Shown here: piece after piece, positions 1 through 64,000 of the stretch
Position numbering within the stretch: position 1 is the first letter of the stretch
How the letters are laid out: every line of letters begins with the position of its first letter
From: Patescibacteria group bacterium
GTDB taxonomy: Bacteria > Patescibacteriota > Patescibacteriia > UBA9934
Length of the DNA stretch: 64,000 nt
NCBI GenBank assembly: GCA_049296775.1
Contig: JBAQTB010000003.1
Coordinates: 140,766 to 204,765 of the forward strand
Reading direction: 5' to 3'
Notes under the pieces: model-generated
What the model was told of the DNA's origin: nothing
The model's input: only the letters and a program-made list of their open reading frames with translations
Database searches by the model: none
Made by a program: the position numbers and the translations under genes

Positions 1-840
1 ATTGCCGCGTTGCAAGTTCAGGTGGGCATAGGTATTCATACCGGTGCTGCGTTTGAGATTGGCGGCGGTTTGTACGGCGCCGAGGCCGATGCTATTGAGG
101 AGTTTACGGAGGACAAATCTAATGCTCAGGAGATCATTGTGTCCGGTGCGGTCAAGGAGAAGTTGCGGGCCCCGTTTCTGAAGTTTGTGAGTGAGCAAGA
201 GGGCATGCACGTGCTGTCTTATGCTGACCTGGGCCAGTTAGGTAAACGGGGGAGTGATATTTTTTATCCGGCACCGTTTGATCAAGCCTTCCACGAATCT
301 TTGTTACAGTTAGATCCAAAGAATGACGCTGAATTGCAGGCGCTGCACAAGGCCAGGGTGCGCGTTAAGAATATCGTCTTAGCACGAATTTTTCACGTTG
401 AAGCGCCGCGTTTGCTGGATACGTTTGCGTTTAGAGTAGCGGCCAACACCGTGGTTCATAATGTGGCTAGAGATTTCGTGTGTAATTTGATTAAGTCTAA
501 TGGCGCTTTAGCGATCTTTGCTTGTGACGATAATCAAGAGGCGGTGGATTTGACCTTGGCGTTGAGTCAGGCTTTACATGTGCGTGGCTTGGTGGCTAAT
601 TGTTCTGTGTCTCGCGGTGAAGTTTTGGTGTTTAGAATGGGTAACGGTCAAGAAGATTTGGCGGGATCACCAATCAATATCGCGTCTAAGCTCGCCGAAG
701 ACACTGAGGAGCGAGATATGGTGTTTATTGAAGGTGCGGAGTTAGTTGAAGCCGCTTATCAACATTCCATTACCGAAACTTTTGAAGTGAGTAAGTCAGG
801 TGTCACGTTGCGCGGCGTTAAACGCCAAGCCGGCGCATAA
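1..840 (+). CDS. Nucleotidyl (adenylate/guanylate) cyclase homology domain protein, 5'-truncated by the window edge; a second degenerate cyclase-like repeat follows
   Basis: ORF 10..840 is open to the window start; 'VGIGIHTGAAFEIGG..YGAEADAIEE' resembles the class III cyclase 'GIHTG...GDTVNxASRME' block; a second copy 'VSRGEVLVFRMGNG..SPINIASKLAE' lies downstream. Confidence 0.45.
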   Translation: MAALQVQVGIGIHTGAAFEIGGGLYGAEADAIEEFTEDKSNAQEIIVSGAVKEKLRAPFLKFVSEQEGMHVLSYADLGQLGKRGSDIFYPAPFDQAFHESLLQLDPKNDAELQALHKARVRVKNIVLARIFHVEAPRLLDTFAFRVAANTVVHNVARDFVCNLIKSNGALAIFACDDNQEAVDLTLALSQALHVRGLVANCSVSRGEVLVFRMGNGQEDLAGSPINIASKLAEDTEERDMVFIEGAELVEAAYQHSITETFEVSKSGVTLRGVKRQAGA

Positions 841-852
841 TTGGAGCAAACA

Positions 853-888
853 AAAAATCGCCGAGTACAGGACTCGGCGATTTTGCGT
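853..888. terminator. Hairpin terminator between convergent genes
   Basis: aatcgccgagt-acagg-actcggcgatt hairpin flanked by an A-run and a T-run (aaaaaa...ttttgcg). Confidence 0.6.
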
Positions 889-1419
889 TTAGGCTTTGCC
901 TAAAGTGTCTTGACCAGGTTCCCACTCTACCGGGCAGAGCTCGCCGGATTGTAGGGCTTCTAGTACACGAATAACTTCCTTGACGGATCGACCAACTGAG
1001 CCAGCAGAAATCACCACGTACTTAACGACGCCTTCTGGATCGATAATAAAGAGGCCACGTTGAGATGAACCATCAGTTTCATCCAACACGCCGTAGTTGC
1101 GTGAAACTTGCTGAGTGGTGTCTGCCAGGATTGGGTAATCGACCTGAGGTAGATCCCGTTCAAACCAAGCTTTGTGACTGTGTTCTGAGTCAGTGGAGGC
1201 TGAGAGGACTTCTGCACCTAATTTTTGCAGATCGTCCTTGTGTTTGGCAAAACCTTTGAGTTCAGTTGGGCAGATGAAGGTGAAGTCTCGGGGGTAAAAG
1301 AAGAAGATTAGCCACTTGCCTTTATAGTCAGACAAGCTAACTTTAGTGACCTTGCCGTGGTGATAAGCGGTAATTTGGTTAAAGTCTGGAGCGGCTTTCC
1401 CTACGGTAATCATAAGCAA
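889..1419 (-). CDS. Peroxiredoxin (AhpC/TSA family)
   Basis: 'FYPRDFTFICPTE' peroxidatic Cys motif, 176 aa, resolving Cys region 'GELCPVEW' near the C-terminus. Confidence 0.85.
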   Translation of the reverse strand: MLMITVGKAAPDFNQITAYHHGKVTKVSLSDYKGKWLIFFFYPRDFTFICPTELKGFAKHKDDLQKLGAEVLSASTDSEHSHKAWFERDLPQVDYPILADTTQQVSRNYGVLDETDGSSQRGLFIIDPEGVVKYVVISAGSVGRSVKEVIRVLEALQSGELCPVEWEPGQDTLGKA

Positions 1420-1539
1420 AAAACATGATGAGTAGTGCCTAACTATGGTAACATTCTGTCAGTTTTTAACAAGAGGAGTCGGGTTAAGTTTATTGACGAT
1501 TAGCCGCGTAAATTGTAGAAAGGATAGGAAAATATCTGT

Positions 1540-2706
1540 ATGAAAAAACAAACTCGCTTTTTATTGCCCTTTAGCGTCATGATTGTAGTGATTGTGGCGG
1601 CGGCTGTGTGGCGTACCTGGGGACCAGACGGAGCTTTGCACACTTGGCCAGATTTAGATGGGGGATTATATACTGAAAGTGTTAATTATCAGGGGCTTAG
1701 ATATTTTGTTCCACCAGATGAGGTCTACGCTTCTGGTCTAACTCCAGAGGATAGGCCAGCCTTGAATGATCCGGACATGGTGAGCATCGCTACGGTAGAT
1801 GCCAAGCTGGCGGATGAGTTGGAAGGGATTGCGGTTACGGTTGGGAGCGAGCACTACTTTTACCCGTTTCAAATTTTGAATTGGCATGAGGTTGTGAACG
1901 CAAGCTTGAACGGTCTATCTTTAGTGATCACTTACTCACCGTTATCTGGGTCAGCGGTTGTCTACGAGGATGAACGTAAGTTTGCGGACGCCGGTAAGGT
2001 GTATAACAATACTTTATTGTTAGCCGCAGAGGATGACGACACACTCTGGAGCCAGACCATGGGCCAGTCTGTGGTTGGTGAGGGAGTAGGTGAATTGTTG
2101 ACCACGTATCCATCGACAGTTATGTCTTGGGCTACGTGGAAGGATTTGTATCCAAGTGGTTTAGCCTTGTCCACGGACACTGGTTACGCTAGAGACTATG
2201 GCAGGCATCCGTACGCTAGTTATGAAACTTCACCAGCTGTATTTTTCCCGTTAAACCATACCTTTGGCAAGATCGCGCCTAAGGATTTGGTGTATCGTTT
2301 GAATATTCCAGGCCGTGAATCGATCGTGTTCTTGGATAGATACTTGCCGGCACAGACGGATGCGAATATGGATGTTGGCGAGGGTGAGTATCAGGACAGT
2401 GTAGTTGCATTTTATGATGAGGCGCAGGATGTTGTCCGGGCTTTTAACCGAAAAACCGACGGGCAGACTTTGACCTTTGAGCAAAAAGGTAAAAAAATTA
2501 CGGACGCAGAAACGGGTTCTAGTTGGTCAGCCACTGGCTTGGCAATCGGGGGAGCTTTGACGGGTACTCAGTTGGCTGAATTGCCGTTGACTAGACATTA
2601 CGCCTTTGCACACTTTGCCATGTACCCGAACAGCTTAATTAGCGGCCAGGAGTTGTTACCTACTGAGGATGTGCTTGAAGAAGGGATAGAATTTGACGTT
2701 GAATAA
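1540..2706 (+). CDS. N-terminally membrane-anchored/secreted protein of unknown function (possibly DUF3179-like)
   Basis: 388-aa ORF with N-terminal hydrophobic segment 'FLLPFSVMIVVIVAAAVW'; no catalytic motif recognised. Confidence 0.5.
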   Translation: MKKQTRFLLPFSVMIVVIVAAAVWRTWGPDGALHTWPDLDGGLYTESVNYQGLRYFVPPDEVYASGLTPEDRPALNDPDMVSIATVDAKLADELEGIAVTVGSEHYFYPFQILNWHEVVNASLNGLSLVITYSPLSGSAVVYEDERKFADAGKVYNNTLLLAAEDDDTLWSQTMGQSVVGEGVGELLTTYPSTVMSWATWKDLYPSGLALSTDTGYARDYGRHPYASYETSPAVFFPLNHTFGKIAPKDLVYRLNIPGRESIVFLDRYLPAQTDANMDVGEGEYQDSVVAFYDEAQDVVRAFNRKTDGQTLTFEQKGKKITDAETGSSWSATGLAIGGALTGTQLAELPLTRHYAFAHFAMYPNSLISGQELLPTEDVLEEGIEFDVE

Positions 2707-3382
2707 CATGTCAGAGATTGTTGGAGAATTGTTTGTGGTCGCAACCCCCATTGGGAACTTGGGTGATTTTTCAGCGCGGGCTAAGCAGGTGTTGTCTCTC
2801 GTGGATGTGGTGTTGTGTGAGGACACCCGGGTGACGTCTAAGCTTTTAGCGGCCTTGGAATTACGACCTTCATTGAATTCATTTCACGAACATACGGACG
2901 CGTTGAAACGTAAACAGTTTGTGTCGATGTTGCAGGCGGGTAAACGCATTGCATTAGTGACTGATGCTGGGACTCCAGCGATTTCTGACCCCGGGAGTTT
3001 CTTGGTGGCAGAAGCGGTGGCGGCTGGCGTGAAAGTCACACCTATCCCGGGCGCAAGTGCTGTGATTGCGGCTTTGTCGATTTCTGGATTGCCGCTCGAC
3101 AGATTCACCTTTGTTGGTTTTCCGCCACACAAGAAAGGTCGCCAATCTTTCTTTAAGGAGTTGGGGGAGATCGAACATACCGTGGTGCTTTACGAGTCGA
3201 CGCACCGCATCATGAAAGCGCTGGAGTCATTGCAGGAGCTGGGGCGAGACTTGGTTGTGTGCCGAGAACTGACAAAGTTGCACGAAACAATTTACAGAGG
3301 TACAGCCGCGGAGATCAGGCAGCAGCTTGAAACTACAAGTACTAAAGGTGAGTTTGTGATTATCTTGGCGCCACGTAAATAA
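2693..3382 (+). CDS. rsmI: 16S rRNA (cytidine1402-2'-O)-methyltransferase RsmI (tetrapyrrole methylase fold)
   Basis: 'LFVVATPIGNLGDFSARAKQVLSLVDVVLCEDTRVTSKLL' matches the RsmI N-terminus; 229 aa. Confidence 0.85.
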   Translation: MTLNNMSEIVGELFVVATPIGNLGDFSARAKQVLSLVDVVLCEDTRVTSKLLAALELRPSLNSFHEHTDALKRKQFVSMLQAGKRIALVTDAGTPAISDPGSFLVAEAVAAGVKVTPIPGASAVIAALSISGLPLDRFTFVGFPPHKKGRQSFFKELGEIEHTVVLYESTHRIMKALESLQELGRDLVVCRELTKLHETIYRGTAAEIRQQLETTSTKGEFVIILAPRK

Positions 3383-3398
3383 TCAACTTTGTTAGTTT

Positions 3399-4874
3399 AT
3401 GAAAACTCCATATTACATCACAACCACCTTGCCGTACGTGAATGCTGAACCGCATATTGGTTTTGCCTTAGAAATTGTTCAGGCTGACATGCTGGCACGC
3501 ATTCAGCGCTTGCGTGGTGATGAGGTGATTTTTAATACGGGTACAGATGAACATGGTCAGAAGATTTACAAAAAAGCTTTAGAAGCCGGGATTGAGCCTA
3601 AGGCGTATTGTGATGGTTACGCGGAGAAGTTTCATGAGCTTAAGGAGCTCTTGAATTTGACTTACACCAATTTCATTCGGACTACGGATGATAAGCATGT
3701 CGCCGCTGCTCAGGAGTTTTGGAAGCGGTGCGATGCCAATGGTGACATTTACAAAAAACAGTACCAGACCAAGTATTGTGTGGGTTGTGAGCTCGAAAAA
3801 ACCGATTCCGAACTCGTTGACGACCGTTGTCCGATTCACCCCAAGATGGAGATTGAATTGCGGGATGAGGAGAACTATTTTTTCCGTTGGTCTAAATACC
3901 AACAGCCATTGCTTGACTACTACGCGGCACATCCGGACTTTGTGATGCCGACTGCTAAGTTTAACGAGATCAAGAATTTCGTGGCGGCTGGGCTGAACGA
4001 TTTCAGTATCTCGCGCCTCAAGGACAAGATGCCGTGGGGAATTGCAGTGCCGGGAGACGAAGAGCATGTCATGTACGTGTGGTTTGACGCACTAGTCAAT
4101 TATATTTCGACTCTCGATTGGTTCGCAGTAACTTCAGCGCAGGGGGGAGGCGATGTGAGCGAATCGTTTGAAAAGTTTTGGCCAGGCGTTCAAGTAGCTG
4201 GGATCGACAACTTACGTCAACAGTCTGCCATGTGGCAGGCCATGTTATTGTCCGCGGGTTTGCCATTGTCTAAACAGATCTTCATTCATAGTTTTATTAC
4301 CGTGGATGGTCAGAAGATGAGTAAGTCGCTGGGTAACGTCATCGGACCCAAGGATTTGGTGGCGATGTATGGCACGGATGCTGTCAGATATTACTTGTTG
4401 CGGGAAATGCCGTACGGGACCGATGGCGATTACTCCGCCGGTCGGATGGAAGAACGCTTTGCTGAGCTCGCTAATGACCTAGGTAATTTGATGGGCCGGG
4501 TCGCGGCTATGAGCATTAAGTACTTTGACGGCGAGGTCGACAAAGTACCGTTCAATCATGCTGAGTTGGATGTCCGGATGGGGGAGGCGCTCAAGCATTA
4601 CGATTTCAAAGCTTACATCGACACCGTGTGGACAGTAGTGAACGCGGCTAACTTAAAAATTCAAACTGAGGAACCGTTCAAACTCGCTAAAACTGACGCG
4701 GACGCGGCTAAGAAATCTTTGTCTGAGCTAGCTGCAATGATCGTTTGGATTGGTTATGCGCTCTCGCCGGTGATCCCGACGGCGGCCGATGAGATTTTGC
4801 GGCGTTATACTGGTGACAAGCTCATTCATGGCGAACCTCTGTTCCCACGTAGAGATCAAGAGCTTAACACCTAA
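3399..4874 (+). CDS. metG: Methionyl-tRNA synthetase, short form lacking the C-terminal tRNA-binding extension
   Basis: 'PYVNAEPHIGFA' HIGH-class motif, 'KMSKSLGN' motif, zinc knuckle 'CVGCE...CPIHP'. Confidence 0.9.
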   Translation: MKTPYYITTTLPYVNAEPHIGFALEIVQADMLARIQRLRGDEVIFNTGTDEHGQKIYKKALEAGIEPKAYCDGYAEKFHELKELLNLTYTNFIRTTDDKHVAAAQEFWKRCDANGDIYKKQYQTKYCVGCELEKTDSELVDDRCPIHPKMEIELRDEENYFFRWSKYQQPLLDYYAAHPDFVMPTAKFNEIKNFVAAGLNDFSISRLKDKMPWGIAVPGDEEHVMYVWFDALVNYISTLDWFAVTSAQGGGDVSESFEKFWPGVQVAGIDNLRQQSAMWQAMLLSAGLPLSKQIFIHSFITVDGQKMSKSLGNVIGPKDLVAMYGTDAVRYYLLREMPYGTDGDYSAGRMEERFAELANDLGNLMGRVAAMSIKYFDGEVDKVPFNHAELDVRMGEALKHYDFKAYIDTVWTVVNAANLKIQTEEPFKLAKTDADAAKKSLSELAAMIVWIGYALSPVIPTAADEILRRYTGDKLIHGEPLFPRRDQELNT

Positions 4875-4878
4875 ACTT

Positions 4879-5361
4879 GTGAACCCATTGATTATCGACA
4901 TCGTCTTGGCCGTCATCGCCGTGGTTTTGATTTGGAACGGCTATAGACAAGGCTTTATTCGGGCGGCTGGGAATTTGCTCGGACTAGTCATTAGCATTGC
5001 GGTGGGTATTTGGGGTGTGACCTGGCTAGAACATTTGACCGGCTTTAATTTAACCGGTAACCCCGTGACCTTTGTAGCGGTGTTTTTGGTTCTGACGATC
5101 ATAGTTAGTCAGTTACTGCGTCTGGTGGTCTCGGGCCTGGATTTGATGCGCAGAGCTTTGTCGATTATTCCGTTTGTGGGTTTAATCAATAGTTTACTCG
5201 GCACGGTGTTGGGTTGCGTACAGGCGGCAGTGTTTATTGCGCTCGTGGCGTACGTGAGTTTCCAGTTTTTGCCAGTTGGGGAGGTGAAACAGACCGTGCT
5301 CGGTTCATACGTGGTTGGACAGGCGATCACGCTTGAGAAGACTTTTGGAATTTTGCGTTAG
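4879..5361 (+). CDS. CvpA family membrane protein
   Basis: 'IDIVLAVIAVVLIWNGYRQGFIRAAGNLLGLVISIAVGI' matches the CvpA N-terminus; the track ORF starts at 4789 inside metG, so an in-frame GTG at 4879 just after the metG stop is the more likely start. Confidence 0.55.
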   Translation: MNPLIIDIVLAVIAVVLIWNGYRQGFIRAAGNLLGLVISIAVGIWGVTWLEHLTGFNLTGNPVTFVAVFLVLTIIVSQLLRLVVSGLDLMRRALSIIPFVGLINSLLGTVLGCVQAAVFIALVAYVSFQFLPVGEVKQTVLGSYVVGQAITLEKTFGILR

Positions 5362-5362
5362 T

Positions 5363-6247
5363 ATGCCGTTGAAATTTATTGATACTCATTGTCACGTGCA
5401 TTTTCAGGCGTATACAGAAGATGTTGATGCTGTTGTCCAGCGCGCGCTGGAGAGTGGAGTGGGCATGATTACCGTTGGGACGCAATCAACTACGAGTAAG
5501 AACGGCATTACTTTGGCGGAGAAGTACGACGGGGTGTGGTGCACGATTGGGTTGCATCCTAACCATTTGCATGCGCAGGATTTTCTTGATGAGAACGAGC
5601 TCCCGCCAGGAGTTGTCGATGACCTTAACGAGCATGACGGGCCTGCGCATATTAAGACAAGAGCGGAGCGTTTTGATCCGGAGTACTATCGAGAGCTCGC
5701 TAAACATCCTAAAGTGGTGGGGATTGGGGAGTTGGGTTTGGATTACTATCGCGTGCCGCCGGGGGTGGAGCTTGAGCAACTGAAAGCTGATCAACAAGCT
5801 CAAGCGCGCGAGCAATTGCGTTTTGCAACCGAGGTCGATAAGCCGGTGGTGATTCATTGTCGTGATGCGCACGCTGACCAGGCGCGCTTGCTGGAGGAGG
5901 AGATTGCCGTTGGTGGCTTGAGCCGCCGCGGCGTGATTCATTGTTTCACTGGGACCCCGGAGGAAGCCAAGCGCTACGTTGATTTAGGTTTTTATATTTC
6001 GTTTTCTGGGATTGTGACTTTTGGTAAGAATGTCATGGCGAGCGCTAAGAGTGTGCCGCTGAATAGATTGTTAATCGAAACAGATTCACCGTATTTAACC
6101 CCAGCACCCTTTAGAGGCCAGCGGAATGAGCCGGCGTACGTGGAGCACATCGCTGCCAAGATCGCGGAGTTGCACGGCGTGAGCGTAGATGAAGTAGCCC
6201 GCATTACCACCCAAAATGCGTGTAATGTTTTCAGACTCTCGATCTAA
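5363..6247 (+). CDS. tatD: TatD family metal-dependent hydrolase/DNase
   Basis: 'FIDTHCHVHF' N-terminal motif plus 'GLHPNH', 'IGELGLDY', 'VIHCRDA', 'ETDSPYL'; in-frame ATG at 5363 preferred over the track start 5315, which overlaps cvpA. Confidence 0.85.
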   Translation: MPLKFIDTHCHVHFQAYTEDVDAVVQRALESGVGMITVGTQSTTSKNGITLAEKYDGVWCTIGLHPNHLHAQDFLDENELPPGVVDDLNEHDGPAHIKTRAERFDPEYYRELAKHPKVVGIGELGLDYYRVPPGVELEQLKADQQAQAREQLRFATEVDKPVVIHCRDAHADQARLLEEEIAVGGLSRRGVIHCFTGTPEEAKRYVDLGFYISFSGIVTFGKNVMASAKSVPLNRLLIETDSPYLTPAPFRGQRNEPAYVEHIAAKIAELHGVSVDEVARITTQNACNVFRLSI

Positions 6248-6267
6248 TGACTCTAAATGTACTTTAC

Positions 6268-6296
6268 TTGACTTTTTTAGCTATTTTACCTAAGCT
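6268..6296 (+). promoter_or_regulatory. Candidate sigma70-type promoter for the atpF-led operon
   Basis: TTGACT (6268-6273), 17-nt spacer, TAAGCT (6291-6296), about 50 nt upstream of the first operon gene. Confidence 0.25.
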
Positions 6297-6347
6297 TGGG
6301 GCGTATTTTTGCAAGCTTTTTCTGGTTGAAGGGGTAAATATCAAGTT

Positions 6348-6884
6348 ATGCCAACAGACACGCAAACAGCTGCTGACGTGGGTGGATCAACTCAAGCTGC
6401 AAATATTAATGGTTTGCCGGTGCAAACCTTGGCCATGGTGTTATTGGCGGTGTGGGCAGTGGTGTTAGTGTCTAGGCGATTTTTGCCAAAACCGATCAAA
6501 CGTTTGACGGACGATCAAGTCCAGCGCATTGAAGAAAGTTTACAGACCACACAAGCCTTGGAGAAAAGATTGCGCGAGATCGAAATTGAAAGAGCGGAGG
6601 TGATTAAACAGGCCAGGGTAGAAGCCCTGGAAATTCGGAAACAGGCTGAGGCTGACGCAGTTATTCGCAAACAGGAGATGTTGGACATGGCGCGTCAGGA
6701 GGTCGAAAAGGTGATTCAGTCGGGTAAATTACTCCTAGAGCAGGAGCGCACTGCGATGCTGATTGCTGTCCGCCGAGACTTGGTTGATATTGCGGTGAAG
6801 GCTTCCGCTAAAATTGTGACCGATGGTTTGACGGTGCAGCGATCCCAATCTTTAGCCGAAGAGATGGTGCGTAAACTGACCTAG
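6348..6884 (+). CDS. atpF: F-type ATPase F0 subunit b (stator stalk)
   Basis: One N-terminal TM helix then a long charged helix, 'RIEESLQTTQALEKRLREIEIERAEVIKQARVEALEIRKQAEADA...', co-linear with subunit b. Confidence 0.7.
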   Translation: MPTDTQTAADVGGSTQAANINGLPVQTLAMVLLAVWAVVLVSRRFLPKPIKRLTDDQVQRIEESLQTTQALEKRLREIEIERAEVIKQARVEALEIRKQAEADAVIRKQEMLDMARQEVEKVIQSGKLLLEQERTAMLIAVRRDLVDIAVKASAKIVTDGLTVQRSQSLAEEMVRKLT

Positions 6885-6886
6885 GT

Positions 6887-7276
6887 ATGTCTAAGGACTT
6901 TAAAGTGTTGGCCGACAAGATTGTTAAAGATACGGCTGACTATGCTGCGGCAGATTTGAAAGTGTACCTAGAGGGAGTGGTGGAGCACTTAGCTAGCCGC
7001 GGACAGTTGTTGGAGTGGCGGCAGCTTGAGAAAGAATTGCATGCGGCTTGGAAGCGCAAGCACGGTGCCGCTAAGCTCACGGTGGCCTCGGCGCATCCGT
7101 TGACTGAGACGGCGCTCAAGCATTTAGAAGCTTTGGCACCGGGAGCGGAGTTTGTGCAGGTAGTGGATGAGCGTTTGATGGCGGGTGCGATTGTACGCTT
7201 GGATGATTACCGATTAGACGGGACGGTACTGGGAGCGTTGACGCGGTTAAAGCAGCAATTACGTTATGGTAAATAA
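6887..7276 (+). CDS. atpH: F-type ATPase subunit delta (OSCP), short form
   Basis: C-terminus 'VVDERLMAGAIVRLDDYRLDGTVLGALTRLKQQL' matches the delta/OSCP C-terminal block (E. coli '..[25 protein letters not shown]..'); 129 aa. Confidence 0.7.
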   Translation: MSKDFKVLADKIVKDTADYAAADLKVYLEGVVEHLASRGQLLEWRQLEKELHAAWKRKHGAAKLTVASAHPLTETALKHLEALAPGAEFVQVVDERLMAGAIVRLDDYRLDGTVLGALTRLKQQLRYGK

Positions 7277-8066
7277 GCTAGACATCATCACAGCTTTGCG
7301 CGAACAGGTGCAAACCTTTAAGGCGCAAGCGCATGCCGAAAATGTCGGTACGGTTTTAACGGTGGTGGCTGGGGTGGTGACGTGTAGTGGTTTAGCTGGG
7401 GTGAAGCAATTTGAGGTGGTCGATTTTGGTCCGGGGTTAACTGGGCTCGTGGTTGGTTTAGCTGAGGAGTACGTCACGGTGGTGGTGCTGGGAACAGCAG
7501 ACGGTATTAAAGCAGGAGACACAGTGCGGCAGTCTGGGGCGGGGTTAAGTTTGCCGGTGTCAGAGTCCTTGTGGGGACGCGTTGTGAATGTGCTTGGGCA
7601 ACCGGTGGATGGTTTGGGGGAGATTCTTGCCGCACAGACCGAGCCAATTACTTTAAAGCCAGATTCAAGTTTGTCGTGCCAACGCTTGCAGGTTGAGAAG
7701 AGCTACGCTGCGGCTGAAGTTTTGCGGGTGGTGCAGGAGGGTAAGACGCAGGGGTTGAAGAGTGTGGTCGTGACCATTGGTGAACGCACGGCTAGTTTGG
7801 CGCAGTTGAAAGGAGCCTTAGAGGCGGCGGGTTGCTTGCAAGAGACTTTATTAGTCGTGGCTGGTGCTGCTGAGCCGGTAGCCTTGCGCTATTTGGCGCC
7901 GTTTAGCGCGGAAGCCGTGACGCGATATTTACTGCGGTTAGATGACAAGTTACAATTAGTTTTTGTGGATTTAGCTGCGCATACGCTGGTGAGTCAGAGT
8001 TGGCAGCAGTTGCTAGGCGCAGGAGCTGTTGAGCCCGTCACCTCCGCTCAGTTATTTTTGGATTAA
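7266..8066 (+). CDS. F1 alpha-subunit-like protein, truncated (266 aa), Walker A reduced to 'VVQEGKT', no C-terminal helical domain
   Basis: N-terminal beta-barrel region aligns with AtpA ('ENVGTVLTVVAGVVTCSGL...GRVVNVLGQPVDGLGEIL'); 'VVVTIGERTASL...LLVVAGAAEPVALRYLAPFSAEA' matches AtpA 'IYVAIGQKAST...[21 protein letters not shown]'; about 30 aa spanning the P-loop are missing. Confidence 0.7.
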   Translation: MVNKLDIITALREQVQTFKAQAHAENVGTVLTVVAGVVTCSGLAGVKQFEVVDFGPGLTGLVVGLAEEYVTVVVLGTADGIKAGDTVRQSGAGLSLPVSESLWGRVVNVLGQPVDGLGEILAAQTEPITLKPDSSLSCQRLQVEKSYAAAEVLRVVQEGKTQGLKSVVVTIGERTASLAQLKGALEAAGCLQETLLVVAGAAEPVALRYLAPFSAEAVTRYLLRLDDKLQLVFVDLAAHTLVSQSWQQLLGAGAVEPVTSAQLFLD

Positions 8067-8071
8067 ATTTT

Positions 8072-9190
8072 GTGGTCAAAAATTTTGTTGCCCAAGTTGG
8101 AGTTAATCAGGTCGATGTCCGGTGCCCGGCTGATGCGCCGTCTTTGTTGAGTGTCTTGGCGGTTAGTAATGGTGACCAGGAATTGCTGTTAGAGGTAGTC
8201 GCGTATTTAGGGGGAGGCTTGGTACGTACTTTGCCGCTCGGGTCGACGACTGGCTTACAGCGTGGGTTAGAGGTTAGATTTGTGAGTAAGAGTTTAAGCG
8301 TTCCGGTTGGTCATGAGCTGCTTGGCAGGCGTATTAATGCACTGGGAAAACCGTTAGACGGGATGGCACCAGTGCAGACTAAGCAATTTGCAGTGAGCCG
8401 TGGCGTGGCCCCAAAGTTAGCTGAGGTAGTTTCCCCGACTAAAATCTTTAGAACTGGAGTGGGTGTGATCGATTTACTCTTTCCGATTCCAGAGGGAGGT
8501 TTGGTCGCCTTGCAATCAAAAACAGGCGTCAGTGCATTGTTTACGCAAGTTTTGCGGGCGTCTGAGGCTAAGTGTGTTTACGTTCTAACCAATGCACGGT
8601 CTAAGCAGGTTGCAGAAGTCATGACGACCTTGGAGCAGGCCCAGGTGATTGCTAAGGCGGTGGTGGTGACGAGTGGCGTGGGTGAGGTGACGGCGCTACA
8701 TAATCAAGCCGTTGACACTGCCTTAACTGTGGCTGAGTCTTTGCGGTCAGTGGCCGGGGTGAGTTTGTGGCTTGATAGTGCAGCAGGTTTAAGCGCGGCC
8801 GCCATGGAGCGCATGGTGTCGACTGCGGCCGGGCCGCTCACGACTTTCTTGCTGGGTGCGCCGCTTGCGAGTTTGGCTACCGACGTGGTGACAGTTGTAC
8901 ATTTTGATGGGGAGTCTAGCGAGTTGGTTGATATCAAGTCTTCACATTCGCATTGGCTAACTGCCAAACAAGTGGGAGCTGAACATTTTGAGGTCGCCAA
9001 TCAGGTGCTGGAGATTTTACGCATGTCAGTCCAGATGAAGGTGGGGGAGAGAGCGCCTGATCCAGCGGTAATCGCTAAAGCTGACAGACTGTGGAGCTAC
9101 TTGCGCGAGTCTAGGGTCGAGATATCAGAGACTGAGGCTTATATTTCGCAGTTAGTGTCTAGGTGTAGAGCTGTTCTGGCTGGGGAGTAA
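8072..9190 (+). CDS. F1 beta-subunit-like protein, truncated (372 aa), catalytic P-loop replaced
   Basis: 'VRTLPLGSTTGLQRGLEV...VPVGHELLGRRINALGKPLDG' aligns with AtpD N-terminus; 'TGVGVIDLLFPIPEGGLVALQSKTGVSAL' aligns with AtpD '[30 protein letters not shown]' but GGAGVGKT is lost. Confidence 0.7.
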   Translation: MVKNFVAQVGVNQVDVRCPADAPSLLSVLAVSNGDQELLLEVVAYLGGGLVRTLPLGSTTGLQRGLEVRFVSKSLSVPVGHELLGRRINALGKPLDGMAPVQTKQFAVSRGVAPKLAEVVSPTKIFRTGVGVIDLLFPIPEGGLVALQSKTGVSALFTQVLRASEAKCVYVLTNARSKQVAEVMTTLEQAQVIAKAVVVTSGVGEVTALHNQAVDTALTVAESLRSVAGVSLWLDSAAGLSAAAMERMVSTAAGPLTTFLLGAPLASLATDVVTVVHFDGESSELVDIKSSHSHWLTAKQVGAEHFEVANQVLEILRMSVQMKVGERAPDPAVIAKADRLWSYLRESRVEISETEAYISQLVSRCRAVLAGE

Positions 9191-9191
9191 A

Positions 9192-9779
9192 GTGATTGCC
9201 AACTGGTGGCAAGCAGCGTATACTTTTGCCAATCAAAAAGTGTTGCGTATGGCTTGGTTGCGCCTGTTGAATCTGTTGTTCTTTGGCCCCAAAGTGACGG
9301 CGTCAAAGAAAAACTATACGGAGACTGAGGGGCGGGAGTTTGCTTTACTTGGAGCGGAGTTACGCGCCTTATTGGCGACTACTCGGTTTGGCAGATCATT
9401 GCGAATTCTCACTGTCTCGGGCGGGTCAAGTAATGCCGAAGAGAGTGAACTCCGAGCTTTAACTAACGCGTATTACGATATCGACCGTTTCGGGTTGAGC
9501 TTTGTGGCTTCTCCCCGGCACGCCGATATCTTATTTGTTACTGGGCCAGTCACGCGTAATTTTGCCGGTGTGCTGAAGGCGGTGTATGCCGCCGTGCCAC
9601 AACCGTGTTTGGTGGTGGCGATTGGGGATGGTGCGTGTACGGGTGGCATTTGGAAAGATTCGTATGCGGTGGTGGGTCCGGTGGCGGCGGTGATCCCGGT
9701 GAATTTGTGTATCCCGGGCGACCCACCTAACCCGACGCAAATTTTACGCGAGTTACTTGGCGCGTTGCGCTCTACCTAA
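9192..9779 (+). CDS. NuoB/HycG-like (hydrogenase small subunit/complex I 20 kDa family) with three of four N2-cluster cysteines replaced
   Basis: 'SPRHADILFVTGPVTRNFAGVLKAVYAAVPQPCLVVAIGDGACTGGIW...IPGDPPNP' aligns with NuoB '[21 protein letters not shown]...ISMGACANSGGMY...IPGCPPRPE'; the CC pair is 'SS', 'GCPP' is 'GDPP'. Confidence 0.7.
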   Translation: MIANWWQAAYTFANQKVLRMAWLRLLNLLFFGPKVTASKKNYTETEGREFALLGAELRALLATTRFGRSLRILTVSGGSSNAEESELRALTNAYYDIDRFGLSFVASPRHADILFVTGPVTRNFAGVLKAVYAAVPQPCLVVAIGDGACTGGIWKDSYAVVGPVAAVIPVNLCIPGDPPNPTQILRELLGALRST

Positions 9780-9784
9780 AATGT

Positions 9785-11803
9785 ATGTCAGGACAAGTGA
9801 TTGCAATTTGCTTGAGTATGTCAGTGCTGGCGTCTGTCATGGCGGCCGCAGCGAGTTTTTGGCCGAGCGGTAAATCGCATAAGCTGACTAGTTGGCTGTT
9901 GGCGGTGGGAGGAGTTTTGGGAGCGGTGGCGGGTTTGCAAATAATGTTGGGTGAGACGCAGACGGTGATGTTGCCGTATTCCTTGTACCCAGTGACAGCT
10001 GTGGATCCGGTCAGTACCTGGCCGTGGTTTTTTGACATGGTCTTTGGCCTAGATAGATTTTCCGCGATTTTTTATACTTTGATCTCGGTGGTGACCGCGA
10101 TGGTCATGGTGTACTCAGTTAAGTTTATCGAAATTAAACGTGAGGCGTATAACTTAAAACTGTACGGGTGCCTTGTGGCGTGTTTGGTGTTGGGTATGCA
10201 GGGGGTTTTACTGTCTACCAACATTTTCGGCTTCATTGGTTTTTGGGAATTAATGGTGTTCTGTATTTGGGGACTATTTTTAGTGACGGGGAGCGTGTCT
10301 GGACAGAGAGCTGGGTTTACCTATTTAGCCATTGCTCACCTGGGCACCGGAGCGATCCTGGCCGGTTTGTTTATTTTGTCTAACGGCGGCTTGCTGAATG
10401 ATTTTGTCACGATTAGCTCAGCAGCCGCAGACTTACCGATGCCGATTTTTGCTGTGGCCTGCGCGTTAATCTTGCTGGGGTTCGGGAGTCAATTAGGGGT
10501 AGTGCCGTTTCATGTGTGGCTGCCGCAATTACAGGTAGAGACGCCCACACCCGCCGCTGCCTTGATTACCGGAGCTGGGTTGGGTGTAGGGGTTTATGGG
10601 TTACTGAGGACGGTGATCTTTTTAGTCCCCACTGTACCTGGCTGGTTTGTGGGCTGTGTTTTGGGGTTTGGGATCTTGACGGCGCTTGTGGGGAGTTTAC
10701 ATGCGGTGGTCGATTTAGACGTAAAACAGACTTTGGGTTATTTTAGCTTAAAAAATGTCGGGTTGCTGTTAATTTTTATTGGCACGGGTTTATTGGCCGG
10801 TTTGCAGGGTAATGCCGAGTTAACGGAAACCGCCTTGTACGCCGGTTTATTTTTATGTTTAGCGCAAGGGGTGCTGCAGACTGCCATGGGGTTGGTGGCT
10901 GGGGTTGCTGAGGAAGCTTTTAAAACGCGAGAGTTAGATCTGATGGGTGGCTTGGCTCAATCTATGCCCAAACTATCTGTAGCGGCGTGCGTGATTGTTT
11001 TAGCAGCTGTAGGACTGCCGCCTTTTGCGCCGTTTATTGCAGAGTGGTCAGTGGTGCAGGCAGCGGTCGGGATTATGGCTACAGCTGAACCGGTGCTCGT
11101 GGTGTCATTGGTGGGTGTGGTAGTGGCGGTGACTTTTGTGACGGGGGTGAGTTTGATGGCGGGCGTTAAGTGGTACGCCGGGATTTTCTTGGCTAGACCA
11201 CGGCAAGTTGTAAGCACAGAGCTGAAAGAACTTGATGGCTATGTCTTAGGGCCAATTGCGGTGGCGGCAGTTTTGAGCGTGTTATTGGCGATGTTCGCCC
11301 CTAGGCTGTTGGCTAAAATGGGTGCCATCCATTTAGCGCCACCTAGTTTGCTGCATCCGGCTTTGGAGACAAGCGGGGGAGGATTAGCTCCGAGCCTGTT
11401 GACCTTAGTGATGGCTGGTGGCGTCTTGGCGCTGCTACTGTTACGGCAATTAATTGTGCGTTCGGGTTCTGTTCGGGTGGTGCCGGCGTGGGATCACGGG
11501 CAGGTGGTGGGTGCCAAAAATGAATATTCAATTACGGGTTTAACCGCGCCGTTTAGGTATTTTTTCCGATTCTTTTTACGGACTCAGAAAGTTGTGGACG
11601 TCCAGGCTGTGCAACTAACTAATCCGTGGGTGGTCACCAAGCACGTGACGTTGGTGGCGGTGCGCCAGTTGACTTACGTGCGGCTTGGTGAGGCTATCAC
11701 CAGGGTTGCTAGTTGTTTGGCGTATTTACAAAATGGCAGTGTCCAGTTTTACGTCTTGCTCATGATTGTGGCTTTGCTCATAACTATGGTGATCGCTTTA
11801 TGA
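9785..11803 (+). CDS. HyfB/NuoL-like antiporter-type membrane subunit (672 aa)
   Basis: Multi-TM protein with 'FHVWLPQLQVETPTPAAALITGAGLGVGVYGLL', a diverged 'WLPDAHxGPTPVSALIHAATMV' NuoL/M/N/HyfB signature; same length as E. coli HyfB. Confidence 0.75.
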   Translation: MSGQVIAICLSMSVLASVMAAAASFWPSGKSHKLTSWLLAVGGVLGAVAGLQIMLGETQTVMLPYSLYPVTAVDPVSTWPWFFDMVFGLDRFSAIFYTLISVVTAMVMVYSVKFIEIKREAYNLKLYGCLVACLVLGMQGVLLSTNIFGFIGFWELMVFCIWGLFLVTGSVSGQRAGFTYLAIAHLGTGAILAGLFILSNGGLLNDFVTISSAAADLPMPIFAVACALILLGFGSQLGVVPFHVWLPQLQVETPTPAAALITGAGLGVGVYGLLRTVIFLVPTVPGWFVGCVLGFGILTALVGSLHAVVDLDVKQTLGYFSLKNVGLLLIFIGTGLLAGLQGNAELTETALYAGLFLCLAQGVLQTAMGLVAGVAEEAFKTRELDLMGGLAQSMPKLSVAACVIVLAAVGLPPFAPFIAEWSVVQAAVGIMATAEPVLVVSLVGVVVAVTFVTGVSLMAGVKWYAGIFLARPRQVVSTELKELDGYVLGPIAVAAVLSVLLAMFAPRLLAKMGAIHLAPPSLLHPALETSGGGLAPSLLTLVMAGGVLALLLLRQLIVRSGSVRVVPAWDHGQVVGAKNEYSITGLTAPFRYFFRFFLRTQKVVDVQAVQLTNPWVVTKHVTLVAVRQLTYVRLGEAITRVASCLAYLQNGSVQFYVLLMIVALLITMVIAL

Positions 11804-12753
11804 GCCCAATTGTTTTAACGATTTTGCAAGTTTGTATGGCGTGCGCCTTGGCGCCGATGACCTTGGGGTTGGTAGCTTTTTTCAAGGCCAGGTTGTTGGG
11901 TAGACACGGTTTACCACCTTGGTCACCGTACTTCAATTATCGAACACTCCTCAAGAAAGAAACTTTGATTCCCGCCTCGGCGTCTTGGCTGTTTGTGGCT
12001 GCGCCCATCATGGTGTTGCTCAGTAGTGGGTTTTTGGTGATGGTGTTGCCGTTATTGACTACTAGCGGCGTGTTCAGCAGCTTATCTAATTTTCTAGTCA
12101 TTGCTGGCGTGCTGGCACTCGGGTCAGTCTTTGTGGTGTTAAGCGGTTTAGACACCGGGAACACGTACTCAGGTTTGGGGTCTAGCCGTCACTTAGTTAT
12201 GGTCGGTTTGTTGGAGCCGACAGTCATTTTAACTTTCGCGGCTTTGGCGTTGTCTACGGGGAGTGGAGAGATCGTCGGCATGCTTGAACATGCGGCGGTG
12301 ACGGGGCAATTGATTGGAACCGCGCCGTATCTGGCCTTGTCACTGCTAGCGTTGGTGCTGGTGTCATTAGCAGAAAATTCACGCTACCCAATTAGTGAGC
12401 CCGGCGCTGAGGCCACCTTAGCCATGGGTCAGGAGGTGACTACTTTTGATTACTCCGGCCCGTTACTGGCCATGCTGGAATACGCGGCCGCGTTGAAGCT
12501 GACAGTGTTTGCGTTGTTGGTAGCGAATTTCATTTTACCGCGGCCGTTACTGACAGATTATGCCGGGGTGGGTGATGTTATGTCTGTCGTCCTGGCCACT
12601 GTGTTGAAATTAATCCTCATGATGATTGCCTTGGCGATTTTAGAATCGTCAACGACTAAGATGAGATTTTACCGCGTTCAAGAGTTTTTGACCGGAGCCT
12701 TTTTCATGGCGTTGTGTGGGTTAGCTTTGGCACTTTTAATGCAACGTTTATGA
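11800..12753 (+). CDS. HyfC/HycD/NuoH-like membrane subunit
   Basis: 'FFKARLLGRHGLPPWSPYFNYRTLLKKE' resembles NuoH/HycD 'ERKxxAxMQxRxGPNxVGxxGLLQPxADxLKLLxKE'; ATG at 11800 overlaps the upstream stop (ATGA); the track ORF starts earlier at 11713. Confidence 0.65.
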   Translation: MSPIVLTILQVCMACALAPMTLGLVAFFKARLLGRHGLPPWSPYFNYRTLLKKETLIPASASWLFVAAPIMVLLSSGFLVMVLPLLTTSGVFSSLSNFLVIAGVLALGSVFVVLSGLDTGNTYSGLGSSRHLVMVGLLEPTVILTFAALALSTGSGEIVGMLEHAAVTGQLIGTAPYLALSLLALVLVSLAENSRYPISEPGAEATLAMGQEVTTFDYSGPLLAMLEYAAALKLTVFALLVANFILPRPLLTDYAGVGDVMSVVLATVLKLILMMIALAILESSTTKMRFYRVQEFLTGAFFMALCGLALALLMQRL

Positions 12754-13412
12754 TCTCTAATTTAACGACCCCTGATGCTGTCAGTATTGCGTGGTCAGTC
12801 ATGTTTTTAGTTGGCGCGTTTTTAGCGGGTGGCAAGTTTAGGCTAGGACAAATTCTCAGATATTACATCTTTCAATCTTTGTGTTTGGTGGGGCTAATGT
12901 TGAGCTTGGCTGAGGTAGCTGATTGGCACGCCTACCTAAGTGCCGCGAGCGTCTTAGTCTTTAGAGCGGTGTTAATGCCGGGACTGTTGATGCTGACTGC
13001 GAATCAATCAGGGGCTAGCGGTCGGTTGTTGTCATTTGTACGGCCAGCGCCTTCATATTTTGTGTCAGGGGTGGCGTTGCTAGCGGCGGTGTTGACCGGA
13101 ATTGCCATCACTCCGCATTTGCCGCAAGCAAATATCATGTTGGTGGTGACGGCCTTTGCTGGAATTTACATGGGCTTAGTCATGGCTGCCATTCGACGAG
13201 ATACTTATTCGCAAGTGATCGGCTTTTTGACCTTTGTGAACGGGATCACGATTTTGGCCGTGACTACGGTTGGCGGTTGGTCGATATTGGAGGAGCTGGG
13301 TATGTTTGTGACAGTGTTGTTGGCCGTATTGTTGTTTAGCTTGTTGTCCCGTAAGTTGAAAGAGCTGTACGCCGTGGAAGATACGGGCATTTTAAAGGAG
13401 TTAGTTGATTAG
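12750..13412 (+). CDS. HyfE-like small polytopic membrane subunit
   Basis: About 220 aa hydrophobic protein at the hyfE position between the NuoH-like and NuoM/N-like genes; ATGA start/stop overlap at 12750. Confidence 0.45.
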   Translation: MISNLTTPDAVSIAWSVMFLVGAFLAGGKFRLGQILRYYIFQSLCLVGLMLSLAEVADWHAYLSAASVLVFRAVLMPGLLMLTANQSGASGRLLSFVRPAPSYFVSGVALLAAVLTGIAITPHLPQANIMLVVTAFAGIYMGLVMAAIRRDTYSQVIGFLTFVNGITILAVTTVGGWSILEELGMFVTVLLAVLLFSLLSRKLKELYAVEDTGILKELVD

Positions 13413-13415
13413 CTT

Positions 13416-14894
13416 ATGTTGCCTGTCTTAATTGCAGTCGTCCTCATCTTAGCCACGGCGAGTGCGTACTTGCCGGTGGGGGAGCGCGTCATCAGGCGAT
13501 TAGGTTTAGCGTTGTCTTTAGTCAGTGTCGGTTTAGTGGGGGCAGCTGTGGTGGGTTGGTTTTTGGGAGTGGATCTAGGCGGTACGGGCCAGGCTTGGCA
13601 GTTGGATAATGTCACCGCTTGCGTGTTGGGATTGCTAGCGATAATTTCCGCTACGACTTCGGTAGTCGCACATCGTTACCTAGAGCAGGAGCTCAAAGAG
13701 AATTTACTTTCGATTACAGAAGTTAAGCATTACTACCGGTTGGTGCCGTTGTTTACGGCGGCTATGTATGTGGCGGTGTGGAGTAATAACGTGGCGGTGA
13801 TCTGGTTGTCCCTCGAGGCCACCACCTTAGCGACGACTTTACTGATTGCGTTTTACCGCAAACGATCAGCCTTGGAAGCGGCCTGGAAATACTTAGTGTT
13901 GAACGCCTTTGGCATGGGTCTCGCCTTAGTCGGTTTGATCTTGTTCGTGTTCGCGTTGACAGGGGGAGCGGACCACGGCACTCAGTTCATGACGAGCTTG
14001 CAGGAGTTGGCAGTGACTGAAGGCGTCAACATCGCACTCTTGCGTTGGGCGTTTGTCTTCTTGTTCATTGGCCTGGGGGCTAAGCTGGGCTTGGTACCCA
14101 TGCACGCCTGGTTACCAGATGCCCATAGCAAAGCGCCATCGCCGGTGTCTGCACTCATGGCAGGCTTGCTCTTGAATGTCGTTTTCATTACCTTGTTGCG
14201 CTTTAGACAGATCGTAGATTTAGCTTTGCTGGACCAGGGTCAGTGGAGCGGGCAATTCTTTTTAGTCTTTGGGTGTTTATCTCTGACTCTGCCTGCGTTA
14301 ATCATGTTGATTCAGAAGAACTACAAACGTTTTTTGTCTTACTCTAGCATTCAGGCCATGGGTGTCATGATGTTTGCAGTTGGTTTGGGTCCAGCGGGCC
14401 TCATCCCGGCGCTCATGTATTTACCTGGTCACGCCTTGCTGAAGAGTGGTTTGTTTTTTGGCGCGGGGGAGATTTTTAATACGTACAAAACTACGGCCTC
14501 TGAAGATATTCCTGATTTGTGGTATCTCTTACCCAAGACAGCGACGTTATTTTTGCTCTTAGCTGTGTGCTTGGTAGGTGTGCCGCCGTCTGCGATTTTT
14601 GTTAGCCAGACCTTGATGTTGGGGTTTGGGTTACGGGAACATTTGGCGATCACCTTATGGGCGACGGTCATGCTGACAGTGGCGGTTTTGACATTGAGCT
14701 ATCAGGTGTATCGTTTAGTCTTTAAATTACCGCTTAAAAAGGCGGAGGTACCCAGGGAGCCATGGAAGCTGGTGCATGTAGGTATGGGTTTGCATTTGCT
14801 GTTGGCGCTCGCCCTCGGACTGTGGTTCTTGACTCCAAGTGGCTTGAACTTCGTTTTAACTTTAGCTGAGGAGCTTAACTCTAACTTACTATGA
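13416..14894 (+). CDS. HyfF/NuoM/NuoN-like antiporter-type membrane subunit
   Basis: 'PMHAWLPDAHSKAPSPVSALMAGLLLNVVFITLLRF' is the canonical NuoL/M/N motif, with the conserved His of 'SALIHAATMV' replaced. Confidence 0.8.
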   Translation: MLPVLIAVVLILATASAYLPVGERVIRRLGLALSLVSVGLVGAAVVGWFLGVDLGGTGQAWQLDNVTACVLGLLAIISATTSVVAHRYLEQELKENLLSITEVKHYYRLVPLFTAAMYVAVWSNNVAVIWLSLEATTLATTLLIAFYRKRSALEAAWKYLVLNAFGMGLALVGLILFVFALTGGADHGTQFMTSLQELAVTEGVNIALLRWAFVFLFIGLGAKLGLVPMHAWLPDAHSKAPSPVSALMAGLLLNVVFITLLRFRQIVDLALLDQGQWSGQFFLVFGCLSLTLPALIMLIQKNYKRFLSYSSIQAMGVMMFAVGLGPAGLIPALMYLPGHALLKSGLFFGAGEIFNTYKTTASEDIPDLWYLLPKTATLFLLLAVCLVGVPPSAIFVSQTLMLGFGLREHLAITLWATVMLTVAVLTLSYQVYRLVFKLPLKKAEVPREPWKLVHVGMGLHLLLALALGLWFLTPSGLNFVLTLAEELNSNLL

Positions 14895-16501
14895 GTACTA
14901 AAGACTTCTTAGCGGATATTTTGGGGATCGTGGTAAGTGAGGAGCGGCCTGGCCAATTAACGGCAAGTGTAGCTAAGGACAAGTTTGCTGACGCAATTGA
15001 TGAACTTGTGAATGCGCGGGGTTTGGTAGCGGGAGTCGAGGCGGAGAGTCAGGAAGGGATGGCGGGAGTTGGTTTGGCGTTAGTGCACATGTTTGCCACG
15101 GATGAGCGGGGGGAGTCTGGGGGGTATGGCGTGCACGTTTTAATTCATGACGATACTGGGCATGCTTGGTTAATGTTGTCGACTAGAGTGTCTGCGGATG
15201 AGCCGAGTTTTCCGGCGGTGACTCCCAGGGTCATGGCAGCGTATTGGTATGAGCGCTACATTCATGACATGTTTGGGATTCGACCTGAGGGGCATCCGGA
15301 TTTGCGCCGCTTGGTGCATCATGAGCATATGCCAAATGAGACTTACCCGTTAAGAAAAGATTTTAAGTGGAACGCTGAGCTTGAGACCGCGGAGAATGCG
15401 TACCCACTCCAAGTTGCCACGGGTGCTGGGGTGTTTGAGCTGACCGTAGGGCCAGTACATGCCGGTGTGGCGGAAGCGGCGCAATTTTGTTTAAGCGTGG
15501 CGGGGGAGCGCGTGATTAGTCTGGACACCAAAGTCTTCTTTGCGCACAAGGGGCTAGAGAAGTTGTTGGAGGGGAAAGAGCCGCTTAGCGTTTTGCCGGT
15601 GATTGAGCGGATAGCGGGAGACGCTGCGCCGTCACATGCCTTGGCATTTTCACAAAGTCTAGAAGCGCTGGCAGACTGTGAGGTGACAGACAGAGCCAAG
15701 GGGCTCAGGACGCTTTTAAATGAGCTGGAACGCATCACACTTCACGTGCATGACCTTGCAGCCGTGGGGGAGGCTGGGACGGGCTACGCGGTCTTAGCGA
15801 GTCACGGGTTTAGGATCGAAGAACGTTTAAGACGTTTGTCTGATGAGCTGTTTGGAAATCGTTTTTGGCGTGGGGTGATTGTACCCGGGGGAGTAGTGCG
15901 GGATTTGAATGCGAATGAGCTCAAGAAAATTGCGATTACAGTGAACGAGGCGATTGAAGAATTGGAGGATTTGGTGAAGTTGGCGTTGAAGTCTGATGGT
16001 TTAAGAGATCAACTGGAGGAAAAGGGTATTTTAAAGCGCGAGGCCGCCTTGGTTTATGGTGCGGTGGGTGTGGTGGCCAGGGCTTCCGGCATCGACAGAG
16101 ATGTCAGACGCGATCATCCTTACGCCGCTTATGACCGCTTTGTGCCGACGATTTCGATTAAGACCAGCGGGGACGTCTATGCCCGACTTCGTCAGCGGGT
16201 TGATGAACTGCTAGAAAGTCAGCGTTTGCTCCAAGAATTGTGTAAGTCTCCCGGCGAGGGGCGATTTTTTGTGAAATGTCAGCCCAAGGATGGGCGAGCT
16301 TGGAGTGCTGTAGAAGGTGGCAGGGGTGAAACTGTGCACGTTATTAGTATCAAGGCCGGGCTGATTGATCGTTACACCATCCGTGGCCCATCCTTTTGCA
16401 ATTGGCCGCTCTTAGCCGAGCTCATGCCAGACAATACTTTATCCGATTTCCCTTTGTGCCTGAGCTCAATGAGTTTGAGTGCTGCTGATTGCGATCTTTA
16501 G
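14891..16501 (+). CDS. Fused NuoC-NuoD / HyfG/HycE-like large subunit lacking the NiFe-ligating cysteines
   Basis: NuoC-like 'ERYIHDMFGIRPEGHPDLRRL'; NuoD/large-subunit-like 'ELTVGPVHAGVAEAAQF'; the N-terminal 'RxCGxCxxxH' site reads 'ERIAGDAAPSHALA' and the C-terminal 'DPCxxCxxH' site reads 'SAADCDL'. Confidence 0.75.
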   Translation: MSTKDFLADILGIVVSEERPGQLTASVAKDKFADAIDELVNARGLVAGVEAESQEGMAGVGLALVHMFATDERGESGGYGVHVLIHDDTGHAWLMLSTRVSADEPSFPAVTPRVMAAYWYERYIHDMFGIRPEGHPDLRRLVHHEHMPNETYPLRKDFKWNAELETAENAYPLQVATGAGVFELTVGPVHAGVAEAAQFCLSVAGERVISLDTKVFFAHKGLEKLLEGKEPLSVLPVIERIAGDAAPSHALAFSQSLEALADCEVTDRAKGLRTLLNELERITLHVHDLAAVGEAGTGYAVLASHGFRIEERLRRLSDELFGNRFWRGVIVPGGVVRDLNANELKKIAITVNEAIEELEDLVKLALKSDGLRDQLEEKGILKREAALVYGAVGVVARASGIDRDVRRDHPYAAYDRFVPTISIKTSGDVYARLRQRVDELLESQRLLQELCKSPGEGRFFVKCQPKDGRAWSAVEGGRGETVHVISIKAGLIDRYTIRGPSFCNWPLLAELMPDNTLSDFPLCLSSMSLSAADCDL

Positions 16502-16530
16502 AGATAGAAGGAAAGAATTTAGAGTTTAAA

Positions 16531-16561
16531 AAAGCCGCTATCGTAGATTCGATAGCGGCTT
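16531..16561. terminator. Hairpin terminator (T-run on minus strand; also ends the plus-strand operon)
   Basis: aagccgctatcg-tagattc-gatagcggctt flanked by aaaaa; minus-strand read gives the hairpin followed by tttttt. Confidence 0.6.
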
Positions 16562-16584
16562 GAGCGGGATGGTCCCGGTACGGT

Positions 16585-16797
16585 CTAGTTTTGCGCACGT
16601 CTCATGACGGCGACATAGGCTGACTCATCAGGTGATGCATAGATGATCTCCCAGCCGGCAGCCCGTCGTCGGGCGAGTCTGGCGCGTACCTGTTCGCGTA
16701 CGCGATTCTCTTGGTGTTTGTGTAGTAGGACGATGACGCTCCCGTGGAACGCCACCAAAAGGACGGCGCCGATTTTCACGGCAAGTAAGATATCCAC
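16585..16797 (-). CDS. Small hypothetical membrane protein (70 aa)
   Basis: ORF with one hydrophobic helix 'ILLAVKIGAVLLVAFHGSVIVLL' then an Arg-rich tail; a terminator lies immediately downstream. Confidence 0.3.
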   Translation of the reverse strand: MDILLAVKIGAVLLVAFHGSVIVLLHKHQENRVREQVRARLARRRAAGWEIIYASPDESAYVAVMRRAQN

Positions 16798-16884
16798 TTT
16801 GATCTCCTACGGTTGGTGAATCTGCACAGGAGAGCATACGCTGGGTCAACATTTACGTCTAGGTTGAGACCGGAAGACAATGCG

Positions 16885-16919
16885 TTTTGCGACGCAAGCA
16901 GCTAGCGCATTTTTCATCC
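16885..16919 (+). repeat. 35-bp direct repeat, copy 1 (ttttgcgacgcaagcagctagcgcatttttcatcc)
   Basis: 33/35 identical to the copy at 18645-18679; both lie on the plus strand upstream of plus-strand genes and bracket a GC-richer cassette. Confidence 0.7.
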
Positions 16920-17024
16920 TCGAGGATGGCCGGCGAGCATCTAAATTCTTTCCTATTCACTCTGTGAATAAGCCCTTGCGTTGCTTAGGCGAGCAGGTAA
17001 GCTAGCGGCACAGCAGGAGGCGAC

Positions 17025-17801
17025 ATGGCGACTGATCGCGCTGAAACATTGTTGACAGAGGGGCGGGTGTGGCTACCGGTGGCGGGTTTACAGGAGGTAT
17101 TGACCGAGGTGCTACGTCGGTTTTCTGACGATGTCTTGGCTAATATCGACTGGGATGACCTCAGAGCAGGTAAATACACCTTCTGGTGTCAGGAGCCGCA
17201 GGAGCAGGGCACTGACGAGCCGGATGATGGACTGATCTACAAGTGCGCAACCGACAAGAGTGATCCTTCCATTGCTCGAACCGGCAAGCGACCAGATCAC
17301 AAAGTGTATATGCAGTGGCGTTGGCGTACTGAACGCTTACTGCGGTCTCGACCAAGTCTGTATAAGCTCGAGTTCAAGGTCTTCTTTGAGATCATGGCTG
17401 AGCTTCAAGAGTTGTTAACTCCGCATATCGACAAGATGTGGCGAGAGCTCCAACTCTTGCGGCCTGAGCTGCAGGGCTTTGAGGTCGATCAGGAGCTGAG
17501 TAGCATACGCGTGATGAGGTACTTGGGAGTCCGGGACGATGAGTCGAGCCTTATCGGTAAGACGCACACGGATCGTGGAGCGTTTACTTGCCACCTGGGC
17601 GACAGTGCTCCGGGGCTAGTAGTTCAGAACTCCAAGGGCGAGTTTGAGTTGGTGCCAACAACTCCTGAACAAACGCTGATTTTTACAGGTGATGCTTTGG
17701 CACGCCTCACGGATCGCCCGGCAGTGGTGCACGGTGCGGCGGCAGGCGCAGATGCGAAGAGGTCGATAGTGGTGGCGTTTGTGTGGATTAAGGCTAAGTA
17801 G
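17025..17801 (+). CDS. 2-oxoglutarate/Fe(II)-dependent oxygenase superfamily protein
   Basis: 'GKTHTDRGAFTCHLGDSAPGLVVQN...GEFELVPTTPEQTLIFTGDALARLT...AVVHGAA' fits the HxD...H 2OG-FeII_Oxy core (HTD...GGLQV...W..V.P..G.LVVN.GD). Confidence 0.55.
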   Translation: MATDRAETLLTEGRVWLPVAGLQEVLTEVLRRFSDDVLANIDWDDLRAGKYTFWCQEPQEQGTDEPDDGLIYKCATDKSDPSIARTGKRPDHKVYMQWRWRTERLLRSRPSLYKLEFKVFFEIMAELQELLTPHIDKMWRELQLLRPELQGFEVDQELSSIRVMRYLGVRDDESSLIGKTHTDRGAFTCHLGDSAPGLVVQNSKGEFELVPTTPEQTLIFTGDALARLTDRPAVVHGAAAGADAKRSIVVAFVWIKAK

Positions 17802-17888
17802 TTGATCTACACACTTTCCGACCGGGTTGGACTTCATGTTCAGACCCGGTTTTCTATTAAAAGCAACGACCCGCCACGAGGTGGCGGG

Positions 17889-18491
17889 TCAGGAGGAAGG
17901 GTTGGCGATCTCACGAATGATCTGGGAAAGCACATTCACAGTCACGCCGAGGTAGTCGGCTAGGTGACCAAGTTCGTCCTGGTCCGGATCAGCGACACTG
18001 CCATTCAAGAGCAGTCGTAGCTTGCTTGGTCCCAGGTCTGATCCAGCATGAGAGATGTACAGCTCTCTCAGATTGTTGTGATCGGGGATTTCTTGCAGGT
18101 AGGCCAGGACCGGGGTGTTGAGGTTGGGTCGGCCTGGAAAGTGGAAGGTAATATCGATCTTTGGGGAGGGGTTGGCGATCTCTCTGATGATCTTAGTGAG
18201 TACATTCACAGTCACGCCTAGGTAGTCGGCTAGGTGACCAAGTTCGTCCTGGTCCAGGTACGCGACGTTACCGTCTAACAGTAGGCGTAACTTTTTTGGT
18301 CCCAGGTCTGATCCAGCATGAGAGATGTACAGCTCTCTCAGATTGTTGTGATCGGGGATTTCTTGCAGGTAGGCCAGGACCGGGGTGTTGAGGTTGGGTC
18401 GGCCTGGGAAATTGGTGGTGATGTCGATTTTTCTAGGCGGTGGTTTTTCCTGTCTTTTACCTTCGTGATCGTCATCTCGTTTACGTTTCAT
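17889..18491 (-). CDS. Hypothetical protein with two near-identical tandem ~90-aa repeats, each resembling an XRE-type HTH
   Basis: Repeat units '...FPGRPNLNTPVLAYLQEIPDHNNLRELYISHAGSDLGP.KLRLLL.G.VA..DQDELGHLADYLGVTVNVL..IIREIANPS' occur twice; the tail 'DELGHLADYLGVTVNVL' resembles the end of HTH_XRE domains. Confidence 0.5.
   Translation of the reverse strand: MKRKRDDDHEGKRQEKPPPRKIDITTNFPGRPNLNTPVLAYLQEIPDHNNLRELYISHAGSDLGPKKLRLLLDGNVAYLDQDELGHLADYLGVTVNVLTKIIREIANPSPKIDITFHFPGRPNLNTPVLAYLQEIPDHNNLRELYISHAGSDLGPSKLRLLLNGSVADPDQDELGHLADYLGVTVNVLSQIIREIANPSS
17897..18436. repeat. Intragenic tandem direct repeat, 2 x ~270 bp
   Basis: A 110-nt block (ggtcccaggtctgatccagcatgagag...gggtcggcctgg) is identical at 18028-18137 and 18298-18407; flanking parts of each unit are more diverged. 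Confidence 0.8.
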
Positions 18492-18557
18492 TTGAATCTC
18501 CCTGTTCCATTTGTTAGCAATGGAAGACTAAGATTAGCAGATTTATCAACTAAAGTC

Positions 18558-18597
18558 AAAAAAAAGACACGCCGTCGTCTTGTGTGACGACGGCGTA
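18558..18597 (-). terminator. Rho-independent terminator oriented on the minus strand
   Basis: acgccgtcgtc-ttgtgtg-gacgacggcgt hairpin (11-bp stem); on the minus strand it is followed by tctttttttt. Confidence 0.5.
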
Positions 18598-18644
18598 CGG
18601 GTCGAAGGAGCGTAGCTAAGATCTATCCCAGAAGTACACTAATC

Positions 18645-18679
18645 TTTTACGACGCAAGCAGCTAACGCATTTTTCATCC
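18645..18679 (+). repeat. 35-bp direct repeat, copy 2 (ttttacgacgcaagcagctaacgcatttttcatcc)
   Basis: See copy 1 at 16885-16919. Confidence 0.7.
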
Positions 18680-18793
18680 GGCAGGCATGTACGTCGATGA
18701 TCGTTAAACGACATTGAAGGGAGGGGGCAGAGACCCTTCGTAACCTCAGGGTGGCGATTGGCAGTATAGCGATGTCGAGTGTGTTGGCGGGCG

Positions 18794-18832
18794 TTGACGA
18801 TAAATACAACTAAATTCTAAAATCCAAAGTCT
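18794..18832 (+). promoter_or_regulatory. Candidate promoter plus shared 17-nt leader motif TCTAAAATCCAAAGTCT upstream of the helicase gene
   Basis: TTGACG (18794-18799), 18-nt spacer, TAAAAT (18818-18823); the 17-mer recurs at 39239-39255 upstream of clpB with 16/17 identity. Confidence 0.35.
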
Positions 18833-18876
18833 AAGATCTTTCCTTAGTCCTCTGCAGACGGTACACTTCCCGTACT

Positions 18877-21798
18877 ATGGTTGAATCGGAATTATTGAAG
18901 GATTTGAATCCTGAGCAGAAAACGGCGGTTATTCATGGCGAAGGGCCGCTCATGATTGTGGCGGGGGCTGGAACGGGTAAGACGACGGTGATTACCCGGA
19001 GAATTGCTTGGTTGATCGAGCAAGGTATGGCCCGACCGGAGGAGATTTTGGCGTTGACGTTTACGGAAAAGGCGGCAACGGAAATGGAGGAACGGGTGGA
19101 TAGGCTGTTGCCCATGGGCTATATCGATTTATCAATTTCGACCTTTCACGCTTTTTGCGAAAAGGTTTTACGCACTCACGGCCTGCATATTGGCTTGCCA
19201 CAAGATTTCAAGATCGCTACTGACGTTGATAGTTGGTTGTTGATGCGCCGGAACTTGGACAAATTTAACTTGGAGTATTTTAAGCCGCGCGGTAATCCAT
19301 CCAAGTTTTTGCGCTCGATGATGCAACATTTTTCTAGAGCTAAGGACGAAGGTATTACGCCGGAGCAATATGCCGCATGGGTGACCGAGCTTTTGAAGCG
19401 CGCTGGAGCTGATAAGCCTGAGGTACTGGCAGCGATGCCGGATGAGGACAAATTAGACTTGCAAAAATGGCAGGAGCTTTCGCATGCGTATACAACTTAC
19501 GAGCAATTGTTGGTCGATAAGGCGATGTTAGATTTTGGGAGTTTAATGGCTTATGTTTTGCGACTCTTCATTGAGAGGCCGAATATCCTGAAGGAATATC
19601 GAGAAAAGTTTAAGTACTTAGTGGTTGATGAATTCCAGGACACGAATACGATTCAGTATCGGTTGGTGAAACTGTTAGCCGAGCCGCGCCGGAATATTAC
19701 GGTCGTTGGTGACGATGATCAGGCGATTTACAAGTTTAGAGGAGCGGCGCTGGCGAATATCTTGTCGTTCCGCGAGGACTTCAACGAGGCGGTCAAGGTG
19801 GTGCTCACGAGTAATTACCGGAGTGGCAAAGCGATTTTGGACGGCGCGTACCGCTTAATTCAGCAAAATAATCCTCACAGGTTAGAGGTGACCGAAGGCT
19901 TGTCAAAATCATTGCGTTCTCACAGAGAGGGCGAGGGTTTTGTGAAGCATATTCATTGCGTGACGGTGGATGATGAGGTGGAGATGACGGTGAGGGAGAT
20001 TTTAGAATTAAAGAAGGGCGAAGATGTCGCCTGGAGCGATTTTTGTATTCTGGTGCGGGCCAACGACGCTTCAGAGCCATTCTTGGAAGCACTGGACAGG
20101 GCCGGAGTGCCGTATCGTTTCATGGCGATGTCGGGCCTATATACTCAGCCGATTATTCTGGATGCCTTGGCGTATATGCGTTTGGCTAGGTTGGCGTATG
20201 ACAGTCCGGCCGCGTACCGTATTTTGTCGCACCCTAGGCTTGGTATTGCCGAAAATGATCTGACGGCTCTCATGCTGTTTGTGAGGTTGAAAGGCTTGTC
20301 GATTGCGGAGGCCATGCAGCGGTGTGCCGAGGCGGCTGACGTGAGTGCGAACGCCCAGGCACAAATGGCTAAAATTTTGGAGAACGTTGTCGAAATTCGG
20401 AATAAAGCCAAACGCATTCCGGTGACGGAGTTGTTTGTGCATGTTTTGAAGAATACGGGTTTGTTGGGTGACGTGAATGGTTTTACCGAGGTGGAGCAGC
20501 AGGAGGTGTTTAAGCATTTAGAAGGTTTTTTGGCCCGACTCAAACGGTTTGCGGCTGCGAATGAAGACAAGGGTCTGGCGTCTTTCCTGGATGAGTTTGA
20601 AGCGGAGCGGGAGGCGGGCGAGGCCGGGTCGTTAAAGGCGGATACTGAGGCCGGGCCGGACGTGGTGAACATTATGACGGTGCATGGCGCCAAAGGACTG
20701 GAGTTCCGGTACGTGTTTGTGGTGAATTTGATTGAGCAACGTTTTCCGTCGGTCACAAGAAGCGAAGCTTTGCCGCTCCCAGCTGGTTTGGTGGCCGAGG
20801 CGTCTGCCGCTGATGATCATTTGTCAGAAGAACGACGTCTGTTTTATGTGGCCATGACTCGAGCTAAAGAAGGCTTGTTTTTGCTGTCAGCTGAGGATTA
20901 CGGTGGTAGCAGGAAGCGCAAAGTCTCACGATTTTTGACAGAGCTGGGTTTTTCCACGGCGCCAATTGGTTTACCGGGCCGGGATTTATTAGCGATTCCA
21001 GCACCAAGGATGAATGTGAGAACTGAGGTTTTACATGCGGTGCCGGACAGAATCAGTTTTTCTCAGATTGCAGCGTTTTCTACCTGTCCGATGCAGTACA
21101 AATACGCTCATATTTTGAAGGTGCCAACTTTCGGCAGGCATAGCTTGAGTTACGGTCGGTCAATGCACAATACTTTGCAGAAATTCTTGGAAGCCGTGCA
21201 AGTTGCACAAAAATTGCCCCAGAAAGATGTGTCGGTGGTACCTGGTTTGACGACGTTGCTAGAGTTGTACGAACAAAATTTCATTGATGAGTGGTATGAG
21301 TCAGAAGCGGAGCGAGACACGTATCGTGAACAGGGTCGGGAGTCAGTGCGTAAATTTCATGCTGAGATTGTGGCGGACACTCCCAAAGTTTTTGCGCTCG
21401 AATTAGGTTTTACCCTGAAGTTAGGTGAGGTTTTAGTGAAAGGTAGGATCGACCGGGTGGATGAGTTGGTTGACGGGTCGCTAGAGGTGGTCGATTATAA
21501 GACGGGTAATCCCAAAACAAAATTGGAGTGGGATGATAAGCGGCAGCTAGTTTTGTACGCTTTGGCTTTAGAGCAGTGTTTGCCGGAGCCTAGGCAAGTT
21601 AAGAAGCTGACTTATTACTACTTGAATACTAATCAAACGATTAGTTTTGAACCGACCGTGAAAGATCGAGAAAAATTGACGGACCAGATTTTGACCACCA
21701 TGGAACGAATTGCAAAAAGTGATTTTGCCCCAGAGCCTGATGTGATGAAATGTAAGTACTGTGATTTTAAGGACATCTGTCCAGCGGCTAAATTTTAG
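18877..21798 (+). CDS. UvrD/PcrA-family ATP-dependent DNA helicase fused to a C-terminal Cas4/RecB-like PD-(D/E)xK nuclease domain with a Cys cluster
   Basis: Walker A 'AGAGTGKTTVIT', 'VVDEFQDTN', 'TVHGAKGLEF', 'LFYVAMTRAKE'; C-terminal 'RIDRVDEL..VVDYKTG' plus 'STCP...CKYCDFKDIC'. Confidence 0.85.
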   Translation: MVESELLKDLNPEQKTAVIHGEGPLMIVAGAGTGKTTVITRRIAWLIEQGMARPEEILALTFTEKAATEMEERVDRLLPMGYIDLSISTFHAFCEKVLRTHGLHIGLPQDFKIATDVDSWLLMRRNLDKFNLEYFKPRGNPSKFLRSMMQHFSRAKDEGITPEQYAAWVTELLKRAGADKPEVLAAMPDEDKLDLQKWQELSHAYTTYEQLLVDKAMLDFGSLMAYVLRLFIERPNILKEYREKFKYLVVDEFQDTNTIQYRLVKLLAEPRRNITVVGDDDQAIYKFRGAALANILSFREDFNEAVKVVLTSNYRSGKAILDGAYRLIQQNNPHRLEVTEGLSKSLRSHREGEGFVKHIHCVTVDDEVEMTVREILELKKGEDVAWSDFCILVRANDASEPFLEALDRAGVPYRFMAMSGLYTQPIILDALAYMRLARLAYDSPAAYRILSHPRLGIAENDLTALMLFVRLKGLSIAEAMQRCAEAADVSANAQAQMAKILENVVEIRNKAKRIPVTELFVHVLKNTGLLGDVNGFTEVEQQEVFKHLEGFLARLKRFAAANEDKGLASFLDEFEAEREAGEAGSLKADTEAGPDVVNIMTVHGAKGLEFRYVFVVNLIEQRFPSVTRSEALPLPAGLVAEASAADDHLSEERRLFYVAMTRAKEGLFLLSAEDYGGSRKRKVSRFLTELGFSTAPIGLPGRDLLAIPAPRMNVRTEVLHAVPDRISFSQIAAFSTCPMQYKYAHILKVPTFGRHSLSYGRSMHNTLQKFLEAVQVAQKLPQKDVSVVPGLTTLLELYEQNFIDEWYESEAERDTYREQGRESVRKFHAEIVADTPKVFALELGFTLKLGEVLVKGRIDRVDELVDGSLEVVDYKTGNPKTKLEWDDKRQLVLYALALEQCLPEPRQVKKLTYYYLNTNQTISFEPTVKDREKLTDQILTTMERIAKSDFAPEPDVMKCKYCDFKDICPAAKF

Positions 21799-21800
21799 GT

Positions 21801-22154
21801 ATGCGTGATCATAAATTATCTTCATTAGGCAATTTGTTGGGGGGCGCTTTGTCCAGATACGGCATTGGCGAGCGGGTGGTGGCCGCGCAAATTGTAGCGA
21901 GTGCGAATGAACTGCTGGATGAATTACTTCCGCCAGGACATCGATTAGAGGTGCAGGTGGTGAGTTTTAAGTTGGGCGAGCTGGTACTCATGTGTAAGTC
22001 GCCAACCGTGAAATACGTAGCGGAGGGCATGACGAAGCAGTTGGGCAGACGGCTAGAGGAGCGGTTTCCAGATCAAACGTTTAAAAAAATCGTGTGTATT
22101 TTTAAGCCCTTTAAAGCAACAGACGACGAGTGGTACAATACGGAAGCTGTATGA
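21801..22154 (+). CDS. DUF721 (DciA-like) domain protein
   Basis: 117 aa; 'VAAQIVASANELL..GHRLEVQVVSFKLGELVLMCKSPTVKYVAEGMTKQL' fits the DUF721 pattern. Confidence 0.45.
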   Translation: MRDHKLSSLGNLLGGALSRYGIGERVVAAQIVASANELLDELLPPGHRLEVQVVSFKLGELVLMCKSPTVKYVAEGMTKQLGRRLEERFPDQTFKKIVCIFKPFKATDDEWYNTEAV

Positions 22155-22555
22155 ACTTACGTCAGTATTTAGTTGTCATGGCCATTGGTACTGCGGCCGC
22201 GCTGTCTGCGTGGTGCATTGTTTTGATCGCCATGAATCCGTTAACGTCTGGAGCCGTGGTTTTGGTAGCCTTTTTCCTAATGTTATCCTTGGGCTTGGCG
22301 GGTCTGTTTAGTATTCTTGGCATGTTGGTGCGGACTTATCGTTTCCCAAAGCGGGATATTGGCGGCATCGTGAAACGTTCTCTCCGACAATCGATATTTT
22401 TAACTGTGCTGTTAGTTGGCTCGTTGTATTTAATGACACAGGGGATGTTTTCGACTTTGACACTGTTTATTGCCGTTCTAGCGTTGGGCTTTTTGGAATT
22501 TTTCTTTTTAGTGTCCAGTAAAGATGAGTTAGAGGTTGAGGATGCGGCTGAATAG
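22151..22555 (+). CDS. Hypothetical polytopic membrane protein
   Basis: Four predicted hydrophobic helices; in-frame ATG at 22151 preferred to avoid overlap with the upstream gene. Confidence 0.4.
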   Translation: MNLRQYLVVMAIGTAAALSAWCIVLIAMNPLTSGAVVLVAFFLMLSLGLAGLFSILGMLVRTYRFPKRDIGGIVKRSLRQSIFLTVLLVGSLYLMTQGMFSTLTLFIAVLALGFLEFFFLVSSKDELEVEDAAE

Positions 22556-22615
22556 GGTGGATAGACAGCCTTGAGGTAGTTAGTGGGCTATGGTTCAATG
22601 CCACGGTAATGTCGT

Positions 22616-23674
22616 ATGTTGAATCGTTTTTTGGGTCAATTTTCTAAGGATGTGGCTATTGATTTAGGCACAGCCAATACTCGTGTCTATGTCAAAGAGC
22701 GGGGTATTGTGATGCATGAACCGTCGATTGTGGCGGTGAATACCCGAACGAACCAGATTTTGGCGGTTGGGACAGCGGCTAAAGACATGCTCGGGAAAAC
22801 TCCCCCGCATATTGTGACCACCAAACCCCTCATGAAAGGGGTAATTTCTGATTTTGAGGTGGCGGAGAAGATGTTGAAGTATTTCGTGGACAAAATCCAT
22901 GAGGACGCTTTTACGTTGGTGCCCCGGCCCCGCATTATTATGACCGTGCCGCTGGAAATTACGGAGGTAGAGCGTAAAGCAGTGGAGGACGCGGCGTTAT
23001 CGGCTGGTGCCCGTGAAGTCTTCTTGGTAGAAGCCCCGCTAGCGGCCGCCATTGGTGCCGGCTTACCGGTTGAGGAGTCTATCGGCAGCATGATCGTGGA
23101 TATTGGGGCCGGAACCACGGAAATTGCGGTGATTGCCCTGGGCGGGATTGTGACCTGGAAGTCTTTGGTCACAGCCGGTGAAGAAATTACCAAAAACATC
23201 ACGCAATACGCTAGAGACATTTTCAATTTGCTCATTGGTGAACGGGTGGCTGAAGACGTGAAGTGTAGAATCGGTAGTACGGTGGATTTGGGCCAGGCGT
23301 TAGAGATCGAAATGCGTGGGCGTTATCTTCTGACCGGCTTGCCACGTCAGGTTGTAGTCCACGACGGGCAGATTCGTGAAGCTATTTATAGATCCGTGCA
23401 AACGATTGTCGAAAACATCAAAGCGACCATTGAAGTGACTCCCCCTGAACTCGTCGCCGACATTTACGAGCGCGGGATCGTCTTAACCGGCGGTGGGGCT
23501 TTATTGAGAGGGATCGAACGGACGATCTCCAGAGAAACAGAAATCCCTGTCAGAGTGGCGGAGGATCCCTTAACATCTGTTGTGAGAGGCGCAGGCATGT
23601 TGCTAGATAATGAGGCGCTCTTAAAAGATATCGCCTTGCCGAGTACGGGGTCAGATAGTCATTTCATGCGTTAA
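22616..23674 (+). CDS. mreB: Rod shape-determining protein MreB
   Basis: 'DLGTANTRVYVKERGIVMHEPSIVAV', 'GGGALLRG'; 352 aa actin-fold protein. Confidence 0.9.
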   Translation: MLNRFLGQFSKDVAIDLGTANTRVYVKERGIVMHEPSIVAVNTRTNQILAVGTAAKDMLGKTPPHIVTTKPLMKGVISDFEVAEKMLKYFVDKIHEDAFTLVPRPRIIMTVPLEITEVERKAVEDAALSAGAREVFLVEAPLAAAIGAGLPVEESIGSMIVDIGAGTTEIAVIALGGIVTWKSLVTAGEEITKNITQYARDIFNLLIGERVAEDVKCRIGSTVDLGQALEIEMRGRYLLTGLPRQVVVHDGQIREAIYRSVQTIVENIKATIEVTPPELVADIYERGIVLTGGGALLRGIERTISRETEIPVRVAEDPLTSVVRGAGMLLDNEALLKDIALPSTGSDSHFMR

Positions 23675-23676
23675 TC

Positions 23677-24492
23677 ATGGTTAAGCCCAGGCAGACATCG
23701 GACGCGGTACGTAAGGCTACACAAGGCGTGGGCGTTTTTTTGGCGGTGGTGGTTGGTTTCTGGCTACTCATAAAGATCCCGGTTTTTTCTAAAATGTTTG
23801 AACGGGTGGAGGCTGGTGTGGTTAGAGTTGGGACCGGCGTAGGGAAGGGGGTTTCTAGAATTACCGCGTCTGAACAATCCGTGGTGACAAAATTTGCGGC
23901 TTGTCAGACTAACGAACGCCTCTTAGCGATTGACGCGGCGGCCTTTGACGCGGTGCAGCGTGAAGTTAACGAATTACGCGGCTTGTTGGCGTATACGGAG
24001 CGGACCGGTGCCGACGGTCTGGTGGCGGACGTGATGGCGCGCGCCGTGGATAATGACTCTACCCGCGTCTTGGTAGACAAAGGCGCAGTAGATGGGGTTA
24101 TGAAAGGCTCTGCAGCAGTGATTGATAACGGTGTACTGTTCGGCTTAGTCGAGGATGTGCGTGAAACTACGTCAGTGGTGCGGTTAGTCTCTAATGCCGC
24201 GAGCAATATCCCGGCGGCTGTCTTGGGCAAAACAAGAACGATCGGTTTGATAGAGGGTCGGGAAGGAGCCGTTTTATCCATGGACTTTATTCCTCAGGAT
24301 GCGGAGCTTGGAAGCGGTAACTTAGTGGTGACTAGTGGTTTGGACGGACAGGTGGCGGCTGGCCTAATCATTGGTTTAGTAACTGAAGTTGTGTCTGTAG
24401 AGAGCGCGCCGTTTCAGCAAGCTTTTGTGGAGTTGCTGTACGAGCCAAGAGAGTGGACGACACTCATGATTCTGCCTCCCCCAGGTTTATGA
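23677..24492 (+). CDS. mreC: Rod shape-determining protein MreC
   Basis: N-terminal TM, coiled-coil segment, C-terminal 'GNLVVTSGLDGQ' beta domain; immediately follows mreB. Confidence 0.8.
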   Translation: MVKPRQTSDAVRKATQGVGVFLAVVVGFWLLIKIPVFSKMFERVEAGVVRVGTGVGKGVSRITASEQSVVTKFAACQTNERLLAIDAAAFDAVQREVNELRGLLAYTERTGADGLVADVMARAVDNDSTRVLVDKGAVDGVMKGSAAVIDNGVLFGLVEDVRETTSVVRLVSNAASNIPAAVLGKTRTIGLIEGREGAVLSMDFIPQDAELGSGNLVVTSGLDGQVAAGLIIGLVTEVVSVESAPFQQAFVELLYEPREWTTLMILPPPGL

Positions 24493-25028
24493 TCATGAAC
24501 TTGCTGTATGGCTTGGGGTTTATTCTGGTTTTGACTTTGCAGACTGGAGCCGTGGCGTCCTTGCCGGAGCCGTGGCGCTTTTTCCCACTCGGCTTGATTG
24601 TTGGCGTGGTCTTACTGCATGAGCGTTCCGTAGTTTTAGGTGCGGTGTGGTTGAGTATGTTTGGTTTGGTTTTGGAAGTGCGGGGTTTGGGGGCTGGCTT
24701 AGGTTTTGCGGGCGTGTGTTCAGCCGCCATTGCATCAGCATTAGTGATTGGCGTGTTTGCTAAGCGCTCATTCTGGGCTTTGCTTAGTGTCGCTGGCATC
24801 ACTGCTATTACTTTTGTGTTGGCTAGGTTAGTGTGGCTAGGGGGTTTGTCGATTTTGACCGAGCAGACTTTTGGCTTAGGTGAATTGTTCAAGCAAGGTT
24901 TGTCCACGGTTTTAATGGCGATCATCGGCATTGTGATCTTCGGTGCGTATCTTCGTCGCTTAATCAAGTGGTCTCGTGATAAATTTGTTAGGAAGGGACA
25001 GCTGTATGATATTTCGCTTCCGCAATAA
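24489..25028 (+). CDS. mreD: Rod shape-determining protein MreD (putative)
   Basis: Hydrophobic multi-TM ~180-aa protein after mreC; ATGA start/stop overlap at 24489. Confidence 0.5.
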   Translation: MIMNLLYGLGFILVLTLQTGAVASLPEPWRFFPLGLIVGVVLLHERSVVLGAVWLSMFGLVLEVRGLGAGLGFAGVCSAAIASALVIGVFAKRSFWALLSVAGITAITFVLARLVWLGGLSILTEQTFGLGELFKQGLSTVLMAIIGIVIFGAYLRRLIKWSRDKFVRKGQLYDISLPQ

Positions 25029-25113
25029 ATCTGCTGAACCCAATGTTTTCGCCTGGTCAAATGACAGGTTAGATTGGAATTTGCAGGCTAATGGTGATGA
25101 GCAGGTGGAGATC

Positions 25114-26964
25114 ATGGCGCTAGGTCCAACCAGGCAGCGGACTAAGTGGGCGAGTATGAATTCACCGGTTTTGCTGCTCCGGTGGAGATTGGGGTTATTT
25201 TTTGTACTTTTAGCCTTTGGGTTATTAGCGGGTCGATCGGCGTATTTGCAGGTGGGTCAAGGCGGTTATTATCGGGGGATTGCTGACAGTAACCGTACAC
25301 GTACGATTGTGCTGCCGGCACATCGGGGCGTGATCAAGGATCGCAATGGTTTGGAGCTGGCGGAAAATATTCCGGACTTTAGGCTTTTGGTCTGGCCTAA
25401 AGATATTTCCGGTTGGCCAGAAGATGAATTGCCAGATACGGAAGTGGAACGAGCGGCGATCATTCGGGAGTCTGTGGGGGGCGTGGTGACGGAGATTGCT
25501 CAAAGATTAAATCTGTCGGCAACTGAGTTGTTATCGCGTTTAAATACCGCCAAACCGAGTGAGCAAGTTTTATTAGCTGAAAGTGTGAGCTATGAAGACG
25601 CTTTGTCTTTCTACGCCCAAATTCAGGATTACCCGGGTTTTGTTTTGGAGTTCGCGGAAAGACGCCAGTACTACACGAGCGCGATTCCAACTTTATCCCA
25701 TGTCCTTGGCTACACTGGCCCGGTGAATGACGCAGATTACGAAGAATTGCGCGCTGAGGGGTATCGACGTTTTGATAGCTTGGGAAAACAAGGGTTAGAG
25801 GCCTGGTACGAAACTGAATTGCGCGGTCAGTTTGGAGAAGAGGTGTTAGAAGTTAATGCGCAAGGTCAGGCGTTGCGCGTGGTTTCCAGGCGTGAGCCGG
25901 TAGATGGTACGGATATTACTTTGTCCCTCGACGCTCAGCTGCAAGCGTATATTGAGGTCGTGTTAGAGGAACATTTGAAGACTTTGCCAACACAGCGAGC
26001 GTCTGTAGTGGTCATGGAGCCTAAAACCGGTGAAATTTTAGCCCTGGTGTCAGAGCCTGGTTTTGATGCCAACCTCTTCACCAACGGGATTAGTTCGGCG
26101 GAATATTCCGCTTTGTTGAATGATCCAAATACACCGTTATTTCCTAGGGCCTTTGCCGGTGAGTATCCAGCTGGTTCCACGATTAAACCCATGTTTGCCG
26201 CGGCGGCTTTGGCGGACGGCATCATTACCCCACAAACTACGTTTCTATCGACTGGCGGCGTGATGCTGGGTAATCGCTTTTTCCCGGACTGGCGGCCTGG
26301 TGGTCATGGTGTGACGGACGTGTACCACGCTATTGCAGATTCAGTGAATACTTTTTTCTACCTGATTGGCGGCGGCAATGAAAGTTTCCCGGGTATGGGG
26401 CTAGAGAAGCTCATGACAGCGGCGTTGACCTTTGGTTTTGGTCAAAAAACTGGAGTTGACTTGCCGGGCGAGGCGGACGGTTTTTTGCCGTCTAAAGCCT
26501 GGAAGCAAGAAGCCAAGGGTGAGCCTTGGTACGTGGGAGATACGTACAACGTTTCCATTGGTCAGGGTGACTTCTTAGCTACGCCGGTGCAGGTTGCCAG
26601 GGCGACAGCTGTGTTTGCAAATGGTGGCAATTTAATTACACCGCATTTGGTGCAGGGGAGTGATCAGTCAAGCACGAATATTTTGGCAGATGAATATTTG
26701 CAGGTGGTGAGGCGCGGCATGCGGCAGACCATCACCGCTGGCAGTGCCAGATCTTTGCAATCTGTGCCGGTGACTGTGGCGGGTAAGACGGGTACAGCCC
26801 AGTGGTCCAGTACTAAGGCGCCGCATTCTTGGTTTACCGGTTTCGCACCTTTTGAGGAGCCGGAAATTGTGATCACGGTTCTAGTTGAGCAGGGGGGTGA
26901 TGAGACGGCGGCTTTGCCAATTACTCGAGATATTTTGACCTGGTACTTTGCTAATCATGAATAG
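25114..26964 (+). CDS. mrdA: Penicillin-binding protein 2 (class B transpeptidase)
   Basis: 'AGSTIKP' (SxxK), 'ADSVNT' (SxN), 'AGKTGTAQ' (KTG); start ambiguous (track ORF from 24976; in-frame ATGs at 25114 and 25156 precede the TM helix). Confidence 0.8.
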   Translation: MALGPTRQRTKWASMNSPVLLLRWRLGLFFVLLAFGLLAGRSAYLQVGQGGYYRGIADSNRTRTIVLPAHRGVIKDRNGLELAENIPDFRLLVWPKDISGWPEDELPDTEVERAAIIRESVGGVVTEIAQRLNLSATELLSRLNTAKPSEQVLLAESVSYEDALSFYAQIQDYPGFVLEFAERRQYYTSAIPTLSHVLGYTGPVNDADYEELRAEGYRRFDSLGKQGLEAWYETELRGQFGEEVLEVNAQGQALRVVSRREPVDGTDITLSLDAQLQAYIEVVLEEHLKTLPTQRASVVVMEPKTGEILALVSEPGFDANLFTNGISSAEYSALLNDPNTPLFPRAFAGEYPAGSTIKPMFAAAALADGIITPQTTFLSTGGVMLGNRFFPDWRPGGHGVTDVYHAIADSVNTFFYLIGGGNESFPGMGLEKLMTAALTFGFGQKTGVDLPGEADGFLPSKAWKQEAKGEPWYVGDTYNVSIGQGDFLATPVQVARATAVFANGGNLITPHLVQGSDQSSTNILADEYLQVVRRGMRQTITAGSARSLQSVPVTVAGKTGTAQWSSTKAPHSWFTGFAPFEEPEIVITVLVEQGGDETAALPITRDILTWYFANHE

Positions 26965-27148
26965 TCCTTATATGAATAATGAGCTATCGGGCCTGTGGAT
27001 TGAGGTTTCATTGAGGCGTTTCCAAACTGAGGTTGGTAAGAAGCTGTCTCGGCAAGTGGCCCAAACGGGTTCGGATGATTGGTGGTTTACGGAGAAAAGC
27101 GGTAGCTGGTGGGTGGACCGTACGCCACCTGACAGTGTTTGACGTTTA

Positions 27149-27176
27149 TCGATCGGACCAAAAACGTTCCGATCGG
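27149..27176. promoter_or_regulatory. Two copies of the 8-bp palindrome CCGATCGG/TCGATCGG just upstream of the wHTH gene (putative operator)
   Basis: tcgatcgg at 27149-27156 and ccgatcgg at 27169-27176; a third copy sits at 27719-27726 just past the stop codon. Confidence 0.4.
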
Positions 27177-27183
27177 CATACTT

Positions 27184-27714
27184 ATGGACCGAAAATTACG
27201 CAGAGCTTCGAACACAAGCGTACTCCTTGAGATGCTATGGGAAGTTGCCTATCGTCAGCCGAGGTCCAAAAGAATCCCGCATGACTATGTCCAGTACGAT
27301 ACTATCAAAATGCGCTGGCTCGTGAATCGCTTACCGGCTCTAGATAAATATTTAAACCGATTACGAGAGAGTGGATGCATCAGATTGATAGACGACGCTC
27401 GTGACGGAGTTTTAATTCGCCTCACGGAGCAGGGGTCAGCGGTGCTTATTCGTCAATGCCTGGCACGTAAGGCTAAGGTACAGCCTAGCCGTAAGAGCGA
27501 GGTCTGCATCCTGTCCTTCGACGTCCCCGAGAGGTATCGAGCAGATCGCTTGGCTCTCAGAAAGCTGTTAAAGATCGCAAAGTTTAAAAATGTTCATAAA
27601 AGTACATGGGTTGGCCAACCTCAGCTGGTAAGCCACCTTTTGTACTTTATACGTCGACAAAAGCTCGAATCCTACGTTCGTATATATTTTGGAAAAGAAA
27701 AACTGATCCATTAA
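27184..27714 (+). CDS. Winged-helix DNA-binding protein with a C-terminal Cas2/PaaX_C-like ferredoxin-fold domain; not part of a CRISPR locus
   Basis: N-terminal 'LRESGCIRLIDDARDGVLIRLTEQG' is wHTH-like; C-terminal 'VCILSFDVPERYRADRLALRKLLKIAKFKNVHKSTWVGQ' resembles the Cas2 block 'VLVxYDV...RRRxKVxKxLxxYGxRVQxSVF'. Confidence 0.35.
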   Translation: MDRKLRRASNTSVLLEMLWEVAYRQPRSKRIPHDYVQYDTIKMRWLVNRLPALDKYLNRLRESGCIRLIDDARDGVLIRLTEQGSAVLIRQCLARKAKVQPSRKSEVCILSFDVPERYRADRLALRKLLKIAKFKNVHKSTWVGQPQLVSHLLYFIRRQKLESYVRIYFGKEKLIH

Positions 27715-27718
27715 GAGT

Positions 27719-27726
27719 CCGATCGG
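27719..27726. promoter_or_regulatory. Third CCGATCGG palindrome, immediately downstream of the wHTH gene
   Basis: gagtccgatcggcaca. Confidence 0.3.
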
Positions 27727-27848
27727 CACATTTGTGGATCCCCAAAACAGCGCTTGACTCAGGTTAAAGGCTCAGGCATCATCCTAAATAAGTCTTTGAC
27801 GCCGGTATACGGCGTTTTACGCTTTCTTGGGGAATTAAGTGATTTTGT

Positions 27849-28310
27849 ATGGCAAACGGACCAACCTATTTATCTTCTGTCGCTCTAGCTGATATCAAGC
27901 AAGAACTTGAGAATCGGATTAAAGTTTTACGTCCAGAAATTTCACAGAAAATTGGTGATGCCAAAGAGATGGGTGATCTATCCGAAAATTTTGCGTACCA
28001 TGAGGCCCGTGAACAGCAGGCTATCAATGAAACTCGGATCATCGCGATTCAGGACATGCTGGTCGATGCCGTGATTGTGGATGAGAAAAAAGGTGGCCAG
28101 ATTGGCGTTGGGTCTAGTTTCACAGTGAGAACTGGTAAGCTCGAACGAAAGTTTGAGATCGTTGGTGAGAGTGAGGCTAACCCTATGGAAGGCAAGATCA
28201 GTAACGCGTCACCGCTGGGTAATGCTTTCTTAGGTCATGCTGTGGGTGAGAATATTGAGATCAGCGTCCCATCAGGTAAAATAGTTTACGAGATTTTGTC
28301 TATCGAATAG
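27849..28310 (+). CDS. greA: Transcription elongation factor GreA
   Basis: 'ENFAYHEAREQQA' coiled-coil region and C-terminal 'IVGESEANPMEGKISNASPLGNAFLG' FKBP-like domain. Confidence 0.9.
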   Translation: MANGPTYLSSVALADIKQELENRIKVLRPEISQKIGDAKEMGDLSENFAYHEAREQQAINETRIIAIQDMLVDAVIVDEKKGGQIGVGSSFTVRTGKLERKFEIVGESEANPMEGKISNASPLGNAFLGHAVGENIEISVPSGKIVYEILSIE

Positions 28311-28325
28311 TTTAGTCTTCCGTGT

Positions 28326-29819
28326 ATGAACATCGGAGAACGAGAGGTACGATTAGGTCGTTTACAGTCGCTTGCAAGGCATGGCGTTGATCCGTACCCA
28401 AGTACGGTGCAGCGTACCCATGTCATTAGCCAAGCGCTGGAAACTTTTGATGCCTTACTGGCTAGTCAGGAGCCGGTGACTATCGTGGGCCGGGCGCGAG
28501 CTCTGCGCAATATCGGTGCTTTGACGTTTCTTCGGATTGAAGATGAATCTGGTTTAATGCAGGCCGTGCTCAAGAAGGACGATCTAGGCGATGCCTACGC
28601 TAGTTTTAACGACCATGCTGACGTGGGCGATTTTTTTGAAGTCTCTGGCACGGCTTACGTGACCAAGACTGGAGAAAGATCGGTGTTAGTTTCAGCGATT
28701 AAATTTTTAGCCAAGGCCATTTTGCCGTTACCAGAAAAGTGGCACGGTTTACAGGATATTGAGACCCGTTATCGGCATCGTGAATTGGATTTAATTGCGA
28801 ATGCTGAGGTGAAGCAGAAATTTGTGGTGCGCTCTAAGTTTGTCTCAGCCGTGCGCCGCTTCTTAGATGACCGTGGCTTTTTGGAGGTCGAAACTCCAAT
28901 CTTGCAACCGATTCCAGGTGGCGCTAACGCTAAACCGTTCGTGACGCATCATAATGCACTGGATGCGGAATTTTATTTGCGGATTGCACCGGAATTGTAT
29001 TTGAAGCGTTTGGTAGTGGGTGGCTTTGAGAAGATTTACGAAATCGGTAAGTGTTTCAGGAACGAGGGGATCGATTACGCGCACAATCCTGAATTTACAA
29101 TGATTGAGATGTACCAGGCGTACGTGAATAAGGACGAATATCTTGATCTCATGGAGAGTATGCTGCGTTTTGCCATTGAGCAAGCGCGTGGCCAGGAGCC
29201 GGTTGAGATTGAAGGAGTGACGGTAGACTTTTTCAAGCCGTGGCCACGGTTAACGTTCAGGCAAGCCATTCTTCAGGCGTGTGAAATCGATATTGATACG
29301 TGTACGAACGTTGAGGTCGTGATGTCAGCCGCTAAAGAGCGGGGGATTAAGGTTGATTGGCAGGGTTGTGTCGGCTTGGGTGATTATTATGACGCTTTGT
29401 ACAAGGCCACGGCTAGACCTGGTTTGGTGCAGCCAACATGGGTTTTTGATTACCCGATTGATTTGAAGCCTTTGGCTAAGCGTCATCCTGAGGACAAGAC
29501 CAAGAGTGCTTCTGCGCAGCTTGTGATCATGGGTGCTGAAGTTGTGAATGCTTACTACCATGATTTGAATGATCCGATTGATCAACGCGCTAGACTGGAG
29601 GAGCAGCAAGCGTTTAGGGATCAGGGCAGTGAGGAGGCGCAGTGGATGGATGCAGATTTTTTACAAGCCTTAGAAACCGGCATGCCGCCACTTGGGGGTA
29701 TGGGGCTTGGTATTGATCGGATTTGTGCCTTGATTACGGGCTCTCATAACCTTAAGGAAGTCATCTTATTCCCAACGTTAAAGCCAGAGGTCAAAGTGTC
29801 TACTGAGACCGAGGTATGA
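28326..29819 (+). CDS. lysS: Lysyl-tRNA synthetase, class II
   Basis: OB-fold N-domain; 'RYRHRELDL', 'FLEVETPIL', 'YEIGKCFRNEG', 'GGMGLGIDRI' class II motifs. Confidence 0.9.
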   Translation: MNIGEREVRLGRLQSLARHGVDPYPSTVQRTHVISQALETFDALLASQEPVTIVGRARALRNIGALTFLRIEDESGLMQAVLKKDDLGDAYASFNDHADVGDFFEVSGTAYVTKTGERSVLVSAIKFLAKAILPLPEKWHGLQDIETRYRHRELDLIANAEVKQKFVVRSKFVSAVRRFLDDRGFLEVETPILQPIPGGANAKPFVTHHNALDAEFYLRIAPELYLKRLVVGGFEKIYEIGKCFRNEGIDYAHNPEFTMIEMYQAYVNKDEYLDLMESMLRFAIEQARGQEPVEIEGVTVDFFKPWPRLTFRQAILQACEIDIDTCTNVEVVMSAAKERGIKVDWQGCVGLGDYYDALYKATARPGLVQPTWVFDYPIDLKPLAKRHPEDKTKSASAQLVIMGAEVVNAYYHDLNDPIDQRARLEEQQAFRDQGSEEAQWMDADFLQALETGMPPLGGMGLGIDRICALITGSHNLKEVILFPTLKPEVKVSTETEV

Positions 29820-30226
29820 AGACCATCCTAGTCTTTGGGGTCTTTGATGGGCTACACGCTGGTCACCTAGATTTTTTACAAGCGGCAGCTGCCATGGGGG
29901 ACAGATTGATTGTATCTTTGGCGCAGGACGAGATCGTAATGCAACTCAAGGGCCGGGCACCGGAACATAGCTTTAAGCGGCGGGCCGCAGTCTTGAAAGA
30001 GTTATCGGCGGTGGCTGAGGTCATACCCGGTGATGCCGAGTTAGGTGCCTATGTTGGCTACCGGGCATTGAACCCAGATTTAGTGGCCTTTGGCTACGAT
30101 CAGCGGGCCTTGGCGCAAGATTTCAAAAGATTCCAACAGGCAGTGGGTGACGAAACCCCGACATTTGTGCTAAAACCTTACCAACCAGAAACGTATAAAA
30201 GCTCCCTGTTACGGGGACAAAAATAG
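29816..30226 (+). CDS. Cytidylyltransferase-like nucleotidyltransferase (TagD/HldE-domain-like)
   Basis: 'ILVFGVFDGLHAGHLDFLQAAAAMGDRLIVSL' HxGH motif; 136 aa. Confidence 0.55.
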   Translation: MKTILVFGVFDGLHAGHLDFLQAAAAMGDRLIVSLAQDEIVMQLKGRAPEHSFKRRAAVLKELSAVAEVIPGDAELGAYVGYRALNPDLVAFGYDQRALAQDFKRFQQAVGDETPTFVLKPYQPETYKSSLLRGQK

Positions 30227-30227
30227 T

Positions 30228-31499
30228 ATGATCGACCTAAAACAACTCCGTGAAAATCCTCAGTTTTTTCGTGATGCGGCTCAGGCTAAAAATGTCACCA
30301 TTGATATTGATAGGATTTTAGAAGTAGAGCGCAGGGTGCGTTCTTTGAAAACGGAGCTGGAAGGTATTAAGGCGCAAAAAAATGAAGCGTCTAAGGAGAT
30401 TGCTAAGGCTGAGGCCGAACAGCGAACTCAACTGATTGAAGCCATGCGGCACATTGATCGCAAAGCTGAGACTTTAGAGACCGAATACGCGCCGTTAGCT
30501 GAAGAGTTGTCTGAGTTGTTGTTCAAAATTCCGAATCCGGCGTTGGCGGACGTCAAGGTAGCGCCGTCTGAGGATGACAACGAGGTAGTGCGAGAAGTTG
30601 GTGCCAAGACGCAGTTTAGTTTTACGCCCAAGGATCACCAGGCGCTAGGTGAGTATTTGGGCATTATCGACACTGAGAGAGCAACCAAAGTTAGCGGCTC
30701 CCGATTTGTATATTTCTTAGGTGACGGAGCTTTGTTGGAGTTTGCTTTAGTGCAGTACGCTATGAGTATTGCGTCTAAGCACGGTTTTTTACCGGCGACT
30801 GTGCCGCACTTGGTCAGCGCCAAAGTTATGCGCGCCATGGGTTATTTAGAACACGGTGGCCACGATGAGATTTACTATTTGGCCAAGGATAACCTGTACT
30901 TGATCGGGACTGCAGAGCAATCACTCGGCGCTCTCCACATGGATGAGACTTTGGAAGCCGCAAATTTACCGTTGCGCTACGTGGGTTATTCACCGTGCTA
31001 TCGCCGTGAGGCTGGTAGCTATGGCAAGGATACTCGAGGCATTATTCGCGTGCACCAATTTAGTAAGATCGAAATGTTTAGTTACACCACTCCAGAAACT
31101 TCTGACGCTGAACATGAGCTCCTGTTGTCTGTTGAAGAAGAGTTAATGCAGGGCTTGGGTTTGCCGTATCGAGTCATTAAGCAGTGTACCGGCGATCTTG
31201 GGTTGCCGGCAGCTAGAAAGTACGATATTGAAGCTTGGATTCCAACACAGGACACGTACAGAGAAACTCACTCCACCAGTACTTGCACGGATTTTCAGGC
31301 GAGACGCCTGAATACGCGCTATAAGGATGAGAATGGTGAGACCCGCTTTGTGCATACCTTAAACGGTACCGCTTTTGCCGTGGGTCGAACTTTGGTTGCT
31401 ATTCTTGAAAACAATCAGCGTGAAGATGGTAGCGTGGCCATTCCAGCTGTTTTGCAGCCCTTCATGGCCGGTAAGACAGAATTAAAGCCCCGCAGTTAA
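30228..31499 (+). CDS. serS: Seryl-tRNA synthetase
   Basis: N-terminal coiled-coil arm; 'YSPCYRREAGSYGKDTRGIIRVHQF', 'GTAFAVGRTLVAILEN' class II core. Confidence 0.9.
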   Translation: MIDLKQLRENPQFFRDAAQAKNVTIDIDRILEVERRVRSLKTELEGIKAQKNEASKEIAKAEAEQRTQLIEAMRHIDRKAETLETEYAPLAEELSELLFKIPNPALADVKVAPSEDDNEVVREVGAKTQFSFTPKDHQALGEYLGIIDTERATKVSGSRFVYFLGDGALLEFALVQYAMSIASKHGFLPATVPHLVSAKVMRAMGYLEHGGHDEIYYLAKDNLYLIGTAEQSLGALHMDETLEAANLPLRYVGYSPCYRREAGSYGKDTRGIIRVHQFSKIEMFSYTTPETSDAEHELLLSVEEELMQGLGLPYRVIKQCTGDLGLPAARKYDIEAWIPTQDTYRETHSTSTCTDFQARRLNTRYKDENGETRFVHTLNGTAFAVGRTLVAILENNQREDGSVAIPAVLQPFMAGKTELKPRS

Positions 31500-31502
31500 T
31501 TT

Positions 31503-32654
31503 GTGTCAGTTGTGCCAGCACATAAAACTTGGGTCGAAATTTCCGCCGCCGCCTTAGCTAGTAATCTTGAAAATCTTCGTTCCGTATTGAATCCGGGTGT
31601 GGATTTGTGCGCCGTAATTAAGGCTAATGCTTACGGTCATGGCTTGACCGAGATTGCGAGGTTGGCTTTGCGTTCACAGGTAAAAACGTTTGCGGTTGAT
31701 AATATTGATGAAGCTTTAGCTGTGCGGGCGCTGGATCAAGCCTGTACGATTCTGCTCTTGGGAGTGTCGCTGCCATCCCGTTTGGCGGAAGTGGTGTCAT
31801 GCAGAGCGGTGCAGACTGTGTATGATGCCGAGACCGTGACGGCGTTGGCCGAGGCGGCGCGGAGTTTGGGCACGGTCGCTTACATTACGTTGAAAATCGA
31901 AACCGGCCTGCATCGCCAAGGCATGGATACGCGAGAGCTTGAAGGTGTACTCGAGGCCGTGCACAAGGCCGGAGAGAAAATTGTGGTCAGCGGAGTTAGT
32001 TCACATTTCGCTAGTTCAGAAGATATTGATCGTCCTGAGCCGACACTCCAGCAGATGCAGCGTTTTGAGTCGGTGCTTAGTTGGTTGGCTGACAGAGGCG
32101 TGCAGCCCGAGCAGATTCACATGTCTTGTTCGGCAGCAGCTTTGACGCGTCCAGAAGCGCAGTACACGACCACGCGTTTTGGAATTGCGTTGTACGGTCT
32201 GTGGCCCTCCGCTAGTGTGCGCAGGGCAGTGACGCTCGGGAGACAACGTGTGGAGCTGGCACCGGTGTTATCTTGGCGTACCACCATCGCACAGGTGAAG
32301 AACGTTGTGCCTGGAGCACAGATCGGTTATGGCGGTCATTTTGTGGTAAATCGACCCATGCGGATTGCGGTACTTCCGGTAGGCTATTATGATGGGTATG
32401 ATCGCCGCTTATCCGGTAGGGGTGAGGTGATCGTGCGGGGTACGCGTTGTAGCGTACTTGGCAATGTTTGCATGAACATGTTGATGGTGGACGTGTCTAC
32501 GGTGCCAGCTGCGCGGGCAGGGGACACAGCTACCTTGTTGGGTCGTGACGGCATGAACGCCATTACCGCTGATGATTTAGCGGATAAAATGGGGACGATC
32601 AATTACGAAGTCGTGACCCGGATTAACCCCTTACTGCCACGCCTGGTGGTGTAA
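31503..32654 (+). CDS. alr: Alanine racemase
   Basis: PLP-lysine motif 'AVIKANAYGHG'; 383 aa; non-ATG start implied by the track. Confidence 0.85.
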   Translation: MSVVPAHKTWVEISAAALASNLENLRSVLNPGVDLCAVIKANAYGHGLTEIARLALRSQVKTFAVDNIDEALAVRALDQACTILLLGVSLPSRLAEVVSCRAVQTVYDAETVTALAEAARSLGTVAYITLKIETGLHRQGMDTRELEGVLEAVHKAGEKIVVSGVSSHFASSEDIDRPEPTLQQMQRFESVLSWLADRGVQPEQIHMSCSAAALTRPEAQYTTTRFGIALYGLWPSASVRRAVTLGRQRVELAPVLSWRTTIAQVKNVVPGAQIGYGGHFVVNRPMRIAVLPVGYYDGYDRRLSGRGEVIVRGTRCSVLGNVCMNMLMVDVSTVPAARAGDTATLLGRDGMNAITADDLADKMGTINYEVVTRINPLLPRLVV

Positions 32655-32658
32655 ATGT

Positions 32659-33558
32659 ATGAAACGGAGGAATTTCATGCGCGTCTTCGCGGCTAAGGCT
32701 CGCGGAGTTAATGAGCTCAGCAACCCGTTATTTCCTCGCAAACCAGGGTTTAACAAAATGTGGTTGGGGCTGGGGGCCGGTTTGGGGATTTTAGCTGTTA
32801 TCATTGCGACTTTTGTAGTTATTTACGGGCCGTATTTTAAATTAAGTGAAGTTGAGGTTGTGGGTACAATTTCTTTATCAACAGATGAGCTACGGGAGTC
32901 TTTAGCATCAGATTTGAAACGTCAGCGCTTTTTAATCTTACCGAATAACCACGCCTGGTTTTTTGATAAAACTGCAGCGACTGAAAATTTACTTTCGACC
33001 TTTCCACTCAAGCATGCTGAGCTGCTAGTTGTTGGGTCCAAGGTCACTTTAACAGTGGAGGAGGACATCACCATGGTCGTCTTGCGTTCCGGCGAGGAGG
33101 TGTATTTCATTGATCCGTCCGGCAAAGTCTTGCGTGTAGCCGAGCCTGATGAAAAGGCCGCCGTGCTCGTTGAGATTGGCGCCGTGCCAGCGCCAGAAGC
33201 GGGGCAGGGGGGTATGGCAACCTTGCAGCCGGGCTTTCCCACGATCCGACAGAAAGTCGCCACCACTTATGTCGAGAATGACCAAGTCTTCAGAGCTGAG
33301 GTGGTTAGCGGAGTCATCGCGTATAACGCAGCTTTGCGGGCTATAGGTTTGCATCCAAATGAATTCGTAAGTGATGATGCCAGCTTGCCATGGTTCGCAA
33401 TCACGAGTGATCAAGAGTACTTAATCCTGTTTGATGCTACTAACGACATAGACACTCAAGTAGCGGTCCTACAGGCCGTCACCAACGAGTACTTGACCGC
33501 TGAGGAGACCCCACGCTATGTTGATGTCAGGTTCGGCTCCCGAGTCTTCATCCGCTAG
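32659..33558 (+). CDS. FtsQ/DivIB-like POTRA-domain membrane protein
   Basis: Cytoplasmic N-terminus, one TM helix, then 'LSEVEVVGTISLSTDELRESL...LPNNHAWFF' POTRA-like segment. Confidence 0.45.
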   Translation: MKRRNFMRVFAAKARGVNELSNPLFPRKPGFNKMWLGLGAGLGILAVIIATFVVIYGPYFKLSEVEVVGTISLSTDELRESLASDLKRQRFLILPNNHAWFFDKTAATENLLSTFPLKHAELLVVGSKVTLTVEEDITMVVLRSGEEVYFIDPSGKVLRVAEPDEKAAVLVEIGAVPAPEAGQGGMATLQPGFPTIRQKVATTYVENDQVFRAEVVSGVIAYNAALRAIGLHPNEFVSDDASLPWFAITSDQEYLILFDATNDIDTQVAVLQAVTNEYLTAEETPRYVDVRFGSRVFIR

Positions 33559-33597
33559 CGTCCTTACAGGATAGATCTAAACTCTTTCCCATTCTCT

Positions 33598-34062
33598 ATG
33601 TCGTTACTCAATAAACCAGCACCAACTTTCACGCTTCCTGACCAGCAGGGGACTGAGCACTCGCTCTCCGATTACAAGGGCAAATGGGTCGTGTTGTACT
33701 TCTACCCCAAAGACATGACTCCAGGCTGTACGGTGGAGGCGTGTAGTTTTAGAGATAATGAAGCTCGTCTCACGGCAGCGGGTGCAGTTGTACTTGGTGT
33801 CTCAGCCGATTCCGTCAAACGTCACGCTAAGTTCGCAGCCAACGAAAAACTCAATTTTCCCATTTTGTCCGACGAGTCAAAAGAAGTTTGTAAGGCTTAC
33901 GAATCTTACGGCAAGAAAAAATTCATGGGCAGAGAATACGAAGGCATCATGCGGAATACTTTTTTAATCGATCCCACTGGCGAGATCGTCAAGATTTACG
34001 AGACCGTCAAGCCAGGTACACACGTACAGGAGATTTTGGACGATCTCAAGGCCCTTAAGTAG
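33598..34062 (+). CDS. bcp: Thiol peroxidase Bcp (peroxiredoxin Q family)
   Basis: 'YFYPKDMTPGCTVEACSFRD' with CxxxxC; 154 aa. Confidence 0.85.
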   Translation: MSLLNKPAPTFTLPDQQGTEHSLSDYKGKWVVLYFYPKDMTPGCTVEACSFRDNEARLTAAGAVVLGVSADSVKRHAKFAANEKLNFPILSDESKEVCKAYESYGKKKFMGREYEGIMRNTFLIDPTGEIVKIYETVKPGTHVQEILDDLKALK

Positions 34063-34773
34063 GTCTTTCAACGTAGCATCAGGTAAACCCACAAACATAA
34101 ATACCATAATTACACTTAAAAAGTCACACCAATCTGTATACAAAAAGCGACGCTTAGTATCCCCCGGGTGTTTTTAGAAGCAGGGGGGTGTAGATATGTA
34201 GTGTCTCAGGTTCTCGCTGGAATTTAGTCGGGCGGGTTAAGCGTGCTGTACATACGTATATAAAAATTACGACTTATAGACCCTGGGGACGTATATTCTA
34301 AAGAGTCGTACAATATACCTTATACGACTCTAAGCTATAAATAAGCCAATAAACATAGGCCTATCAGACTTGAGCCACTTTACCCACCCCCTACCGTCGT
34401 TTCTACCCAGTGGGGGTCGTTGCTACGCCCCTGTCTCCTCCTCTAATGTCTTGTTCTAATAATTACGCTCTTGGCGTCGTCGTGCGGTTGTTGAGACTTC
34501 TCCCTCGATTACTCTCGGGACAGGTCACTTCCGTTCGAAGTGTCGTAATTGAGAATCACGAAAGTCTATCCCAGCCACTCCGTGAGAGTCGCACAGATTC
34601 GATTTTGAATCTACAGGTACTTGGATACCCCTAAATCAACCTAGGGCGTTTAAATGCGTCGTCACAATTACAAAATTATGACCTTAATCCTTCCTTCGAC
34701 TTCTCTCAGGACTGGGTCGTAACCTCAGGATGGTGATTAAATCGCATCAAGTGGAGGTCGATGACCGATCGTG

Positions 34774-35991
34774 CTACGGCAGGTACACCTTTGGATCAAC
34801 TGGAATACCGCCTTTGCGGAGTTCAAAGTGTAAGTGTGGGCCGGTAGAAAAACCAGCGCCTTGCGTGCCTGGTCTGCCGCCGGATAAGCCAATGACTTGA
34901 CCACGAGCGACGTATTGATCAACGGTAACATCAATACGACTCATGTGAGCGTAGAGCGTCGCAAAACCATTAGCATGAACAATCATGACGTAGTTACCAT
35001 ACTGGCGGCCAGTTTGCGCCCAGGCTACATAACCAGGAGCGGCTGATTCTATCGGTGTGCCTTGCGGTACGGCGATATCCAAGCCATTGTGCTCAAAGAG
35101 ATACCTAAAGGGGTAGGTAGGGTCGTGAAATAATGTAGTGATTCTGCCATTAACTGGCCAAGAAATAACGGTTGTGTCGCTAGGGGCTTCACCATTATCA
35201 ACTTCAGCCAGTTTACGCTCAATATCGGCCTGGAGCTGGTTGATACGCTGGGTAATTCCCTGCTGCTCCTGTCTCAACTCACTCAAGAGAACGCGGTACT
35301 CAATTTCTGAGGCCTCTGTTTCGGCGTTCAAAACCTGTTTAGCGCTAATACGCGCGTCTAATTGAGCTACTTTAGTATCTAGCTCTACTTGCAGATCACT
35401 GAGGTGGCCTAGCCTTTCCTCTCTTTCACTCCTTTTTTCACTCAAAACTGCTCGGGTTTGCTGGGTGGAAACTAAGGTTTTACGTAAGCTTGAGTTTAAG
35501 CTTTGCAATTGCGACGCAGCGGCAAAAACTTCAGTAAAATTCCTGGCCCCAATGATCATTTCAAAAGTTCCGCCTTGTTTGTTTTGCTTATTAAGCCTAA
35601 ACAAAAGATCACTGAGCAGAGCTTTTTCTCTGGTCAATTTTTCATCCGCAGTTAGGATATTGGCATCTAAAATTGCTAAGTGAAGATTTTCTTCTTCAAT
35701 CGCATTTTGCGTGGCGGCAATATCTAACTCCGTCATGGCAGTCTCGTTTTCTAAAATCGCAATATCGGTCTCTAATGAGGAAGATTTTTTGGTGTATTCG
35801 GCAATCTTAGCTTTGTAAGCCTCCAGCTTGGAATTGATCGATTCAATTTGAGCCTTGCGATTCTGAATTTCGGATTGCAGCGCGGTGATTTCTTCTGGTG
35901 TGACACTAGCCGCTAAAACTGCCGTACTTGCCACCAAAGACAAAAGTACAGAGGCGGGCACGGTGATGAGTTTAGATGTCCTCCAAGACAT
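34774..35991 (-). CDS. M23 family peptidoglycan endopeptidase with N-terminal coiled-coil region
   Basis: C-terminal 'HNGLDIAVPQGTPIESAAPGYV...HANGFATLYAHMS...STGPHLHFEL' LytM/M23 zinc-site motifs; start moved to Met26 (35991) to abut gltX. Confidence 0.85.
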   Translation of the reverse strand: MSWRTSKLITVPASVLLSLVASTAVLAASVTPEEITALQSEIQNRKAQIESINSKLEAYKAKIAEYTKKSSSLETDIAILENETAMTELDIAATQNAIEEENLHLAILDANILTADEKLTREKALLSDLLFRLNKQNKQGGTFEMIIGARNFTEVFAAASQLQSLNSSLRKTLVSTQQTRAVLSEKRSEREERLGHLSDLQVELDTKVAQLDARISAKQVLNAETEASEIEYRVLLSELRQEQQGITQRINQLQADIERKLAEVDNGEAPSDTTVISWPVNGRITTLFHDPTYPFRYLFEHNGLDIAVPQGTPIESAAPGYVAWAQTGRQYGNYVMIVHANGFATLYAHMSRIDVTVDQYVARGQVIGLSGGRPGTQGAGFSTGPHLHFELRKGGIPVDPKVYLP

Positions 35992-35993
35992 GA

Positions 35994-37457
35994 TTAGGTG
36001 CTTAGTAGCTTGATAGCTAGATTTATTCGCTGTATAGATGTTGCCTGTCCCAGCACCCACAAACACTCAAAGGGACTAGCCGATTTTTCACTGCCAGACA
36101 GCGCTACGCGCAACGGCCATAAAACGTTGCCATTACTTAGGCCGTTAGCTTCAATATACTCCTTCACCGCGGCCTCGAGAAGCACAGTCTGTGCAAAGGT
36201 TTCAGGGCTGAGGCCAGTGATAATCTTAAGGACACCATCTAGCTGCTGCAAGGCGTCGGCTGGAGTGGCCTTTTTCCAAACTAGAATCTCTTTCGGATAT
36301 TCTAGAGCTGTCAGATACGGTTGGATTTTAGCAGCGAATTCGTCGAGTCGATTAGTGCGTTGACGTTCGATAACCAAAGCTCTGATAAGTAGATCTTGAT
36401 CGGTGTTTGTGTCTAAAAATGGCGACACCAATTGAATCAGCTCTAATTCCGGTACTTGGTTCAGGTAATGGTGGTTAACCCAGTCGAGTTTTTCAGTGTT
36501 CATGACAGCTCCGCCTTTATTGACTTTGGAAAGGTCGAAGAGCTTAACTAATTCATCCCGACTAAAAATCTCTTGGTCAGAGGTGGGATTAAAGCCCAGG
36601 GTACTAATGAAGTTGATGATAGCTTCCGGTAAATAGCCCTTATTCAAGTAACCTTCGACAGAAACATCGCCCTTACGTTTGGAGAGCTTAGTGCGGTCCG
36701 GATTCAAAATAAGTGGGACGTGCGCGTAAACGGGCATTGGTAAGTTCAGCATGTTATGCAAAACGATCTGTTTGGGGGTTGAAGAGATCCACTCTTCCCC
36801 TCTTAGCACATGGCTAATTTTCATAAGGTGGTCGTCAATGACTACGGCCAAATGATAAGACGCAAAACCATCTGATTTGATGATGACCTGGTCATCGATA
36901 TCCGCCAAATTGAATTTAATCACGCCACGAATCGCATCTTCAAAAGCAACTTCGCCATCTGGAATCTTCATGCGAATCACATACCCCTCCCCTGCCCCTT
37001 GCCTGGCAGCCACGTCTTCAGCTGACAACTGCAAACATAAACGATCGTATTTGGGCGTTTGTTTGGCGGCTACTTGCGCCGCACGCATACTGTCTAGACG
37101 TTCACGCGTGCAGAAACACACGTACGCATGACCTTCGGCTACGAGTTTATCGGCGTAGGGCCGGTAAATGTCGAGTCGTTTGGATTGCACGTAAGGACCG
37201 TAATCACCCGTTTCGATAATCGAGCCGTCAGGCTGCAAGACTGGACCCTCGTCATAATCAATACCAAGTTTTTGAAAGGTCGAGAGTAAACTTTCTAGAG
37301 CACCCGGAACTAATCTGGCCTGATCTGTATCCTCAATTCTGACGATGAATTGCCCCCCACTTTGTCTGGCTAAAAAATAATCAAACATGACGGTACGTAA
37401 AGTGCCAATATGCATGTAGCCGGTGGGAGACGGGGCAATGCGGGTACGGATAGTCAT
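35994..37457 (-). CDS. gltX: Glutamyl-tRNA synthetase
   Basis: 'RIAPSPTGYMHIGTLRT' HIGH motif, 'KLSKRKG' KMSKS motif. Confidence 0.9.
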   Translation of the reverse strand: MTIRTRIAPSPTGYMHIGTLRTVMFDYFLARQSGGQFIVRIEDTDQARLVPGALESLLSTFQKLGIDYDEGPVLQPDGSIIETGDYGPYVQSKRLDIYRPYADKLVAEGHAYVCFCTRERLDSMRAAQVAAKQTPKYDRLCLQLSAEDVAARQGAGEGYVIRMKIPDGEVAFEDAIRGVIKFNLADIDDQVIIKSDGFASYHLAVVIDDHLMKISHVLRGEEWISSTPKQIVLHNMLNLPMPVYAHVPLILNPDRTKLSKRKGDVSVEGYLNKGYLPEAIINFISTLGFNPTSDQEIFSRDELVKLFDLSKVNKGGAVMNTEKLDWVNHHYLNQVPELELIQLVSPFLDTNTDQDLLIRALVIERQRTNRLDEFAAKIQPYLTALEYPKEILVWKKATPADALQQLDGVLKIITGLSPETFAQTVLLEAAVKEYIEANGLSNGNVLWPLRVALSGSEKSASPFECLWVLGQATSIQRINLAIKLLST

Positions 37458-37463
37458 ACTTGA

Positions 37464-38303
37464 TTAGGTACGTTTGAAATGATGATTGAGTTCAGAACTT
37501 ACTTGTCTCACAGCCTTGAAAATGCGTCCAGAGATCAGGGCCGTCCAGGCTACATACAGCGGGAAAGCTACCGTAGCCGCGAAAATCCGGCGCCAACGCC
37601 AGGGTTCCTGAATTAAACGCCACAGCCATTCAAAACCGAAGCGCTGCCAACTTTCCGGAGCACGTTTGGTGGCATTTGAGACATAGTCCGCGGCGCCACC
37701 AATCCCAATCAGAATTCTAGCACTTGGAATTTTGGTGCGTAAAATTTGCATCACGCGCTCCTGCTTCCCCTGCCCTAAGGCAACGGCGATAATGGCTGGT
37801 GCCATACGCTCAATGGATGACAGTGTCATTTCTGACAAACACACCTGATGTTCGTCAATAATCCCGGGGTCGAAAGTACTAACTTCCAGACCAGGAAAAC
37901 GTTCACGTAAATTTGCGGCTGCCCGGCCACTTTTGCGTGGTGAACCACCCAGAATCACCAAGCTCTTGTCCTTTTGCGCCGCAAGCTCGGCTAACAAAAG
38001 TAAAGTATCCGCTCCAGTGTGGCGATGTTGAAGTCGTTGATCAGTTAAGGCGGCTACCGCAAAACGTAAGCCCACGCCGTCAGGCAATGACAGATCCGCC
38101 TTCGCTAGCAAGTGTTTGAACTCAGGATCACGGCGGGCCGTCATGATGAATTCAGGATTGGGGGTGACAATGATTTTCGGGATTGGGCCGCCAAGCCATT
38201 GGCTGAGCTTGAAGCGCAAGCTTTCAGGCGTGAGATCGACAAAAGACACACCCAGCACGGTGTGTTTCACATCTTCAGTTTCAGCGGCAAGTAACCCTGA
38301 CAT
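37464..38303 (-). CDS. WecB/TagA/CpsF-family glycosyltransferase
   Basis: 279 aa matching the WecG/TagA fold ('GVGLRFAVAAL...LVILGGSPR...IGIGGAADYV'). Confidence 0.75.
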   Translation of the reverse strand: MSGLLAAETEDVKHTVLGVSFVDLTPESLRFKLSQWLGGPIPKIIVTPNPEFIMTARRDPEFKHLLAKADLSLPDGVGLRFAVAALTDQRLQHRHTGADTLLLLAELAAQKDKSLVILGGSPRKSGRAAANLRERFPGLEVSTFDPGIIDEHQVCLSEMTLSSIERMAPAIIAVALGQGKQERVMQILRTKIPSARILIGIGGAADYVSNATKRAPESWQRFGFEWLWRLIQEPWRWRRIFAATVAFPLYVAWTALISGRIFKAVRQVSSELNHHFKRT

Positions 38304-38304
38304 A

Positions 38305-38733
38305 TTAAAGACTCGATCGCTGACGCCAAATCAAGAAACTCAAAGTCGCACCGAGTAGATCGAAAAAAAGATCAGCCAAAGTGTCACCAACACCCATTTG
38401 TGCGATGAGTTCACGGTGACTAGCGACTACAGCGGTGTTGTCGGCGGCAAACTCATACCATTCCCAAGCAATACCCACTAAAGCCGTGCAGCCGATGATG
38501 CCAAGCCAGTAAATGACCACTTGCCAACGGGGATTGACATTACGGTTTAAGGTGACTTTTTTAATAGCGATCTCCCATAAACCTAAAGCCATGACTCCGA
38601 TAATGGCACCCCCAGCAATATGCATAGGAATATCAAACCATTTGTGCCAGGCGTACCAGCCCGTAAGGAGCACCCAGGCGTGAATACCTAACAAAAGCAC
38701 CCCAGCCAAAATTGCAGCTTTGAGTTTTGACAT
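38305..38733 (-). CDS. Hypothetical polytopic membrane protein (VanZ-like?)
   Basis: 142 aa, four hydrophobic segments. Confidence 0.4.
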   Translation of the reverse strand: MSKLKAAILAGVLLLGIHAWVLLTGWYAWHKWFDIPMHIAGGAIIGVMALGLWEIAIKKVTLNRNVNPRWQVVIYWLGIIGCTALVGIAWEWYEFAADNTAVVASHRELIAQMGVGDTLADLFFDLLGATLSFLIWRQRSSL

Positions 38734-38820
38734 AATAGTCAGCAGTATAGACTGATTGACTTTTTGCGTAAAGTCTGCTACTTTTTACTCGTCCAAGCCA
38801 CCTAAACCTAGGAGTTCTCC

Positions 38821-39060
38821 ATGCATGAGTTGACGAGTCTGTCTGCGAGAGACGTAATCTGGATGGGCCTTGCCACGGTACTGCTCTGGGGTTCCGGCGG
38901 CTTATTTCTATCGAAAACGCTGTCCATCTTGTTCCAGCGCTGGGCAGACCGCGCCGAACGCCCCGCCAGAAACGATCTTGAGCACAGCGACCATCTTCGG
39001 GCAGGAGGTGATCCGCCTGAATCCGCCAGTGAAGGGCATCAGTCAAGTGGTGATCGATAG
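38821..39060 (+). CDS. Small hypothetical membrane-anchored protein (79 aa)
   Basis: AGGAG 7 nt upstream of the ATG; one TM helix; followed by a plus-strand terminator. Confidence 0.3.
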   Translation: MHELTSLSARDVIWMGLATVLLWGSGGLFLSKTLSILFQRWADRAERPARNDLEHSDHLRAGGDPPESASEGHQSSGDR

Positions 39061-39110
39061 CAAGCTAGATAATCTCATCCGCGCCTGAGCGTGAACATCG
39101 GCAGCACCGT

Positions 39111-39146
39111 ACGTCGTCACTAGCACTAGTGACGACGTTTTAATTT
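39111..39146 (+). terminator. Rho-independent terminator
   Basis: Perfect 13-bp inverted repeat acgtcgtcactag-ca-ctagtgacgacgt followed by tttaattt. Confidence 0.55.
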
Positions 39147-39152
39147 GAGTAA

Positions 39153-39181
39153 TTGACACGGGCTAACTGGCACTCTATACT
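39153..39181 (+). promoter_or_regulatory. Sigma70-type promoter of clpB
   Basis: TTGACA (39153-39158), 17-nt spacer, TATACT (39176-39181). Confidence 0.45.
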
Positions 39182-39193
39182 TACGAGTGCTAA
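39167..39193 (+). promoter_or_regulatory. CIRCE-like inverted repeat (HrcA operator type) overlapping the clpB promoter
   Basis: ctGGCACTC-tatacttac-GAGTGCTAA against consensus TTAGCACTC-N9-GAGTGCTAA; right arm perfect, left arm 6/9, exact 9-nt spacer. Confidence 0.5.
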
Positions 39194-39269
39194 ACGCTCC
39201 TAGAACCTAATGTTAGCGCGAGCCTCTAAATACTAATGTCTAAAATCTAAAGTCTTTCTTGGTATCCCT

Positions 39270-41900
39270 ATGATTCCGAATAACTTCACCAGCAAGTCCC
39301 AGGAAGCCATTCAACATGCGCAATTTTTAGCGAATGAAAATGGTCAACAAGGCATTGAACCGATTCATTTGCTAGCAGCTCTAGTCGGCCAAGAGGAAGG
39401 TTTTGTGGTGTCAGTTTTGAAAAAACTTGAGATTAGTTTGCCAGGACTGCGCGGAGATATTGATAGAATTCTCGACTCCCTACCCCGCCACGCTAACCTG
39501 GGCAAAGGTGGCATTGGTCAGGTCATGCTAACACCGGCTCTAGCTACGGTTTTACAAGTTGCTTTGCAGAAAGCCAAACACTTTGGGGATGAATACATTT
39601 CTACCGAGCATCTATTTCTTGGGCTATTGTCTGATAGATACTTAAGTGATTTATTGAGCTTGCATGAGATTGGTGAAGAAGCGGTCTTTACTGCTTTGAA
39701 AGAACTCCGTGGAAGTCAAAAAGTTGATTCGCCAGAACCAGAGTCTAAGTACCAGGCGATTGAAAAGTACAGCTTGAATTTAACGGAGCGAGCGCGGCAC
39801 GGTAAGCTTGACCCGATTATTGGTCGGGATGAAGAGATTCGTCGGGTGATGCAGGTGCTAACGCGTAGGACTAAGAACAATCCAGTTTTGATTGGCGAAG
39901 CTGGCGTGGGTAAAACTTCAATTGTAGAAGGTTTGGCCCAGAGAATTATCGCTGGTGACGTGCCAGAAACGCTAAAAAATCGTGAAGTGGTCGCTTTGGA
40001 TTTGGGCGCCTTAATTGCGGGTACAAAATTCCGGGGTGAATTTGAGGAGCGTCTCAAGGCCGTGATTAGAGAAGTGCAGCAAGCTGATGGCAAGTACGTG
40101 CTGTTTATCGACGAGCTGCATATGCTCGTTGGCGCTGGCAAGGGCGATGAATCACCCATGGACGCTTCAAATTTACTCAAACCAGCTCTAGCCAGAGGCG
40201 AGTTGCGAGTAATCGGAGCTACGACTACCAAGGAATATCAAAAACATATTGAAAAAGATCAGGCGTTAGAACGCCGTTTCCAACCCATTTTTGTTGCAGA
40301 ACCAAACGTAGCGGATGCGATTGCGATGTTACGCGGCATCAAGGAACGGTATGAAATTCACCATGGAGTTAGAATTAGCGATGGTGCGATTATCGCGGCG
40401 GTTGAATTGTCACAACGCTATATTTCCGATCGACAACTGCCTGACAAAGCCGTGGACTTAATTGATGAAGCGGCGGCGGCTTTACGTTTACAGATCGACT
40501 CCCTACCAGAAGAGTTAGATCGCCTAAAACGTGAGCAGACCCGTTTGCAGATTGAGAAACAAGCTTTACTCAAAGAAGACGACAAGGATTCAAAGGCTCG
40601 TTTGAAAGAGATCGAGAAGGTTTTAGCAGATGTAGATGAACGTACTCGAGCACTGGAAATTCGCTGGAAAGGCGAAAAAGATCTGATTAGTAAGTTGAGA
40701 ACGATCAAAAGCGAGGTCGATAAATTAAGCAATGAAGCTGAGTATGAAGAGCGCCGTGGCAACTTAGAGCGTGTCGCTGAAATTCGTTATGGCCAGATTC
40801 CTACACAGCGTATTGAAGTTGGTAAATTAGAAGAAGAGTTGAAAAAATTCCAGGCTGAGCGTGGACTGTTGAAAGAAGTGATTACCGAAACGGAAATTGC
40901 CGATGTGGTCTCACGTTGGACCCATATTTCTGTATCTAAAATGCTAGAGCGCGAGATGGTGAAACTGGCCCGCATGGAAGATGAGCTCAAGAAAAGAGTC
41001 ATTGGCCAAGAACAGGCCATCAAAGCTGTGAGTAATGCTCTGCGCCGCTCTAGGGCCGGTGTGGCTGAAGATAAAAAACCGATCGGTTCGTTTATTTTCA
41101 TGGGACCAACGGGTGTGGGCAAGACAGAATTAGCTAAAGCTCTGGCTGAGTTCATGTTCAATGATGATAAAGCCTTGATTCGTCTGGACATGAGTGAGTA
41201 CATGGAGAAACATAGCGTCAGCAAAATGATCGGTTCCCCGCCGGGCTATGTGGGCTATGACGAAGGCGGTCAGCTAACCGAACGTATTCGCCGTCATCCG
41301 TACGCTGTGGTGCTCTTTGATGAGATTGAAAAGGCTCATCCTGATGTCTTCAATTCCCTCTTGCAAATTCTTGATGATGGCCGTTTAACCGACGCCAAGG
41401 GTCGCACCGTCAACTTCAAAAATACGATCATCATCATGACGAGCAACATTGGCTCAGATGTGATTTTGTCACAAGGCAAGGTCAACGGTATTGGCTTTGG
41501 CGAAGATGAACGTTCAGAATCAGTCATTACCAAAGAGAAACTGGATGAGTTACTGCGGGAGCATTTCCGCCCGGAATTCTTGAACCGGATTGATGACGTC
41601 ATGGTGTTTAATCCGCTTAAGCCAGAACAGATTGAAGATATTGTTGAACTTCAACTCAAGCTTGTGTCTGACCGATTGCGTGAACAGCGGTCTTTGACGA
41701 TCAAAGTTTCAGGCAAGGCTAAACAGCTCCTGTCTAAAAAGGGTTACGATGCCAGATTTGGCGCTCGTCCATTAAAACGTGTCATTCAAACCGATATTCT
41801 CGATGCCCTAGCTATGCAAATCGTCAGTGGCGAAGTCCCTGAAGACGCCACGGTGTTGGTAGATGTTAAAAAAGATGAAATTGAAGTCAAAGTTAAGTAA
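39270..41900 (+). CDS. clpB: Chaperone disaggregase ClpB
   Basis: Two AAA+ modules ('GEAGVGKTS'/'FIDELH', 'GPTGVGKTE'/'VLFDEIEKAH'), a long middle coiled-coil, 876 aa. Confidence 0.95.
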   Translation: MIPNNFTSKSQEAIQHAQFLANENGQQGIEPIHLLAALVGQEEGFVVSVLKKLEISLPGLRGDIDRILDSLPRHANLGKGGIGQVMLTPALATVLQVALQKAKHFGDEYISTEHLFLGLLSDRYLSDLLSLHEIGEEAVFTALKELRGSQKVDSPEPESKYQAIEKYSLNLTERARHGKLDPIIGRDEEIRRVMQVLTRRTKNNPVLIGEAGVGKTSIVEGLAQRIIAGDVPETLKNREVVALDLGALIAGTKFRGEFEERLKAVIREVQQADGKYVLFIDELHMLVGAGKGDESPMDASNLLKPALARGELRVIGATTTKEYQKHIEKDQALERRFQPIFVAEPNVADAIAMLRGIKERYEIHHGVRISDGAIIAAVELSQRYISDRQLPDKAVDLIDEAAAALRLQIDSLPEELDRLKREQTRLQIEKQALLKEDDKDSKARLKEIEKVLADVDERTRALEIRWKGEKDLISKLRTIKSEVDKLSNEAEYEERRGNLERVAEIRYGQIPTQRIEVGKLEEELKKFQAERGLLKEVITETEIADVVSRWTHISVSKMLEREMVKLARMEDELKKRVIGQEQAIKAVSNALRRSRAGVAEDKKPIGSFIFMGPTGVGKTELAKALAEFMFNDDKALIRLDMSEYMEKHSVSKMIGSPPGYVGYDEGGQLTERIRRHPYAVVLFDEIEKAHPDVFNSLLQILDDGRLTDAKGRTVNFKNTIIIMTSNIGSDVILSQGKVNGIGFGEDERSESVITKEKLDELLREHFRPEFLNRIDDVMVFNPLKPEQIEDIVELQLKLVSDRLREQRSLTIKVSGKAKQLLSKKGYDARFGARPLKRVIQTDILDALAMQIVSGEVPEDATVLVDVKKDEIEVKVK

Positions 41901-42200
41901 AAGATCGGCCCCGACAGCAAGGCTGTCGGGACCAGAAGCGGTAGCCGATCACTTGTACTCAGCCATACGACGTTCGACCGCTTGATCGAAATCCTCACGC
42001 GGTGACAGGTGTGCCACTTATTTCTCCCTCCAGGTGACGAGCCAGTCTCGCAAGGCTTTGCGTAGGTAGCCGTCTACTTCATCGACTCGTTTCTCGATCA
42101 TCCGAAATAGCACGACCCCAAGCAGCATCCCATTCATTATGGCGATGAAGTACAGGTGCAGTGGGAGTCGATGCACCTCATGACTCAAGAGACCCATCGT

Positions 42201-42389
42201 TCACCTCCGGATTCTGGCATGAACCAGCCAAGTTGCCATGGCGTGTCGAACAGTGACCATGAGTGTTCTCGTCGCACTACACCAATAGAATCTTTCCACG
42301 GCAGTTTGTTGCCATAGGGCAGCCCCAGGCCGCAGCATACCGATGATGCCTAATATAATACAGGCATCAAAAAAAGTAGAGATACTCAT
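42201..42389 (-). CDS. Small hypothetical protein (62 aa)
   Basis: GGAGGT six nt upstream of the ATG; N-terminal hydrophobic stretch; GC-rich. Confidence 0.3.
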   Translation of the reverse strand: MSISTFFDACIILGIIGMLRPGAALWQQTAVERFYWCSATRTLMVTVRHAMATWLVHARIRR

Positions 42390-42435
42390 CGCTTACCTCC
42401 GGTGAGAGCTTATCAAAAGTCTTTAAAAACGAAAA

Positions 42436-42455
42436 CCTCATCCGTGGGGATGAGG
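42436..42455 (-). terminator. Rho-independent terminator oriented on the minus strand
   Basis: cctcatcc-gtgg-ggatgagg hairpin; the minus-strand read is followed by ttttcgttttt. Confidence 0.5.
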
Positions 42456-42459
42456 TAGA

Positions 42460-42606
42460 AAGGAGGGCGGAACACGTCCAAGCACGATTAGCGCTCAGCA
42501 ACGAGTGCGAGCAGCCTATCGTAGCAAGTTTCACCAGGTACTGAGCTTAGGGGGAGCAGCTCTACCTGACTAACCTACACTCGGCTTGGACGTGAACCGC
42601 CTTTTG
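42460..42606 (+). ncRNA. Candidate signal recognition particle RNA (ffs/4.5S-like)
   Basis: 17-nt long-range complementary ends (42467-42483 with 42584-42600; near-perfect, with a 2-nt tt/aa mismatch in the middle) enclose 'GUUUCACCAGGUACUGAGCUUAGGGGGAGCAGCUC'; this resembles SRP domain IV 'GUUUACCAGGUCAGGUCCGGAAGGAAGCAGCC' in motif content and spacing; the helix is followed by CUUUUG. Confidence 0.3.
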
Positions 42607-42727
42607 GGCTTGTACTATCTAGTCATACGAGAGTGGTGATGCCGACATCACAAGCCCGCTCCAATGCCCACAGATTGCCATACCTTAGCCAAATTGTCAA
42701 GAAGTCCCCATCGCGATGACTAAAACC

Positions 42728-42756
42728 AAAAATGAGCCCCTGCGGCTCATTTTTGA
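42728..42756. terminator. Bidirectional hairpin terminator downstream of ppa
   Basis: aaaaa-tgagcccctgcggctca-ttttt. Confidence 0.65.
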
Positions 42757-42764
42757 TTTAGACC

Positions 42765-43274
42765 TTACTTCTTAGCATTTGCCATAGCCTCGGTGATGAG
42801 GCGTTTGGCTTCAATGGCGTCTTTCCAGCCTTCGATTTTGGTCTGCTTTTTCTCCAGAATTTTGTAGCTCTCAAAGAAGAATGAGATTTCGTTGCGAATA
42901 TGTTCAGGTACGTCGTTAAGATCGTTGATATGCTTGAAGCGAGGATCGTCCTTAGCGACAGCGAGGATTTTTTCATCTTCCCCCTTGTCATCACTCATGA
43001 TCAAGACGCCAATGGGGCGAACATCCACGGCCACGCCAGGGAAAAGTGGGTTAGTTACCATGACCAAGACGTCTAAAGGATCGCCGTCGCCACCGAGAGT
43101 TTCGGGGAAAAAGCCGTAATCGCAAGGGTAAAACATGGGAGCAAAGAGCACTCTGTCTAGCTTCACAATCCCCTGCTCTTTATCAAATTCGTACTTATTT
43201 TGACTACCGCGTGGGACTTCAATAATGGCCTGACAAACTTCCGGGGCCTGACTACCAATGGAGAGCGTAGACAT
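42765..43274 (-). CDS. ppa: Inorganic pyrophosphatase (family I)
   Basis: 'IIEVPRGSQNKYEFDKEQGIVKLDRVL...DGDPLDVLV' matches soluble PPase signatures; 169 aa. Confidence 0.9.
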   Translation of the reverse strand: MSTLSIGSQAPEVCQAIIEVPRGSQNKYEFDKEQGIVKLDRVLFAPMFYPCDYGFFPETLGGDGDPLDVLVMVTNPLFPGVAVDVRPIGVLIMSDDKGEDEKILAVAKDDPRFKHINDLNDVPEHIRNEISFFFESYKILEKKQTKIEGWKDAIEAKRLITEAMANAKK

Positions 43275-43381
43275 AAGGATAAGGTCGACTAAATTTAAAC
43301 TGGGCTAATTTACTCACCTAGAGTAGCGGAAACCACAAGATCTATCAACAGTCGGGCGAAATCTTGATATACTAGTGGAGT

Positions 43382-44746
43382 ATGAAACCACTTCTCACCC
43401 TAGCCTTGTTAACGGCTTTATTCTTGCCGCTCCAGACAGCCTTGGCTTTTGATCCTAATTACATTTTGTCTGATACTGAATTGCAAGATACTGACGCCAT
43501 GAATCTTGATCAAATTCAAGCATTCTTGAAGCGCGGCCACCTTGCAGATTTGGAAATCGAAGATCATGAGGGACGTATCAGAGATGCTGCTGAAATTATT
43601 TGGCGTGCGGCTAAAAATAATCAGATCAACCCTAAGTTTCTTTTAGTTCTCTTGCAAAAGGAACAGAGCCTAGTTGAAGATGACTCCCCTACTCAGAAAC
43701 AGTTAGATTGGGCGGCTGGCTATGCCGTGTGTGATGATTGCAGTATGAGTGATCCAACCTTGGCCCGCTGGAAAGGCTTTGGCAAACAAGTCAACTCAGC
43801 AGCAATGCAATTTACGGAAGGCTACTTGGCTGATATTGAAAAGTTCGGCAAGACGGCGGGTAAATATGGGCCCGGCGTAACCGTCAATATCGACGGCGAG
43901 AGTATTACGCCTCTCAATGCCGCCACGGCAGCCATGTACGCCTACACTCCACACTTGCACGGTAACGCCGTGTTTGTAGCGATTTGGAAGCGTTGGTTTG
44001 GTCGTGAATACCCTTCCGGCTCCTTGCTGCAAGCGGCAGGTGAAGATGGTGTGTGGCTCATTCAACACGGCTACAGACGCCCAATCAAGAGCGCTAGCGC
44101 CTTAGCGTCACGCTTTGACGCGGACCTGATTCTGACCGTGTCCCCTAGCGACTTGGAACAATTCCCGATTGGTACCGCTATCAACTTCCCCAATTACTCA
44201 TTACTGAAAGATGAAACTGGTCGAATCTACTTGTTGGTGGATGACTCCTTGAGATACATCGACTCCATGGAGACCTTTAGAAAAGTTGGCTTCTCAGAAG
44301 ATGAGCTGGTGAGCATTACTAGTGCCGAAGCTGCTGATTACGGCGTCGGTGAACCAATTACTCTAGAGACTTCACATCCACAAGGTTTACTCTTACAGCT
44401 CAAATCTACCGGCGCAGTGTTCTACATTGAGGACGGCATGCGTCATCCCATTCTGGACAAATCCGTACTCAACGCTCGTTTCCCTAACGCCACTTTAACA
44501 CCGGCGCTACCTGTAGACATTGAACAGTATCGCGAAGGCACGCCCGTGACTTTACCAGAAGGTTATTTAGTCAAATCAGAGACTGATCCCGCCGTGTACG
44601 TGATCTCAGAAGACAAGTTGCGCCTCATTCCAAGTGAATCCGTGTTCTTGGGTTACGGCTACGCCTGGAGCAACATCCACGTGGTGCCTGAATATATCTT
44701 GAACCTCCACCGCCTCGGCGACACGCTGTTAGACACCGCTGAATAA
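43382..44746 (+). CDS. Secreted hypothetical protein
   Basis: N-terminal signal peptide 'MKPLLTLALLTALFLPLQTALA'; 454 aa; no catalytic motif recognised. Confidence 0.5.
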   Translation: MKPLLTLALLTALFLPLQTALAFDPNYILSDTELQDTDAMNLDQIQAFLKRGHLADLEIEDHEGRIRDAAEIIWRAAKNNQINPKFLLVLLQKEQSLVEDDSPTQKQLDWAAGYAVCDDCSMSDPTLARWKGFGKQVNSAAMQFTEGYLADIEKFGKTAGKYGPGVTVNIDGESITPLNAATAAMYAYTPHLHGNAVFVAIWKRWFGREYPSGSLLQAAGEDGVWLIQHGYRRPIKSASALASRFDADLILTVSPSDLEQFPIGTAINFPNYSLLKDETGRIYLLVDDSLRYIDSMETFRKVGFSEDELVSITSAEAADYGVGEPITLETSHPQGLLLQLKSTGAVFYIEDGMRHPILDKSVLNARFPNATLTPALPVDIEQYREGTPVTLPEGYLVKSETDPAVYVISEDKLRLIPSESVFLGYGYAWSNIHVVPEYILNLHRLGDTLLDTAE

Positions 44747-44747
44747 T

Positions 44748-45536
44748 ATGTTGGTTTTTGCTGGCTTCACGCCAAGTTCGCCCTTGTTATTGCCCAGTAT
44801 CAATGAAGCTAAGCAAAGTGAGGTGCAGGATACCGCGGCGGCCTTTGAAGAGTTGGCAGAAGAACTCTACGCCAGTCATCCAGATACGCTGATAGTTTTA
44901 GCAGAAGCTAAAACCATGTATCCGGACGCTTTTTCCATCAACGTCGCTGATCCCTTTGTGGCGAGCTTGGCTGAATATGGTGATCTGGGTTATGCCGAAA
45001 AGTATCACCCTGATTTTGCGTTTATTGATAGGCTGCAACGTTTTGCTCGTAAAAATGATCTACCGGTGTCTTTATCTACCGACCACGAACTCGGTCCAGC
45101 CACAGCCGTACCTTTGGACATTTTGACCGACCACTTGCCACACGTGAAAATTGTCCCCATTGCCCCTAGTGACCTAGATGCCAAGGCACATTACAACATG
45201 GGCGTCACCATCAAGCACCTAATCCTGGAGAGTCAAAAGCGGGTGGCGATCATCGCCTCAGGTGACATGGCGCACACCTTATCAAAAACCGCTCCAGCTG
45301 GTTACCACAAAGACGGCAAGGCATTTGATGAAGCTATTTTAGCCATGCTCAAAGAACATAACGCTTCTGGTATTTTGCAGTTACCGGAAAAGCTGGTCAA
45401 AAATGCTCAGGATACGTCTTATCGTCAGCTATGTATGTTGATTGGGGTATTGGATGGCATGTACACCACCCCTACGATTCTGTCTTACGAAGCACCGTTT
45501 GGCGTTGGCTATTGTGTCGCAAATTTTGTACTCTAG
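44748..45536 (+). CDS. Class III extradiol dioxygenase-like (LigB/MEMO1/AmmeMemoRadiSam-B family) protein
   Basis: 262 aa; 'VAIIASGDMAHTLS' resembles the LigB-family His-containing motif. Confidence 0.35.
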   Translation: MLVFAGFTPSSPLLLPSINEAKQSEVQDTAAAFEELAEELYASHPDTLIVLAEAKTMYPDAFSINVADPFVASLAEYGDLGYAEKYHPDFAFIDRLQRFARKNDLPVSLSTDHELGPATAVPLDILTDHLPHVKIVPIAPSDLDAKAHYNMGVTIKHLILESQKRVAIIASGDMAHTLSKTAPAGYHKDGKAFDEAILAMLKEHNASGILQLPEKLVKNAQDTSYRQLCMLIGVLDGMYTTPTILSYEAPFGVGYCVANFVL

Positions 45537-45562
45537 AGCTAGAGACAACTAGCTGACTAGGT

Positions 45563-47299
45563 ATGATCTGTGAGGTGTATCCGATTTTGAAACTACCGCG
45601 CAAATGCACGGTTTTTGATTATGCGGTGCCCGACAATCTAAAGGTGAGTGTCGGTGATTTAATCCGCACCCCGTTCAAGGGTCGGGAGAGTTGGGGCATA
45701 GTTCGAGCGCTTAAGCCAACAAGCGAGGTCAAAAAACTCATGGAGTTAGTCAACGTGGTGACACCGAGTTACTTCACCCTTGCCGACCTCGAAAGATACG
45801 AGACCATTGCCAGATGCCTGGCGCAATCAGTTAGTAGTCTCTTGCATGCGGCTTGGCCAGATAAATATTCTACTCTCCTGCCGGCTACAGTGACGGCCAC
45901 CAGCAACGCGCAAATTACTTCTGCTGACCTAGTTGCTCTAGACAAATGTCTAGTCGCCATCGACCAGAGTCAAACGGCCTGCCTGAGTGGTGGTCGTGAC
46001 ATTGGCCTAGCTTTGGCGAGCGTGCTCAGACGCAAATACTCGGGGCAACTCTTAATTCTGTTACCCACCGAACGTGAAGCTGAATTATTAGCCCGACACG
46101 TCAAATTAGGCCCCAGCGTGGCGCTCCTACACGGTAAAACTAAACCACTAATGCGTGGACAAATTTTTAACGCTTGGAAAACCGGACAAATCAAAACTTT
46201 AATCGGTACTAGGCTGGCTGCCCTGATGCCGGCACATGATCTAAAGGTCGCCCTAGTGCTTGAAGCCGGTAGTCAGGAATATCTGAACGAGCGCCGTAAC
46301 CCTAGATTTGATGCCCGAGAAGCGGTGAAGCTCCTAGCTCACCAGCACCAGGCTAAATTAGTTTTTTTCGATCCCCTACCCAGATTGGAAGATTTGCAAA
46401 ATCATCAGCTGAGCACAACGCTAACTGAAAGGTCGCCGGAAATGATTATTAACCAAGCCTCAGCGGATGAATTAAGTCCTGAACCTATGCTGTCTGACAG
46501 CGTCTTATTTGGGATAGAAAAGGCTTTACAAAGCCAAAAAAAGGTGCTACTCTGCCTAAATCGTAAAGGCGTCGCTAAGCGGCTCCAATGCGGCAAATGT
46601 GGACACATTCCCACCTGCGGAACTTGTGGCCACGTCCCCATGGTACGCCATGACGATCTGGTGTGTCCCAACTGCCAAACAGAAATGTGGATCCCAGAAC
46701 GCTGTCCCAGCTGTTCACAACCCAAACTCGCCTTACGCGGTTTAGGCGGAACCAAGGTCGCAGAAAATTTACAGCGACTCTTCCCCACCGCCACAGTCGG
46801 ACAGATTGAAAAAGGTAAAATCGAAAAACCCCAGGCAGACATACTCCTAGTCACCGAGTACTATTTCACCAGTTACTTACCCGTGTTTGCGCCTAAAGAC
46901 TTTGGGCTAGTGGCTGACCTAGCAGCAGATATCGGTTTGCATGCTAGCGACTTCCGCGGCTCAGAAGAAACCGCCAGAAGATTACACCGCCTGATCTACC
47001 TAGCCACTCAACAAGGCGCCGACATCCTGGTACAAACATGGTTGCCTGAGATCCTTCAGCCCATGCTCGATCTGCCACAATTCGTAGCCGCGGAATTAAC
47101 CACCAGACAAACCTACCAATTACCTCCGGCTGTCTCTAGATACATCCTGCTAAAAACTAAACTGGAAGACCTGCCCGTTGAACTCCAGAGCCTCGCCGTA
47201 GAACGCGATGACAATCTCGAACTACCTGGCAGCGTACAAGCAGACTTAAAAAGTTTACCTGACCATCTCAAGATCAAATACGAAGGCGCCTATGTCTAA
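45563..47299 (+). CDS. priA: Primosomal protein N' (PriA)-like, with degenerate helicase Walker A/B motifs
   Basis: Cys-rich region 'CGKCGHIPTCGTCGHVPMVRHDDLVCPNCQ...ERCPSC' and 'LRGLGGTKVAENLQRLFP' match PriA; at the expected Walker A ('GVTGSGKT') the sequence is 'LSGGRDIG', at DEEH it is 'LEAGSQEY'. Confidence 0.65.
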   Translation: MICEVYPILKLPRKCTVFDYAVPDNLKVSVGDLIRTPFKGRESWGIVRALKPTSEVKKLMELVNVVTPSYFTLADLERYETIARCLAQSVSSLLHAAWPDKYSTLLPATVTATSNAQITSADLVALDKCLVAIDQSQTACLSGGRDIGLALASVLRRKYSGQLLILLPTEREAELLARHVKLGPSVALLHGKTKPLMRGQIFNAWKTGQIKTLIGTRLAALMPAHDLKVALVLEAGSQEYLNERRNPRFDAREAVKLLAHQHQAKLVFFDPLPRLEDLQNHQLSTTLTERSPEMIINQASADELSPEPMLSDSVLFGIEKALQSQKKVLLCLNRKGVAKRLQCGKCGHIPTCGTCGHVPMVRHDDLVCPNCQTEMWIPERCPSCSQPKLALRGLGGTKVAENLQRLFPTATVGQIEKGKIEKPQADILLVTEYYFTSYLPVFAPKDFGLVADLAADIGLHASDFRGSEETARRLHRLIYLATQQGADILVQTWLPEILQPMLDLPQFVAAELTTRQTYQLPPAVSRYILLKTKLEDLPVELQSLAVERDDNLELPGSVQADLKSLPDHLKIKYEGAYV

Positions 47300-47774
47300 A
47301 GCTATGAAGGTACTCCACAATCCAGACAAACAACTTCGCGTCATGTCTGAGCCCGTTAAGGCTGAGCGTTTTGCATCGGCTGAGTTATTGGCATTGATCG
47401 AGGATCTCAAAGTCACCATGAAGAAAGAAAAAGGCATTGGCATTGCAGCGCCCCAGGTAGGTGTGCATGACCGCGTCATCATTGTCGATTTACTGGGCAA
47501 ACCGACGGCTTTTATCAACCCAGAAATTACCCAGAAATCTTTTAAGTTAATCAACAGTGAAGAAGGGTGTTTATCTGTTCCTGGCGAATGGGGAACGGTT
47601 AAACGCCACAGAAGCGTCACAGTGAAAGCCATTGACGCCAACGGTCATGAAGTCAGTCTCAAAGCTAACGGTTTACAAGCGATCATCTTCCAGCACGAAA
47701 TTGACCACTTAGATGGCGTGCTTTTTATAGACAGAGCTGAGTCCATGCACGATTCAGAAAGTTCACGTATCTAA
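47292..47774 (+). CDS. def: Peptide deformylase
   Basis: 'GIGIAAPQVGV', 'EGCLSVPG', 'HEIDHLDG'. Confidence 0.9.
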   Translation: MSKAMKVLHNPDKQLRVMSEPVKAERFASAELLALIEDLKVTMKKEKGIGIAAPQVGVHDRVIIVDLLGKPTAFINPEITQKSFKLINSEEGCLSVPGEWGTVKRHRSVTVKAIDANGHEVSLKANGLQAIIFQHEIDHLDGVLFIDRAESMHDSESSRI

Positions 47775-47775
47775 C

Positions 47776-48672
47776 ATGAAAGTTGTCTTTTTTGGGACCC
47801 CGCCTTTAGCTGCAGCCTTTTTGCAAGGTCTAATTGACGACCCTACCTTTGAGATTGTCGGTATGATCACACAACCGGACGAACCTGTCGGTCGTAAAAA
47901 AATCCTTACCGCTCCGCCGGTTAAAGAGCTGGCGTTACAGCACAATTTACCTGTCTTTCAACCTACCAAACTTAAGCCGGAGGATTTTCAGTCTACCATT
48001 CAGCAACTCGGCGCTGAGATTGGCGTAGTGGTGGCGTACGGCCGGATTTTGCCTGACAGTCTCATGGCGATCTTTCCGCACGGCTGCGTCAACGTGCACC
48101 CTTCCCTCCTACCCAAGTATCGTGGGCCGTCACCCATTAGCGCCGCCATTGCTAATCAAGACACAGAAACCGCTGTCACAATTATGCAACTAGTCACCGC
48201 CATGGATGCCGGTCCGCTTCTGGCTCAAACCAAGATTGCTCTCGACAGCCAAGAAACGCCTGAGACCTTAACGGCTAAGGTCATTACGCTAGGCGTACCA
48301 CTTCTTTTGAGTACTCTGAAAGCGTTCGTCGCTGGCGAAATCACGCCACAAACTCAGGCTGAATCACAAGTTACTTTTTGCAAATTACTTAGCCGAGAAG
48401 ACGGCAAACTTGATTGGCAGCAACCAGCCGCCAAGCTTGAAGCACTGATTAGAGCTTACAATCCCTGGCCCGGAACAGTCTTTAACGACTTGAAGATTTT
48501 TTCAGCGACCATCACGGACAGCGTCTTAGCGCCAGGTGAATTGAAAGTTGAAAATAATGAAGTTTTACTCGGCACAGGCACCACGGCGCTCAAGCTGGTG
48601 GAAGTACAACCAGCTGGTGGCAAACGTATGTCTGCCAGTGATTTTGCTAGGGGGTATCGGGCTAACGATTGA
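47776..48672 (+). CDS. fmt: Methionyl-tRNA formyltransferase
   Basis: 'KVVFFGTP', 'VNVHPSLLPKYRG', C-terminal Fmt domain; 298 aa. Confidence 0.9.
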   Translation: MKVVFFGTPPLAAAFLQGLIDDPTFEIVGMITQPDEPVGRKKILTAPPVKELALQHNLPVFQPTKLKPEDFQSTIQQLGAEIGVVVAYGRILPDSLMAIFPHGCVNVHPSLLPKYRGPSPISAAIANQDTETAVTIMQLVTAMDAGPLLAQTKIALDSQETPETLTAKVITLGVPLLLSTLKAFVAGEITPQTQAESQVTFCKLLSREDGKLDWQQPAAKLEALIRAYNPWPGTVFNDLKIFSATITDSVLAPGELKVENNEVLLGTGTTALKLVEVQPAGGKRMSASDFARGYRAND

Positions 48673-48697
48673 CAAAACCGTGTCAATTTGTTAGTTT
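48669..48697 (+). promoter_or_regulatory. Palindrome TTGACA-aaaccg-TGTCAA with downstream T-run; either a weak fmt terminator or an operator/-35 element for the next gene
   Basis: 6-bp inverted repeat followed by tttgttagttt. Confidence 0.3.
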
Positions 48698-48738
48698 AAG
48701 CCTTTGTTAAATTACTTCCCCTGTCAAATGTTTTTGAC

Positions 48739-49260
48739 GTGGGAAATGCTTCAACAAGGAGAGTGAGAGTGGAATATAACCTTTTGTTGCTCACGCTGAT
48801 GGCATGTGCAGCACTCGTTACGACTTGCGTGGCACTGGCCGCGCTCAGTCTAACCGTCTACATACTGGTGAGCAGGCAGAAAGTGCCAGAGCCGATGATT
48901 CGGCCCACCACCCCGCCACCGCCCCTCGACCTGAAACCCGGCACCAAGTTACTGAATCCGAATTCCGGCTCCGTCTACGGCATTCCAACGCCGGTAACAG
49001 ACGAGATGCGCAGGTACATCGCGGCTGACACGTTGCCACCTACCCTACCCAAGGAAGAGGAGGACAACTGCGTAACCGAAACAGGTGAACCGCCCAGGCC
49101 ACTGGAGAAATTGACTCTGAATAAGCCGGTGAAGCAATTCAGCTTAACAGGCCGTCAGGTCACGACCCGGTCATATTCGCAGCAAAAACGGCCCGCGCCC
49201 GAGCCTACGGATGATGTTCGCAACCGGGAACCCACTCCGCCGCCAGCCACACGTCACTGA
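48739..49260 (+). CDS. Proline-rich membrane-anchored hypothetical protein
   Basis: N-terminal TM 'LLLLTLMACAALVTTCVALAALSLTVYILV' then a Pro/Thr/Glu-rich tail; own terminator downstream; GC-richer than the flanks by eye. Confidence 0.45.
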   Translation: MGNASTRRVRVEYNLLLLTLMACAALVTTCVALAALSLTVYILVSRQKVPEPMIRPTTPPPPLDLKPGTKLLNPNSGSVYGIPTPVTDEMRRYIAADTLPPTLPKEEEDNCVTETGEPPRPLEKLTLNKPVKQFSLTGRQVTTRSYSQQKRPAPEPTDDVRNREPTPPPATRH

Positions 49261-49276
49261 ACGTTACTCTGGCCCT

Positions 49277-49310
49277 TAGCCCTACCACACTGGTAGGGCT
49301 TTTACTTTTT
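49277..49310 (+). terminator. Rho-independent terminator
   Basis: tagccctacc-acact-ggtagggct followed by tttacttttt. Confidence 0.6.
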
Positions 49311-49352
49311 CACACAACAAAAGACCCTCCACAAGTTAAACTCGGGAGGGTC
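49311..49352 (-). terminator. Rho-independent terminator for the minus-strand gene
   Basis: gaccctcc-acaagttaaactc-gggagggtc; the minus-strand read is followed by ttttgttgtgtg. Confidence 0.5.
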
Positions 49353-49377
49353 ACGGTATCTAAGGGAACGAGAGTTG

Positions 49378-50178
49378 CTACTTCCGAGAGGAGGAGACCC
49401 CGATATTGCTGTATTGAGTGTGGTCGCGCCAGTAGTAGAGGTCGAGGCCGTGCCCGTCGAAGACTCCGACGCCCACGCGGTAGCCGCTCAAGTCCACACT
49501 CGACGTGCGGACGTAGACCGCCGCGAGCAGGTACACCCCACAGACCGCCTTGTAGGTGGTCATGCCCCAGACCTGCTCGGCGACGTTGGGCGTCACCTCG
49601 AGACTGGAAAGGAGCTGTTGCTGCTCATCCCAGGTCTTTTCTATGGAGTCAGGCACGTGTTCCTTTCGCAGCATGAGCCAACGACAGGTCGCCTTGTCGT
49701 TGCGGGCGAAGGCCTCGCTCTCGGCTGCGTACCAGCCATTCTCCTTCGAGTAGAAGTGGCCACGGTCGAGCTCGCGGACGTCAAGGAGCGACATTGGACG
49801 TGGTGGGCCAGGCAGGAGCATGAAGCAGTTGTCGCGGCACCATTCGAGTACCTCCTTTGACGGTACGCTGTTACTGAGTTCCTGCCACTGCGAGAGGCTA
49901 TACACGAGCCCGGGGCGGTTGGCCTCGATCTCGCCCGGCGAGATGAAGTCGTTGCCGAGGATCTCACGTGCGACCGTGTATGCCGGCATCTCTTCCGAGA
50001 AACGAGCGATAGCTGGAGTCAGAGCGTCGCCGAGGATATGGGCGATAGCCTCATAGTTCTTGATGAACGAGAGTAGCTGATCGTCATCCAGAACCATGAC
50101 GTCAATGATTTCCCGCATCTTGACAACGAAGTCATCAAGGCTCTTTGCTCTCAATTCTGGCGTAATCTTACTGGTCAC
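49378..50178 (-). CDS. Hypothetical protein, GC-rich, no recognised domain
   Basis: 266-aa ORF with protein-like composition; the overlapping plus-strand ORF 49375..49860 looks like a GC-rich shadow frame. Confidence 0.45.
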   Translation of the reverse strand: MTSKITPELRAKSLDDFVVKMREIIDVMVLDDDQLLSFIKNYEAIAHILGDALTPAIARFSEEMPAYTVAREILGNDFISPGEIEANRPGLVYSLSQWQELSNSVPSKEVLEWCRDNCFMLLPGPPRPMSLLDVRELDRGHFYSKENGWYAAESEAFARNDKATCRWLMLRKEHVPDSIEKTWDEQQQLLSSLEVTPNVAEQVWGMTTYKAVCGVYLLAAVYVRTSSVDLSGYRVGVGVFDGHGLDLYYWRDHTQYSNIGVSSSRK

Positions 50179-50306
50179 GGTTCACCCCTGCTCGTGATAG
50201 TCTCCGAAGCACTCGGAGCATGTGTCAGATCCTACTAAGTACAAGATCGACGTTGATTTATAGCCGTGAAACGTGTTTTTGTCAATAACTCCAGCTTATT
50301 TAAGAG

Positions 50307-51905
50307 TTACCCCGTCTGCTTGTAGGCGACGCTGGTTTTAGCTTTGGCCAGGGAAAATGGCGCGGCATGAACAGTTTTGTGTGCTGTTGCAGTCGACGAG
50401 GGGCTTTGTGCCCATGGCAAGAATGGCAAAGTGAAGATGAGATAGCCAAGACCGATCGGGTGATTGAGATACGGTGAGAAAATATGCGCCACATAGAGCA
50501 TTAACGTACCCGCCGTCAAACCGATCATGAGCCAAGCTTGTTCATCCCGATTACGCACGGCTTCTAAAGTGACGGTCAAAGTCGTAACTAAAAACCACAA
50601 ATAACCCATGAGTCCCAGAATCCCCATCTTTAACCACACATCATGGTAGCCCCACTCAAATCTATACGCTGTCACTGCGCCAGTTGGGTCCACGGCGCGT
50701 AATCTAGGGTCGTCAGAAATAAACGTGACCGTTTCTCCAAAGCCTGAACCCAAGAGTGGATGCTGCTTAATCTCCAACACCATGGGCCCAAGTAAATTCC
50801 ACCGGCTAGATACAGCTACTTCTCGGCTACTGTCATCTGGACCGCGATAAAAAGAGGAGTCAGACAAATCAGGTCTAGGCGGCAACGGTATAGCTACCAA
50901 CAGCCAGAGTGCGACCACGGAAATCACGAGCACGACAGCGAACTGCACATGCCGCTTAACAATCATTACGACCTTGAAACGAGTCAATGCTAAATAGCCC
51001 AGGATCAATAAGAACGCCGCAATCCCACCTAACCAAAAACTTCTAGACAAACTCGCGATGATAGTCGCCACACCCAAAACGTGTAAGGCCCACAACCATT
51101 TGGGCAATTTTTCCTGAGCCTCACGCCACAACGCTAAACTTCCGGCCACTAACACCAACTCGAAAATGAGAGCAATAGCTTGCGATTGTTGGAACACTCT
51201 AAAATACCAAGGCTGTTGTCCAAGTAAACTAATGCCCCGGCCACTAGTCTGCAGGGTCACCTCCGCCAACCTAGCGTCACGCACAAAGGTATACAGTTCG
51301 TGAGACAGCAGTCCTGGCAAGTGAGTAAAGCCATACAAATACAGAAGCGTCGTCAAACTGATCCACACTGCAGCCACGGCCAAAGTCTGCAATAAGAGAC
51401 GCTTACGCTCCACCGTCCAGGTCACTGAAATCATCGGCAGTACATAAGCTAACAGCAAATAGCTATTCATGTCGTCAAAGGCCGCTTGAACATCGTTAGT
51501 CGCAAAACCAATCACGGTGCCGAGTAAGATTGCCGATGCAATAATCGCCAATGGCCAATCCCGATGCGCGATAAACTGAGGCTTCAACTTAACGAACGTG
51601 ACTTGCGCCGCCCAAGCCAGCATCACCGCGCCAAAAATAACCTGACGAACAGAAACTGAAAATCCAGCGACATCAACATCAAACAAATGCCCGTGACCAC
51701 CAATGAAAATCTCTAGAAAAGCTACGGCTAGACCTAAATCCAAACGCTTGTAACTTAGAGCTAAGGTGCCAAGTCCAATCAAACCAAGCGGAATCCAAAC
51801 CCAAACCGTATGCTGGACTACGGCTGCCAAAACATGGGTCAACAAAAGTGCCAATAGAACGTAGGCCGTGGTGCGTGAAAAAAATTGCTGGAGAAAATTA
51901 GACAT
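50307..51905 (-). CDS. O-antigen ligase/polymerase family (Wzy_C-type) polytopic membrane protein
   Basis: About 12 TM segments with a periplasmic loop; head of a glycosylation cluster. Confidence 0.65.
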   Translation of the reverse strand: MSNFLQQFFSRTTAYVLLALLLTHVLAAVVQHTVWVWIPLGLIGLGTLALSYKRLDLGLAVAFLEIFIGGHGHLFDVDVAGFSVSVRQVIFGAVMLAWAAQVTFVKLKPQFIAHRDWPLAIIASAILLGTVIGFATNDVQAAFDDMNSYLLLAYVLPMISVTWTVERKRLLLQTLAVAAVWISLTTLLYLYGFTHLPGLLSHELYTFVRDARLAEVTLQTSGRGISLLGQQPWYFRVFQQSQAIALIFELVLVAGSLALWREAQEKLPKWLWALHVLGVATIIASLSRSFWLGGIAAFLLILGYLALTRFKVVMIVKRHVQFAVVLVISVVALWLLVAIPLPPRPDLSDSSFYRGPDDSSREVAVSSRWNLLGPMVLEIKQHPLLGSGFGETVTFISDDPRLRAVDPTGAVTAYRFEWGYHDVWLKMGILGLMGYLWFLVTTLTVTLEAVRNRDEQAWLMIGLTAGTLMLYVAHIFSPYLNHPIGLGYLIFTLPFLPWAQSPSSTATAHKTVHAAPFSLAKAKTSVAYKQTG

Positions 51906-51908
51906 ACT

Positions 51909-52763
51909 TTAACCACGTTTAATCACGGCTGATCCGTAGGCTAAGACAATAAACCACGGCGTCAATAACCATAAAATCGCCCACGGCAGCAAGCCGTGAT
52001 GCTTACGCATATATTTACGCAAACTCTGCCTAATCCAACGCTGCTTCTTTAAGGTCGCTAATTTATTAAAGCTATGGCCTTTGTGATGCAAAATTTCAAC
52101 ATCTGCATAATGCCGGATCTTGAGCCCGGCTGAACTGGCCATTTTACAATAATCGACCTCTTCAAACCAGATAAAATAGCGCTCATCAAACAAGCCGATC
52201 TTCTCCAGAGTAGCTCTAGGAATAAACATGAAGGCACCCATGATCGAGTCGACGTCTTGAGTCTGGTTAGGATCGGCATCCCGCATCATGTAGTGATCGA
52301 CAATCTTAGTGCGTTTCAACAAGTGCGGAATTTTCAGCAAAATCACTAATTGGTTCAAGAGCGTCGGGAATCTGCGAATACTTTCCTGAAGATCACCGTT
52401 AGGATAACGAATAATCGAACTAGCGATCCCAACCTCCGGGCTGGCGTCCAAATGAGCCACCATGGTCTTTAAAACTTCCGGCTTAAATTCAGTATCGGGG
52501 TTTAGCAAGAGAATGTGACTGCCCTTAGCCACGCGCATGCCGCAATTAACAGCATAGGCAAAGCCCATGTTTTTAGGGTTGGGAACATAATGAGCTGACG
52601 CCACAGTCTGCTTGAGCAAAGCTTCCGTATCTGACCGCCTAGCGTTATCCACCACGATCAACTCAAAACTCAAACCAGTAGAGGCGCTAAGACTCTCAAA
52701 ACAACGTTTGAGAACTTCAGGATCTTCTTTATAAGTTACTACAACTACGGATAAGTCGAGCAT
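51909..52763 (-). CDS. Family 2 glycosyltransferase
   Basis: 'LSVVVVTYKEDPEVLKRCFESL...ELIVVDNA' GT-A N-terminus, 'LLNPDTEF' DxD-like region. Confidence 0.75.
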   Translation of the reverse strand: MLDLSVVVVTYKEDPEVLKRCFESLSASTGLSFELIVVDNARRSDTEALLKQTVASAHYVPNPKNMGFAYAVNCGMRVAKGSHILLLNPDTEFKPEVLKTMVAHLDASPEVGIASSIIRYPNGDLQESIRRFPTLLNQLVILLKIPHLLKRTKIVDHYMMRDADPNQTQDVDSIMGAFMFIPRATLEKIGLFDERYFIWFEEVDYCKMASSAGLKIRHYADVEILHHKGHSFNKLATLKKQRWIRQSLRKYMRKHHGLLPWAILWLLTPWFIVLAYGSAVIKRG

Positions 52764-52773
52764 AGATTCACGA

Positions 52774-53484
52774 TTAACTGAGTTGGTGTTTGCGCTTAAT
52801 AGCTTGACGGGCTTGCTCGTACTTACGCACTCCCGCTGGCATCCAACCTAGCTTATGCCAAGGTAATTGATATACAAAGGCCGGCAACCAAGATGAACCA
52901 ATCCGTGAGGCCCCATCAATACCCACCTTAAACAAGGTCTCAGGCACTAACACTCCAACCTTACCCTGAGACAGCATAGTTAGCCAAACATCCCAATCTT
53001 GGAGTCTTTTAATCGCCTCATCAAAACCTGGGAAATCACTGGTCCTCACCAAAGAACTCGTATGCACAAAATTCAGGCGGCGGAGAACAGCAGGATCAAA
53101 ATCTAGCCCCTTAAAGTGCTTCCAGCCAAACCAAAAGCCGCTGTAAGCGTAACTAGCGCTTGGATTAGCCTGGAGTGCGTTAAACATGCTCTCTAGCATG
53201 GTGGGGACCATAATTACGTCCGCATCGCAAAAGATTACGTACTCGCCAGTCGCAGCTGCCAAGCCTTTGTTTCTAGCTGGGTTAGCACCGGCGTTAGCCT
53301 GGTGAATGGTTGAAAGCTTATCGCCATATGCAGCGATAACCTCGGCTGTGTTGTCGGTCGAACCATCATCTACCACGATCACCTCGAGCGGTGCATACGT
53401 CTGAGCAAACACCGACTCCAAACAGGCCCGCAATGAAGTGGCGTGTTGGTACGTGGGAATAATCACGGAGATGAGTGGTCTCAT
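52774..53484 (-). CDS. Family 2 glycosyltransferase
   Basis: 'ISVIIPTYQHATSLRACLESVFAQTY..LEVIVVDDGSTD' GT-A signature. Confidence 0.75.
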   Translation of the reverse strand: MRPLISVIIPTYQHATSLRACLESVFAQTYAPLEVIVVDDGSTDNTAEVIAAYGDKLSTIHQANAGANPARNKGLAAATGEYVIFCDADVIMVPTMLESMFNALQANPSASYAYSGFWFGWKHFKGLDFDPAVLRRLNFVHTSSLVRTSDFPGFDEAIKRLQDWDVWLTMLSQGKVGVLVPETLFKVGIDGASRIGSSWLPAFVYQLPWHKLGWMPAGVRKYEQARQAIKRKHQLS

Positions 53485-54572
53485 AGTAATTCGCGGAGTT
53501 TGTACATTTGCTGATCACGACTAAACTCTCGCTCAGCCCAAACCCGAGCCCGATGCTTAAATTTGCTTCTGACAGCTGCATCTAACAAGCGCCTGATAGC
53601 TGTCTCTAACTCCGCCGGTGTATCACCAATTAACAGCCCCCCTTCCCCATCTTTAACCGCCTCATCTACCCCAGGCTGCTTAGTAGCAATGACCGGTAAT
53701 CCAAACAGCTGAGCCTCTAAGTACACAATCCCAAAACCTTCTCTGTCAGTCTCGGTTTTGCTAGTTGGCATGACAAAAATATCTGCGGCCCGATAAATAT
53801 CCGGTAACTCGTCATCGGTCACGTTGGTGTTGAGAACCACTCGATCCTGCAGGTTCAAAGTCTCAATTTCAGCTTCAATCTGCTCACGCATGGGGCCATC
53901 ACCCACGATCTGATAAGTAGCTGCCGGAAAAGCAGCTAACGCTCGTAAAACTTTCAGGTGTCCCTTGCGCTCAACTAACCTACCAACGGTCAACAAGCGT
54001 AACGTCGTCTGACTTTTCGAAGGATCAGACACAAACATCGGTGTACTTGCACGTGCCACTCCTAGAGCTAACTCTCCGAGTTTTTGTAAATTCACCTTGC
54101 CAGTAGTGGCCTTATGTTTACTCGCAGCAATAAACTTATCTTCAAGGGTCGGGTAAATCACCAAAGGTTCACGTTTAAGCTCTACAAAGTCTCTGACCTC
54201 AGTAGCCAAGGCTTGAGAATTAGTCACAACACGGCTCGCAGACACTAAAACGCGACGCGTTAAGGCTTGCTTCCAAGGATTACGTCTAGCCAGGTCGAAA
54301 TCCAAGCCGTGCAAAAAGATCACGTACGGCTTACCAGTTAACTTGTTTAAAATCCAGACGGCTGTACCTACGGGCAAAACGTGATGCGTCCAAATGGCTT
54401 CGTAATCCTTAGCTTTAAATAACAAAGTCAGCACTAAATTATCGAGCTTAAGGCGCTTCAACGGTAAAAGCGTCACCTGTTCAGGATAAGTTTGCAGAAT
54501 AGCCTGAATATATCTAGCTACCCCACCCCGTGCTGGCGGGTAGTCTGAACTAGGTAAGAGAACTTTCGGCAT
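53481..54572 (-). CDS. Family 4 (GT-B) glycosyltransferase
   Basis: 'GRLVERKGH', 'FVMPTSKTETDREGFGIVYLEAQLFGLPVIAT' EX7E-type motif. Confidence 0.75.
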   Translation of the reverse strand: MPKVLLPSSDYPPARGGVARYIQAILQTYPEQVTLLPLKRLKLDNLVLTLLFKAKDYEAIWTHHVLPVGTAVWILNKLTGKPYVIFLHGLDFDLARRNPWKQALTRRVLVSASRVVTNSQALATEVRDFVELKREPLVIYPTLEDKFIAASKHKATTGKVNLQKLGELALGVARASTPMFVSDPSKSQTTLRLLTVGRLVERKGHLKVLRALAAFPAATYQIVGDGPMREQIEAEIETLNLQDRVVLNTNVTDDELPDIYRAADIFVMPTSKTETDREGFGIVYLEAQLFGLPVIATKQPGVDEAVKDGEGGLLIGDTPAELETAIRRLLDAAVRSKFKHRARVWAEREFSRDQQMYKLRELL

Positions 54573-56019
54573 ATTTAGTAGGCCTAATCAAACGTCTAGC
54601 GTCTCGTACGTGCTGGGTAGTTAAAGTTTTGGTAGCAAAGGCGATCAATAAGAAAACGGCTGCCCCGATCGGAACAGTAAGCATCCAATAAATGTACTCC
54701 TTCAAGACAATCACGACTACGGCCATAACGGCACCGGCCACAAAAAACCCGATGATCTCCTTGAAGAGTTGGATCAGCTTAACCTGAGTCAAGCGTTTCA
54801 CCGCCACTAAACCGCCTCCAAACAAGAAGATAAACGTAGCCAGCGCTGTTACCGCCGCACCCATCAGGCCAAGCTTAGGAATCAGCAGGAGGTTACCAAT
54901 GACATTGATAATCATGGCGCCACCCATCAAACCTGTTTTGACCGCCTGTCTACCAGTAGCATTGAGCAAAGACCCGATCGGAAAATCAAGGAAGATAAAC
55001 AGCAACACAAAGATCAAAACCATCAGCACCGGACCGGACGCTATGTAAGTTGAACCGTAAAAAAAGTCGATGATCTCTGGGGCTAACGAGAAAATGCCAA
55101 ACACAATTGGAGTGGCCAGCAAGGCCATGTACCACTCAGCCTTAACGAGCGTTTGGCTGAGTTCGGCCGGCTTATGCGCCAAAGCGCTCATGGTCGGATA
55201 CAGGGCGCCAACAAAAGCTAAGGGCAAAAATTGAAAAGCGTAAGTAAACTTATACGCCACCGCATAAGAACCAACTGCTGCCTTGCCGAGTACGGCTTCA
55301 ATAGTGAAAGAGTCAATGTAAGAATAGATCTTCACAAACACTGCCGCCAAGAAAAACATAAAACCCATTCGTAGCATGGGTTTAGCTTGAGTCAGTGACG
55401 GCTTAAAAGCGCCAATGCCCAGGTTACGAATAACCTGCACAGACGCAAAGAACATGTTCCAGCCACTGCCAAGAATCAAGGCTAGCACTAACCAACGTAA
55501 ATCAATGGCTCCAGACAACAAAGCTATGCCTCCAAAAATTGTCGTTAACATTTGCCCGATAAAAATCCCGATCGACTCATATTTCAATTTGTGCAAACCA
55601 CGCATGACACCGTACATGGTCACCGAGATCGTATCAAAGAGCATGACCAAAATCGCCAACTGTACCAACAGAACCGTCTGATCATCAAACCCGCGCCACT
55701 CTGGCAAAAGCAAGGCCAAGACGATGGTCAGTGGCATAGTGATCAGCTTAATTCCGATCACGTTTTGCACTAACTCTTTGGCCTTGTCTGGCCCTTTGGC
55801 GACTTCACGAATAGTCACCGCCGTTAAACCAACATCATCCAGCACGCCAATGGTAGTCACCATGGCGAGCGCGATAAAGTACGCTCCCAGTGACTCTTCT
55901 CCAATGGTTCTAGCGATCACCGCAAAATACAAAAAAGCGATCAATTTCTGACCAATTGACGCCGCTGTCAGCATGAGAGTATTTCTGGCCAATTGTGACA
56001 TGCGGTTAGGATACGCCAA
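54550..56019 (-). CDS. Polysaccharide biosynthesis flippase (Wzx-like MOP superfamily)
   Basis: 489 aa, about 14 TM helices, typical Wzx/MATE-like topology. Confidence 0.7.
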   Translation of the reverse strand: MAYPNRMSQLARNTLMLTAASIGQKLIAFLYFAVIARTIGEESLGAYFIALAMVTTIGVLDDVGLTAVTIREVAKGPDKAKELVQNVIGIKLITMPLTIVLALLLPEWRGFDDQTVLLVQLAILVMLFDTISVTMYGVMRGLHKLKYESIGIFIGQMLTTIFGGIALLSGAIDLRWLVLALILGSGWNMFFASVQVIRNLGIGAFKPSLTQAKPMLRMGFMFFLAAVFVKIYSYIDSFTIEAVLGKAAVGSYAVAYKFTYAFQFLPLAFVGALYPTMSALAHKPAELSQTLVKAEWYMALLATPIVFGIFSLAPEIIDFFYGSTYIASGPVLMVLIFVLLFIFLDFPIGSLLNATGRQAVKTGLMGGAMIINVIGNLLLIPKLGLMGAAVTALATFIFLFGGGLVAVKRLTQVKLIQLFKEIIGFFVAGAVMAVVVIVLKEYIYWMLTVPIGAAVFLLIAFATKTLTTQHVRDARRLIRPTKYAESSLT

Positions 56020-56097
56020 TTCTAGCTAAAATAAAAGAGCGCACCGGAGGTACGGGACGAGCAGCCTGAGCCGCTCAAGTCCCAACCCCACAGCGCG

Positions 56098-56499
56098 CTA
56101 CGCCACGTCCAAGAAAGTCACAATGTACTCCTCAGCAGTATCACGATTCACAAAGGCAACTCCGCCGAGTCCCTGATTATCGTTGGTGACATAGATGTCG
56201 AGATCAGCCACGCCACCGTCGGCGACGCAAATCTCCCAACCGGTCGAATTTTCCAGCGCGGGCACCGTTCCCGGATGCCTACATTGAAAGTCGACCTGAT
56301 ACTCGCCGACCACTTGGCCGATATACACCACGACTACGTACAGCCCAAATTTTGCTCCGTCCTGGGTCAGCCTCAGAGCCAACTGGACGCCTTCCTTCAG
56401 CCTGATACCTCGGCGCTCTTCCACTTGCACGCCCGCACACTCTTCGAGCACAACACCTCGAGAATTCATCTCAAACCCCCTGTCCAATGGACACCGCAT
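56098..56499 (-). CDS. Hypothetical protein
   Basis: 133-aa ORF; an alternative start at 'MNSRGV' is possible; no recognised motif. Confidence 0.3.
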   Translation of the reverse strand: MRCPLDRGFEMNSRGVVLEECAGVQVEERRGIRLKEGVQLALRLTQDGAKFGLYVVVVYIGQVVGEYQVDFQCRHPGTVPALENSTGWEICVADGGVADLDIYVTNDNQGLGGVAFVNRDTAEEYIVTFLDVA

Positions 56500-56529
56500 A
56501 GTATACTCTCAATTCGATTTTGTCAAAGC

Positions 56530-56556
56530 AAAAACCCCTCAATTGAGGGGTTTTTA
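56530..56556. terminator. Bidirectional hairpin terminator
   Basis: aaaaa-cccctcaattgagggg-ttttt. Confidence 0.7.
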
Positions 56557-56571
56557 CATGAAAGCTTAGGA

Positions 56572-56967
56572 TTAACGCTTTCTCCACTGTGGAGAACGAC
56601 GAGCACCATGCTTACCTGGCTTCTTGCGTTCCTTCTTGCGCTGATCGCGAGTTACCAAGCCGGCAGCCTTAAGAGCTGGGCGGTAATTCTCGTCTAGCAA
56701 CATGAGAGCGCGAGCAATACCTAGGCTAGTAGCATCAGCCTGTCCAGTCATACCACCACCAGAAGCCTTAACTGAAACATCAACAGCTTCAGTCTTACCA
56801 ACTTCCTTAAGAGGTCTAGAAACTACGCGGCGGAGCTCACCAGTCTTGAAGTAATCTTCAATTCGCTTACCGTTAACAGTAATTGAGCCCTTACCACCTG
56901 GAGTGACACGCACCTGAGCGGTAGAAGTCTTACGACGACCAAGCGCTTGGAAATATTTTTCTGCCAT
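56572..56967 (-). CDS. rpsI: 30S ribosomal protein S9
   Basis: 'GRRKTSTAQVR' and Lys/Arg-rich C-terminus ending '..RRSPQWRKR'. Confidence 0.9.
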   Translation of the reverse strand: MAEKYFQALGRRKTSTAQVRVTPGGKGSITVNGKRIEDYFKTGELRRVVSRPLKEVGKTEAVDVSVKASGGGMTGQADATSLGIARALMLLDENYRPALKAAGLVTRDQRKKERKKPGKHGARRSPQWRKR

Positions 56968-56970
56968 AGA

Positions 56971-57330
56971 TTAGGAGGTGATGGTCAAGCGGAGCAAACG
57001 AGCGGTGCGGTGCTTAGTCTTTGGCAACATCCTAGACACGGCCCGACGCAACACGCTAGTTGGATCCTCAGCCCACACTTTAGCCATGGACTTAGTCTTC
57101 AAACCACCTGGGTGGTTAGTGTGATGCTGGTAAACTTTCTGCTCCATCTTCTTACCAGTCACCTTGAGGCCACCGGCGTTAGTCACAACCACGAAATCGC
57201 CAGCATCAACGTTAGGCAGATAGCCTACGTTAGTCTTGCCCATGAGATGCATAGCAATCTCAGAAGCTAGGCGTCCGACGATCTTGCCAGAAGCATCTAC
57301 GCTATAAGTTTTACGTACAATATTTGCCAT
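56971..57330 (-). CDS. rplM: 50S ribosomal protein L13
   Basis: 'VDASGKIVGRLASEIAMHLMGK...YLPNVDAGDFVVVTNA' matches L13; start set at 'MANIVRK' to abut rplQ. Confidence 0.9.
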   Translation of the reverse strand: MANIVRKTYSVDASGKIVGRLASEIAMHLMGKTNVGYLPNVDAGDFVVVTNAGGLKVTGKKMEQKVYQHHTNHPGGLKTKSMAKVWAEDPTSVLRRAVSRMLPKTKHRTARLLRLTITS

Positions 57331-57331
57331 A

Positions 57332-57682
57332 TTAGACAAGTTCGATGAGCACAGTTTCAGCTGCGTCACCCTGACGCTGACCAAGTTTGGTCATGCGGGT
57401 ATAACCACCGTTACGCTCCTTGAAACGTGGTCCAATGACCTCAAAGAGTTTCTTGACCGTCTGGTCAGTGGTGAAATATCCAAGCAGGCGACGACGTGCG
57501 GCTAAGTTATCCTTCTTTGCAATGGTGATAAGTTTCTCCACTACAGGACGAACAACCTTAGCACGACCAATGCTGGTTTCAATTTTCTCGTAAGTAAAGA
57601 GAGCGGTAGCAAGATCGCGCAAAAGCGCCTTCCTAGCCGAAGTCTTTCGTCCGAGGGTTTTCTTATTCTTACGGTGACGCAT
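57332..57682 (-). CDS. rplQ: 50S ribosomal protein L17
   Basis: 'MRHRKNKKTLGRKTSARKALLRDLATAL...' matches L17. Confidence 0.9.
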   Translation of the reverse strand: MRHRKNKKTLGRKTSARKALLRDLATALFTYEKIETSIGRAKVVRPVVEKLITIAKKDNLAARRRLLGYFTTDQTVKKLFEVIGPRFKERNGGYTRMTKLGQRQGDAAETVLIELV

Positions 57683-57684
57683 AC

Positions 57685-58434
57685 TTACTTGTTATCAGGC
57701 GCTTCCTCCGAGGCGCGAACGATTTGTTCAGTGAGGGAAGCATGCTGGAGCTGTCCCTGAACCCACGTAAAGTGGTTCAACAGAATCTTAGTAGCTTGTT
57801 CAACGGCTTCTTGTGGTGTGATTGAACCATCGGTAGCGATAGTCATGAGCAATTTATCGTAGTTGGTGATTTCACCCACACGTGTGTTCTCAACTTTGAG
57901 ACCCACGGCGCGCACTGGTGAAAACATGGCGTCAATGGCGATTACTCCAATCTCAGTTGGTGCTTCTTCACGCTCTTCGGTTGGCAGGAAGCCGCGGCCA
58001 CGAGAAACTGTAATCTCTAGGTCAAAGCTGGCTGACTTATCCGTGAGTGTAGCGATCACCAAGTCTGGATTAACGATCTCGACATCAGCGTTAGCCTCAA
58101 TCTCTGACGCTGTGACTTCCCCTTCCTTCTTAACCGAGAGTTTTAAGACTACCGGCTCTTCAGTGTGGAGCTTCATGCGCAGCTTCTTCAAGTTGAGCAT
58201 GATGTCCAGCACGTCTTCCTTCACGCCGTTTAAGGCAGAGAATTCATGCTGAGCGCCCTTGATCTTCATGGCAGTAACCGCAGCACCAGGCAGAGATGAC
58301 AGCAAAACACGTCTAAGCGCATTGCCGATGGTGGTACCGTACCCGTGGTGCAGTGGCTCAATGGTGAGCAACATTTCCGTCGGCTTAGCGCCGGGGGTAA
58401 AGTACATCTTTGATGGTAAGAAGATTGACTCCAT
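57685..58434 (-). CDS. rpoA: DNA-directed RNA polymerase alpha subunit, N-terminal domain only (no alphaCTD)
   Basis: 249 aa co-linear with the alpha NTD; the protein ends a few residues after the NTD and rplQ follows 3 nt later. Confidence 0.85.
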   Translation of the reverse strand: MESIFLPSKMYFTPGAKPTEMLLTIEPLHHGYGTTIGNALRRVLLSSLPGAAVTAMKIKGAQHEFSALNGVKEDVLDIMLNLKKLRMKLHTEEPVVLKLSVKKEGEVTASEIEANADVEIVNPDLVIATLTDKSASFDLEITVSRGRGFLPTEEREEAPTEIGVIAIDAMFSPVRAVGLKVENTRVGEITNYDKLLMTIATDGSITPQEAVEQATKILLNHFTWVQGQLQHASLTEQIVRASEEAPDNK

Positions 58435-58455
58435 ACTACGTATATTATTGGCGCT

Positions 58456-59079
58456 TTAGCGCATCGAGTAAAACTCGACGATGAGCTTAGGATCGTAGAC
58501 TTCCTTCAAGTCTTCGCCTTGAGGCATGCTTACGACTTTGCCCTTCGTGTCCTCCTCACGATACAACCAACCCATGATCGTGTGACTCTTCAAACGATCA
58601 GTTAGATCAGTAAATACTTTCTTGGTCTTTTTAGTTGGACGTACTTCAATGATATCGCCAACTTTGACCTGGTAAGACGGGATATTAACCTTGATGCCGT
58701 TCACATAGAACATGGCATGGCTAACCATCTGACGAGCTTGTGGACGAGTCTTAGCGAAACCAAGACGATACACAGCGTTGTCTAGACGAGTCTCCAACAA
58801 GCGAGCGAGATGCTCACCAGTGTTACCAGACATAGAGGCAGCTTTCTTGAAGTAGTTACGGAACTGTCGCTCCATAATACCGTAAAGACGCTTAGCCTTC
58901 TGCTTTTCACGCAACTGGACACCGTATACAGACAATTTCGGAGCGAAACCACCTGCTTTACCGTGAACTCCAGGAATGTAAGCACGGCGCTGCATGACCT
59001 TAAGCACGCTAGCACCATTTGAGAGAGCCACGCCTTCGCGTCGACTCATTTTTCCGAGGGGTTTTAATGTCTTTCCCAT
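58456..59079 (-). CDS. rpsD: 30S ribosomal protein S4
   Basis: 'RLDNAVYRLGFAKTRPQARQMVSH' S4 domain. Confidence 0.9.
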   Translation of the reverse strand: MGKTLKPLGKMSRREGVALSNGASVLKVMQRRAYIPGVHGKAGGFAPKLSVYGVQLREKQKAKRLYGIMERQFRNYFKKAASMSGNTGEHLARLLETRLDNAVYRLGFAKTRPQARQMVSHAMFYVNGIKVNIPSYQVKVGDIIEVRPTKKTKKVFTDLTDRLKSHTIMGWLYREEDTKGKVVSMPQGEDLKEVYDPKLIVEFYSMR

Positions 59080-59088
59080 ATTTCAAGC

Positions 59089-59559
59089 TTAGACGCGACG
59101 AGCACGGCGAGGTCGGCAGCCGTTGTGAGGCACCGGAGTCTCGTCTTTCATCGTGAGTACATTGAAGCCGTTACCGTTCAAAGCACGGAGAGCTCCGTCA
59201 CGACCGTTACCGATACCGGAAACGTAAACGTGTAAATCTCTGAGTCCGTACACTACAGACTTATCTGCTACCTTCTTAACGACTACGCTAGCCGCATAAG
59301 GTGTAGCTTTCTTTGGACCCTTGAAACCACAGTTACCCGCGCTGGCCCAAGCCACTACGTTACCGTTTGGATCTGTCAAAGTCACGATCGTATTATTGAA
59401 GCTAGCATGAATGTAAGCGCGACCTTGTGGGATTTGGCGCAAAGTGCGCTTCTTGCCCTTGGCGGTCACCAGCTTATCTGACTTAGCAGCCTTACCGACT
59501 ACTGCCGGTACAGCTACCTCAGTTGCAGCCTCTACTACTTTGGTGATTTCTTCATTCAT
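59089..59559 (-). CDS. rpsK: 30S ribosomal protein S11 (with short N-terminal extension)
   Basis: 'AYIHASFNNTIVTLTDPNGNVVAWASAGNCGFKGPKKATPYAA' matches S11. Confidence 0.85.
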   Translation of the reverse strand: MNEEITKVVEAATEVAVPAVVGKAAKSDKLVTAKGKKRTLRQIPQGRAYIHASFNNTIVTLTDPNGNVVAWASAGNCGFKGPKKATPYAASVVVKKVADKSVVYGLRDLHVYVSGIGNGRDGALRALNGNGFNVLTMKDETPVPHNGCRPRRARRV

Positions 59560-59562
59560 AAA

Positions 59563-59949
59563 CTAGGTCTTAGTCAACATACGACGACCGCTACCCGCTG
59601 TCTTACGCACGTTTCCGCGAACAGAACGTGAGTTAGACTTGGTGCGCTGGCCGCGCGCTGGCAACTTCTTAATGTGTCTAGAACCACGGTAACTACCGAT
59701 GTCCTTAAGACGCTTAATGTTACCCATAACTTCACGACGCAACTCACCTTCTACGCGATATTCCTTTTCAACAATGATACGGATGGCGTTCTCTTGCTCC
59801 AAGGTCAAATCCTTAGAACGAATGTTGCCATCAATCTTGGCCTTTTCTAAAATCTGCGCAGAACGAACAGTACCGATACCGTAAATATACGTAAGACCGA
59901 TAACAATACGTTTAGCCGCAGGAATTGTGACTCCAGCAATACGTGCCAT
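59563..59949 (-). CDS. rpsM: 30S ribosomal protein S13
   Basis: '[26 protein letters not shown]'. Confidence 0.9.
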
Positions 59950-59954
59950 AAAGA

Positions 59955-60068
59955 TTAACCTTGACGTTGCTTATGCTTTGGAACTTTGCAAATGACGCGG
60001 ACCCGACCTTCACGGCGGATAACGCGGCAGCTAGCGCAGATCGCTTTAACAGAGGCGCGGACTTTCAT
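59955..60068 (-). CDS. rpmJ: 50S ribosomal protein L36
   Basis: Manual translation of the minus strand gives [37 protein letters not shown] (37 aa, Zn-ribbon CxxC...C) between rpsM and infA; below the 60-aa track cutoff. Confidence 0.8.
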
Positions 60069-60231
60069 ACGTTTGCTTAAGTAATCTAGAACTCTCGATT
60101 ACTTCACTAAGTTAATTACGCAAAATCACCCTGACATTAAAGTACGAGGATGATTCCTTTAAACACGAGATAACCGCTCTGTGCCTAAAATTTTTCTCAA
60201 AGCTTCAGCGTAGATGAACTTTGAGGAAATT

Positions 60232-60447
60232 TTAGAAACGGAACGTGATTCGTGCTTTCGTGAGATCGTAAGGAGAGATCTCACATTTGACGTCATCTCC
60301 AGGCATTACCCGGATGCGGTTCTGGCGAAGTTTCCCTGCCAAATACCCCATGACTTCAAGGTCGTTTTCCAATCTGACGCGAAATGCCCCTGCTGGGAGT
60401 GCCTCTAGCACTTCCCCACGCATTTCTAGAAATTGTTTTTCTACCAT
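60232..60447 (-). CDS. infA: Translation initiation factor IF-1
   Basis: '[63 protein letters not shown]' S1-like OB fold. Confidence 0.9.
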
Positions 60448-60626
60448 AGTTGGCCGTAGTATAACAATCCCTGGAATTCCTGCAAATTCACGTTAATTGA
60501 AAGCGACAGAAGTGTATCAGCACCCACCTAAAGTGTCAAGAATGCCAATGAAAGTTATCCCTCAAACAAAATCCCCCCAAATCTGGCTAACATTAGCTAT
60601 TTCACTAAAATGCACGGAATGATCGT

Positions 60627-62402
60627 TTAGCCCAAAATTGCTTTTATGCGTCTGACCCCAGCAGAACTCGCCTCTTCCTTCTGGATCTTGAGGCCACCGA
60701 GTTCGCTTGTGCGTTGAACATGGGGGCCGCCGCAAATTTCGCTCGAGAAATCACCTATGAAGTAGACGTTGATCTTGCCGCCCATTTGCGCGTATTTATC
60801 TTCGAATAAGCCGATAGCGCCGCGAGCTTTGGCTTCTTCGACAGTCAATTGTTCGGCGCGGACTGGAAGGTCGAGTTTAATTTGTTCATTAACGATATCC
60901 TCGACCTGCTTGACTTGCTCTGGTGTCATTTTCTCAGGATGCGAAAAATCAAAACGCAAACGTTCGGCCGTGATGTTACTGCCCTTCTGCTCAACGTGAT
61001 CGCCGAGAACCTGTCGCAGCGCTTGATGCAACAAATGCGTGGCGGTATGGAGACGCGTCGTCTCGACGGAATGATCAGCCAAGCCACCTGCAAACTTCTT
61101 CTCTGCTCCTTGTCTCGACAAATCTTGATGCTTTTTAAACTCAGCCTCAAAAGCAGAACGGTCGACCTCTAGCCCCTGCTCGTGGGTAAGCTCGTGAGTT
61201 ACTTCTAACGGAAAACCGTAAGACTGGTAAAGATTAAACGCATCTTCACCGGAGATCGACTGGTTCTTATCCCAGAGTTTAGAGAATTCACGCAAGCCTT
61301 GAGCCAGTGTCTTTTCAAACTTTTGAGCTTCAACCAGCAAGCCAGCGACAATCTTATCTTTTTTGTCGATGAGCATTGGATATGCCTCACCAAGTGACGC
61401 GACGATCTCATCGACAAGTGGCGCTACGAGTTTCTGTGCGTCGATACCCAGCTTTTTTGCATGTCGAATAGCTCTACGGATCAAACGACGCAAAATGTAA
61501 CCTTGATCTTTATTGCTCGGCTCCACACCATCCATGAACATGACAGAAGCAGCGCGCAAGTGATCAGCAATAATCCGCATCGACTTTTGCATTTCATGAC
61601 TTGCAGCATACTCAAAACCTGACAGCTCCTCGAGCTTGCGTAAGATCCCTGCAAACAATTCTGTCTCGTAAACATTATTACGATGTTGCAAGGCGACGAT
61701 AGTGCGTTCAAGGCCCATGCCGGTATCAACGCTCCCCTTTTCGAGTGACTTTAACGAGCCATCATCTTGCTTGTTGAACTGCATGAAGACGTTATTCCAG
61801 ATCTCCATCCAAGGCTTAGAATGCGTACCTTTATTACCTTGAGGCTCACCCTCACCCACCCAATAAAAAATCTCAGTGTCCGGACCGCACGGACCGGTCT
61901 TGCCGGCTGGCCCCCACCAATTGTCTTCTTTGCCGAGTTTAGCGATACGTTCCGGACTGACACCGAGCCGAATCCAGTGATCGTAAGATTCTTGATCGAA
62001 AGATGTATTTTCATCACCTTCAAACACTGTAAACGATAATTGCTCGAGTGGGATATTTAACCATGCCGAACTCGTCAGAAACTCAAACGACCACTCAATC
62101 GAGTCTTTCTTGAAATAATCGCCTAATGACCAGTTTCCAAGCATCGTAAAAAACGTGAGATGCGTGTCGTCACCCACATCGTCAATGTCACCTGTGCGGA
62201 TACAGCGCTGGTAATCGACCAAACGTTTACCGGCTGGATGCGGCTCGCCGAGCAGATATGGCACCAGTGGGTGCATGCCGGCGGTGGTAAACAAAACGGT
62301 CGGATCATTTTCAGGCACCACCGAAGCTGACGGAATTTCCGTATGCAACTTTGATTTGAAAAACTCTAGATAAAGTTTACGGAGTTCATTAGCAGTCAAC
62401 AT
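60627..62402 (-). CDS. alaS: Alanyl-tRNA synthetase, short form (catalytic, tRNA-recognition and editing domains; no C-Ala domain)
   Basis: N-terminal 'LRKLYLEFFKSK.H..IPSASVVPENDPTVLFTTAGM' AlaRS signature; editing-site 'HTATHLLHQAL...CGGPHV'. Confidence 0.85.
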   Translation of the reverse strand: MLTANELRKLYLEFFKSKLHTEIPSASVVPENDPTVLFTTAGMHPLVPYLLGEPHPAGKRLVDYQRCIRTGDIDDVGDDTHLTFFTMLGNWSLGDYFKKDSIEWSFEFLTSSAWLNIPLEQLSFTVFEGDENTSFDQESYDHWIRLGVSPERIAKLGKEDNWWGPAGKTGPCGPDTEIFYWVGEGEPQGNKGTHSKPWMEIWNNVFMQFNKQDDGSLKSLEKGSVDTGMGLERTIVALQHRNNVYETELFAGILRKLEELSGFEYAASHEMQKSMRIIADHLRAASVMFMDGVEPSNKDQGYILRRLIRRAIRHAKKLGIDAQKLVAPLVDEIVASLGEAYPMLIDKKDKIVAGLLVEAQKFEKTLAQGLREFSKLWDKNQSISGEDAFNLYQSYGFPLEVTHELTHEQGLEVDRSAFEAEFKKHQDLSRQGAEKKFAGGLADHSVETTRLHTATHLLHQALRQVLGDHVEQKGSNITAERLRFDFSHPEKMTPEQVKQVEDIVNEQIKLDLPVRAEQLTVEEAKARGAIGLFEDKYAQMGGKINVYFIGDFSSEICGGPHVQRTSELGGLKIQKEEASSAGVRRIKAILG

Positions 62403-62440
62403 AGAGTAAGAGTTTACTGAAAACTAGAGAAAAGACAAAA

Positions 62441-62596
62441 TTACACCAAGGGTGTCAGATCAGAGTGCCGCGGCTCACCAAATTCATCCAAATCTGGATC
62501 CGGGTCATCAACTAGAGCTGTGAGGTCATCGGCCTGCGGTTCGATATCATCAAAATCGATATCTTCGTCAGGATTGTCTTGATCACGATCTGGCAT
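62441..62596 (-). CDS. Putative very acidic 51-aa protein
   Basis: Manual translation gives MPDRDQDNPDEDIDFDDIEPQADDLTALVDDPDPDLDEFGEPRHSDLTPLV, about 45% Asp/Glu; no Shine-Dalgarno, possibly coupled to murJ upstream. Confidence 0.25.
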   Translation of the reverse strand: MPDRDQDNPDEDIDFDDIEPQADDLTALVDDPDPDLDEFGEPRHSDLTPLV

Positions 62597-62638
62597 ATGG
62601 GGGCTAGCGTAGCACTTTGGCCTAAGGCTGCAACTATT

Positions 62639-64000
62639 TTAAACCAATTCCTGTTGCACTGTCTCGGTTGGCTTGGCGGCTTTCATGAAACGAGCGCGTA
62701 ATCCTTGGGCAAAAGCTAACATTTCTGGGCTTTGCAACACAAAGGCCGCGGCCAAGTACACAATCAAACCAGCGCTCCCAGCCAATGCCGTCTGAATCAA
62801 GACATTATAAAAGGTGTCTAAACGTACAAACTCAACAATTTCATACTTGATCGCTTGAGTGACCGCGGCGCCGGCCAAACTAGCTAAACATAAAATGGTG
62901 GTGGATTTGAATAAATTCCATTCATCTAACGATCCCAACTTAGCTTTCAAACCTAGCCACAACACTGCCAATTGCACGAGTGACGCAATAGAGAAAGCCA
63001 AGGCCAATCCAGGCACACCGTACAGTGGCGCCAACATAAAACCACCCACGCCGTTAATGATCGCTGCGACTAAACCAGCCGCGAATGGTAACCACGTATC
63101 CTTGAAAGCAAAGAAGACTCTGATGACTACGAACACCAGACATTGGGCGAAGAAACTGACAGCAAACATCGCCAAGGTGTCCGCCGTGACCACGGTCGCA
63201 CTCCAATCAAAAACACCCGCCCCAAACACCAAACGGACGATCTGCGCGCGCAATAACAACGTGATGACAGTGATCGGTAAGATGAAAAACATCACTTGCC
63301 GCACCGTGGCGGAAAACGACTCGCGTAAACGTTTCAGCTCGTCACCGGCTACGAAGTCGCAAAAAGTCGGGAAAGCGGCAATGGCATAAGACACGCCAAT
63401 GACACCGATCGGGAAAAAGTTAAGGTTATATGCAAACTGCAGTACAGTCACGGATCCAGCCGCTAAGCCAGTCGCCAAAAAGGTCATGAACAAGAAATTG
63501 AACTGTCCCACGGCAATACCTAGCACCCGCGGCCCCATTTGCAAAACGGTACGACGCACGTCCTTGTCTTTTAAGTCAAAAGCTAAACTATACCTGTAGC
63601 CTAAAGCGTAAACACCAATACTTTGGATAAGAGCGTGCAACAAGGCACCAATCACAGCACCCCAAGCCAAACCCATGAGACCCACGAGCGGTACCAAGAA
63701 AATGGCTCCAAATAAAATGCCGACATTGTTAACGATGGGCGCAAAGGAATACAAGATAAAACGTTTCGCTCCTTGCAGAACAGAACCGAACACCATTGAA
63801 ATTGCAAAGAAGGCTTGGCCAAGAAATAAGATGCGTGTAGCCTCTGCGACTCTGGCCTGTTTGGCAGCTTCAAACCCGTGAGCAATGAAGGGCGTATACA
63901 CCGGCGCCAAAATGGCGCCGAGTACACCCACGATCACAAAGAAGATTAAGACTAAGTTAACGATGTTACTGGTGTAGCGCCAGGCCTTAGCGTCATCCTT
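62639..64000 (-). CDS. murJ: Lipid II flippase MurJ, 5' end outside the window
   Basis: Polytopic MOP-family protein 'ILYSFAPIVNNVGILFGAIFL...'; the 432-aa frame stays open to the window end. Confidence 0.8.
   Translation of the reverse strand, partial: KDDAKAWRYTSNIVNLVLIFFVIVGVLGAILAPVYTPFIAHGFEAAKQARVAEATRILFLGQAFFAISMVFGSVLQGAKRFILYSFAPIVNNVGILFGAIFLVPLVGLMGLAWGAVIGALLHALIQSIGVYALGYRYSLAFDLKDKDVRRTVLQMGPRVLGIAVGQFNFLFMTFLATGLAAGSVTVLQFAYNLNFFPIGVIGVSYAIAAFPTFCDFVAGDELKRLRESFSATVRQVMFFILPITVITLLLRAQIVRLVFGAGVFDWSATVVTADTLAMFAVSFFAQCLVFVVIRVFFAFKDTWLPFAAGLVAAIINGVGGFMLAPLYGVPGLALAFSIASLVQLAVLWLGLKAKLGSLDEWNLFKSTTILCLASLAGAAVTQAIKYEIVEFVRLDTFYNVLIQTALAGSAGLIVYLAAAFVLQSPEMLAFAQGLRARFMKAAKPTETVQQELV

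Follow-up and report, generated by a model that had tools for sequence, protein, structure and literature searches.

A cut-down ATP synthase gene cluster upstream of a cofactor-less Ehr module in a Patescibacteria genome, probably reduced under continuing selection

In a 64-kb stretch of DNA (hereafter the window) from a metagenome-assembled genome (MAG) of Patescibacteria, ten packed open reading frames (ORFs) at 6348-16501, all on the + strand, join four genes derived from an ATP synthase (atp) operon to the six genes of an Ehr module (Table 1). We consider that this locus is probably a lineage-specific, cut-down form of an atp-Ehr arrangement widespread in Patescibacteria, taken apart while its remaining proteins stay under selection. 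It would thus be an energy-converting gene cluster caught mid-dismantling, with selection still acting on the survivors.

Table 1. Features of the atp-Ehr locus, with positions in the window
Feature	Position	Strand	Evidence or remark
ATP synthase subunit b (178 aa)	6348-6884	+	Pfam ATP-synt_B, E 8.5e-13
Subunit delta/OSCP (129 aa)	6887-7276	+	Pfam OSCP, E 2.3e-10
Alpha-derived remnant (266 aa)	7266-8066	+	Pfam ATP-synt_ab_N and partial ATP-synt_ab
Beta-derived remnant (372 aa)	8072-9190	+	Pfam ATP-synt_ab_N and partial ATP-synt_ab
NuoB/HycG/MbhJ-like small subunit	9192-9779 (GTG) or 9249-9779 (ATG)	+	Pfam Oxidored_q6, E 4.7e-21
HyfB/NuoL-like antiporter-type subunit (672 aa)	9785-11803	+	Pfam Proton_antipo_M
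HyfC/NuoH-like subunit (317 aa)	11800-12753	+	Pfam NADHdh, E 1.3e-25
HyfE-like small membrane subunit (220 aa)	12750-13412	+	NCBIfam NF008556; without Pfam match
HyfF/NuoM-like antiporter-type subunit (492 aa)	13416-14894	+	Pfam Proton_antipo_M, E 3.7e-50
Fused NuoC-NuoD/HycE-like large subunit (536 aa)	14891-16501	+	Pfam Complex1_30kDa and Complex1_49kDa
TatD-to-b intergenic region	6248-6347	+	Deletion scar compared with relatives
Beta-remnant/NuoB-like junction	9191-9248	+	Epsilon site in relatives

The ten ORFs lie where the earlier note on this DNA had placed them, and the Pfam and NCBIfam assignments agree with the gene identities it gave, including the membership of both the alpha- and beta-like ORFs in the ATP-synt_ab family. 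Four overlaps of the ATGA type had been described; those at 11800, 12750 and 14891 are present, whereas the delta/alpha-remnant overlap at 7266 is of 11 nt and not 4. The remaining intergenic gaps are of 2-6 nt, and the 10.1 kb of the locus contain no stop or frameshift. The absence of the rotor and channel genes also holds, since tblastn found no homologue of a, c, gamma or epsilon in the whole 64-kb window. Although the source is a MAG, it is exceedingly improbable that the truncated genes are an artefact of assembly or binning: the independent Logan assembly of run SRR28012402 shows an identical gene structure, the ORFs, contiguous and free of Ns, are codon-adapted, and synteny is intact on both flanks.

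The origin of the locus could be seen from its relatives. Of 65 loci in the genomes of related species that had sufficient flanking sequence, 46 have F1 genes (beta or epsilon) immediately upstream of the six-gene Ehr module and in the same orientation, and 36 of these 46 contain subunit a together with all four F1 genes. The nearest relatives have a full a-c-b-delta-alpha-gamma-beta-epsilon operon at the orthologous position, from TatD to NuoB, with flanks that are shared with the window (MetRS-CvpA-TatD upstream and UvrD-117aa-131aa-MreB-MreC downstream). Therefore, the window carries a derived, cut-down atp operon; the distance from TatD to NuoB is 7.5 kb in one relative (L008) and 3.0 kb here. 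Regarding the synteny that the earlier note proposed to examine, the Ehr module and its link to atp genes are widely syntenic, whereas the truncated form is absent elsewhere. In another genome, L052, two atp gene sets coexist: atpI-a-c-b stands directly before the Ehr module with no F1 genes between, and the second set has its own b. In addition, the Ehr module in relatives often adjoins carbonic-anhydrase genes, an adjacency for which we found no report in the literature.

The ancestral arrangement would have consisted of atpI-like, a, c, b, delta, alpha, gamma, beta and epsilon genes, followed by the six-gene cofactor-less Ehr module. Gene-sized deletions and many in-frame deletions would then have taken away the proton channel (subunit a), the rotor subunits c, gamma and epsilon, and the nucleotide sites in alpha and beta. 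The site between TatD and b, where relatives have about 2.3 kb that include atpI-like, a and c genes, has lost these genes in the window: in L008, L012 and L022, a, c and b come 0.3-1.6 kb after TatD, while here b starts only 100 nt past it. A TTGACT at 6268-6273, with a weak -10-like TAAGCT 17 nt downstream, was recognized by eye and not flagged by the promoter scan. At 9191-9248, relatives have epsilon, and some also have a CsoSCA-like carbonic anhydrase. With GTG 9192 as the true start, this segment would instead belong to the NuoB-like ORF as its 5' end; in relatives, the NuoB-like proteins begin at the position that corresponds to ATG 9249, so that the beta-like and NuoB-like genes may be 58 nt apart and not 1 nt. 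The segment includes a promoter-like TTGCCA-17-TATACT at 9196-9224, for which it should be noted that the scan as a whole did not rise above shuffled sequence.

The alpha remnant has kept the N-terminal helix, the crown (a beta-barrel) and roughly one half of the nucleotide-binding domain (NBD). According to the alignment it ends after the Walker-B region, with the P-loop (GDRQTGKT) deleted and the arginine-finger region and C-terminal domain absent. The beta remnant retains a shrunken three-domain fold but neither the DELSEED loop nor the catalytic Glu, its aligned P-loop is reduced from GGAGVGKT to SKTGV plus a 6-residue gap, and the P-loop Lys-Thr is lost; the degeneracy of Walker A in both subunits, as noted earlier, is thus real. 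The NCBIfam models atpA and atpD give only 143 and 126 bits for the two remnants, against cut-offs of 484 and 463, respectively. Since channel, rotor and nucleotide sites are all gone, the locus cannot encode an enzyme for rotary synthesis or hydrolysis of ATP. The AF2 model of the beta remnant (pLDDT 81.5, pTM 0.80) is confidently predicted to be F1-beta-like, with F1 beta chains as its best Foldseek matches (TMq 0.79-0.88), and it leans to that fold because the input alignment consists of canonical beta subunits. An exhaustive search found no close relative of the beta remnant, a singleton, among about 15 billion proteins, nor was one found for the truncated alpha/beta pair in these proteins or in JGI metagenomes.

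The truncated genes are known from a single organism, and selection was read from divergence, gaps and codon usage. Delta aligns with its relatives over its entire length and shares 51-53% identity with those of L008 and L012, compared with 46-48% for functional comparators at similar distance; the possibility that it is truncated was rejected, since its 129 aa are typical of the lineage (124-133 aa). Subunit b, composed of a single N-terminal membrane helix and a long soluble helix, shares 53-57% identity with its L008 and L012 counterparts, equal to functional comparators. Its C-half is 55-72% identical to relatives (comparators 53-69%) and its TM-plus-hinge segment 29-41% (74-76%). For alpha, the values are 56-68% in the N-terminal helix (76-80%), 49% in the crown (84-87%) and 32-34% in the NBD (88-89%); for beta, they are 45-49% in the crown (70-73%), 29-30% in the NBD (93-95%) and 25% in the C-terminal domain (93-94%). 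Evolutionary rates are normal or nearly so in delta, in the half of b that binds delta and in the N-terminal helix of alpha, while the membrane helix of b and both the catalytic and the C-terminal domains are no longer constrained. Purifying selection would thus persist on the former three and, more weakly, on the alpha and beta crowns, and would have ceased on the parts that formerly touched subunit a, gamma, epsilon or nucleotide.

The internal gaps are in-frame deletions without exception (14 of 14; the beta remnant has 11 internal deletions, all in-frame), and in-frame codon-usage scores are on par with housekeeping genes, the alpha remnant being normal in this respect. When substitutions were placed at random up to the observed divergence, the beta and alpha remnants acquired on average 8.6 and 5.3 stops, with probabilities of none of 0.004 and 0.01, respectively. 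Together with codon usage, this simulation bears out the suggestion that the frames are kept open by selection and not by chance. Pure decay, with the four atp-derived ORFs devoid of function at the protein level, is nevertheless an unlikely reading that has to be weighed. The frames would then be open either because their disruption is still to come or because stops would cut Ehr expression through polarity or coupling. The singleton status of the truncated form, the loss of every catalytic and rotor element, the extreme divergence of alpha and beta, and a shrinkage by deletion only, as deletion bias predicts, would all fit decay; the Ehr module is drifting too, and its invariant-site substitutions, along with the loss of partner genes, suit an outgoing operon. 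However, selection for read-through only cannot explain why delta and the C-half of b evolve no faster than where the enzyme works, while the b TM segment and the alpha and beta catalytic domains do. Moreover, open frames at such divergence would arise by chance at about 0.004 x 0.01, codon usage is normal, and the promoter-like site between the beta remnant and NuoB, not significant in the scan, would make read-through needless.

A second, complete ATP synthase encoded elsewhere, served by b and delta with the alpha and beta remnants as leftovers, is very improbable. Our inspection covered 64 kb of the contig, which is 383.5 kb long, and the example of L052 shows coexistence of two atp sets to be possible. 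However, the 120 sequences closest to the beta of the clade include no canonical beta from the window's contig, the second set in L052 brings its own b, and the delta-binding N-terminal helix of alpha would need no conservation. Under the preferred reading, reduction with selection on the survivors, the product is most likely a membrane-anchored, catalytically dead subcomplex of peripheral stalk plus crown, which would still be made.

The Ehr module, whose frames are open and codon-adapted, is hyf-like and cofactor-less as had been claimed. The best solved match of the NuoB-like protein is MbhJ (6cfw_J), and the [4Fe-4S] cluster cysteines of MbhJ/HycG align to S, E, G and D, in keeping with the reported loss of the N2 cysteines; these ligand substitutions are invariant throughout the Ehr family. 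The large subunit, 59-64% identical to its nearest Patescibacteria homologues, best matches E. coli FHL HycE (7z0s_E, E 1.4e-59) among solved structures. Its NiFe cysteines are indeed lost: RVCGICGFAH of HycE aligns to RIAGDAAPSH, where both N-terminal Cys are replaced by Ala, and the C-terminal DPCxxC has disappeared as well (mapped by extending the alignment by eye). For the HyfB- and HyfF-like proteins, NCBIfam gives hydrogenase 4 subunit B and hydrogenase 4 subunit F as best names. The TM7 site had been regarded as degenerate in both, which is true of the HyfB-like subunit, where the Lys conserved in all the other 85 loci is Gln, but not of the HyfF-like subunit, where the canonical Lys motif is kept (AKLGLVPMHAWLPDAHSKAP). 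The HyfE-like protein is 46-58% identical to close relatives, and its match to 'hydrogenase 4 membrane subunit' falls short of the curated cut-off (E 1.1e-8); in L002 and L052 it is fused to the NuoH-like gene, and the fusion product is a weak Oxidored_q2 match. At positions nearly invariant in the family, substitutions number 37/107 in the HyfB-like (the family maximum), 23/75 in the NuoH-like and 35/168 in the large subunit, and 118/537 over the whole module. The window ranks first for four subunits and second for the remaining two, which makes its module the most derived among about 70-80 family members. Consequently, with the HyfB-like TM7 Lys among the residues lost, the ancestral ion-handling role of the module appears weakened or altered.

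The earlier note favored a repurposed assembly; on such a reading, the b/delta stalk and a P-loop-less alpha/beta head would serve as a cap or tether docked on the Ehr membrane arm in a single new complex. We regard this as quite doubtful, somewhat more so than decay. It would agree with ten co-directional, tightly packed genes, with b, delta and the N-helix of alpha being conserved in spite of the loss of their canonical partners, with a remodelled b membrane helix, as expected if a new contact replaced subunit a, with an atp-Ehr linkage conserved over many lineages, and with L052, which independently keeps atpI-a-c-b right before the module. However, the adjacency is ancestral and is accounted for by an ordinary, complete upstream atp operon, the reduced form was found in no other genome (about 15 billion proteins and JGI metagenomes searched), and the Ehr subunits lose family-invariant residues without a conserved new interface. 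A tether between the F1-like parts and a membrane arm of complex-I type is thus not supported: the adjacency is inherited, and the truncated alpha/beta pair is a singleton. An Ehr clade without NiFe cysteines was known before in CPR bacteria (Jaffe et al., 2020, PMC7304191); the locus described here would offer, next to a module of this kind, a rare snapshot of a rotary motor being taken apart.

The window locus is a singleton: a reduced derivative of a widespread Patescibacteria arrangement, apparently undescribed, and not a new class of machine. All ten plus-strand ORFs described in the earlier note are present at its coordinates, and the identities it assigned to them proved right in a per-ORF search with Pfam and NCBIfam profiles (see the table below), although all ten stay under the curated NCBIfam cut-offs of every family and the hyf-like scores are far below them. 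The ATGA-type overlaps were found at 11800, 12750 and 14891 but not at 7266, where the overlap is 11 nt; the remaining junction gaps are 2-6 nt, with 5 nt between alpha' and beta' (the shortened alpha- and beta-like genes) and the NuoB-like gene next after beta'. Since the NuoB-like start in relatives is the equivalent of the ATG at 9249, a 58-nt spacer may follow beta'. An identical ORF structure occurs in an independent Logan assembly (run SRR28012402), which rules out an artefact specific to the MAG. The rest of the window consists of housekeeping genes (tRNA synthetases, PBP2, MreBC, ClpB, soluble pyrophosphatase, RpoA and cell-envelope genes). A promoter/terminator scan, taken as a weak hint only, gave 11 promoter-like sites, not above the 10.4 expected in shuffled sequence.

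Features of the window and of one related locus, with profile matches and, for the six Ehr subunits, the near-invariant family positions that are substituted in the window
Feature	Coordinates	Strand	Match or description	Positions substituted
Ten-gene locus	6348-16501	+	ten ORFs
Subunit b		+	Pfam ATP-synt_B, above gathering threshold
Delta		+	Pfam OSCP, above gathering threshold
Alpha' (266 aa) and beta' (372 aa)		+	Pfam: N-terminal barrel and only the first half of the nucleotide-binding domain in each
NuoB-like		+	Pfam Oxidored_q6	9/79
HyfB-like, antiporter-like		+	NCBIfam best name HyfB	37/107
NuoH-like		+	Pfam NADHdh	23/75
HyfE-like, 220-aa membrane protein		+	sole match HyfE model NF008556, E 1e-8 (NCBIfam)	3/21
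HyfF-like, antiporter-like		+	NCBIfam best name HyfF	11/87
Fused NuoC-NuoD-like (NuoCD)		+	Pfam	35/168
73-aa ORF	6247-6468		rejected as c subunit
2OG-Fe(II) oxygenase-like gene	17025-17801	+	258 aa
Helix-turn-helix gene	17889-18491	-
32-nt repeat, first copy	18049-18080	+	TGAGAGATGTACAGCTCTCTCAGATTGTTGTG
32-nt repeat, second copy	18319-18350	+	identical to first copy
Change of GC skew and gene orientation	about 32000-35000		possible replication-related skew switch
Locus L052 (Moraniibacteriota contig JBAQNM010000005.1)	7757-20365		TatD, atpI-like, a, c, b, Ehr module; no F1 genes

Downstream of the Ehr module (the six genes from NuoB-like to NuoCD), the oxygenase-like gene follows after a gap of 524 nt; it occupies the same slot in the related loci L004 and L006, and elsewhere a carbonic anhydrase or the UvrD-like helicase is found there. 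The stem-loop-like repeat occurs twice, 270 nt apart, and both copies lie within the helix-turn-helix gene, which points to an internal duplication. Farther on, the GC skew is strongly positive (0.09-0.26) until about 34 kb and mostly negative beyond, and the genes are all on the plus strand until 34062, with changing orientation thereafter. These changes may mark a replication-related skew switch.

The locus cannot encode a rotary ATPase. As the earlier note had stated, the rotor and channel genes are missing: tblastn of the whole 64-kb window found no homologue of a, c, gamma or epsilon, CPR a and c sequences being among the queries, and relatives carry a and c between TatD and b. The P-loop degeneracy is likewise borne out by alignment, in which GDRQTGKT of alpha and GGAGVGKT of beta are deleted or truncated. 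In addition, the catalytic Glu of beta' is gone (GER aligns with NAR), as is the DELSEED loop, and alpha' is without its C-terminal half; the NCBIfam equivalog scores are 143 bits for atpA against a cut-off of 484, and 126 against 463 for atpD. Subunits b and delta are ordinary representatives of their families; they sit where their orthologues do in the atp operon and evolve at the same rate as those of relatives. The 73-aa ORF has no Pfam match and no tblastn match with c, and a second canonical beta on the same 383,515-bp contig was not seen among the 120 sequences nearest to the clade's beta.

The origin of the locus can be read from its relatives. Homologues of NuoCD number thousands, and the closest 120, at 46-64% identity, belong to Patescibacteria lineages, named, where a name is given, Patescibacteria, Uhrbacteria, Falkowbacteria, Peregrinibacteria and Moranbacteria. 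In the neighbourhoods of the closest ones, a complete atp operon leads directly into the same six genes. A scan of GTDB with one genome per species, anchored on the NuoB-like gene, gave 496 relatives, of which the best 80 loci were mapped (the window's own genome is absent from the GTDB species representatives). Among the 65 of these 80 whose upstream sequence spans 3 kb or more, beta or epsilon lies directly upstream on the same strand in 46, and a together with all four F1 genes is present in 36 of those 46. The order NuoB-HyfB-NuoH-HyfE-HyfF-NuoCD is found in more than 70 loci and also in the window. The window deviates from the arrangement defined from the 65 loci, in which a complete operon from a to epsilon stands directly before the module on the same strand, in that only b, delta and the alpha/beta remnants are left of the atp operon.

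The nearest relatives, L008, L012, L022 and L066, have the window's upstream flank, MetRS-CvpA-TatD, and its downstream flank, a UvrD-like helicase, two small ORFs, MreB and MreC, and between them lies a-c-b-delta-alpha-gamma-beta-epsilon. From the end of TatD to the start of NuoB, L008 has about 7.5 kb and the window 3.0 kb. Therefore, the window carries the orthologous locus minus about 4.5 kb, and not a hybrid of separate parts. Horizontal acquisition of an odd alpha/beta pair, of the N-ATPase or mollicute type, is contradicted by this synteny, by atpA and atpD as the best models, and by the likeness of b, delta and the alpha N-terminal helix to those of close relatives. In L005/L008, a near relative, beta at first looks like a pseudogene; this was also rejected, the split being a 100-N scaffold gap.

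The synteny that the earlier note proposed to check is present for the module and its atp link, but the truncated form is found in none of the 80 species loci. A phmmer search of 1.84 billion cluster representatives gave no relative of beta' better than E 1e-27, all other matches being canonical beta subunits or fragments of them; a word-indexed search also gave no close relative of the truncated genes, nor did a DNA-level scan of JGI metagenomes for alpha'. The conserved new machine that had been proposed is consequently not upheld, since the truncated pair is unique in the protein, metagenome and 80-locus searches.

Other loci depart from the common arrangement in their own ways. L052 offers another case of a reduced atp operon before an Ehr module, independent of the window, with Fo retained and F1 absent; its module is followed by a Pro_CA_2 protein and then by a second atpI-like-a-c-b set, the duplicate copies being 32% identical in a and 38% in b. 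In seven Uhrbacteria-type loci (L014, L016, L017, L018, L019, L037 and L050), a conserved ORF of 210-240 aa without Pfam match lies between epsilon and the NuoB-like gene and could be a further accessory subunit. The module also occurs on contigs of 0.4-5.4 Mb labelled Acidobacteriota (L074, L079, L080, L081, L086) and in Vicinamibacterales (L083, L084); these Acidobacteriota-type copies have no atp genes nearby, and their NuoB-like proteins are 56-61% identical. The Ehr family thus extends beyond Patescibacteria, a distribution that suggests horizontal transfer.

What stayed constrained in the window can be judged against L022, a relative with a complete atp operon that is about as far from L008/L012 as the window is. 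Housekeeping proteins show no acceleration, with identities to relatives of 78-81% for TatD, 75-79% for UvrD and 92-95% for MreB; at the protein identity of 75-81% seen in TatD and UvrD, synonymous sites would be saturated. In known enzymes, the C-terminal half of b binds delta and F1, and its membrane helix and hinge contact subunit a; the alpha N-terminal helix is the delta-binding element in solved ATP synthases. The segment identities below accordingly describe a conservation that declines with structural distance from delta. This delta-centred gradient reverses what is usual, namely that conservation is highest in the catalytic domain.

Amino-acid identity by segment, window and yardstick (L022), each compared with relatives that carry a complete atp operon
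Segment	Window vs relatives	Yardstick
Delta	51-53%	46-48%
b, whole	53-57%	54-56%
b, C-terminal half	55-72%	53-69%
b, membrane helix and hinge	29-41%	74-76%
Alpha N-terminal helix	56-68%	76-80%
Alpha and beta crown barrels	45-49%	70-87%
Alpha and beta nucleotide-binding and C-terminal domains	25-34%	88-95%

Pure decay, in which the atp-derived ORFs have no protein function and are open because disruption has yet to occur or because read-through into the Ehr genes is selected for, we consider unlikely. Selection for ribosome passage to the Ehr genes fails to explain the residue-level conservation of delta and of the C-terminal half of b. Moreover, stop-free frames are rare at this divergence: when a relative's genes were substituted without constraint down to the observed amino-acid identity, beta' acquired a mean of 8.6 stop codons (0.4% of runs stop-free) and alpha' a mean of 5.3 (1% stop-free), and both real genes contain none. 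The internal gaps relative to the canonical proteins, 3 in alpha' and 11 in beta', are all in-frame deletions, and the position-specific GC and in-frame codon-usage likelihood of both genes are housekeeping-like. An AlphaFold model of beta' (pLDDT 81.5, pTM 0.80), biased towards the canonical fold by the alignment of canonical beta that was used, superposes on F1 beta chains across all three domains (TMq 0.79-0.88); the single-sequence AF2 model of alpha' (pLDDT 39) is uninformative.

With selective retention as the preferred reading, a nucleotide-free stalk-and-crown subcomplex, anchored in the membrane, would still form from b, delta and the N-terminal portions of alpha' and beta'. That these four proteins form an exapted, nucleotide-free stator cap with a new partner in the membrane, plausibly the Ehr arm, appears quite improbable; if true, it would be the first F-type peripheral stalk and crown to survive and work without a rotor. 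The tether of an F1-like head and stalk to the Ehr arm, as put forward in the earlier note, appears improbable and is unsupported, the adjacency having been inherited from the complete operon; the only two hints of it are the remodelled membrane helix of b and the atpI-a-c-b set that precedes the module without F1 in L052. The locus is nevertheless a natural dissection of F1Fo, in which rotor, channel and catalytic sites are gone and the delta-centred stalk contacts are conserved; it suggests that a unit of peripheral stalk and crown can survive, and the order in which constraint was released can be read from it. Its interest lies in this selective retention within a dismantled ATP synthase and in the supercluster revealed through its relatives.

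In the Ehr module of the window, the Ni-Fe and Fe-S cofactors found in related hydrogenases and in complex I cannot be bound. The loss of the NiFe cysteines reported earlier is confirmed in the match to HycE (7z0s_E, E 1.4e-59), where C241 and C244 are replaced by Ala; when this alignment is extended by eye, the C-terminal DPCxxC corresponds to SLSAAD in NuoCD, and both group 4 [NiFe]-hydrogenase motifs, L1 (RxCGxCxxxH) and L2 (DPCxxCxxH/R), are absent from the protein. The cluster ligands of the NuoB-like protein, those of N2 in complex I included, are lost as well, the cysteines of MbhJ/HycG being replaced by S, E, G and D, and the same holds family-wide. No NuoI or NuoE/F/G was found in or beside the operon or among the ORFs of at least 150 aa scanned in the rest of the window. 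The claim that the TM7 antiporter residue is degenerate holds for the HyfB-like subunit only, in which Gln replaces the Lys of the other 85 loci; the HyfF-like subunit keeps its TM7 Lys motif. With a large subunit free of NiFe cysteines and NuoB-, NuoH- and antiporter-like genes alongside, the module is of the Ehr type, a published concept (Jaffe et al., 2020; reportedly also Marreiros et al., 2013).

The module has also drifted. At near-invariant positions, that is, those with at least 93% agreement among about 70-80 family members, the family median is 0-1 substitutions per subunit, and the window has the highest count in four subunits and the second highest in two. Raised counts at family-invariant Ehr positions are also seen in L012 and L006, close relatives with intact atp operons, and the TM7 lysine of the HyfF-like subunit is Met in L001/L012 and Leu in L006. 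In a small clade, then, constraint on the cluster as a whole seems to be altered or relaxed, the window being the most extreme case. The Ehr proteins would still be made, with their ion-handling function weakened or changed. That an Ehr module can outlive its usually linked ATP synthase bears on the role of the module.

Putative carbonic anhydrases adjoin the Ehr module in about 31 of the 80 loci. A CsoSCA-like gene lies between epsilon and the NuoB-like gene, about 1 kb upstream of the latter, in 15 loci (L007, L011, L022, L031, L035, L039, L043, L045, L053, L057, L058, L061, L062, L067 and L070), and after NuoCD in five further genomes (L013, L025, L051, L059, L065). Six loci have Pro_CA_2 proteins after NuoCD (L011, L020, L024, L027, L052, L068) and six have hexapeptide-repeat proteins there (L044, L056, L064, L069, L072, L073). 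In all 20 sequences of the CsoSCA-like family C-x-D-x-R, H and C are invariant, and these residues are the zinc-site signature of beta-carbonic anhydrases. The window has no carbonic anhydrase gene. This neighbourhood suggests an energy-coupled CO2/bicarbonate function of the Ehr module. The conserved cluster of atp, carbonic anhydrase and Ehr genes in Patescibacteria may be one functional unit, a reading that falls somewhat short of probable and in which ATP- or gradient-driven ion movement would be linked to CO2/bicarbonate conversion. Respiratory chains are missing from Patescibacteria, and what their ATP synthase does is a recognised puzzle (PMC8080830); the functional unit, if real, would address what the ATP synthase of respiration-less bacteria works against, and the cluster is a concrete, testable candidate for its missing partner. 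No description of the atp-Ehr or Ehr-carbonic anhydrase linkage in CPR was found in the full-text literature accessible without subscription.

Compared with the bacterial F1Fo ATP synthase, the window has an ordinary b and delta, and its alpha' and beta' are derived from atpA and atpD, whereas a, c, gamma, epsilon, the P-loops, the C-terminal half of alpha, and the catalytic Glu and DELSEED loop of beta are missing. A divergent alpha/beta-like pair without canonical Fo and with weak NCBIfam matches recalls the mollicute F1-like X0 ATPases (MSC_0618/0619, MMOB1660/1670). These keep their Walker motifs and hydrolyse ATP. The window pair, however, is best modelled by atpA/atpD, has lost its nucleotide sites, and arose in situ and not as separate paralogues.

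A CPR Ehr clade without NiFe cysteines has already been published (Jaffe et al., 2020; PMC7304191), on the basis of a large-subunit phylogeny only and with no mention of ATP synthase. The window module resembles it in having a group 4 NiFe/NuoD-related large subunit without metal cysteines, with NuoB-, NuoH- and antiporter-like partners, and the closest homologues of its large subunit are Patescibacteria proteins. It differs in lacking the Fe-S ligands of NuoB and a NuoI/HycF-type subunit, being the most derived member of the family, and the family, unlike a CPR-specific Ehr, is also found on megabase-scale Acidobacteriota contigs.

The gene order resembles B-C-E-F-G of E. coli hyf and the formate hydrogenlyase (7Z0S), with HyfB, HyfE and HyfF as the best NCBIfam names, and HycE is the best solved match of the large subunit, the fused NuoC-like N-terminal domain included. 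However, the window has its small subunit first and lacks the NiFe site, the proximal cluster, a ferredoxin-like subunit (HyfA/HyfH/HycB/HycF), HyfD, formate dehydrogenase and maturation genes. In NDH-1MS with CupA (PMC6981117) and in DabAB (bioRxiv 10.64898/2026.03.13.711513), complex-I-type membrane subunits drive vectorial CO2 hydration; similarly, in relatives of the window a complex-I-type module with antiporter-like subunits adjoins carbonic anhydrase genes with intact zinc sites. These are CsoSCA-like, Pro_CA_2 or hexapeptide-repeat proteins rather than CupA or DabA, there is no redox input, and the window itself has no such gene. In contrast to Mrp antiporters and the MBH/MBS arms, the window has a cofactor-free NuoB/NuoCD peripheral pair, and other Mrp subunits were not identified in it. 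Its membrane part nevertheless resembles theirs, with two MrpA/D-type subunits, a NuoH-like subunit and a small NuoK/HyfE-like subunit, and MbhJ of Pyrococcus MBH is the best solved match of its small peripheral subunit.

Follow-up and report, generated by a model that had tools for sequence, protein, structure and literature searches.

A putative non-catalytic stator remnant of F1Fo ATP synthase at the atp locus of a Patescibacteria genome

The alpha and beta subunits of ATP synthase are among the most conserved proteins known. The FliH–FliI type III export ATPase, in which an alpha/beta-family ring is tethered by a stalk homologous to b and delta, provides a precedent for their use outside ATP synthesis; FliI is, however, a catalytically active homo-hexamer with FliJ as its central stalk, and differs in this from the remnant described here. 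The F1-like X0 ATPases of Mycoplasma (type 2/3: MMOB1660/1670 of the gliding motor and MSC_0618/0619) are likewise derived from alpha and beta and repurposed from ATP synthesis, but unlike the remnant they are active, with intact Walker motifs and gamma-like partners of their own. In Cryptosporidium parvum the alpha and beta subunits are of full length, with intact motifs. The mitosome of this eukaryote keeps only alpha and beta, without b and delta, likewise a partial subunit set of unknown role after reductive evolution (PMC7730227). Many Parcubacteria are known to lack ATP synthase (PMC4508563), and a six-subunit Nqo-like or hydrogenase-like complex has been described for CPR bacteria (PMC5581439).

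The closest system is the bacterial F-type (F1Fo) ATP synthase of relatives such as L009, L006 and L019, whose operon occupies the same locus, between TatD and the NuoB-like complex. In about 35 related Patescibacteria, atpF-H-A-G-D-C of the full atpB-E-F-H-A-G-D-C operon adjoin, on its upstream side, the NuoB-like gene of the same Nqo-/hydrogenase-like complex; there is one atp operon at the locus, in which atpA (~500 aa) and atpG (~290 aa) precede atpD. In L009, which also shows the upstream part, the order is TatD, ORFs of 178, 151 and 163 aa, atpB (290 aa), atpE (72 aa) and atpF. In the window (the whole 64-kb stretch of DNA that was analysed) the locus is laid out as follows.

6248..6347, + strand: TatD-to-atpF junction, 100 bp here versus ~2.5 kb in relatives
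6348..6884, + strand: atpF, stator stalk subunit b, 178 aa (Pfam ATP-synt_B, 8.5e-13)
6887..7276, + strand: atpH, subunit delta/OSCP, 129 aa (Pfam OSCP, 2.3e-10)
7266..8066, + strand: alpha-like protein (alpha'), 266 aa, with delta-binding N-terminal helix, beta-barrel crown and a fragment of the nucleotide-binding domain
8067..8071, + strand: atpA-atpD junction, where ~210 C-terminal atpA codons and the whole of atpG (gamma) are removed and the atpD start is kept
8072..9190, + strand: beta-like protein (beta'), 372 aa, GTG start, with a miniaturised three-domain F1-beta fold
9191..9248, + strand: junction at the lost atpC (epsilon); relatives have atpC of ~141 aa between atpD and the NuoB-like gene
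9249..9779, + strand: NuoB-like small subunit (Pfam Oxidored_q6), probable start 9249, mechanical ORF start 9192
9785..11803, + strand: NuoL-like membrane subunit
11800..12753, + strand: NuoH-like membrane subunit
12750..13412, + strand: 220-aa membrane subunit without a Pfam hit, between the NuoH-like and NuoM-like genes
13416..14894, + strand: NuoM-like membrane subunit
14891..16501, + strand: NuoC-NuoD fusion, hydrogenase large-subunit-like, NiFe cysteines absent

The downstream genes (9249–16501) encode a typical member of the six-subunit CPR complex: devoid of NiFe and FeS ligands, it comprises NuoB, L, H, the small membrane subunit, M and CD. The NuoB-like protein is 67–70% identical to its relatives from 9249 onward and lacks three of the four FeS cysteines, as it does in all CPR relatives. 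The membrane subunits diverge at a normal rate, with 41–57% identity to L006 and L009, the closest relatives, and the NuoC-NuoD fusion, without the Ni-binding Cys, is 56–64% identical to its closest relatives. This Ehr-type, group-4-hydrogenase-like complex is a conserved neighbour and a candidate partner, and no part of the remnant. A promoter-like site (TTGCCA-17-TATACT, 10 of 12 positions agreeing, a consensus match only) lies upstream of it at 9196–9224.

At the TatD-atpF site, the insert of the relatives consists of three small ORFs, atpB (a) and atpE (c). A 73-aa ORF at 6247–6468 was discarded as a c-subunit candidate, because Pfam and NCBIfam gave no match, it overlaps with atpF, and it is unlike AtpE of L009. 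Searches with tblastn found no trace of a, c, gamma or epsilon in the operon or in the whole 64-kb window; no gamma remnant was present in any frame, and an epsilon remnant likewise was not found. Within the window the F1Fo set is therefore reduced to b and delta together with the two altered proteins. The original prediction had described alpha' and beta' as subunits of a rotary ATPase and as paralogues. Neither description held: a rotary role is contradicted by the absence of gamma, epsilon, a and c, and the two genes lie where the relatives have atpA and atpD. By sequence and position they are in-situ descendants of these genes at the ancestral atp locus. The N-terminal domains of both proteins are orthologous to those of the relatives and the beta fold is retained here, but the remnant lacks Walker A, the catalytic Glu and the Arg finger along with the four missing subunits. 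There was no support for a foreign insertion: GC content and skews match those of the flanks, and both N-termini show clear orthology with the relatives.

Both proteins were found at the coordinates originally given, as ORFs of 266 and 372 aa. In alpha' (266 of ~500 aa), Pfam ATP-synt_ab_N was matched and the crown domain PF02874 is present (2.2e-7), but ATP-synt_ab was matched only over positions 36–118 of 213. Residues 7–139 and 156–248 align with residues 8–140 and 183–275 of solved F1 alpha chains, so that ~26 residues around the P-loop are missing and the protein ends ~20 residues past Walker B. The C-terminal helical domain (PF00306/PF22919) gave no Pfam hit and is wholly absent, in agreement with the predicted loss of Walker A and of this domain; the alignments also show the arginine-finger region to be deleted. 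HMMER and MAFFT placed the 'QEGKT' of alpha' on 'NQKGQ' downstream of the P-loop, and global pairwise alignment placed it on 'QTGKT'; whichever placement is taken, alpha' has no GxxxxGK[ST]. Its identity to L009 falls from 67% (residues 1–30) through 47% (31–98) to 19% (141–190); L019, at a comparable distance, reaches 80%, 84% and 92% over these segments. In the AF2 model of alpha', built from a shallow alignment, the crown has a pLDDT of 67–85. The remnant of the nucleotide-binding domain models poorly (pLDDT below 50 outside the crown).

Beta' (372 of ~455 aa) aligns from AtpD residue 3 and carries the crown domain PF02874 (4.6e-9). The alignment to AtpD 3–253 bore out the reported loss of the P-loop and of the GERTREG region: GGAGVGKT is replaced by QSKTGV and GERTREG by NARSKQV. 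Neither the P-loop Lys/Thr nor the catalytic Glu is present, about 63 residues have been lost through ~11 in-frame deletions, and the DELSEED region is degenerate. The C-terminal helical domain has no Pfam hit (PF00306/PF22919) and appears only in the model, as a shortened helical remnant. The AF2 model of beta' has a pLDDT of 85.9 and a pTM of 0.85, and Foldseek matched it to F1 beta chains with TM scores of 0.83–0.85. The high pLDDT may be inflated, since the underlying alignment consists of canonical AtpD sequences. The crown barrels of the two proteins were modelled at pLDDT 67–95. As originally proposed, neither protein is predicted to bind or hydrolyse ATP in the canonical manner.

Profile scores of both proteins lie below the family cut-offs. 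Alpha' reached 143 bits against the NCBIfam atpA equivalog TIGR00962 (cut-off 484), and beta' 126 bits against the atpD equivalog TIGR01039 (cut-off 463). Against the Mycoplasma models NF045863, NF045858, NF045934 and NF045936 the scores were 28–59 bits (cut-offs 520–850), which excludes the two proteins from the F1-like X0 ATPases. Against the FliI/YscN models (TIGR01026 and clade models) they were 48–76 bits (cut-offs 380–620), and the NCBIfam FliI models gave 50–75 bits (cut-offs ~590–640).

The possibility of a sequencing or assembly error was examined in several ways. An independent Logan assembly (SRR28012402) was 100% identical over 17,979 bp; this base-for-base agreement of two assemblies rules out a sequencing frameshift as the origin of the gene structure. 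Searches by tblastn with AtpA, G, D and C of the relatives found no out-of-frame continuations, and no [GA]xxxxGK[ST] occurs in either protein or in the six frames of 7000–9400. Neither an intact Walker A elsewhere nor a frameshift hiding full-length subunits, the two findings that would have overturned the original prediction, was encountered. Conservation of the truncation in orthologues had also been raised as a question. An exhaustive phmmer search of 1.84 billion representative proteins found no orthologue of degenerate alpha' or beta' with such features; apart from the query itself, phmmer and word-indexed searches returned ordinary AtpD and AtpA. A conserved family of pseudo-ATPases was accordingly rejected, and with no relative of beta' among the 1.84 billion representatives, the case is a single-lineage curiosity. 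In conserved proteins, identity to the nearest relative is only ~60%. An apparently broken atpD in the relative L003/L006 was discarded as a sign of clade-wide decay, being in reality a 100-N scaffold gap.

Subunits b and delta are orthologous to those of the relatives (50–57% identity) and, unlike alpha' and beta', contain no indels. Subunit b aligns with b of L009 throughout, and its N-terminal hydrophobic helix is retained but diverged: residues 25–60, the membrane helix, are only 22–36% identical to those of the relatives, whereas among functional lineages this segment, the one in contact with subunit a, is conserved best of all parts of b (58–78%). The delta-binding residues 121–178 are 69–72% identical to the two nearest relatives and 55–64% identical to L019 and L045, against 53–72% between functional lineages. 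Delta is 52–53% identical to L009, and its residues 91–129 are 70–73% identical to the two nearest relatives and 51–62% identical to L019 and L045, against 59–70% between functional pairs. Its short length (129 aa) was not taken as degeneration, as 127–146 aa is the clade norm in genomes with complete operons.

We compared the window with L009 and L019 with L009, two pairs of equal phylogenetic distance. Identities for the window were 57% for b, 53% for delta, 67% for NuoB, 59% for NuoCD, 38% for alpha and 30% for beta; for L019 they were 52%, 48%, 74%, 61%, 81% and 90%, respectively. The catalytic segments of alpha' and beta' are 12–19% identical where 92–100% is expected. At the level of sequence, conservation is inverted with respect to working enzymes: normal conservation is seen for delta, the C-terminus of b and the N-terminal helix of alpha, the crown barrels are partly kept, and neither the catalytic core nor the sequence of the b membrane helix is preserved. 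Residues invariant in the clade were preferentially kept in the crown, both in alpha (28/35 versus 25/91 in the rest, p = 1.5e-7) and in beta (25/43 versus 55/229, p = 1.8e-5). Alpha' and beta' together carry ~14 indels, every one an in-frame deletion. The frame-specific codon score was 0.317 for alpha' and 0.211 for beta', compared with a mean of 0.263 (sd 0.061) for genes of the window and strongly negative values off frame. Columns that are hydrophobic in the relatives remain so in 77–94% of cases (about 80% in the core) against a background of ~48%, and this persists even at 20–25% identity. The alignment method itself favours the pairing of hydrophobic residues, a point against reading too much into these percentages. 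The ORFs are thus intact, with in-frame indels, a normal codon score and strongly non-uniform retention, and do not resemble pseudogenes. The structural role suggested in the original prediction gains weight from the normal codon usage, the in-frame indels and the preferential retention of the hydrophobic core and N-terminal crown.

Deletion or overwriting has removed the proton channel (a), the rotor (c, gamma and epsilon), the C-terminal half of alpha and every catalytic residue of beta. What is left, as intact ORFs packed tightly together, is b, delta, alpha' and beta', the four proteins in mutual contact in the stator. On balance, we read the locus as an in-situ remnant of a bacterial F1Fo operon in a lineage that has given up rotary catalysis, and with similar, somewhat better than even, confidence we propose that b, delta, alpha' and beta' are a translated, non-catalytic stator remnant kept for structure in one genome. 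The main rival, which we regard as somewhat unlikely, is a relic caught in the middle of loss: ATP synthase would have been abandoned, and functionless ORFs whittled by deletions, with frames kept by chance or by polarity on the downstream genes. In its favour, indels restricted to deletions are typical of bacterial deletional bias, four of eight subunits have already disappeared, and alpha' and beta' are singletons. In at least one of the closest relatives, L077 (NuoCD 64%), a non-atp ORF replaces atpC upstream of NuoB, and this, together with the lineage-specific loss of ATP synthase common in Parcubacteria (PMC4508563), means that the remnant could be a late stage of loss. However, neutral decay deep enough to produce the divergence of alpha and beta, some 60 percentage points under expectation, would have erased b and delta too, and these are normal. 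The region-specific retention fits known stator contacts, the chance that ~14 random indels all preserve the frame is roughly (1/3)^14, and neither normal codon usage nor a kept hydrophobic pattern is expected of such a relic; polarity is a weaker argument given the promoter-like site that lies between beta' and NuoB.

Normal conservation of b and delta would also be accounted for if they served a canonical ATP synthase encoded elsewhere, gained by duplication or horizontal acquisition, with alpha' and beta' as redundant decaying copies, and the contig, of which the scan for missing subunits covered 64 kb, is at least 383 kb long. We consider this quite improbable: the diverged membrane segment of b is unexpected if b still docks on a canonical a, a redundant copy would need neither the delta-binding helix of alpha' at 67% identity nor the crown preference, and in the relatives there is just one atp operon at the locus. 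It is hardly credible that the proteins are still nucleotide-dependent enzymes with a non-canonical site, or that the gene structure is an artefact. Nucleotide binding without a canonical P-loop is a property of V-type B subunits, and 'QEGKT' in alpha' could be a vestigial GKT, but the Arg finger is missing from alpha', beta' has neither catalytic Glu nor P-loop Lys/Thr, and there is no rotor for coupling; the identical assemblies, with no out-of-frame continuation and no Walker A in any frame, speak against an artefact.

As the four remaining stator genes look maintained, their products may form a non-enzymatic complex derived from ATP synthase. In such a stator remnant, the proteins would still be translated and would assemble into a membrane-anchored, nucleotide-blind sub-complex. 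The C-terminus of b would contact delta, delta would contact the N-terminal helix of alpha', and the crown barrels of alpha' and beta' would hold a ring or heterodimer together. Selection would then act on contacts and foldability, and no longer on catalysis, rotation or the contact between b and a. A structural or scaffolding role at the membrane can be imagined, for which the co-encoded, redox-cofactor-poor Nqo-like complex would be the obvious candidate partner. That the rotor-less F1 stator has been exapted as a module docking onto this complex through a re-modelled b membrane helix seems distinctly unlikely. A literature search on an association between atp genes and Nqo-like complexes, or on dead F1 subunits, returned nothing specific.

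Here alpha and beta have lost 60–70% of sequence identity and every catalytic element, with their stator partners kept as they were. Without assembly of the four proteins, the locus would offer a rare and well-resolved view of how Patescibacteria lose ATP synthase, and would be of value for annotation, as automated pipelines could score the genome as 'ATP synthase present'. If they do assemble, they would represent a natural experiment on which contacts suffice for a sub-complex of peripheral stalk and crown, would show how genome reduction takes a molecular machine apart or gives it a new purpose, and would bear on the role of the CPR Nqo-like complex in a cell without chemiosmotic ATP synthesis. 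Should docking prove true, this would be the first ATP-synthase-derived pseudoenzyme complex, and would hint that ATP synthase and the Nqo-like complex, syntenic in at least 35 CPR genomes, already associate physically in the relatives.

The alpha-like and beta-like ORFs (alpha' and beta') lie in a closely packed run of genes on the + strand of the window, which extends from MetRS through a NuoC-NuoD fusion.

Genes of the run
3399-4874, +, MetRS
4789-5361, +, CvpA-like protein
5315-6247, +, TatD
6348-6884, +, atpF (b)
6887-7276, +, atpH (delta)
7266-8066, +, alpha-like ORF (alpha'), 266 aa
8072-9190, +, beta-like ORF (beta'), 372 aa
from 9192/9249, +, NuoB-like
9785-11803, +, NuoL-like
11800-12753, +, NuoH-like
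12750-13412, +, 220-aa membrane protein
13416-14894, +, NuoM-like
14891-16501, +, NuoC-NuoD fusion

At NCBI, alpha' and beta' are hypothetical proteins (locus tags WAZ14_03495 and WAZ14_03500) on a 383,515-bp contig of an uncultured Patescibacteria MAG. A 73-aa ORF (6247-6468, +) that overlaps the start of atpF had no family hits, is unlike subunit c and is probably spurious; within the 100-bp TatD-atpF spacer is a weak promoter-like motif, TTGACT-N17-TAAGCT, scoring under the scanner threshold. The mechanical start of the NuoB-like ORF is GTG 9192, with homology to relatives only from ATG 9249 (MAWLRLLNLL). A promoter-like site sits in the 57-bp leader (9192-9248) at 9196-9224; the Nqo-like genes, which encode a six-subunit Nqo-/hydrogenase-like complex, may therefore be transcribed from a promoter of their own, without depending on the atp remnant. 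A 2OG-Fe(II) oxygenase gene (17025-17801) and an HTH_3 gene (17889-18491, -) are placed between NuoCD and a UvrD/AddB-like helicase; relative L004 has no genes at this position, and the oxygenase is common to L077, L002 and L076 (33-42% identity). The HTH_3 protein (200 aa) is internally duplicated in tandem, its two halves of ~95 aa being nearly identical; the repeated DNA lies at 18049-18070 and 18319-18340.

Alpha' and beta' each contain an N-terminal beta-barrel domain and a partial ATP-synt_ab domain, and score below the curated equivalog cut-offs by a wide margin (143 versus 484 bits and 126 versus 463 bits, respectively). In alignments to solved F1 structures, alpha' 7-139 corresponds to AtpA 8-140 and alpha' 156-248 to AtpA 183-275. 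The P-loop region is therefore lost, and because the protein ends ~20 residues past Walker B, the Arg-finger region is gone together with the C-terminal domain, as had been predicted for the latter. The placement of 'QEGKT' in alpha' is ambiguous (downstream of the P-loop with two aligners, on the P-loop 'QTGKT' with one), and GxxxxGK[ST] was restored by no alignment in either placement. In beta', QSKTGV stands in place of GGAGVGKT, NARSKQV in place of GERTREG, a region described from the start as unrecognisable, and ~63 more residues are gone via ~11 in-frame deletions. Walker A (GxxxxGK[ST]) is absent from every frame of 7000-9400, and neither an out-of-frame continuation of alpha, beta, gamma or epsilon nor a frameshift restoring full-length alpha or beta was detected. 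Together with the domain hits, scores and structure alignments, these results confirm the original prediction of F1 alpha- and beta-like proteins with ablated P-loops. Rotary catalysis and canonical nucleotide binding by the proteins encoded at this locus are impossible. Alpha' and beta' belong, as derived members, to the F1 alpha/beta superfamily but are neither AtpA nor AtpD by any functional membership criterion; family model scores ruled out the Mycoplasma F1-like and FliI/YscN families. Elsewhere in the window, a PriA-like protein (45563-47299, +, 578 aa) matches the 3'-DNA-binding domain and, weakly, Helicase_C only and contains no Walker A (GxxxxGK[ST]); it may be another degenerate P-loop protein of the genome, or else a form of PriA that is usual in the clade.

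Homologues of the NuoCD-like protein number in the hundreds among Patescibacteria (46-64% identity), and neighbourhoods of relatives were collected by direct look-ups and from 71 loci found by the NuoB-like protein among GTDB species genomes. In ~35 genomes, annotated as Uhrbacteria, Falkowbacteria, Moranbacteria, Parcubacteria and others, full-length atpF-atpH-atpA-atpG-atpD-atpC is located directly upstream of the NuoB-like gene. The window genes are thus the orthologous atp locus, and alpha' and beta' are not the paralogues that had been proposed. In L009, one of the two nearest relatives' loci (with L006), TatD is followed by three small ORFs, atpB, atpE, atpF, atpH, atpA and then the rest. 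Compared with L009, the window lacks ~2.5 kb carrying atpB and atpE between TatD and atpF, the 3' half of atpA, the whole atpG, and atpC, and its atpA and atpD bear internal in-frame deletions. Subunits a, c, gamma and epsilon were found nowhere within the 64-kb window. The truncations are not conserved in orthologues: among 1.84 billion representative proteins searched, the degenerate forms are confined to one lineage. The short delta is the clade norm and not a degeneration. Likewise, the atpD break in L003/L006 is no real pseudogene: a 100-N scaffold gap (L003 3215-3314; L006, H41-bin178_1) made the gene caller break atpD up, leaving a 98-aa fragment and a spurious ORF on the minus strand. 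MAGs titled 'uncultured Gammaproteobacteria', 'Bdellovibrionales' or 'Micavibrio' (L007, L008, L019, L020, L031, L038, L045, L060-L064) carry a typical Patescibacteria operon and are probably mislabelled or contaminated bins.

The distance between the window and L009 is about equal to that between L009 and the related locus L019.

Identity to L009 (window; L019)
NuoCD: 59%; 61%
NuoM: 51%; 52%
HyfE-like: 52%; 50%
b: 57%; 52%
delta: 53%; 48%
alpha: 38%; 81%
beta: 30%; 90%

Subunits b and delta, which contain no indels, are conserved on par with L019. Working enzymes are most conserved in the nucleotide-binding core (84-100%) and least in the N-terminal parts, whereas the window shows the reverse. 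The contacts named below are those we take from established knowledge of F1Fo structure.

Segment identity (window; expected between functional lineages; C-terminus rows, identity to L009 and L006)
alpha 1-30 (delta-binding helix): 67%; 80%
alpha crown: 47%; 84%
alpha P-loop segment: 19%; 92%
beta crown: 46%; 74%
beta 156-200: 12%; 96-100%
b membrane helix (contacts a): 22-36%; 58-78%
b C-terminus (delta-binding): 69-72%; 59-69%
delta C-terminus: 70-73%; 59-62%

Against L019 and L045, the C-termini were 55-64% (b) and 51-62% (delta) identical. Clade-invariant residues were preferentially retained in the crown (alpha, p = 1.5e-7; beta, p = 1.8e-5). The retained subunits are exactly those in mutual stator contact, and within them the segments touching kept partners are conserved, while those touching lost partners or nucleotide are not.

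All of the ~14 indels are frame-preserving deletions. Frame-specific codon scores (alpha' 0.317, beta' 0.211) fall within the distribution of window genes (0.263 +/- 0.061), and hydrophobic columns of relatives are still hydrophobic in 77-94% against a background of ~48%, also in segments of only 20-25% identity. The beta' model is a compact F1-beta fold (pLDDT 86, pTM 0.85, TM 0.83-0.85 to solved beta chains); the alpha' model, from an alignment of just nine sequences, is confident in the crown only.

The Nqo-like complex of the window is typical of CPR bacteria, from which such a complex has been described (PMC5581439): the NiFe cysteines of the large subunit and three of four FeS cysteines are missing in all CPR relatives. 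All CPR NuoB-like proteins (window 9249-9779; L006-L066) have GGS[ST]NAEE and IPGDPP in place of the GSCNGCE and PGCPP of distant homologues (L071, L073, L075), so an N2-type FeS cluster appears to have been lost family-wide, and the complex may be entirely devoid of redox cofactors. In the ~35 genomes, which come from several candidate phyla (for example L009 4560-16000, L006, L014-L017, L019, L022-L030, L034-L039, L043, L045-L047; overall L005-L047), its genes are preceded directly, on the same strand, by a complete atp operon, with 6348-16501 as the window counterpart. This conserved supra-operon, of which we found no discussion in the literature searched, suggests functional coupling between the ATP synthase and Nqo-like membrane complexes.

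We infer that b, delta, alpha' and beta' are still made and would form a membrane-anchored sub-complex, with selection acting on assembly and fold. The main rival, a relic on the way to complete loss, seems rather unlikely to us. It accords with the lack of ATP synthase in many Parcubacteria (present in 10 of 17 genomes; PMC4508563), with L077, among the closest relatives (NuoCD 64%), which has a non-atp ORF at the atpC position, and with a deletion-only indel spectrum, as deletional bias would leave; however, neither the normal state of b and delta nor the preserved frames nor the contact-specific conservation would be expected from it. That b and delta work in a canonical enzyme encoded elsewhere in the genome would suit their normal conservation, but the b membrane helix has diverged, which speaks against this idea, and we regard it as improbable. 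Assembly or sequencing artefacts and residual-enzyme readings are unlikely; a second, independent assembly (Logan, run SRR28012402) matches the window without difference across 17,979 bp.

For the retention of b, delta, alpha' and beta', the nearest conceptual precedent is Cryptosporidium parvum, where ATP synthase subunits are retained in part (PMC7730227); we found no description in the papers searched of catalytically dead, truncated alpha and beta kept together with b and delta. Speculatively, the role of the inferred b-delta-alpha'/beta' sub-complex would by default be a structural function at the membrane, and because the b helix is re-modelled and the neighbourhood conserved, the six-subunit Nqo-like complex may be considered a candidate partner.

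Follow-up and report, generated by a model that had tools for sequence, protein, structure and literature searches.

An open reading frame on the forward strand of the 64-kb stretch of Patescibacteria DNA that was analysed (here called the window) raises the question of what a NuoB-type small subunit does when the ligands of its iron-sulfur cluster are gone. The reading that we favour with moderate confidence, on the strength of comparative sequence analysis, is that this ORF is the ehrS gene of the CPR Ehr clade of ultra-small Patescibacteria, Ehr standing for energy-converting-hydrogenase-related (Ech-hydrogenase-related), and that its product is a cofactor-free structural or coupling subunit of a redox-inactive, ion-translocating complex. 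Ehr was reportedly defined by Marreiros et al. in 2013.

The ORF is intact and comprises 195 aa when counted from the GTG at 9192, which is preceded by a Shine-Dalgarno-like GGGGAG (9181-9186); family consensus and NCBI place the start at the ATG at 9249, which gives an ehrS product of 176 aa. A preliminary description had recognized a homologue of NuoB and of hydrogenase small subunits, and this assignment is borne out by Pfam PF01058 Oxidored_q6 (E=4.7e-21; 75.3 bits, above the gathering threshold of 27) and by PDB matches to MbhJ (6cfw_J, 3e-25), HycG (7z0s_G, 1.4e-20), NDUFS7 (~2e-19) and E. coli NuoB (2.8e-13). The SPRHAD, GDGACTGG and IPGDPP motifs are found in EhrS as quoted there. The AF2 model (pLDDT 88.3) has NDUFS7, HycG and MbhJ as its top Foldseek matches, with a TM of at most 0.83, which points to a flavodoxin-like NuoB fold. 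NCBIfam NuoB models remain below their cut-offs (NF005012, 98.6 against 116; TIGR01957, 90.6 against 142.7), and an Rfam scan of the whole window gave no match. The closest solved structure is MbhJ of Pyrococcus furiosus (41% identity; Foldseek rmsd of 1.5 A over 127 columns), which holds its [4Fe-4S] cluster via CxxC...C...C, whereas EhrS has S/E/G/D in those columns. With NuoB/PSST/Nqo6 of complex I, EhrS shares the fold and the SPRxxD/IPGxPP framework, but not the N2 ligands. The gene and its former ligand columns, placed by alignment with MbhJ/HycG, are as follows, Cys149 having been placed by comparison with canonical four-Cys (CCCC) relatives:

9192-9779, + strand: ehrS, NuoB/HycG-type small subunit without Fe-S ligands (ORF, Pfam, PDB matches, AF2/Foldseek)
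9429-9431, + strand: Ser80, equivalent of ligand Cys1
9438-9440, + strand: Glu83, equivalent of ligand Cys2
9630-9632, + strand: Gly147, equivalent of ligand Cys3
9636-9638, + strand: Cys149, non-ligand position, +2 from the Cys3 column
9720-9722, + strand: Asp177, equivalent of ligand Cys4

None of the four ligands of the proximal/N2 [4Fe-4S] cluster is left in EhrS. The preliminary description was right that ligands had been lost, and that an Asp (Asp177) replaces the cysteine of IPGCPP, but its count of three losses out of four has to be raised to four, since the Cys of GDGACTGG that it took for a surviving ligand is Cys149, two residues beyond the ligand column, which holds Gly147. Its pairing of two adjacent serines with the CC pair of complex I does not stand either: the nearest relatives are of the group-4-hydrogenase type and carry CxxC, so that the ligand equivalents are Ser80 and Glu83. 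Because all four columns are substituted, the conclusion that EhrS cannot ligate a conventional [4Fe-4S] cluster of the N2 type stands, and more firmly than first claimed. EhrS contains three Cys in total (139, 149 and 173). Cys149 and Cys173 are close to ligand columns three and four, yet neither replaces a ligand. The possibility that the ligands are present but shifted was rejected: canonical four-Cys proteins, which read GDC-A-C/R-xGG in the Cys3 region, often have a second, non-ligand Cys at +2 (VGDCACSGG, VGACGCSGG), and Cys149 corresponds to this common extra Cys, while Cys173 is private to the window sequence and absent from the homologues compared.

A search for orthologues with intact ligands, which would have pointed to decay in this lineage only, found none among 120 close homologues from Patescibacteria; CCCC occurs only in distant non-CPR Ehr. 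The homologues display the pattern T/S-E-G-D, with Thr (96) or Ser (17) in the first column of 113/120, Glu in the second and Gly in the third column of 120/120, and Asp in the fourth of 117/120. Since the E/G/D substitutions are shared by close homologues, the ligand loss is, by this survey, an old and conserved feature of the clade and not decay private to the window gene, and lineage-specific decay was rejected as the cause of the Cys loss because these substitutions are found in 120/120 homologues. An NJ tree unites the CPR sequences in a single clade, all of whose EhrS are Cys-less. Cys149 is invariant among 87 close homologues, and its position is occupied by Ile in more distant members of the xEGx type (P0121, P0123, P0145). 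Independent Cys-less lineages place two to three carboxylates over the four positions (xEGD; TCDD/DCDD/DADD; DxDN) and converge on Asp/Glu/Asn, not on Cys/His.

The window cluster has the order ehrS-A-B-C-D-L, by which the six-subunit Ehr composition is complete. The neighbours of ehrS are only L-, H-, K-, M- and CD-like genes, with no Nuo operon, and overlaps of the ATGA type join ehrA to ehrB, ehrB to ehrC and ehrD to ehrL. The partner genes and the residues discussed below are:

9785-11803, + strand: ehrA, HyfB/NuoL-like antiporter-type subunit (Pfam Proton_antipo_M; MbhH alignment)
10490-10492, + strand: EhrA TM7 Lys replaced by Gln236, lost in the window genome only (family survey)
10583-10585, + strand: EhrA TM8 Lys replaced by Gly267, lost in the window genome only (family survey)
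10877-10879, + strand: EhrA TM12 Lys replaced by Gln365, lost in the window genome only (family survey)
11800-12753, + strand: ehrB, HycD/NuoH-like subunit (Pfam NADHdh; HycD 1.6e-19)
12750-13412, + strand: ehrC, HyfE/NuoK-like small membrane subunit (NCBIfam hydrogenase-4 membrane subunit, weak and below cut-off)
13416-14894, + strand: ehrD, HyfF/NuoM-like antiporter-type subunit (family survey)
14891-16501, + strand: ehrL, HycE/NuoCD-like large subunit without NiFe Cys (Pfam Complex1_49kDa/30kDa; HycE 1.4e-59)
15608-15637, + strand: EhrL L1, RIAGDAAPSH (motif survey)
16472-16498, + strand: EhrL L2, SLSAADCDL (motif survey)

Orthologues of ehrC match PF00420 weakly, and the top NCBIfam models for the window Ehr subunits (HyfB/HyfF/HyfE) all score far below their curated cut-offs. 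The best sequence match for every Ehr subunit lies in E. coli formate hydrogenlyase/hydrogenase 4, from which Ehr differs by the lack of the NiFe site and the proximal cluster, of the HycB/HycF/HyfA/HyfH ferredoxin subunits and of the formate dehydrogenase partner. The NiFe motifs of group 4 [NiFe]-hydrogenases (L1 RxCGxCxxxH and L2 DPCxxCxxR/H) are not present in the window EhrL, and in EhrL of all 85 related loci SGD and NLSYSG are found where the CxxC motifs would be. Neither a ferredoxin-like 2x[4Fe-4S] subunit (HycF/HyfH/MbhN/EchF) nor NuoE/F/G-like electron-input subunits were found in the window or in the relatives' loci, and no ORF with CxxCxxCxxxC exists anywhere within the 64-kb window.

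What the family keeps lies in the membrane arm and in the cap. Cys-less and CCCC clades alike carry the EhrB loop AENARYPVDNPATHLELTMVHEAM almost unchanged (family consensus AENARxPVDNPATHLELTMVHEAMxLEYSG), antiporter-type residues are found in nearly all loci (EKHKHK in EhrA, EKHNHK in EhrD), and the EhrL motifs R[IVL]SGD...H and NLSYSGxDL are closely conformed to in all 84 loci other than the window. Geobacter sulfurreducens EhrA-D, L and S and the proteobacterial loci L022-L083 share the six subunit types with CPR Ehr, and likewise have an EhrL without NiFe Cys but with SGD and NLSYSG-type motifs, the near-invariant EhrB loop, the antiporter-type residues and no ferredoxin-like subunit. They differ in the small subunit, which is CCCC in 100% of ~50 proteobacterial, Omnitrophota and Bacillota loci, whereas the CPR clade has no ligand Cys, and in gene order, which is A-B-C-D-L-S in these three groups and S-A-B-C-D-L in the CPR clade.

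A monophyletic CPR Ehr clade has been described from large-subunit phylogeny, its members lacking metal-binding Cys and being judged incapable of interaction with H2 (Jaffe et al. 2020, BMC Biol; PMC7304191). The window Ehr belongs to this clade as an eroded member; our NJ tree of large subunits agrees, placing the window EhrL as sister to locus L005 inside the CPR clade. As far as the text of that paper is searchable, it is silent on the missing Fe-S ligands of the small subunit and on linkage to ATP synthase (PMC7304191), and the literature search found no paper on small-subunit Fe-S ligand loss or atp-ehr linkage in CPR.

Directly upstream of ehrS the window carries remnants of an ATP synthase operon:

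6348-6884, + strand: atpF (b), apparently intact (Pfam)
6887-7276, + strand: atpH (delta), apparently intact (Pfam)
7266-8066, + strand: degenerate F1 alpha, 266 aa, without Walker A and with the C-terminal half missing
8072-9190, + strand: degenerate F1 beta, 372 aa, truncated and with Walker A deleted

No genes for the a, c, gamma and epsilon subunits are present in the window. The atpF and atpH products show 49% and 54% identity to their L005 orthologues, and the beta remnant is an orphan whose next best match is only 31% identical. An assembly artefact was rejected for the truncated beta, as the identical protein is recorded from an independent Logan assembly. In 20/40 CPR loci of the xEGx type, an F1Fo ATP synthase operon that is complete immediately precedes the Ehr cluster. 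F1 genes are found directly upstream in 3/10 xCDD-like and 0/5 DxDN loci; in contrast to this frequent adjacency in the CPR clade, it occurs in 0/32 of the non-CPR CCCC loci. That the atp genes are not adjacent in half of the CPR loci counts against coupling to ATP synthase. The protein encoded between atpC and ehrS in the relatives has no Pfam match. A Na+-ATP synthase as partner is unsupported: the relatives' c subunits lack what we take to be the Gln/Ser Na+ signature and, set against reference c-subunit sequences that we assume to be representative, look H+-type, so that a role in Na+/H+ conversion is not specifically supported.

In the reading that we favour, EhrS and EhrL would cap EhrB, with EhrS devoid of a cofactor and serving a structural or coupling role, and, where the cluster once sat, the two conserved carboxylates would either keep its negative charge or bind a cation. 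CPR Ehr would carry out no redox chemistry and act instead as a translocator of ions (H+ or another cation), which may be driven by, or feed, the gradient of the ATP synthase in hosts without a respiratory chain. The working analogy is with the Mrp-type cation/H+ antiporters, which are redox-independent and have MrpA/MrpD-type subunits with a Glu/Lys chain as in Ehr; Ehr differs from them by the absence of MrpB/E/F/G homologues and by its NuoH-like subunit and hydrophilic NuoB/NuoCD-like cap. Compared with the MrpA-G set, the window has only MrpA/D-like and NuoK-like proteins, and the NCBIfam Mrp scores are far below cut-off. The strong conservation of polar residues at the former metal sites of EhrL and EhrS hints that these sites still bind or sense something, and is not accounted for by a purely structural role.

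The window copy itself departs from this picture. Its EhrA reads EQHGQQ where the family has EKHKHK, three Lys and one His being gone; the EhrB coupling-loop motif (12370-12459) reads AENSRYPISEPGAEATLAMGQEVTTFDYSG and has diverged from the family-invariant sequence; and L1 and L2 of EhrL depart from the Ehr-family motifs in a lineage-specific manner. Since EhrA no longer has its pump residues and the loop of EhrB is likewise lost, this copy may not translocate ions. Of the substitutions at positions where five outgroups are invariant, 184 are unique to the window and 16 to its sister locus L005, compared with 15 and 11 for the neighbouring control gene TatD; each Ehr subunit has a 2.3-3.7-fold substitution excess in the window lineage and TatD has none. 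Genome-wide fast evolution behind the long branch was rejected, since the adjacent TatD, a single control gene, is not accelerated. EhrS of the window shows seven deviations at conserved columns, the highest number among the 120 homologues (median 1). This excess and this rank, together with the losses in EhrA, EhrB and EhrL and the crippled or deleted ATP synthase genes, would fit an ehrS that is, with the whole window cluster, a functionless relic nearing pseudogene, the loss of Cys being mere decay. We nevertheless regard such a relic as unlikely: the Cys substitutions are conserved clade-wide and hence older than the erosion of the window, none of the ten ORFs in the atp-ehr unit is broken and three pairs of ehr genes are joined by ATGA-type overlaps, neutral accumulation of the excess substitutions would be expected to yield ~13 stop codons and none was observed, and EhrD retains EKHNHK with all its key residues, including TM5 Glu, TM7 Lys and TM12 Lys. 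By this count of stop codons the atp-ehr unit is still under selection for translation. The hallmarks of catalysis and pumping are gone from it though its ORFs are kept, so that the copy is probably non-pumping, relaxed or repurposed. The argument for co-decay of atp and ehr is weakened by locus L107, which is also deviant yet has normal-looking atp genes.

The acidic former cluster site might also sense cations or protons (e.g. Mg2+, Ca2+, Fe2+ or pH) and thereby gate the membrane arm, in which case EhrS would be no passive cap. An invariant Glu83 and a near-invariant Asp177, the recurrence of carboxylates in each independent Cys-less lineage and the extreme conservation of the EhrB coupling loop facing the site are consistent with this; CCCC-type Ehr, however, do not differ in EhrB loop or EhrL motifs although their cluster is still in place, so that the core function may be indifferent to the chemistry of the site, and we hold a sensor to be distinctly improbable. 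More speculative, and given little credence here, is the proposal that CPR Ehr is a redox-free complex-I-type module of F1Fo, docked or obligatorily coupled, in which ion movement in the membrane arm would be driven or gated via the acidic, cofactor-less EhrS/EhrL cap and the former cluster site would mimic the charge of a reduced cluster; b, delta, the dead alpha and beta and the non-pumping Ehr of the window would then be what is left of a supercomplex, now serving a structural purpose outside energy conversion. That EhrS still holds an Fe-S cluster or another redox metal via Cys149, Glu83, Asp177 and Ser80 (in the window perhaps also Cys173), the complex remaining an oxidoreductase, is very hard to credit: Asp- or Glu-ligated clusters do occur in other proteins, and the invariance of Cys149 in close homologues and the conserved Glu/Asp/Gly argue for a site under selection, but there is a single conserved Cys near the site, replaced by Ile in the distant xEGx members, Cys173 is restricted to the window, EhrL lacks NiFe ligands, input subunits are missing from the window and its relatives, and the independent Cys-less lineages did not turn to Cys or His.

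The cofactor-free reading bears on how these genes are named. Patescibacteria ehr genes are routinely annotated as 'formate hydrogenlyase', 'Ni,Fe-hydrogenase III small subunit' or 'NADH dehydrogenase/complex I subunits', which invites wrong inferences of hydrogen or respiratory metabolism for Patescibacteria, while the ligand survey shows a CPR complex without NiFe site, proximal Fe-S site or ferredoxin subunit. The window represents a lineage where ATP synthase and Ehr lose functional residues together. For the family, the frequent joining of the cluster to the atp operon suggests a part in the management of ion gradients, in hosts that have no electron transport chain, and CPR Ehr, in which the coupling loop of NuoH type and the lysine chain of the antiporter-type subunits are kept and the redox cofactor is absent, may serve as a natural test case for how a complex-I-like membrane arm is driven and for the role of Ehr complexes.

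The ehrS gene opens a translationally coupled six-gene cluster, with ATGA overlaps at the ehrA-ehrB, ehrB-ehrC and ehrD-ehrL junctions:

9192-9779, forward strand: ehrS, intact ORF, 195 aa from GTG, resembles NuoB/HycG
9785-11803, forward strand: ehrA, resembles HyfB/NuoL
11800-12753, forward strand: ehrB, resembles HycD/NuoH
12750-13412, forward strand: ehrC, resembles HyfE/NuoK
13416-14894, forward strand: ehrD, resembles HyfF/NuoM
14891-16501, forward strand: ehrL, resembles HycE/NuoCD

The GTG codon of ehrS is located 1 base past the stop of the preceding gene, 3' of a GGGGAG site; the start used in homologues and in the NCBI record of this protein (P0001, 'MAG: formate hydrogenlyase [Patescibacteria group bacterium]') is Met20 (ATG 9249). 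The NuoB/hydrogenase-small-subunit homology proposed in the preliminary description is real, being borne out by Pfam Oxidored_q6 (E=4.7e-21, 75 bits, cut-off 27), by solved structures (MbhJ of the P. furiosus membrane-bound hydrogenase, 3e-25; E. coli HycG, 1.4e-20; mitochondrial NDUFS7, ~2e-19; E. coli NuoB, 2.8e-13), and by an AlphaFold model (pLDDT 88.3, 87 homologues as input) that superposes on MbhJ with an rmsd of 1.5 Å over 127 columns.

EhrL aligns best with HycE (1.4e-59), of which RVCGICGFAH is changed to RIAGDAAPSH and DPCYSCTDR to SLSAADCDL, and therefore has no NiFe ligands. The six-gene composition and the absent NiFe site thus assign the cluster to the Ehr type (energy-converting, or Ech-, hydrogenase-related), whose subunits carry the Geobacter names EhrA-D, L and S. 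NCBIfam matches (NuoB, HyfB, HyfF, HyfE, NuoD, NuoH) are all far under the curated cut-offs, and no ORF of at least 40 aa in the whole 64-kb window contains the ferredoxin motif CxxCxxCxxxC. Jaffe et al. 2020 (PMC7304191) described the CPR large subunits as monophyletic inside Ehr and as lacking metal-binding cysteines, and judged that they 'likely cannot interact with H2'. Directly 3' of ehrL lies a 2OG-Fe(II)-oxygenase-like gene (17025-17801), as in the sister locus L005 and in L086.

The four ligand columns of EhrS were mapped with HMMER (ungapped, against MbhJ, HycG and NDUFS7) and with a MAFFT alignment:

9429-9431, forward strand: Ser80, Cys1 column
9438-9440, forward strand: Glu83, Cys2 column
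9630-9632, forward strand: Gly147, Cys3 column
9720-9722, forward strand: Asp177, Cys4 column

The earlier reading aligned the N-terminal SS with the complex-I 'CC', but closer relatives have CxxC, which makes Glu83, instead of the second Ser, the equivalent of the second ligand. Replacement of the IPGCPP cysteine by Asp stands. The cysteine of GDGACTGG (Cys149), which had been taken for a surviving ligand, is offset by two residues from the Cys3 column. In this stretch the closest canonical relatives have VGDCARDGG, VGDCACSGG or VGACGCSGG, with the ligand Cys in place and often a second Cys exactly at +2; Cys149 is the counterpart of this extra residue. None of the four cluster ligands is therefore left in EhrS, in agreement with the earlier claim that a [4Fe-4S] cluster cannot be ligated conventionally.

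Among the best 120 homologues from 5.8 billion proteins (56-72% identity; named members are Moran-, Falkow- and Uhrbacteria of the Patescibacteria), the Cys1 column holds Thr (96), Ser (17), Asn (3), Cys (3) or Ala (1), Cys2 is Glu and Cys3 Gly in all 120, and Cys4 is Asp (117), Asn (2) or Ser (1). When 1.84 billion cluster representatives were searched exhaustively, about 93 of the best 150 matches (40-60% identity) were canonical CCCC; the remainder belong to Cys-less types, either x-E-G-D or one of several patterns rich in Asp. Since they are common to the closest homologues and recur as Cys-less types in the wider set, the substitutions are, on this comparative evidence, an old conserved clade trait; decay private to the window gene, for which intact orthologues had been the proposed sign, is ruled out.

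The small-subunit ligand pattern follows the clade across 160 related loci, which were drawn from metagenomes and species-representative genomes and annotated with profiles from the closest relative:

Proteobacteria, Omnitrophota, Bacillota: order A-B-C-D-L-S, EhrS CCCC
Parcubacteria-type CPR: order S-A-B-C-D-L, EhrS [TSNC]-E-G-[DN]
Levy-/Magasanik-/Kaiserbacteria-type: S first, ehrC not always detected, EhrS T/D-C-D-D
Methanosarcina, Methanosarcinales, Dehalococcoidales: order A-B-D-L-S, EhrS D-x-D-N

The NiFe cysteines are absent from every large subunit surveyed (R[IVT]SGD...; NLSYSGxDL). A rough EhrL NJ tree unites all CPR sequences in one clade and puts the Cys-less archaeal/Dehalococcoidales group amid CCCC forms, which suggests that the cluster was lost independently at least twice. 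Each independent Cys-less lineage has 2-3 carboxylates at the four ligand positions. The antiporter residues of EhrA (E-K-H-K-H-K; partial losses in L087, L107, L125 and L130) and EhrD (E-K-H-N-H-K) are kept in nearly all loci, whatever the clade, and in nearly all of them the EhrB homologue of the NuoH TM5-6 coupling loop hardly varies (AENARYPVDNPATHLELTMVHEAMxLEYSG); the machinery by which complex-I-type enzymes link the hydrophilic cap with ion translocation is thus conserved with or without the cluster.

Several variants were observed. D-[TP]-D-N forms occur in L016 (Methanosarcina sp. Mfa9, NZ_CP195119.1), L020, L018, L013, L021 and L033. Many TEGD-type loci (L001 12539-14131; L094, L112-L114, L118, L138) have EhrB and EhrC joined in a single ORF of ~530-580 aa that matches NADHdh and, weakly, Oxidored_q2. 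Bacillota/Acetobacterium CCCC EhrS with two CxxCxxCxxxCP motifs (L058 9611-10453; L085 9638-10441) carry a predicted fused 2x[4Fe-4S] ferredoxin domain and so stand at the other end of the range from the CPR form, which has no cluster. CPR-type ehr in MAGs labelled Gammaproteobacteria, Bdellovibrionales and Nitrosomonadaceae (L006, L010, L015, P0014) probably reflects mis-binned contigs and not real occurrence beyond Patescibacteria.

Falkowbacteria, Uhrbacteria and the closest relative (72% identity) carry a full F1Fo operon (I, a, c, b, delta, alpha, gamma, beta, epsilon) directly 5' of ehr. Loci with 2 kb or more of sequence upstream were counted: F1 genes immediately precede ehr in 20 of 40 xEGx-type and 3 of 10 xCDD-type loci (named by their ligand-column residues), and in none of the 5 DxDN or 32 CCCC loci. 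The c subunits of atp-linked relatives look H+-coupled, because the Na+-binding Gln/Ser signature of reference sequences is absent. Several CPR loci encode a conserved soluble protein of 211-267 aa without Pfam match between atpC and ehrS (L005 9052-9789; L003 9192-9827; also L086, L089, L091, L093, L131), which is absent from the window.

The CPR Ehr family thus combines a NuoB-fold EhrS without cluster ligand, an EhrL without NiFe ligand and no electron-input subunit with retained pump residues and coupling loop, often beside an atp operon. We propose, by analogy with Mrp-type cation/H+ antiport, that CPR Ehr is a redox-inactive ion translocator, which would work on the gradient that ATP synthase builds or consumes in cells lacking a respiratory chain. 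EhrB would be capped, with no cofactor involved, by EhrS together with EhrL, and the conserved Glu/Asp at the old ligand sites might either maintain the negative charge that the [Fe4S4(Cys)4] centre had before its loss or hold a cation. A regulatory role of the old cluster site, in sensing cations or pH, would be compatible with these sequences.

The window shares the synteny of its closest relatives (CvpA, TatD, atp, ehr, 2OG-oxygenase-like gene), and its copy is eroded. The atp part (6348-9190) consists of only four genes, all in frame: b and delta are apparently intact (49% and 54% identity to L005), alpha (266 aa) has neither Walker A nor the C-terminal half, and beta (372 aa) is likewise without Walker A and has several segments missing. 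No genes for a, c, gamma or epsilon occur in this unit, where relatives have complete operons. No close relative of the beta remnant turned up in the database (next match 31% identity), and the truncated alpha/beta pair is confined to the window among atp-linked loci. Erosion also reaches functional hot spots of the Ehr genes. EhrA reads E-Q-H-G-Q-Q, having lost one His and all three channel Lys:

10490-10492, forward strand: EhrA TM7 Lys to Gln
10583-10585, forward strand: EhrA TM8 Lys to Gly
10877-10879, forward strand: EhrA TM12 Lys to Gln

Ion translocation via EhrA is therefore probably lost in this copy. The EhrB loop (12370-12459) is strongly diverged (AENSRYPISEPGAEATLAMGQEVTTFDYSG); L107 is a second locus with a deviant loop, and its atp genes look normal. 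The EhrL motifs differ from those of all 84 other loci, and of the 87 EhrS columns conserved to 95% or more, 7 deviate in the window, the highest number in any of 120 homologues (median 1). Across the six subunits, unique changes at sites invariant in five outgroups number 184 in the window vs 16 in L005, and three-taxon relative-rate tests give a 2.3-3.7-fold excess in each Ehr subunit (p<0.001), vs 15 to 11 (p=0.43) for the adjacent TatD. Such erosion agrees with pure pseudogenisation of the ehr unit, which we nevertheless consider improbable: all ten atp-ehr ORFs are open, although ~13 stops would be expected under neutrality from ~220 excess amino acid replacements and a stop-creating share of 5.8% of non-synonymous changes, and clade-wide ligand substitutions would be left unexplained. 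The atp-ehr unit is, on this evidence, relaxed or repurposed and not a plain pseudogene. A non-canonical Fe-S or metal redox centre in EhrS is unlikely, as only one Cys is conserved, this Cys is missing in distant members, and partner sites are lacking.

Ehr complexes and the CPR Ehr clade were already known; in the searchable literature we found no description of complete small-subunit ligand loss with conserved replacements, of atp-ehr operon linkage, or of atp/ehr co-erosion as in the window. The ehr genes of CPR should not be taken as evidence of hydrogenase or complex I activity in Patescibacteria.
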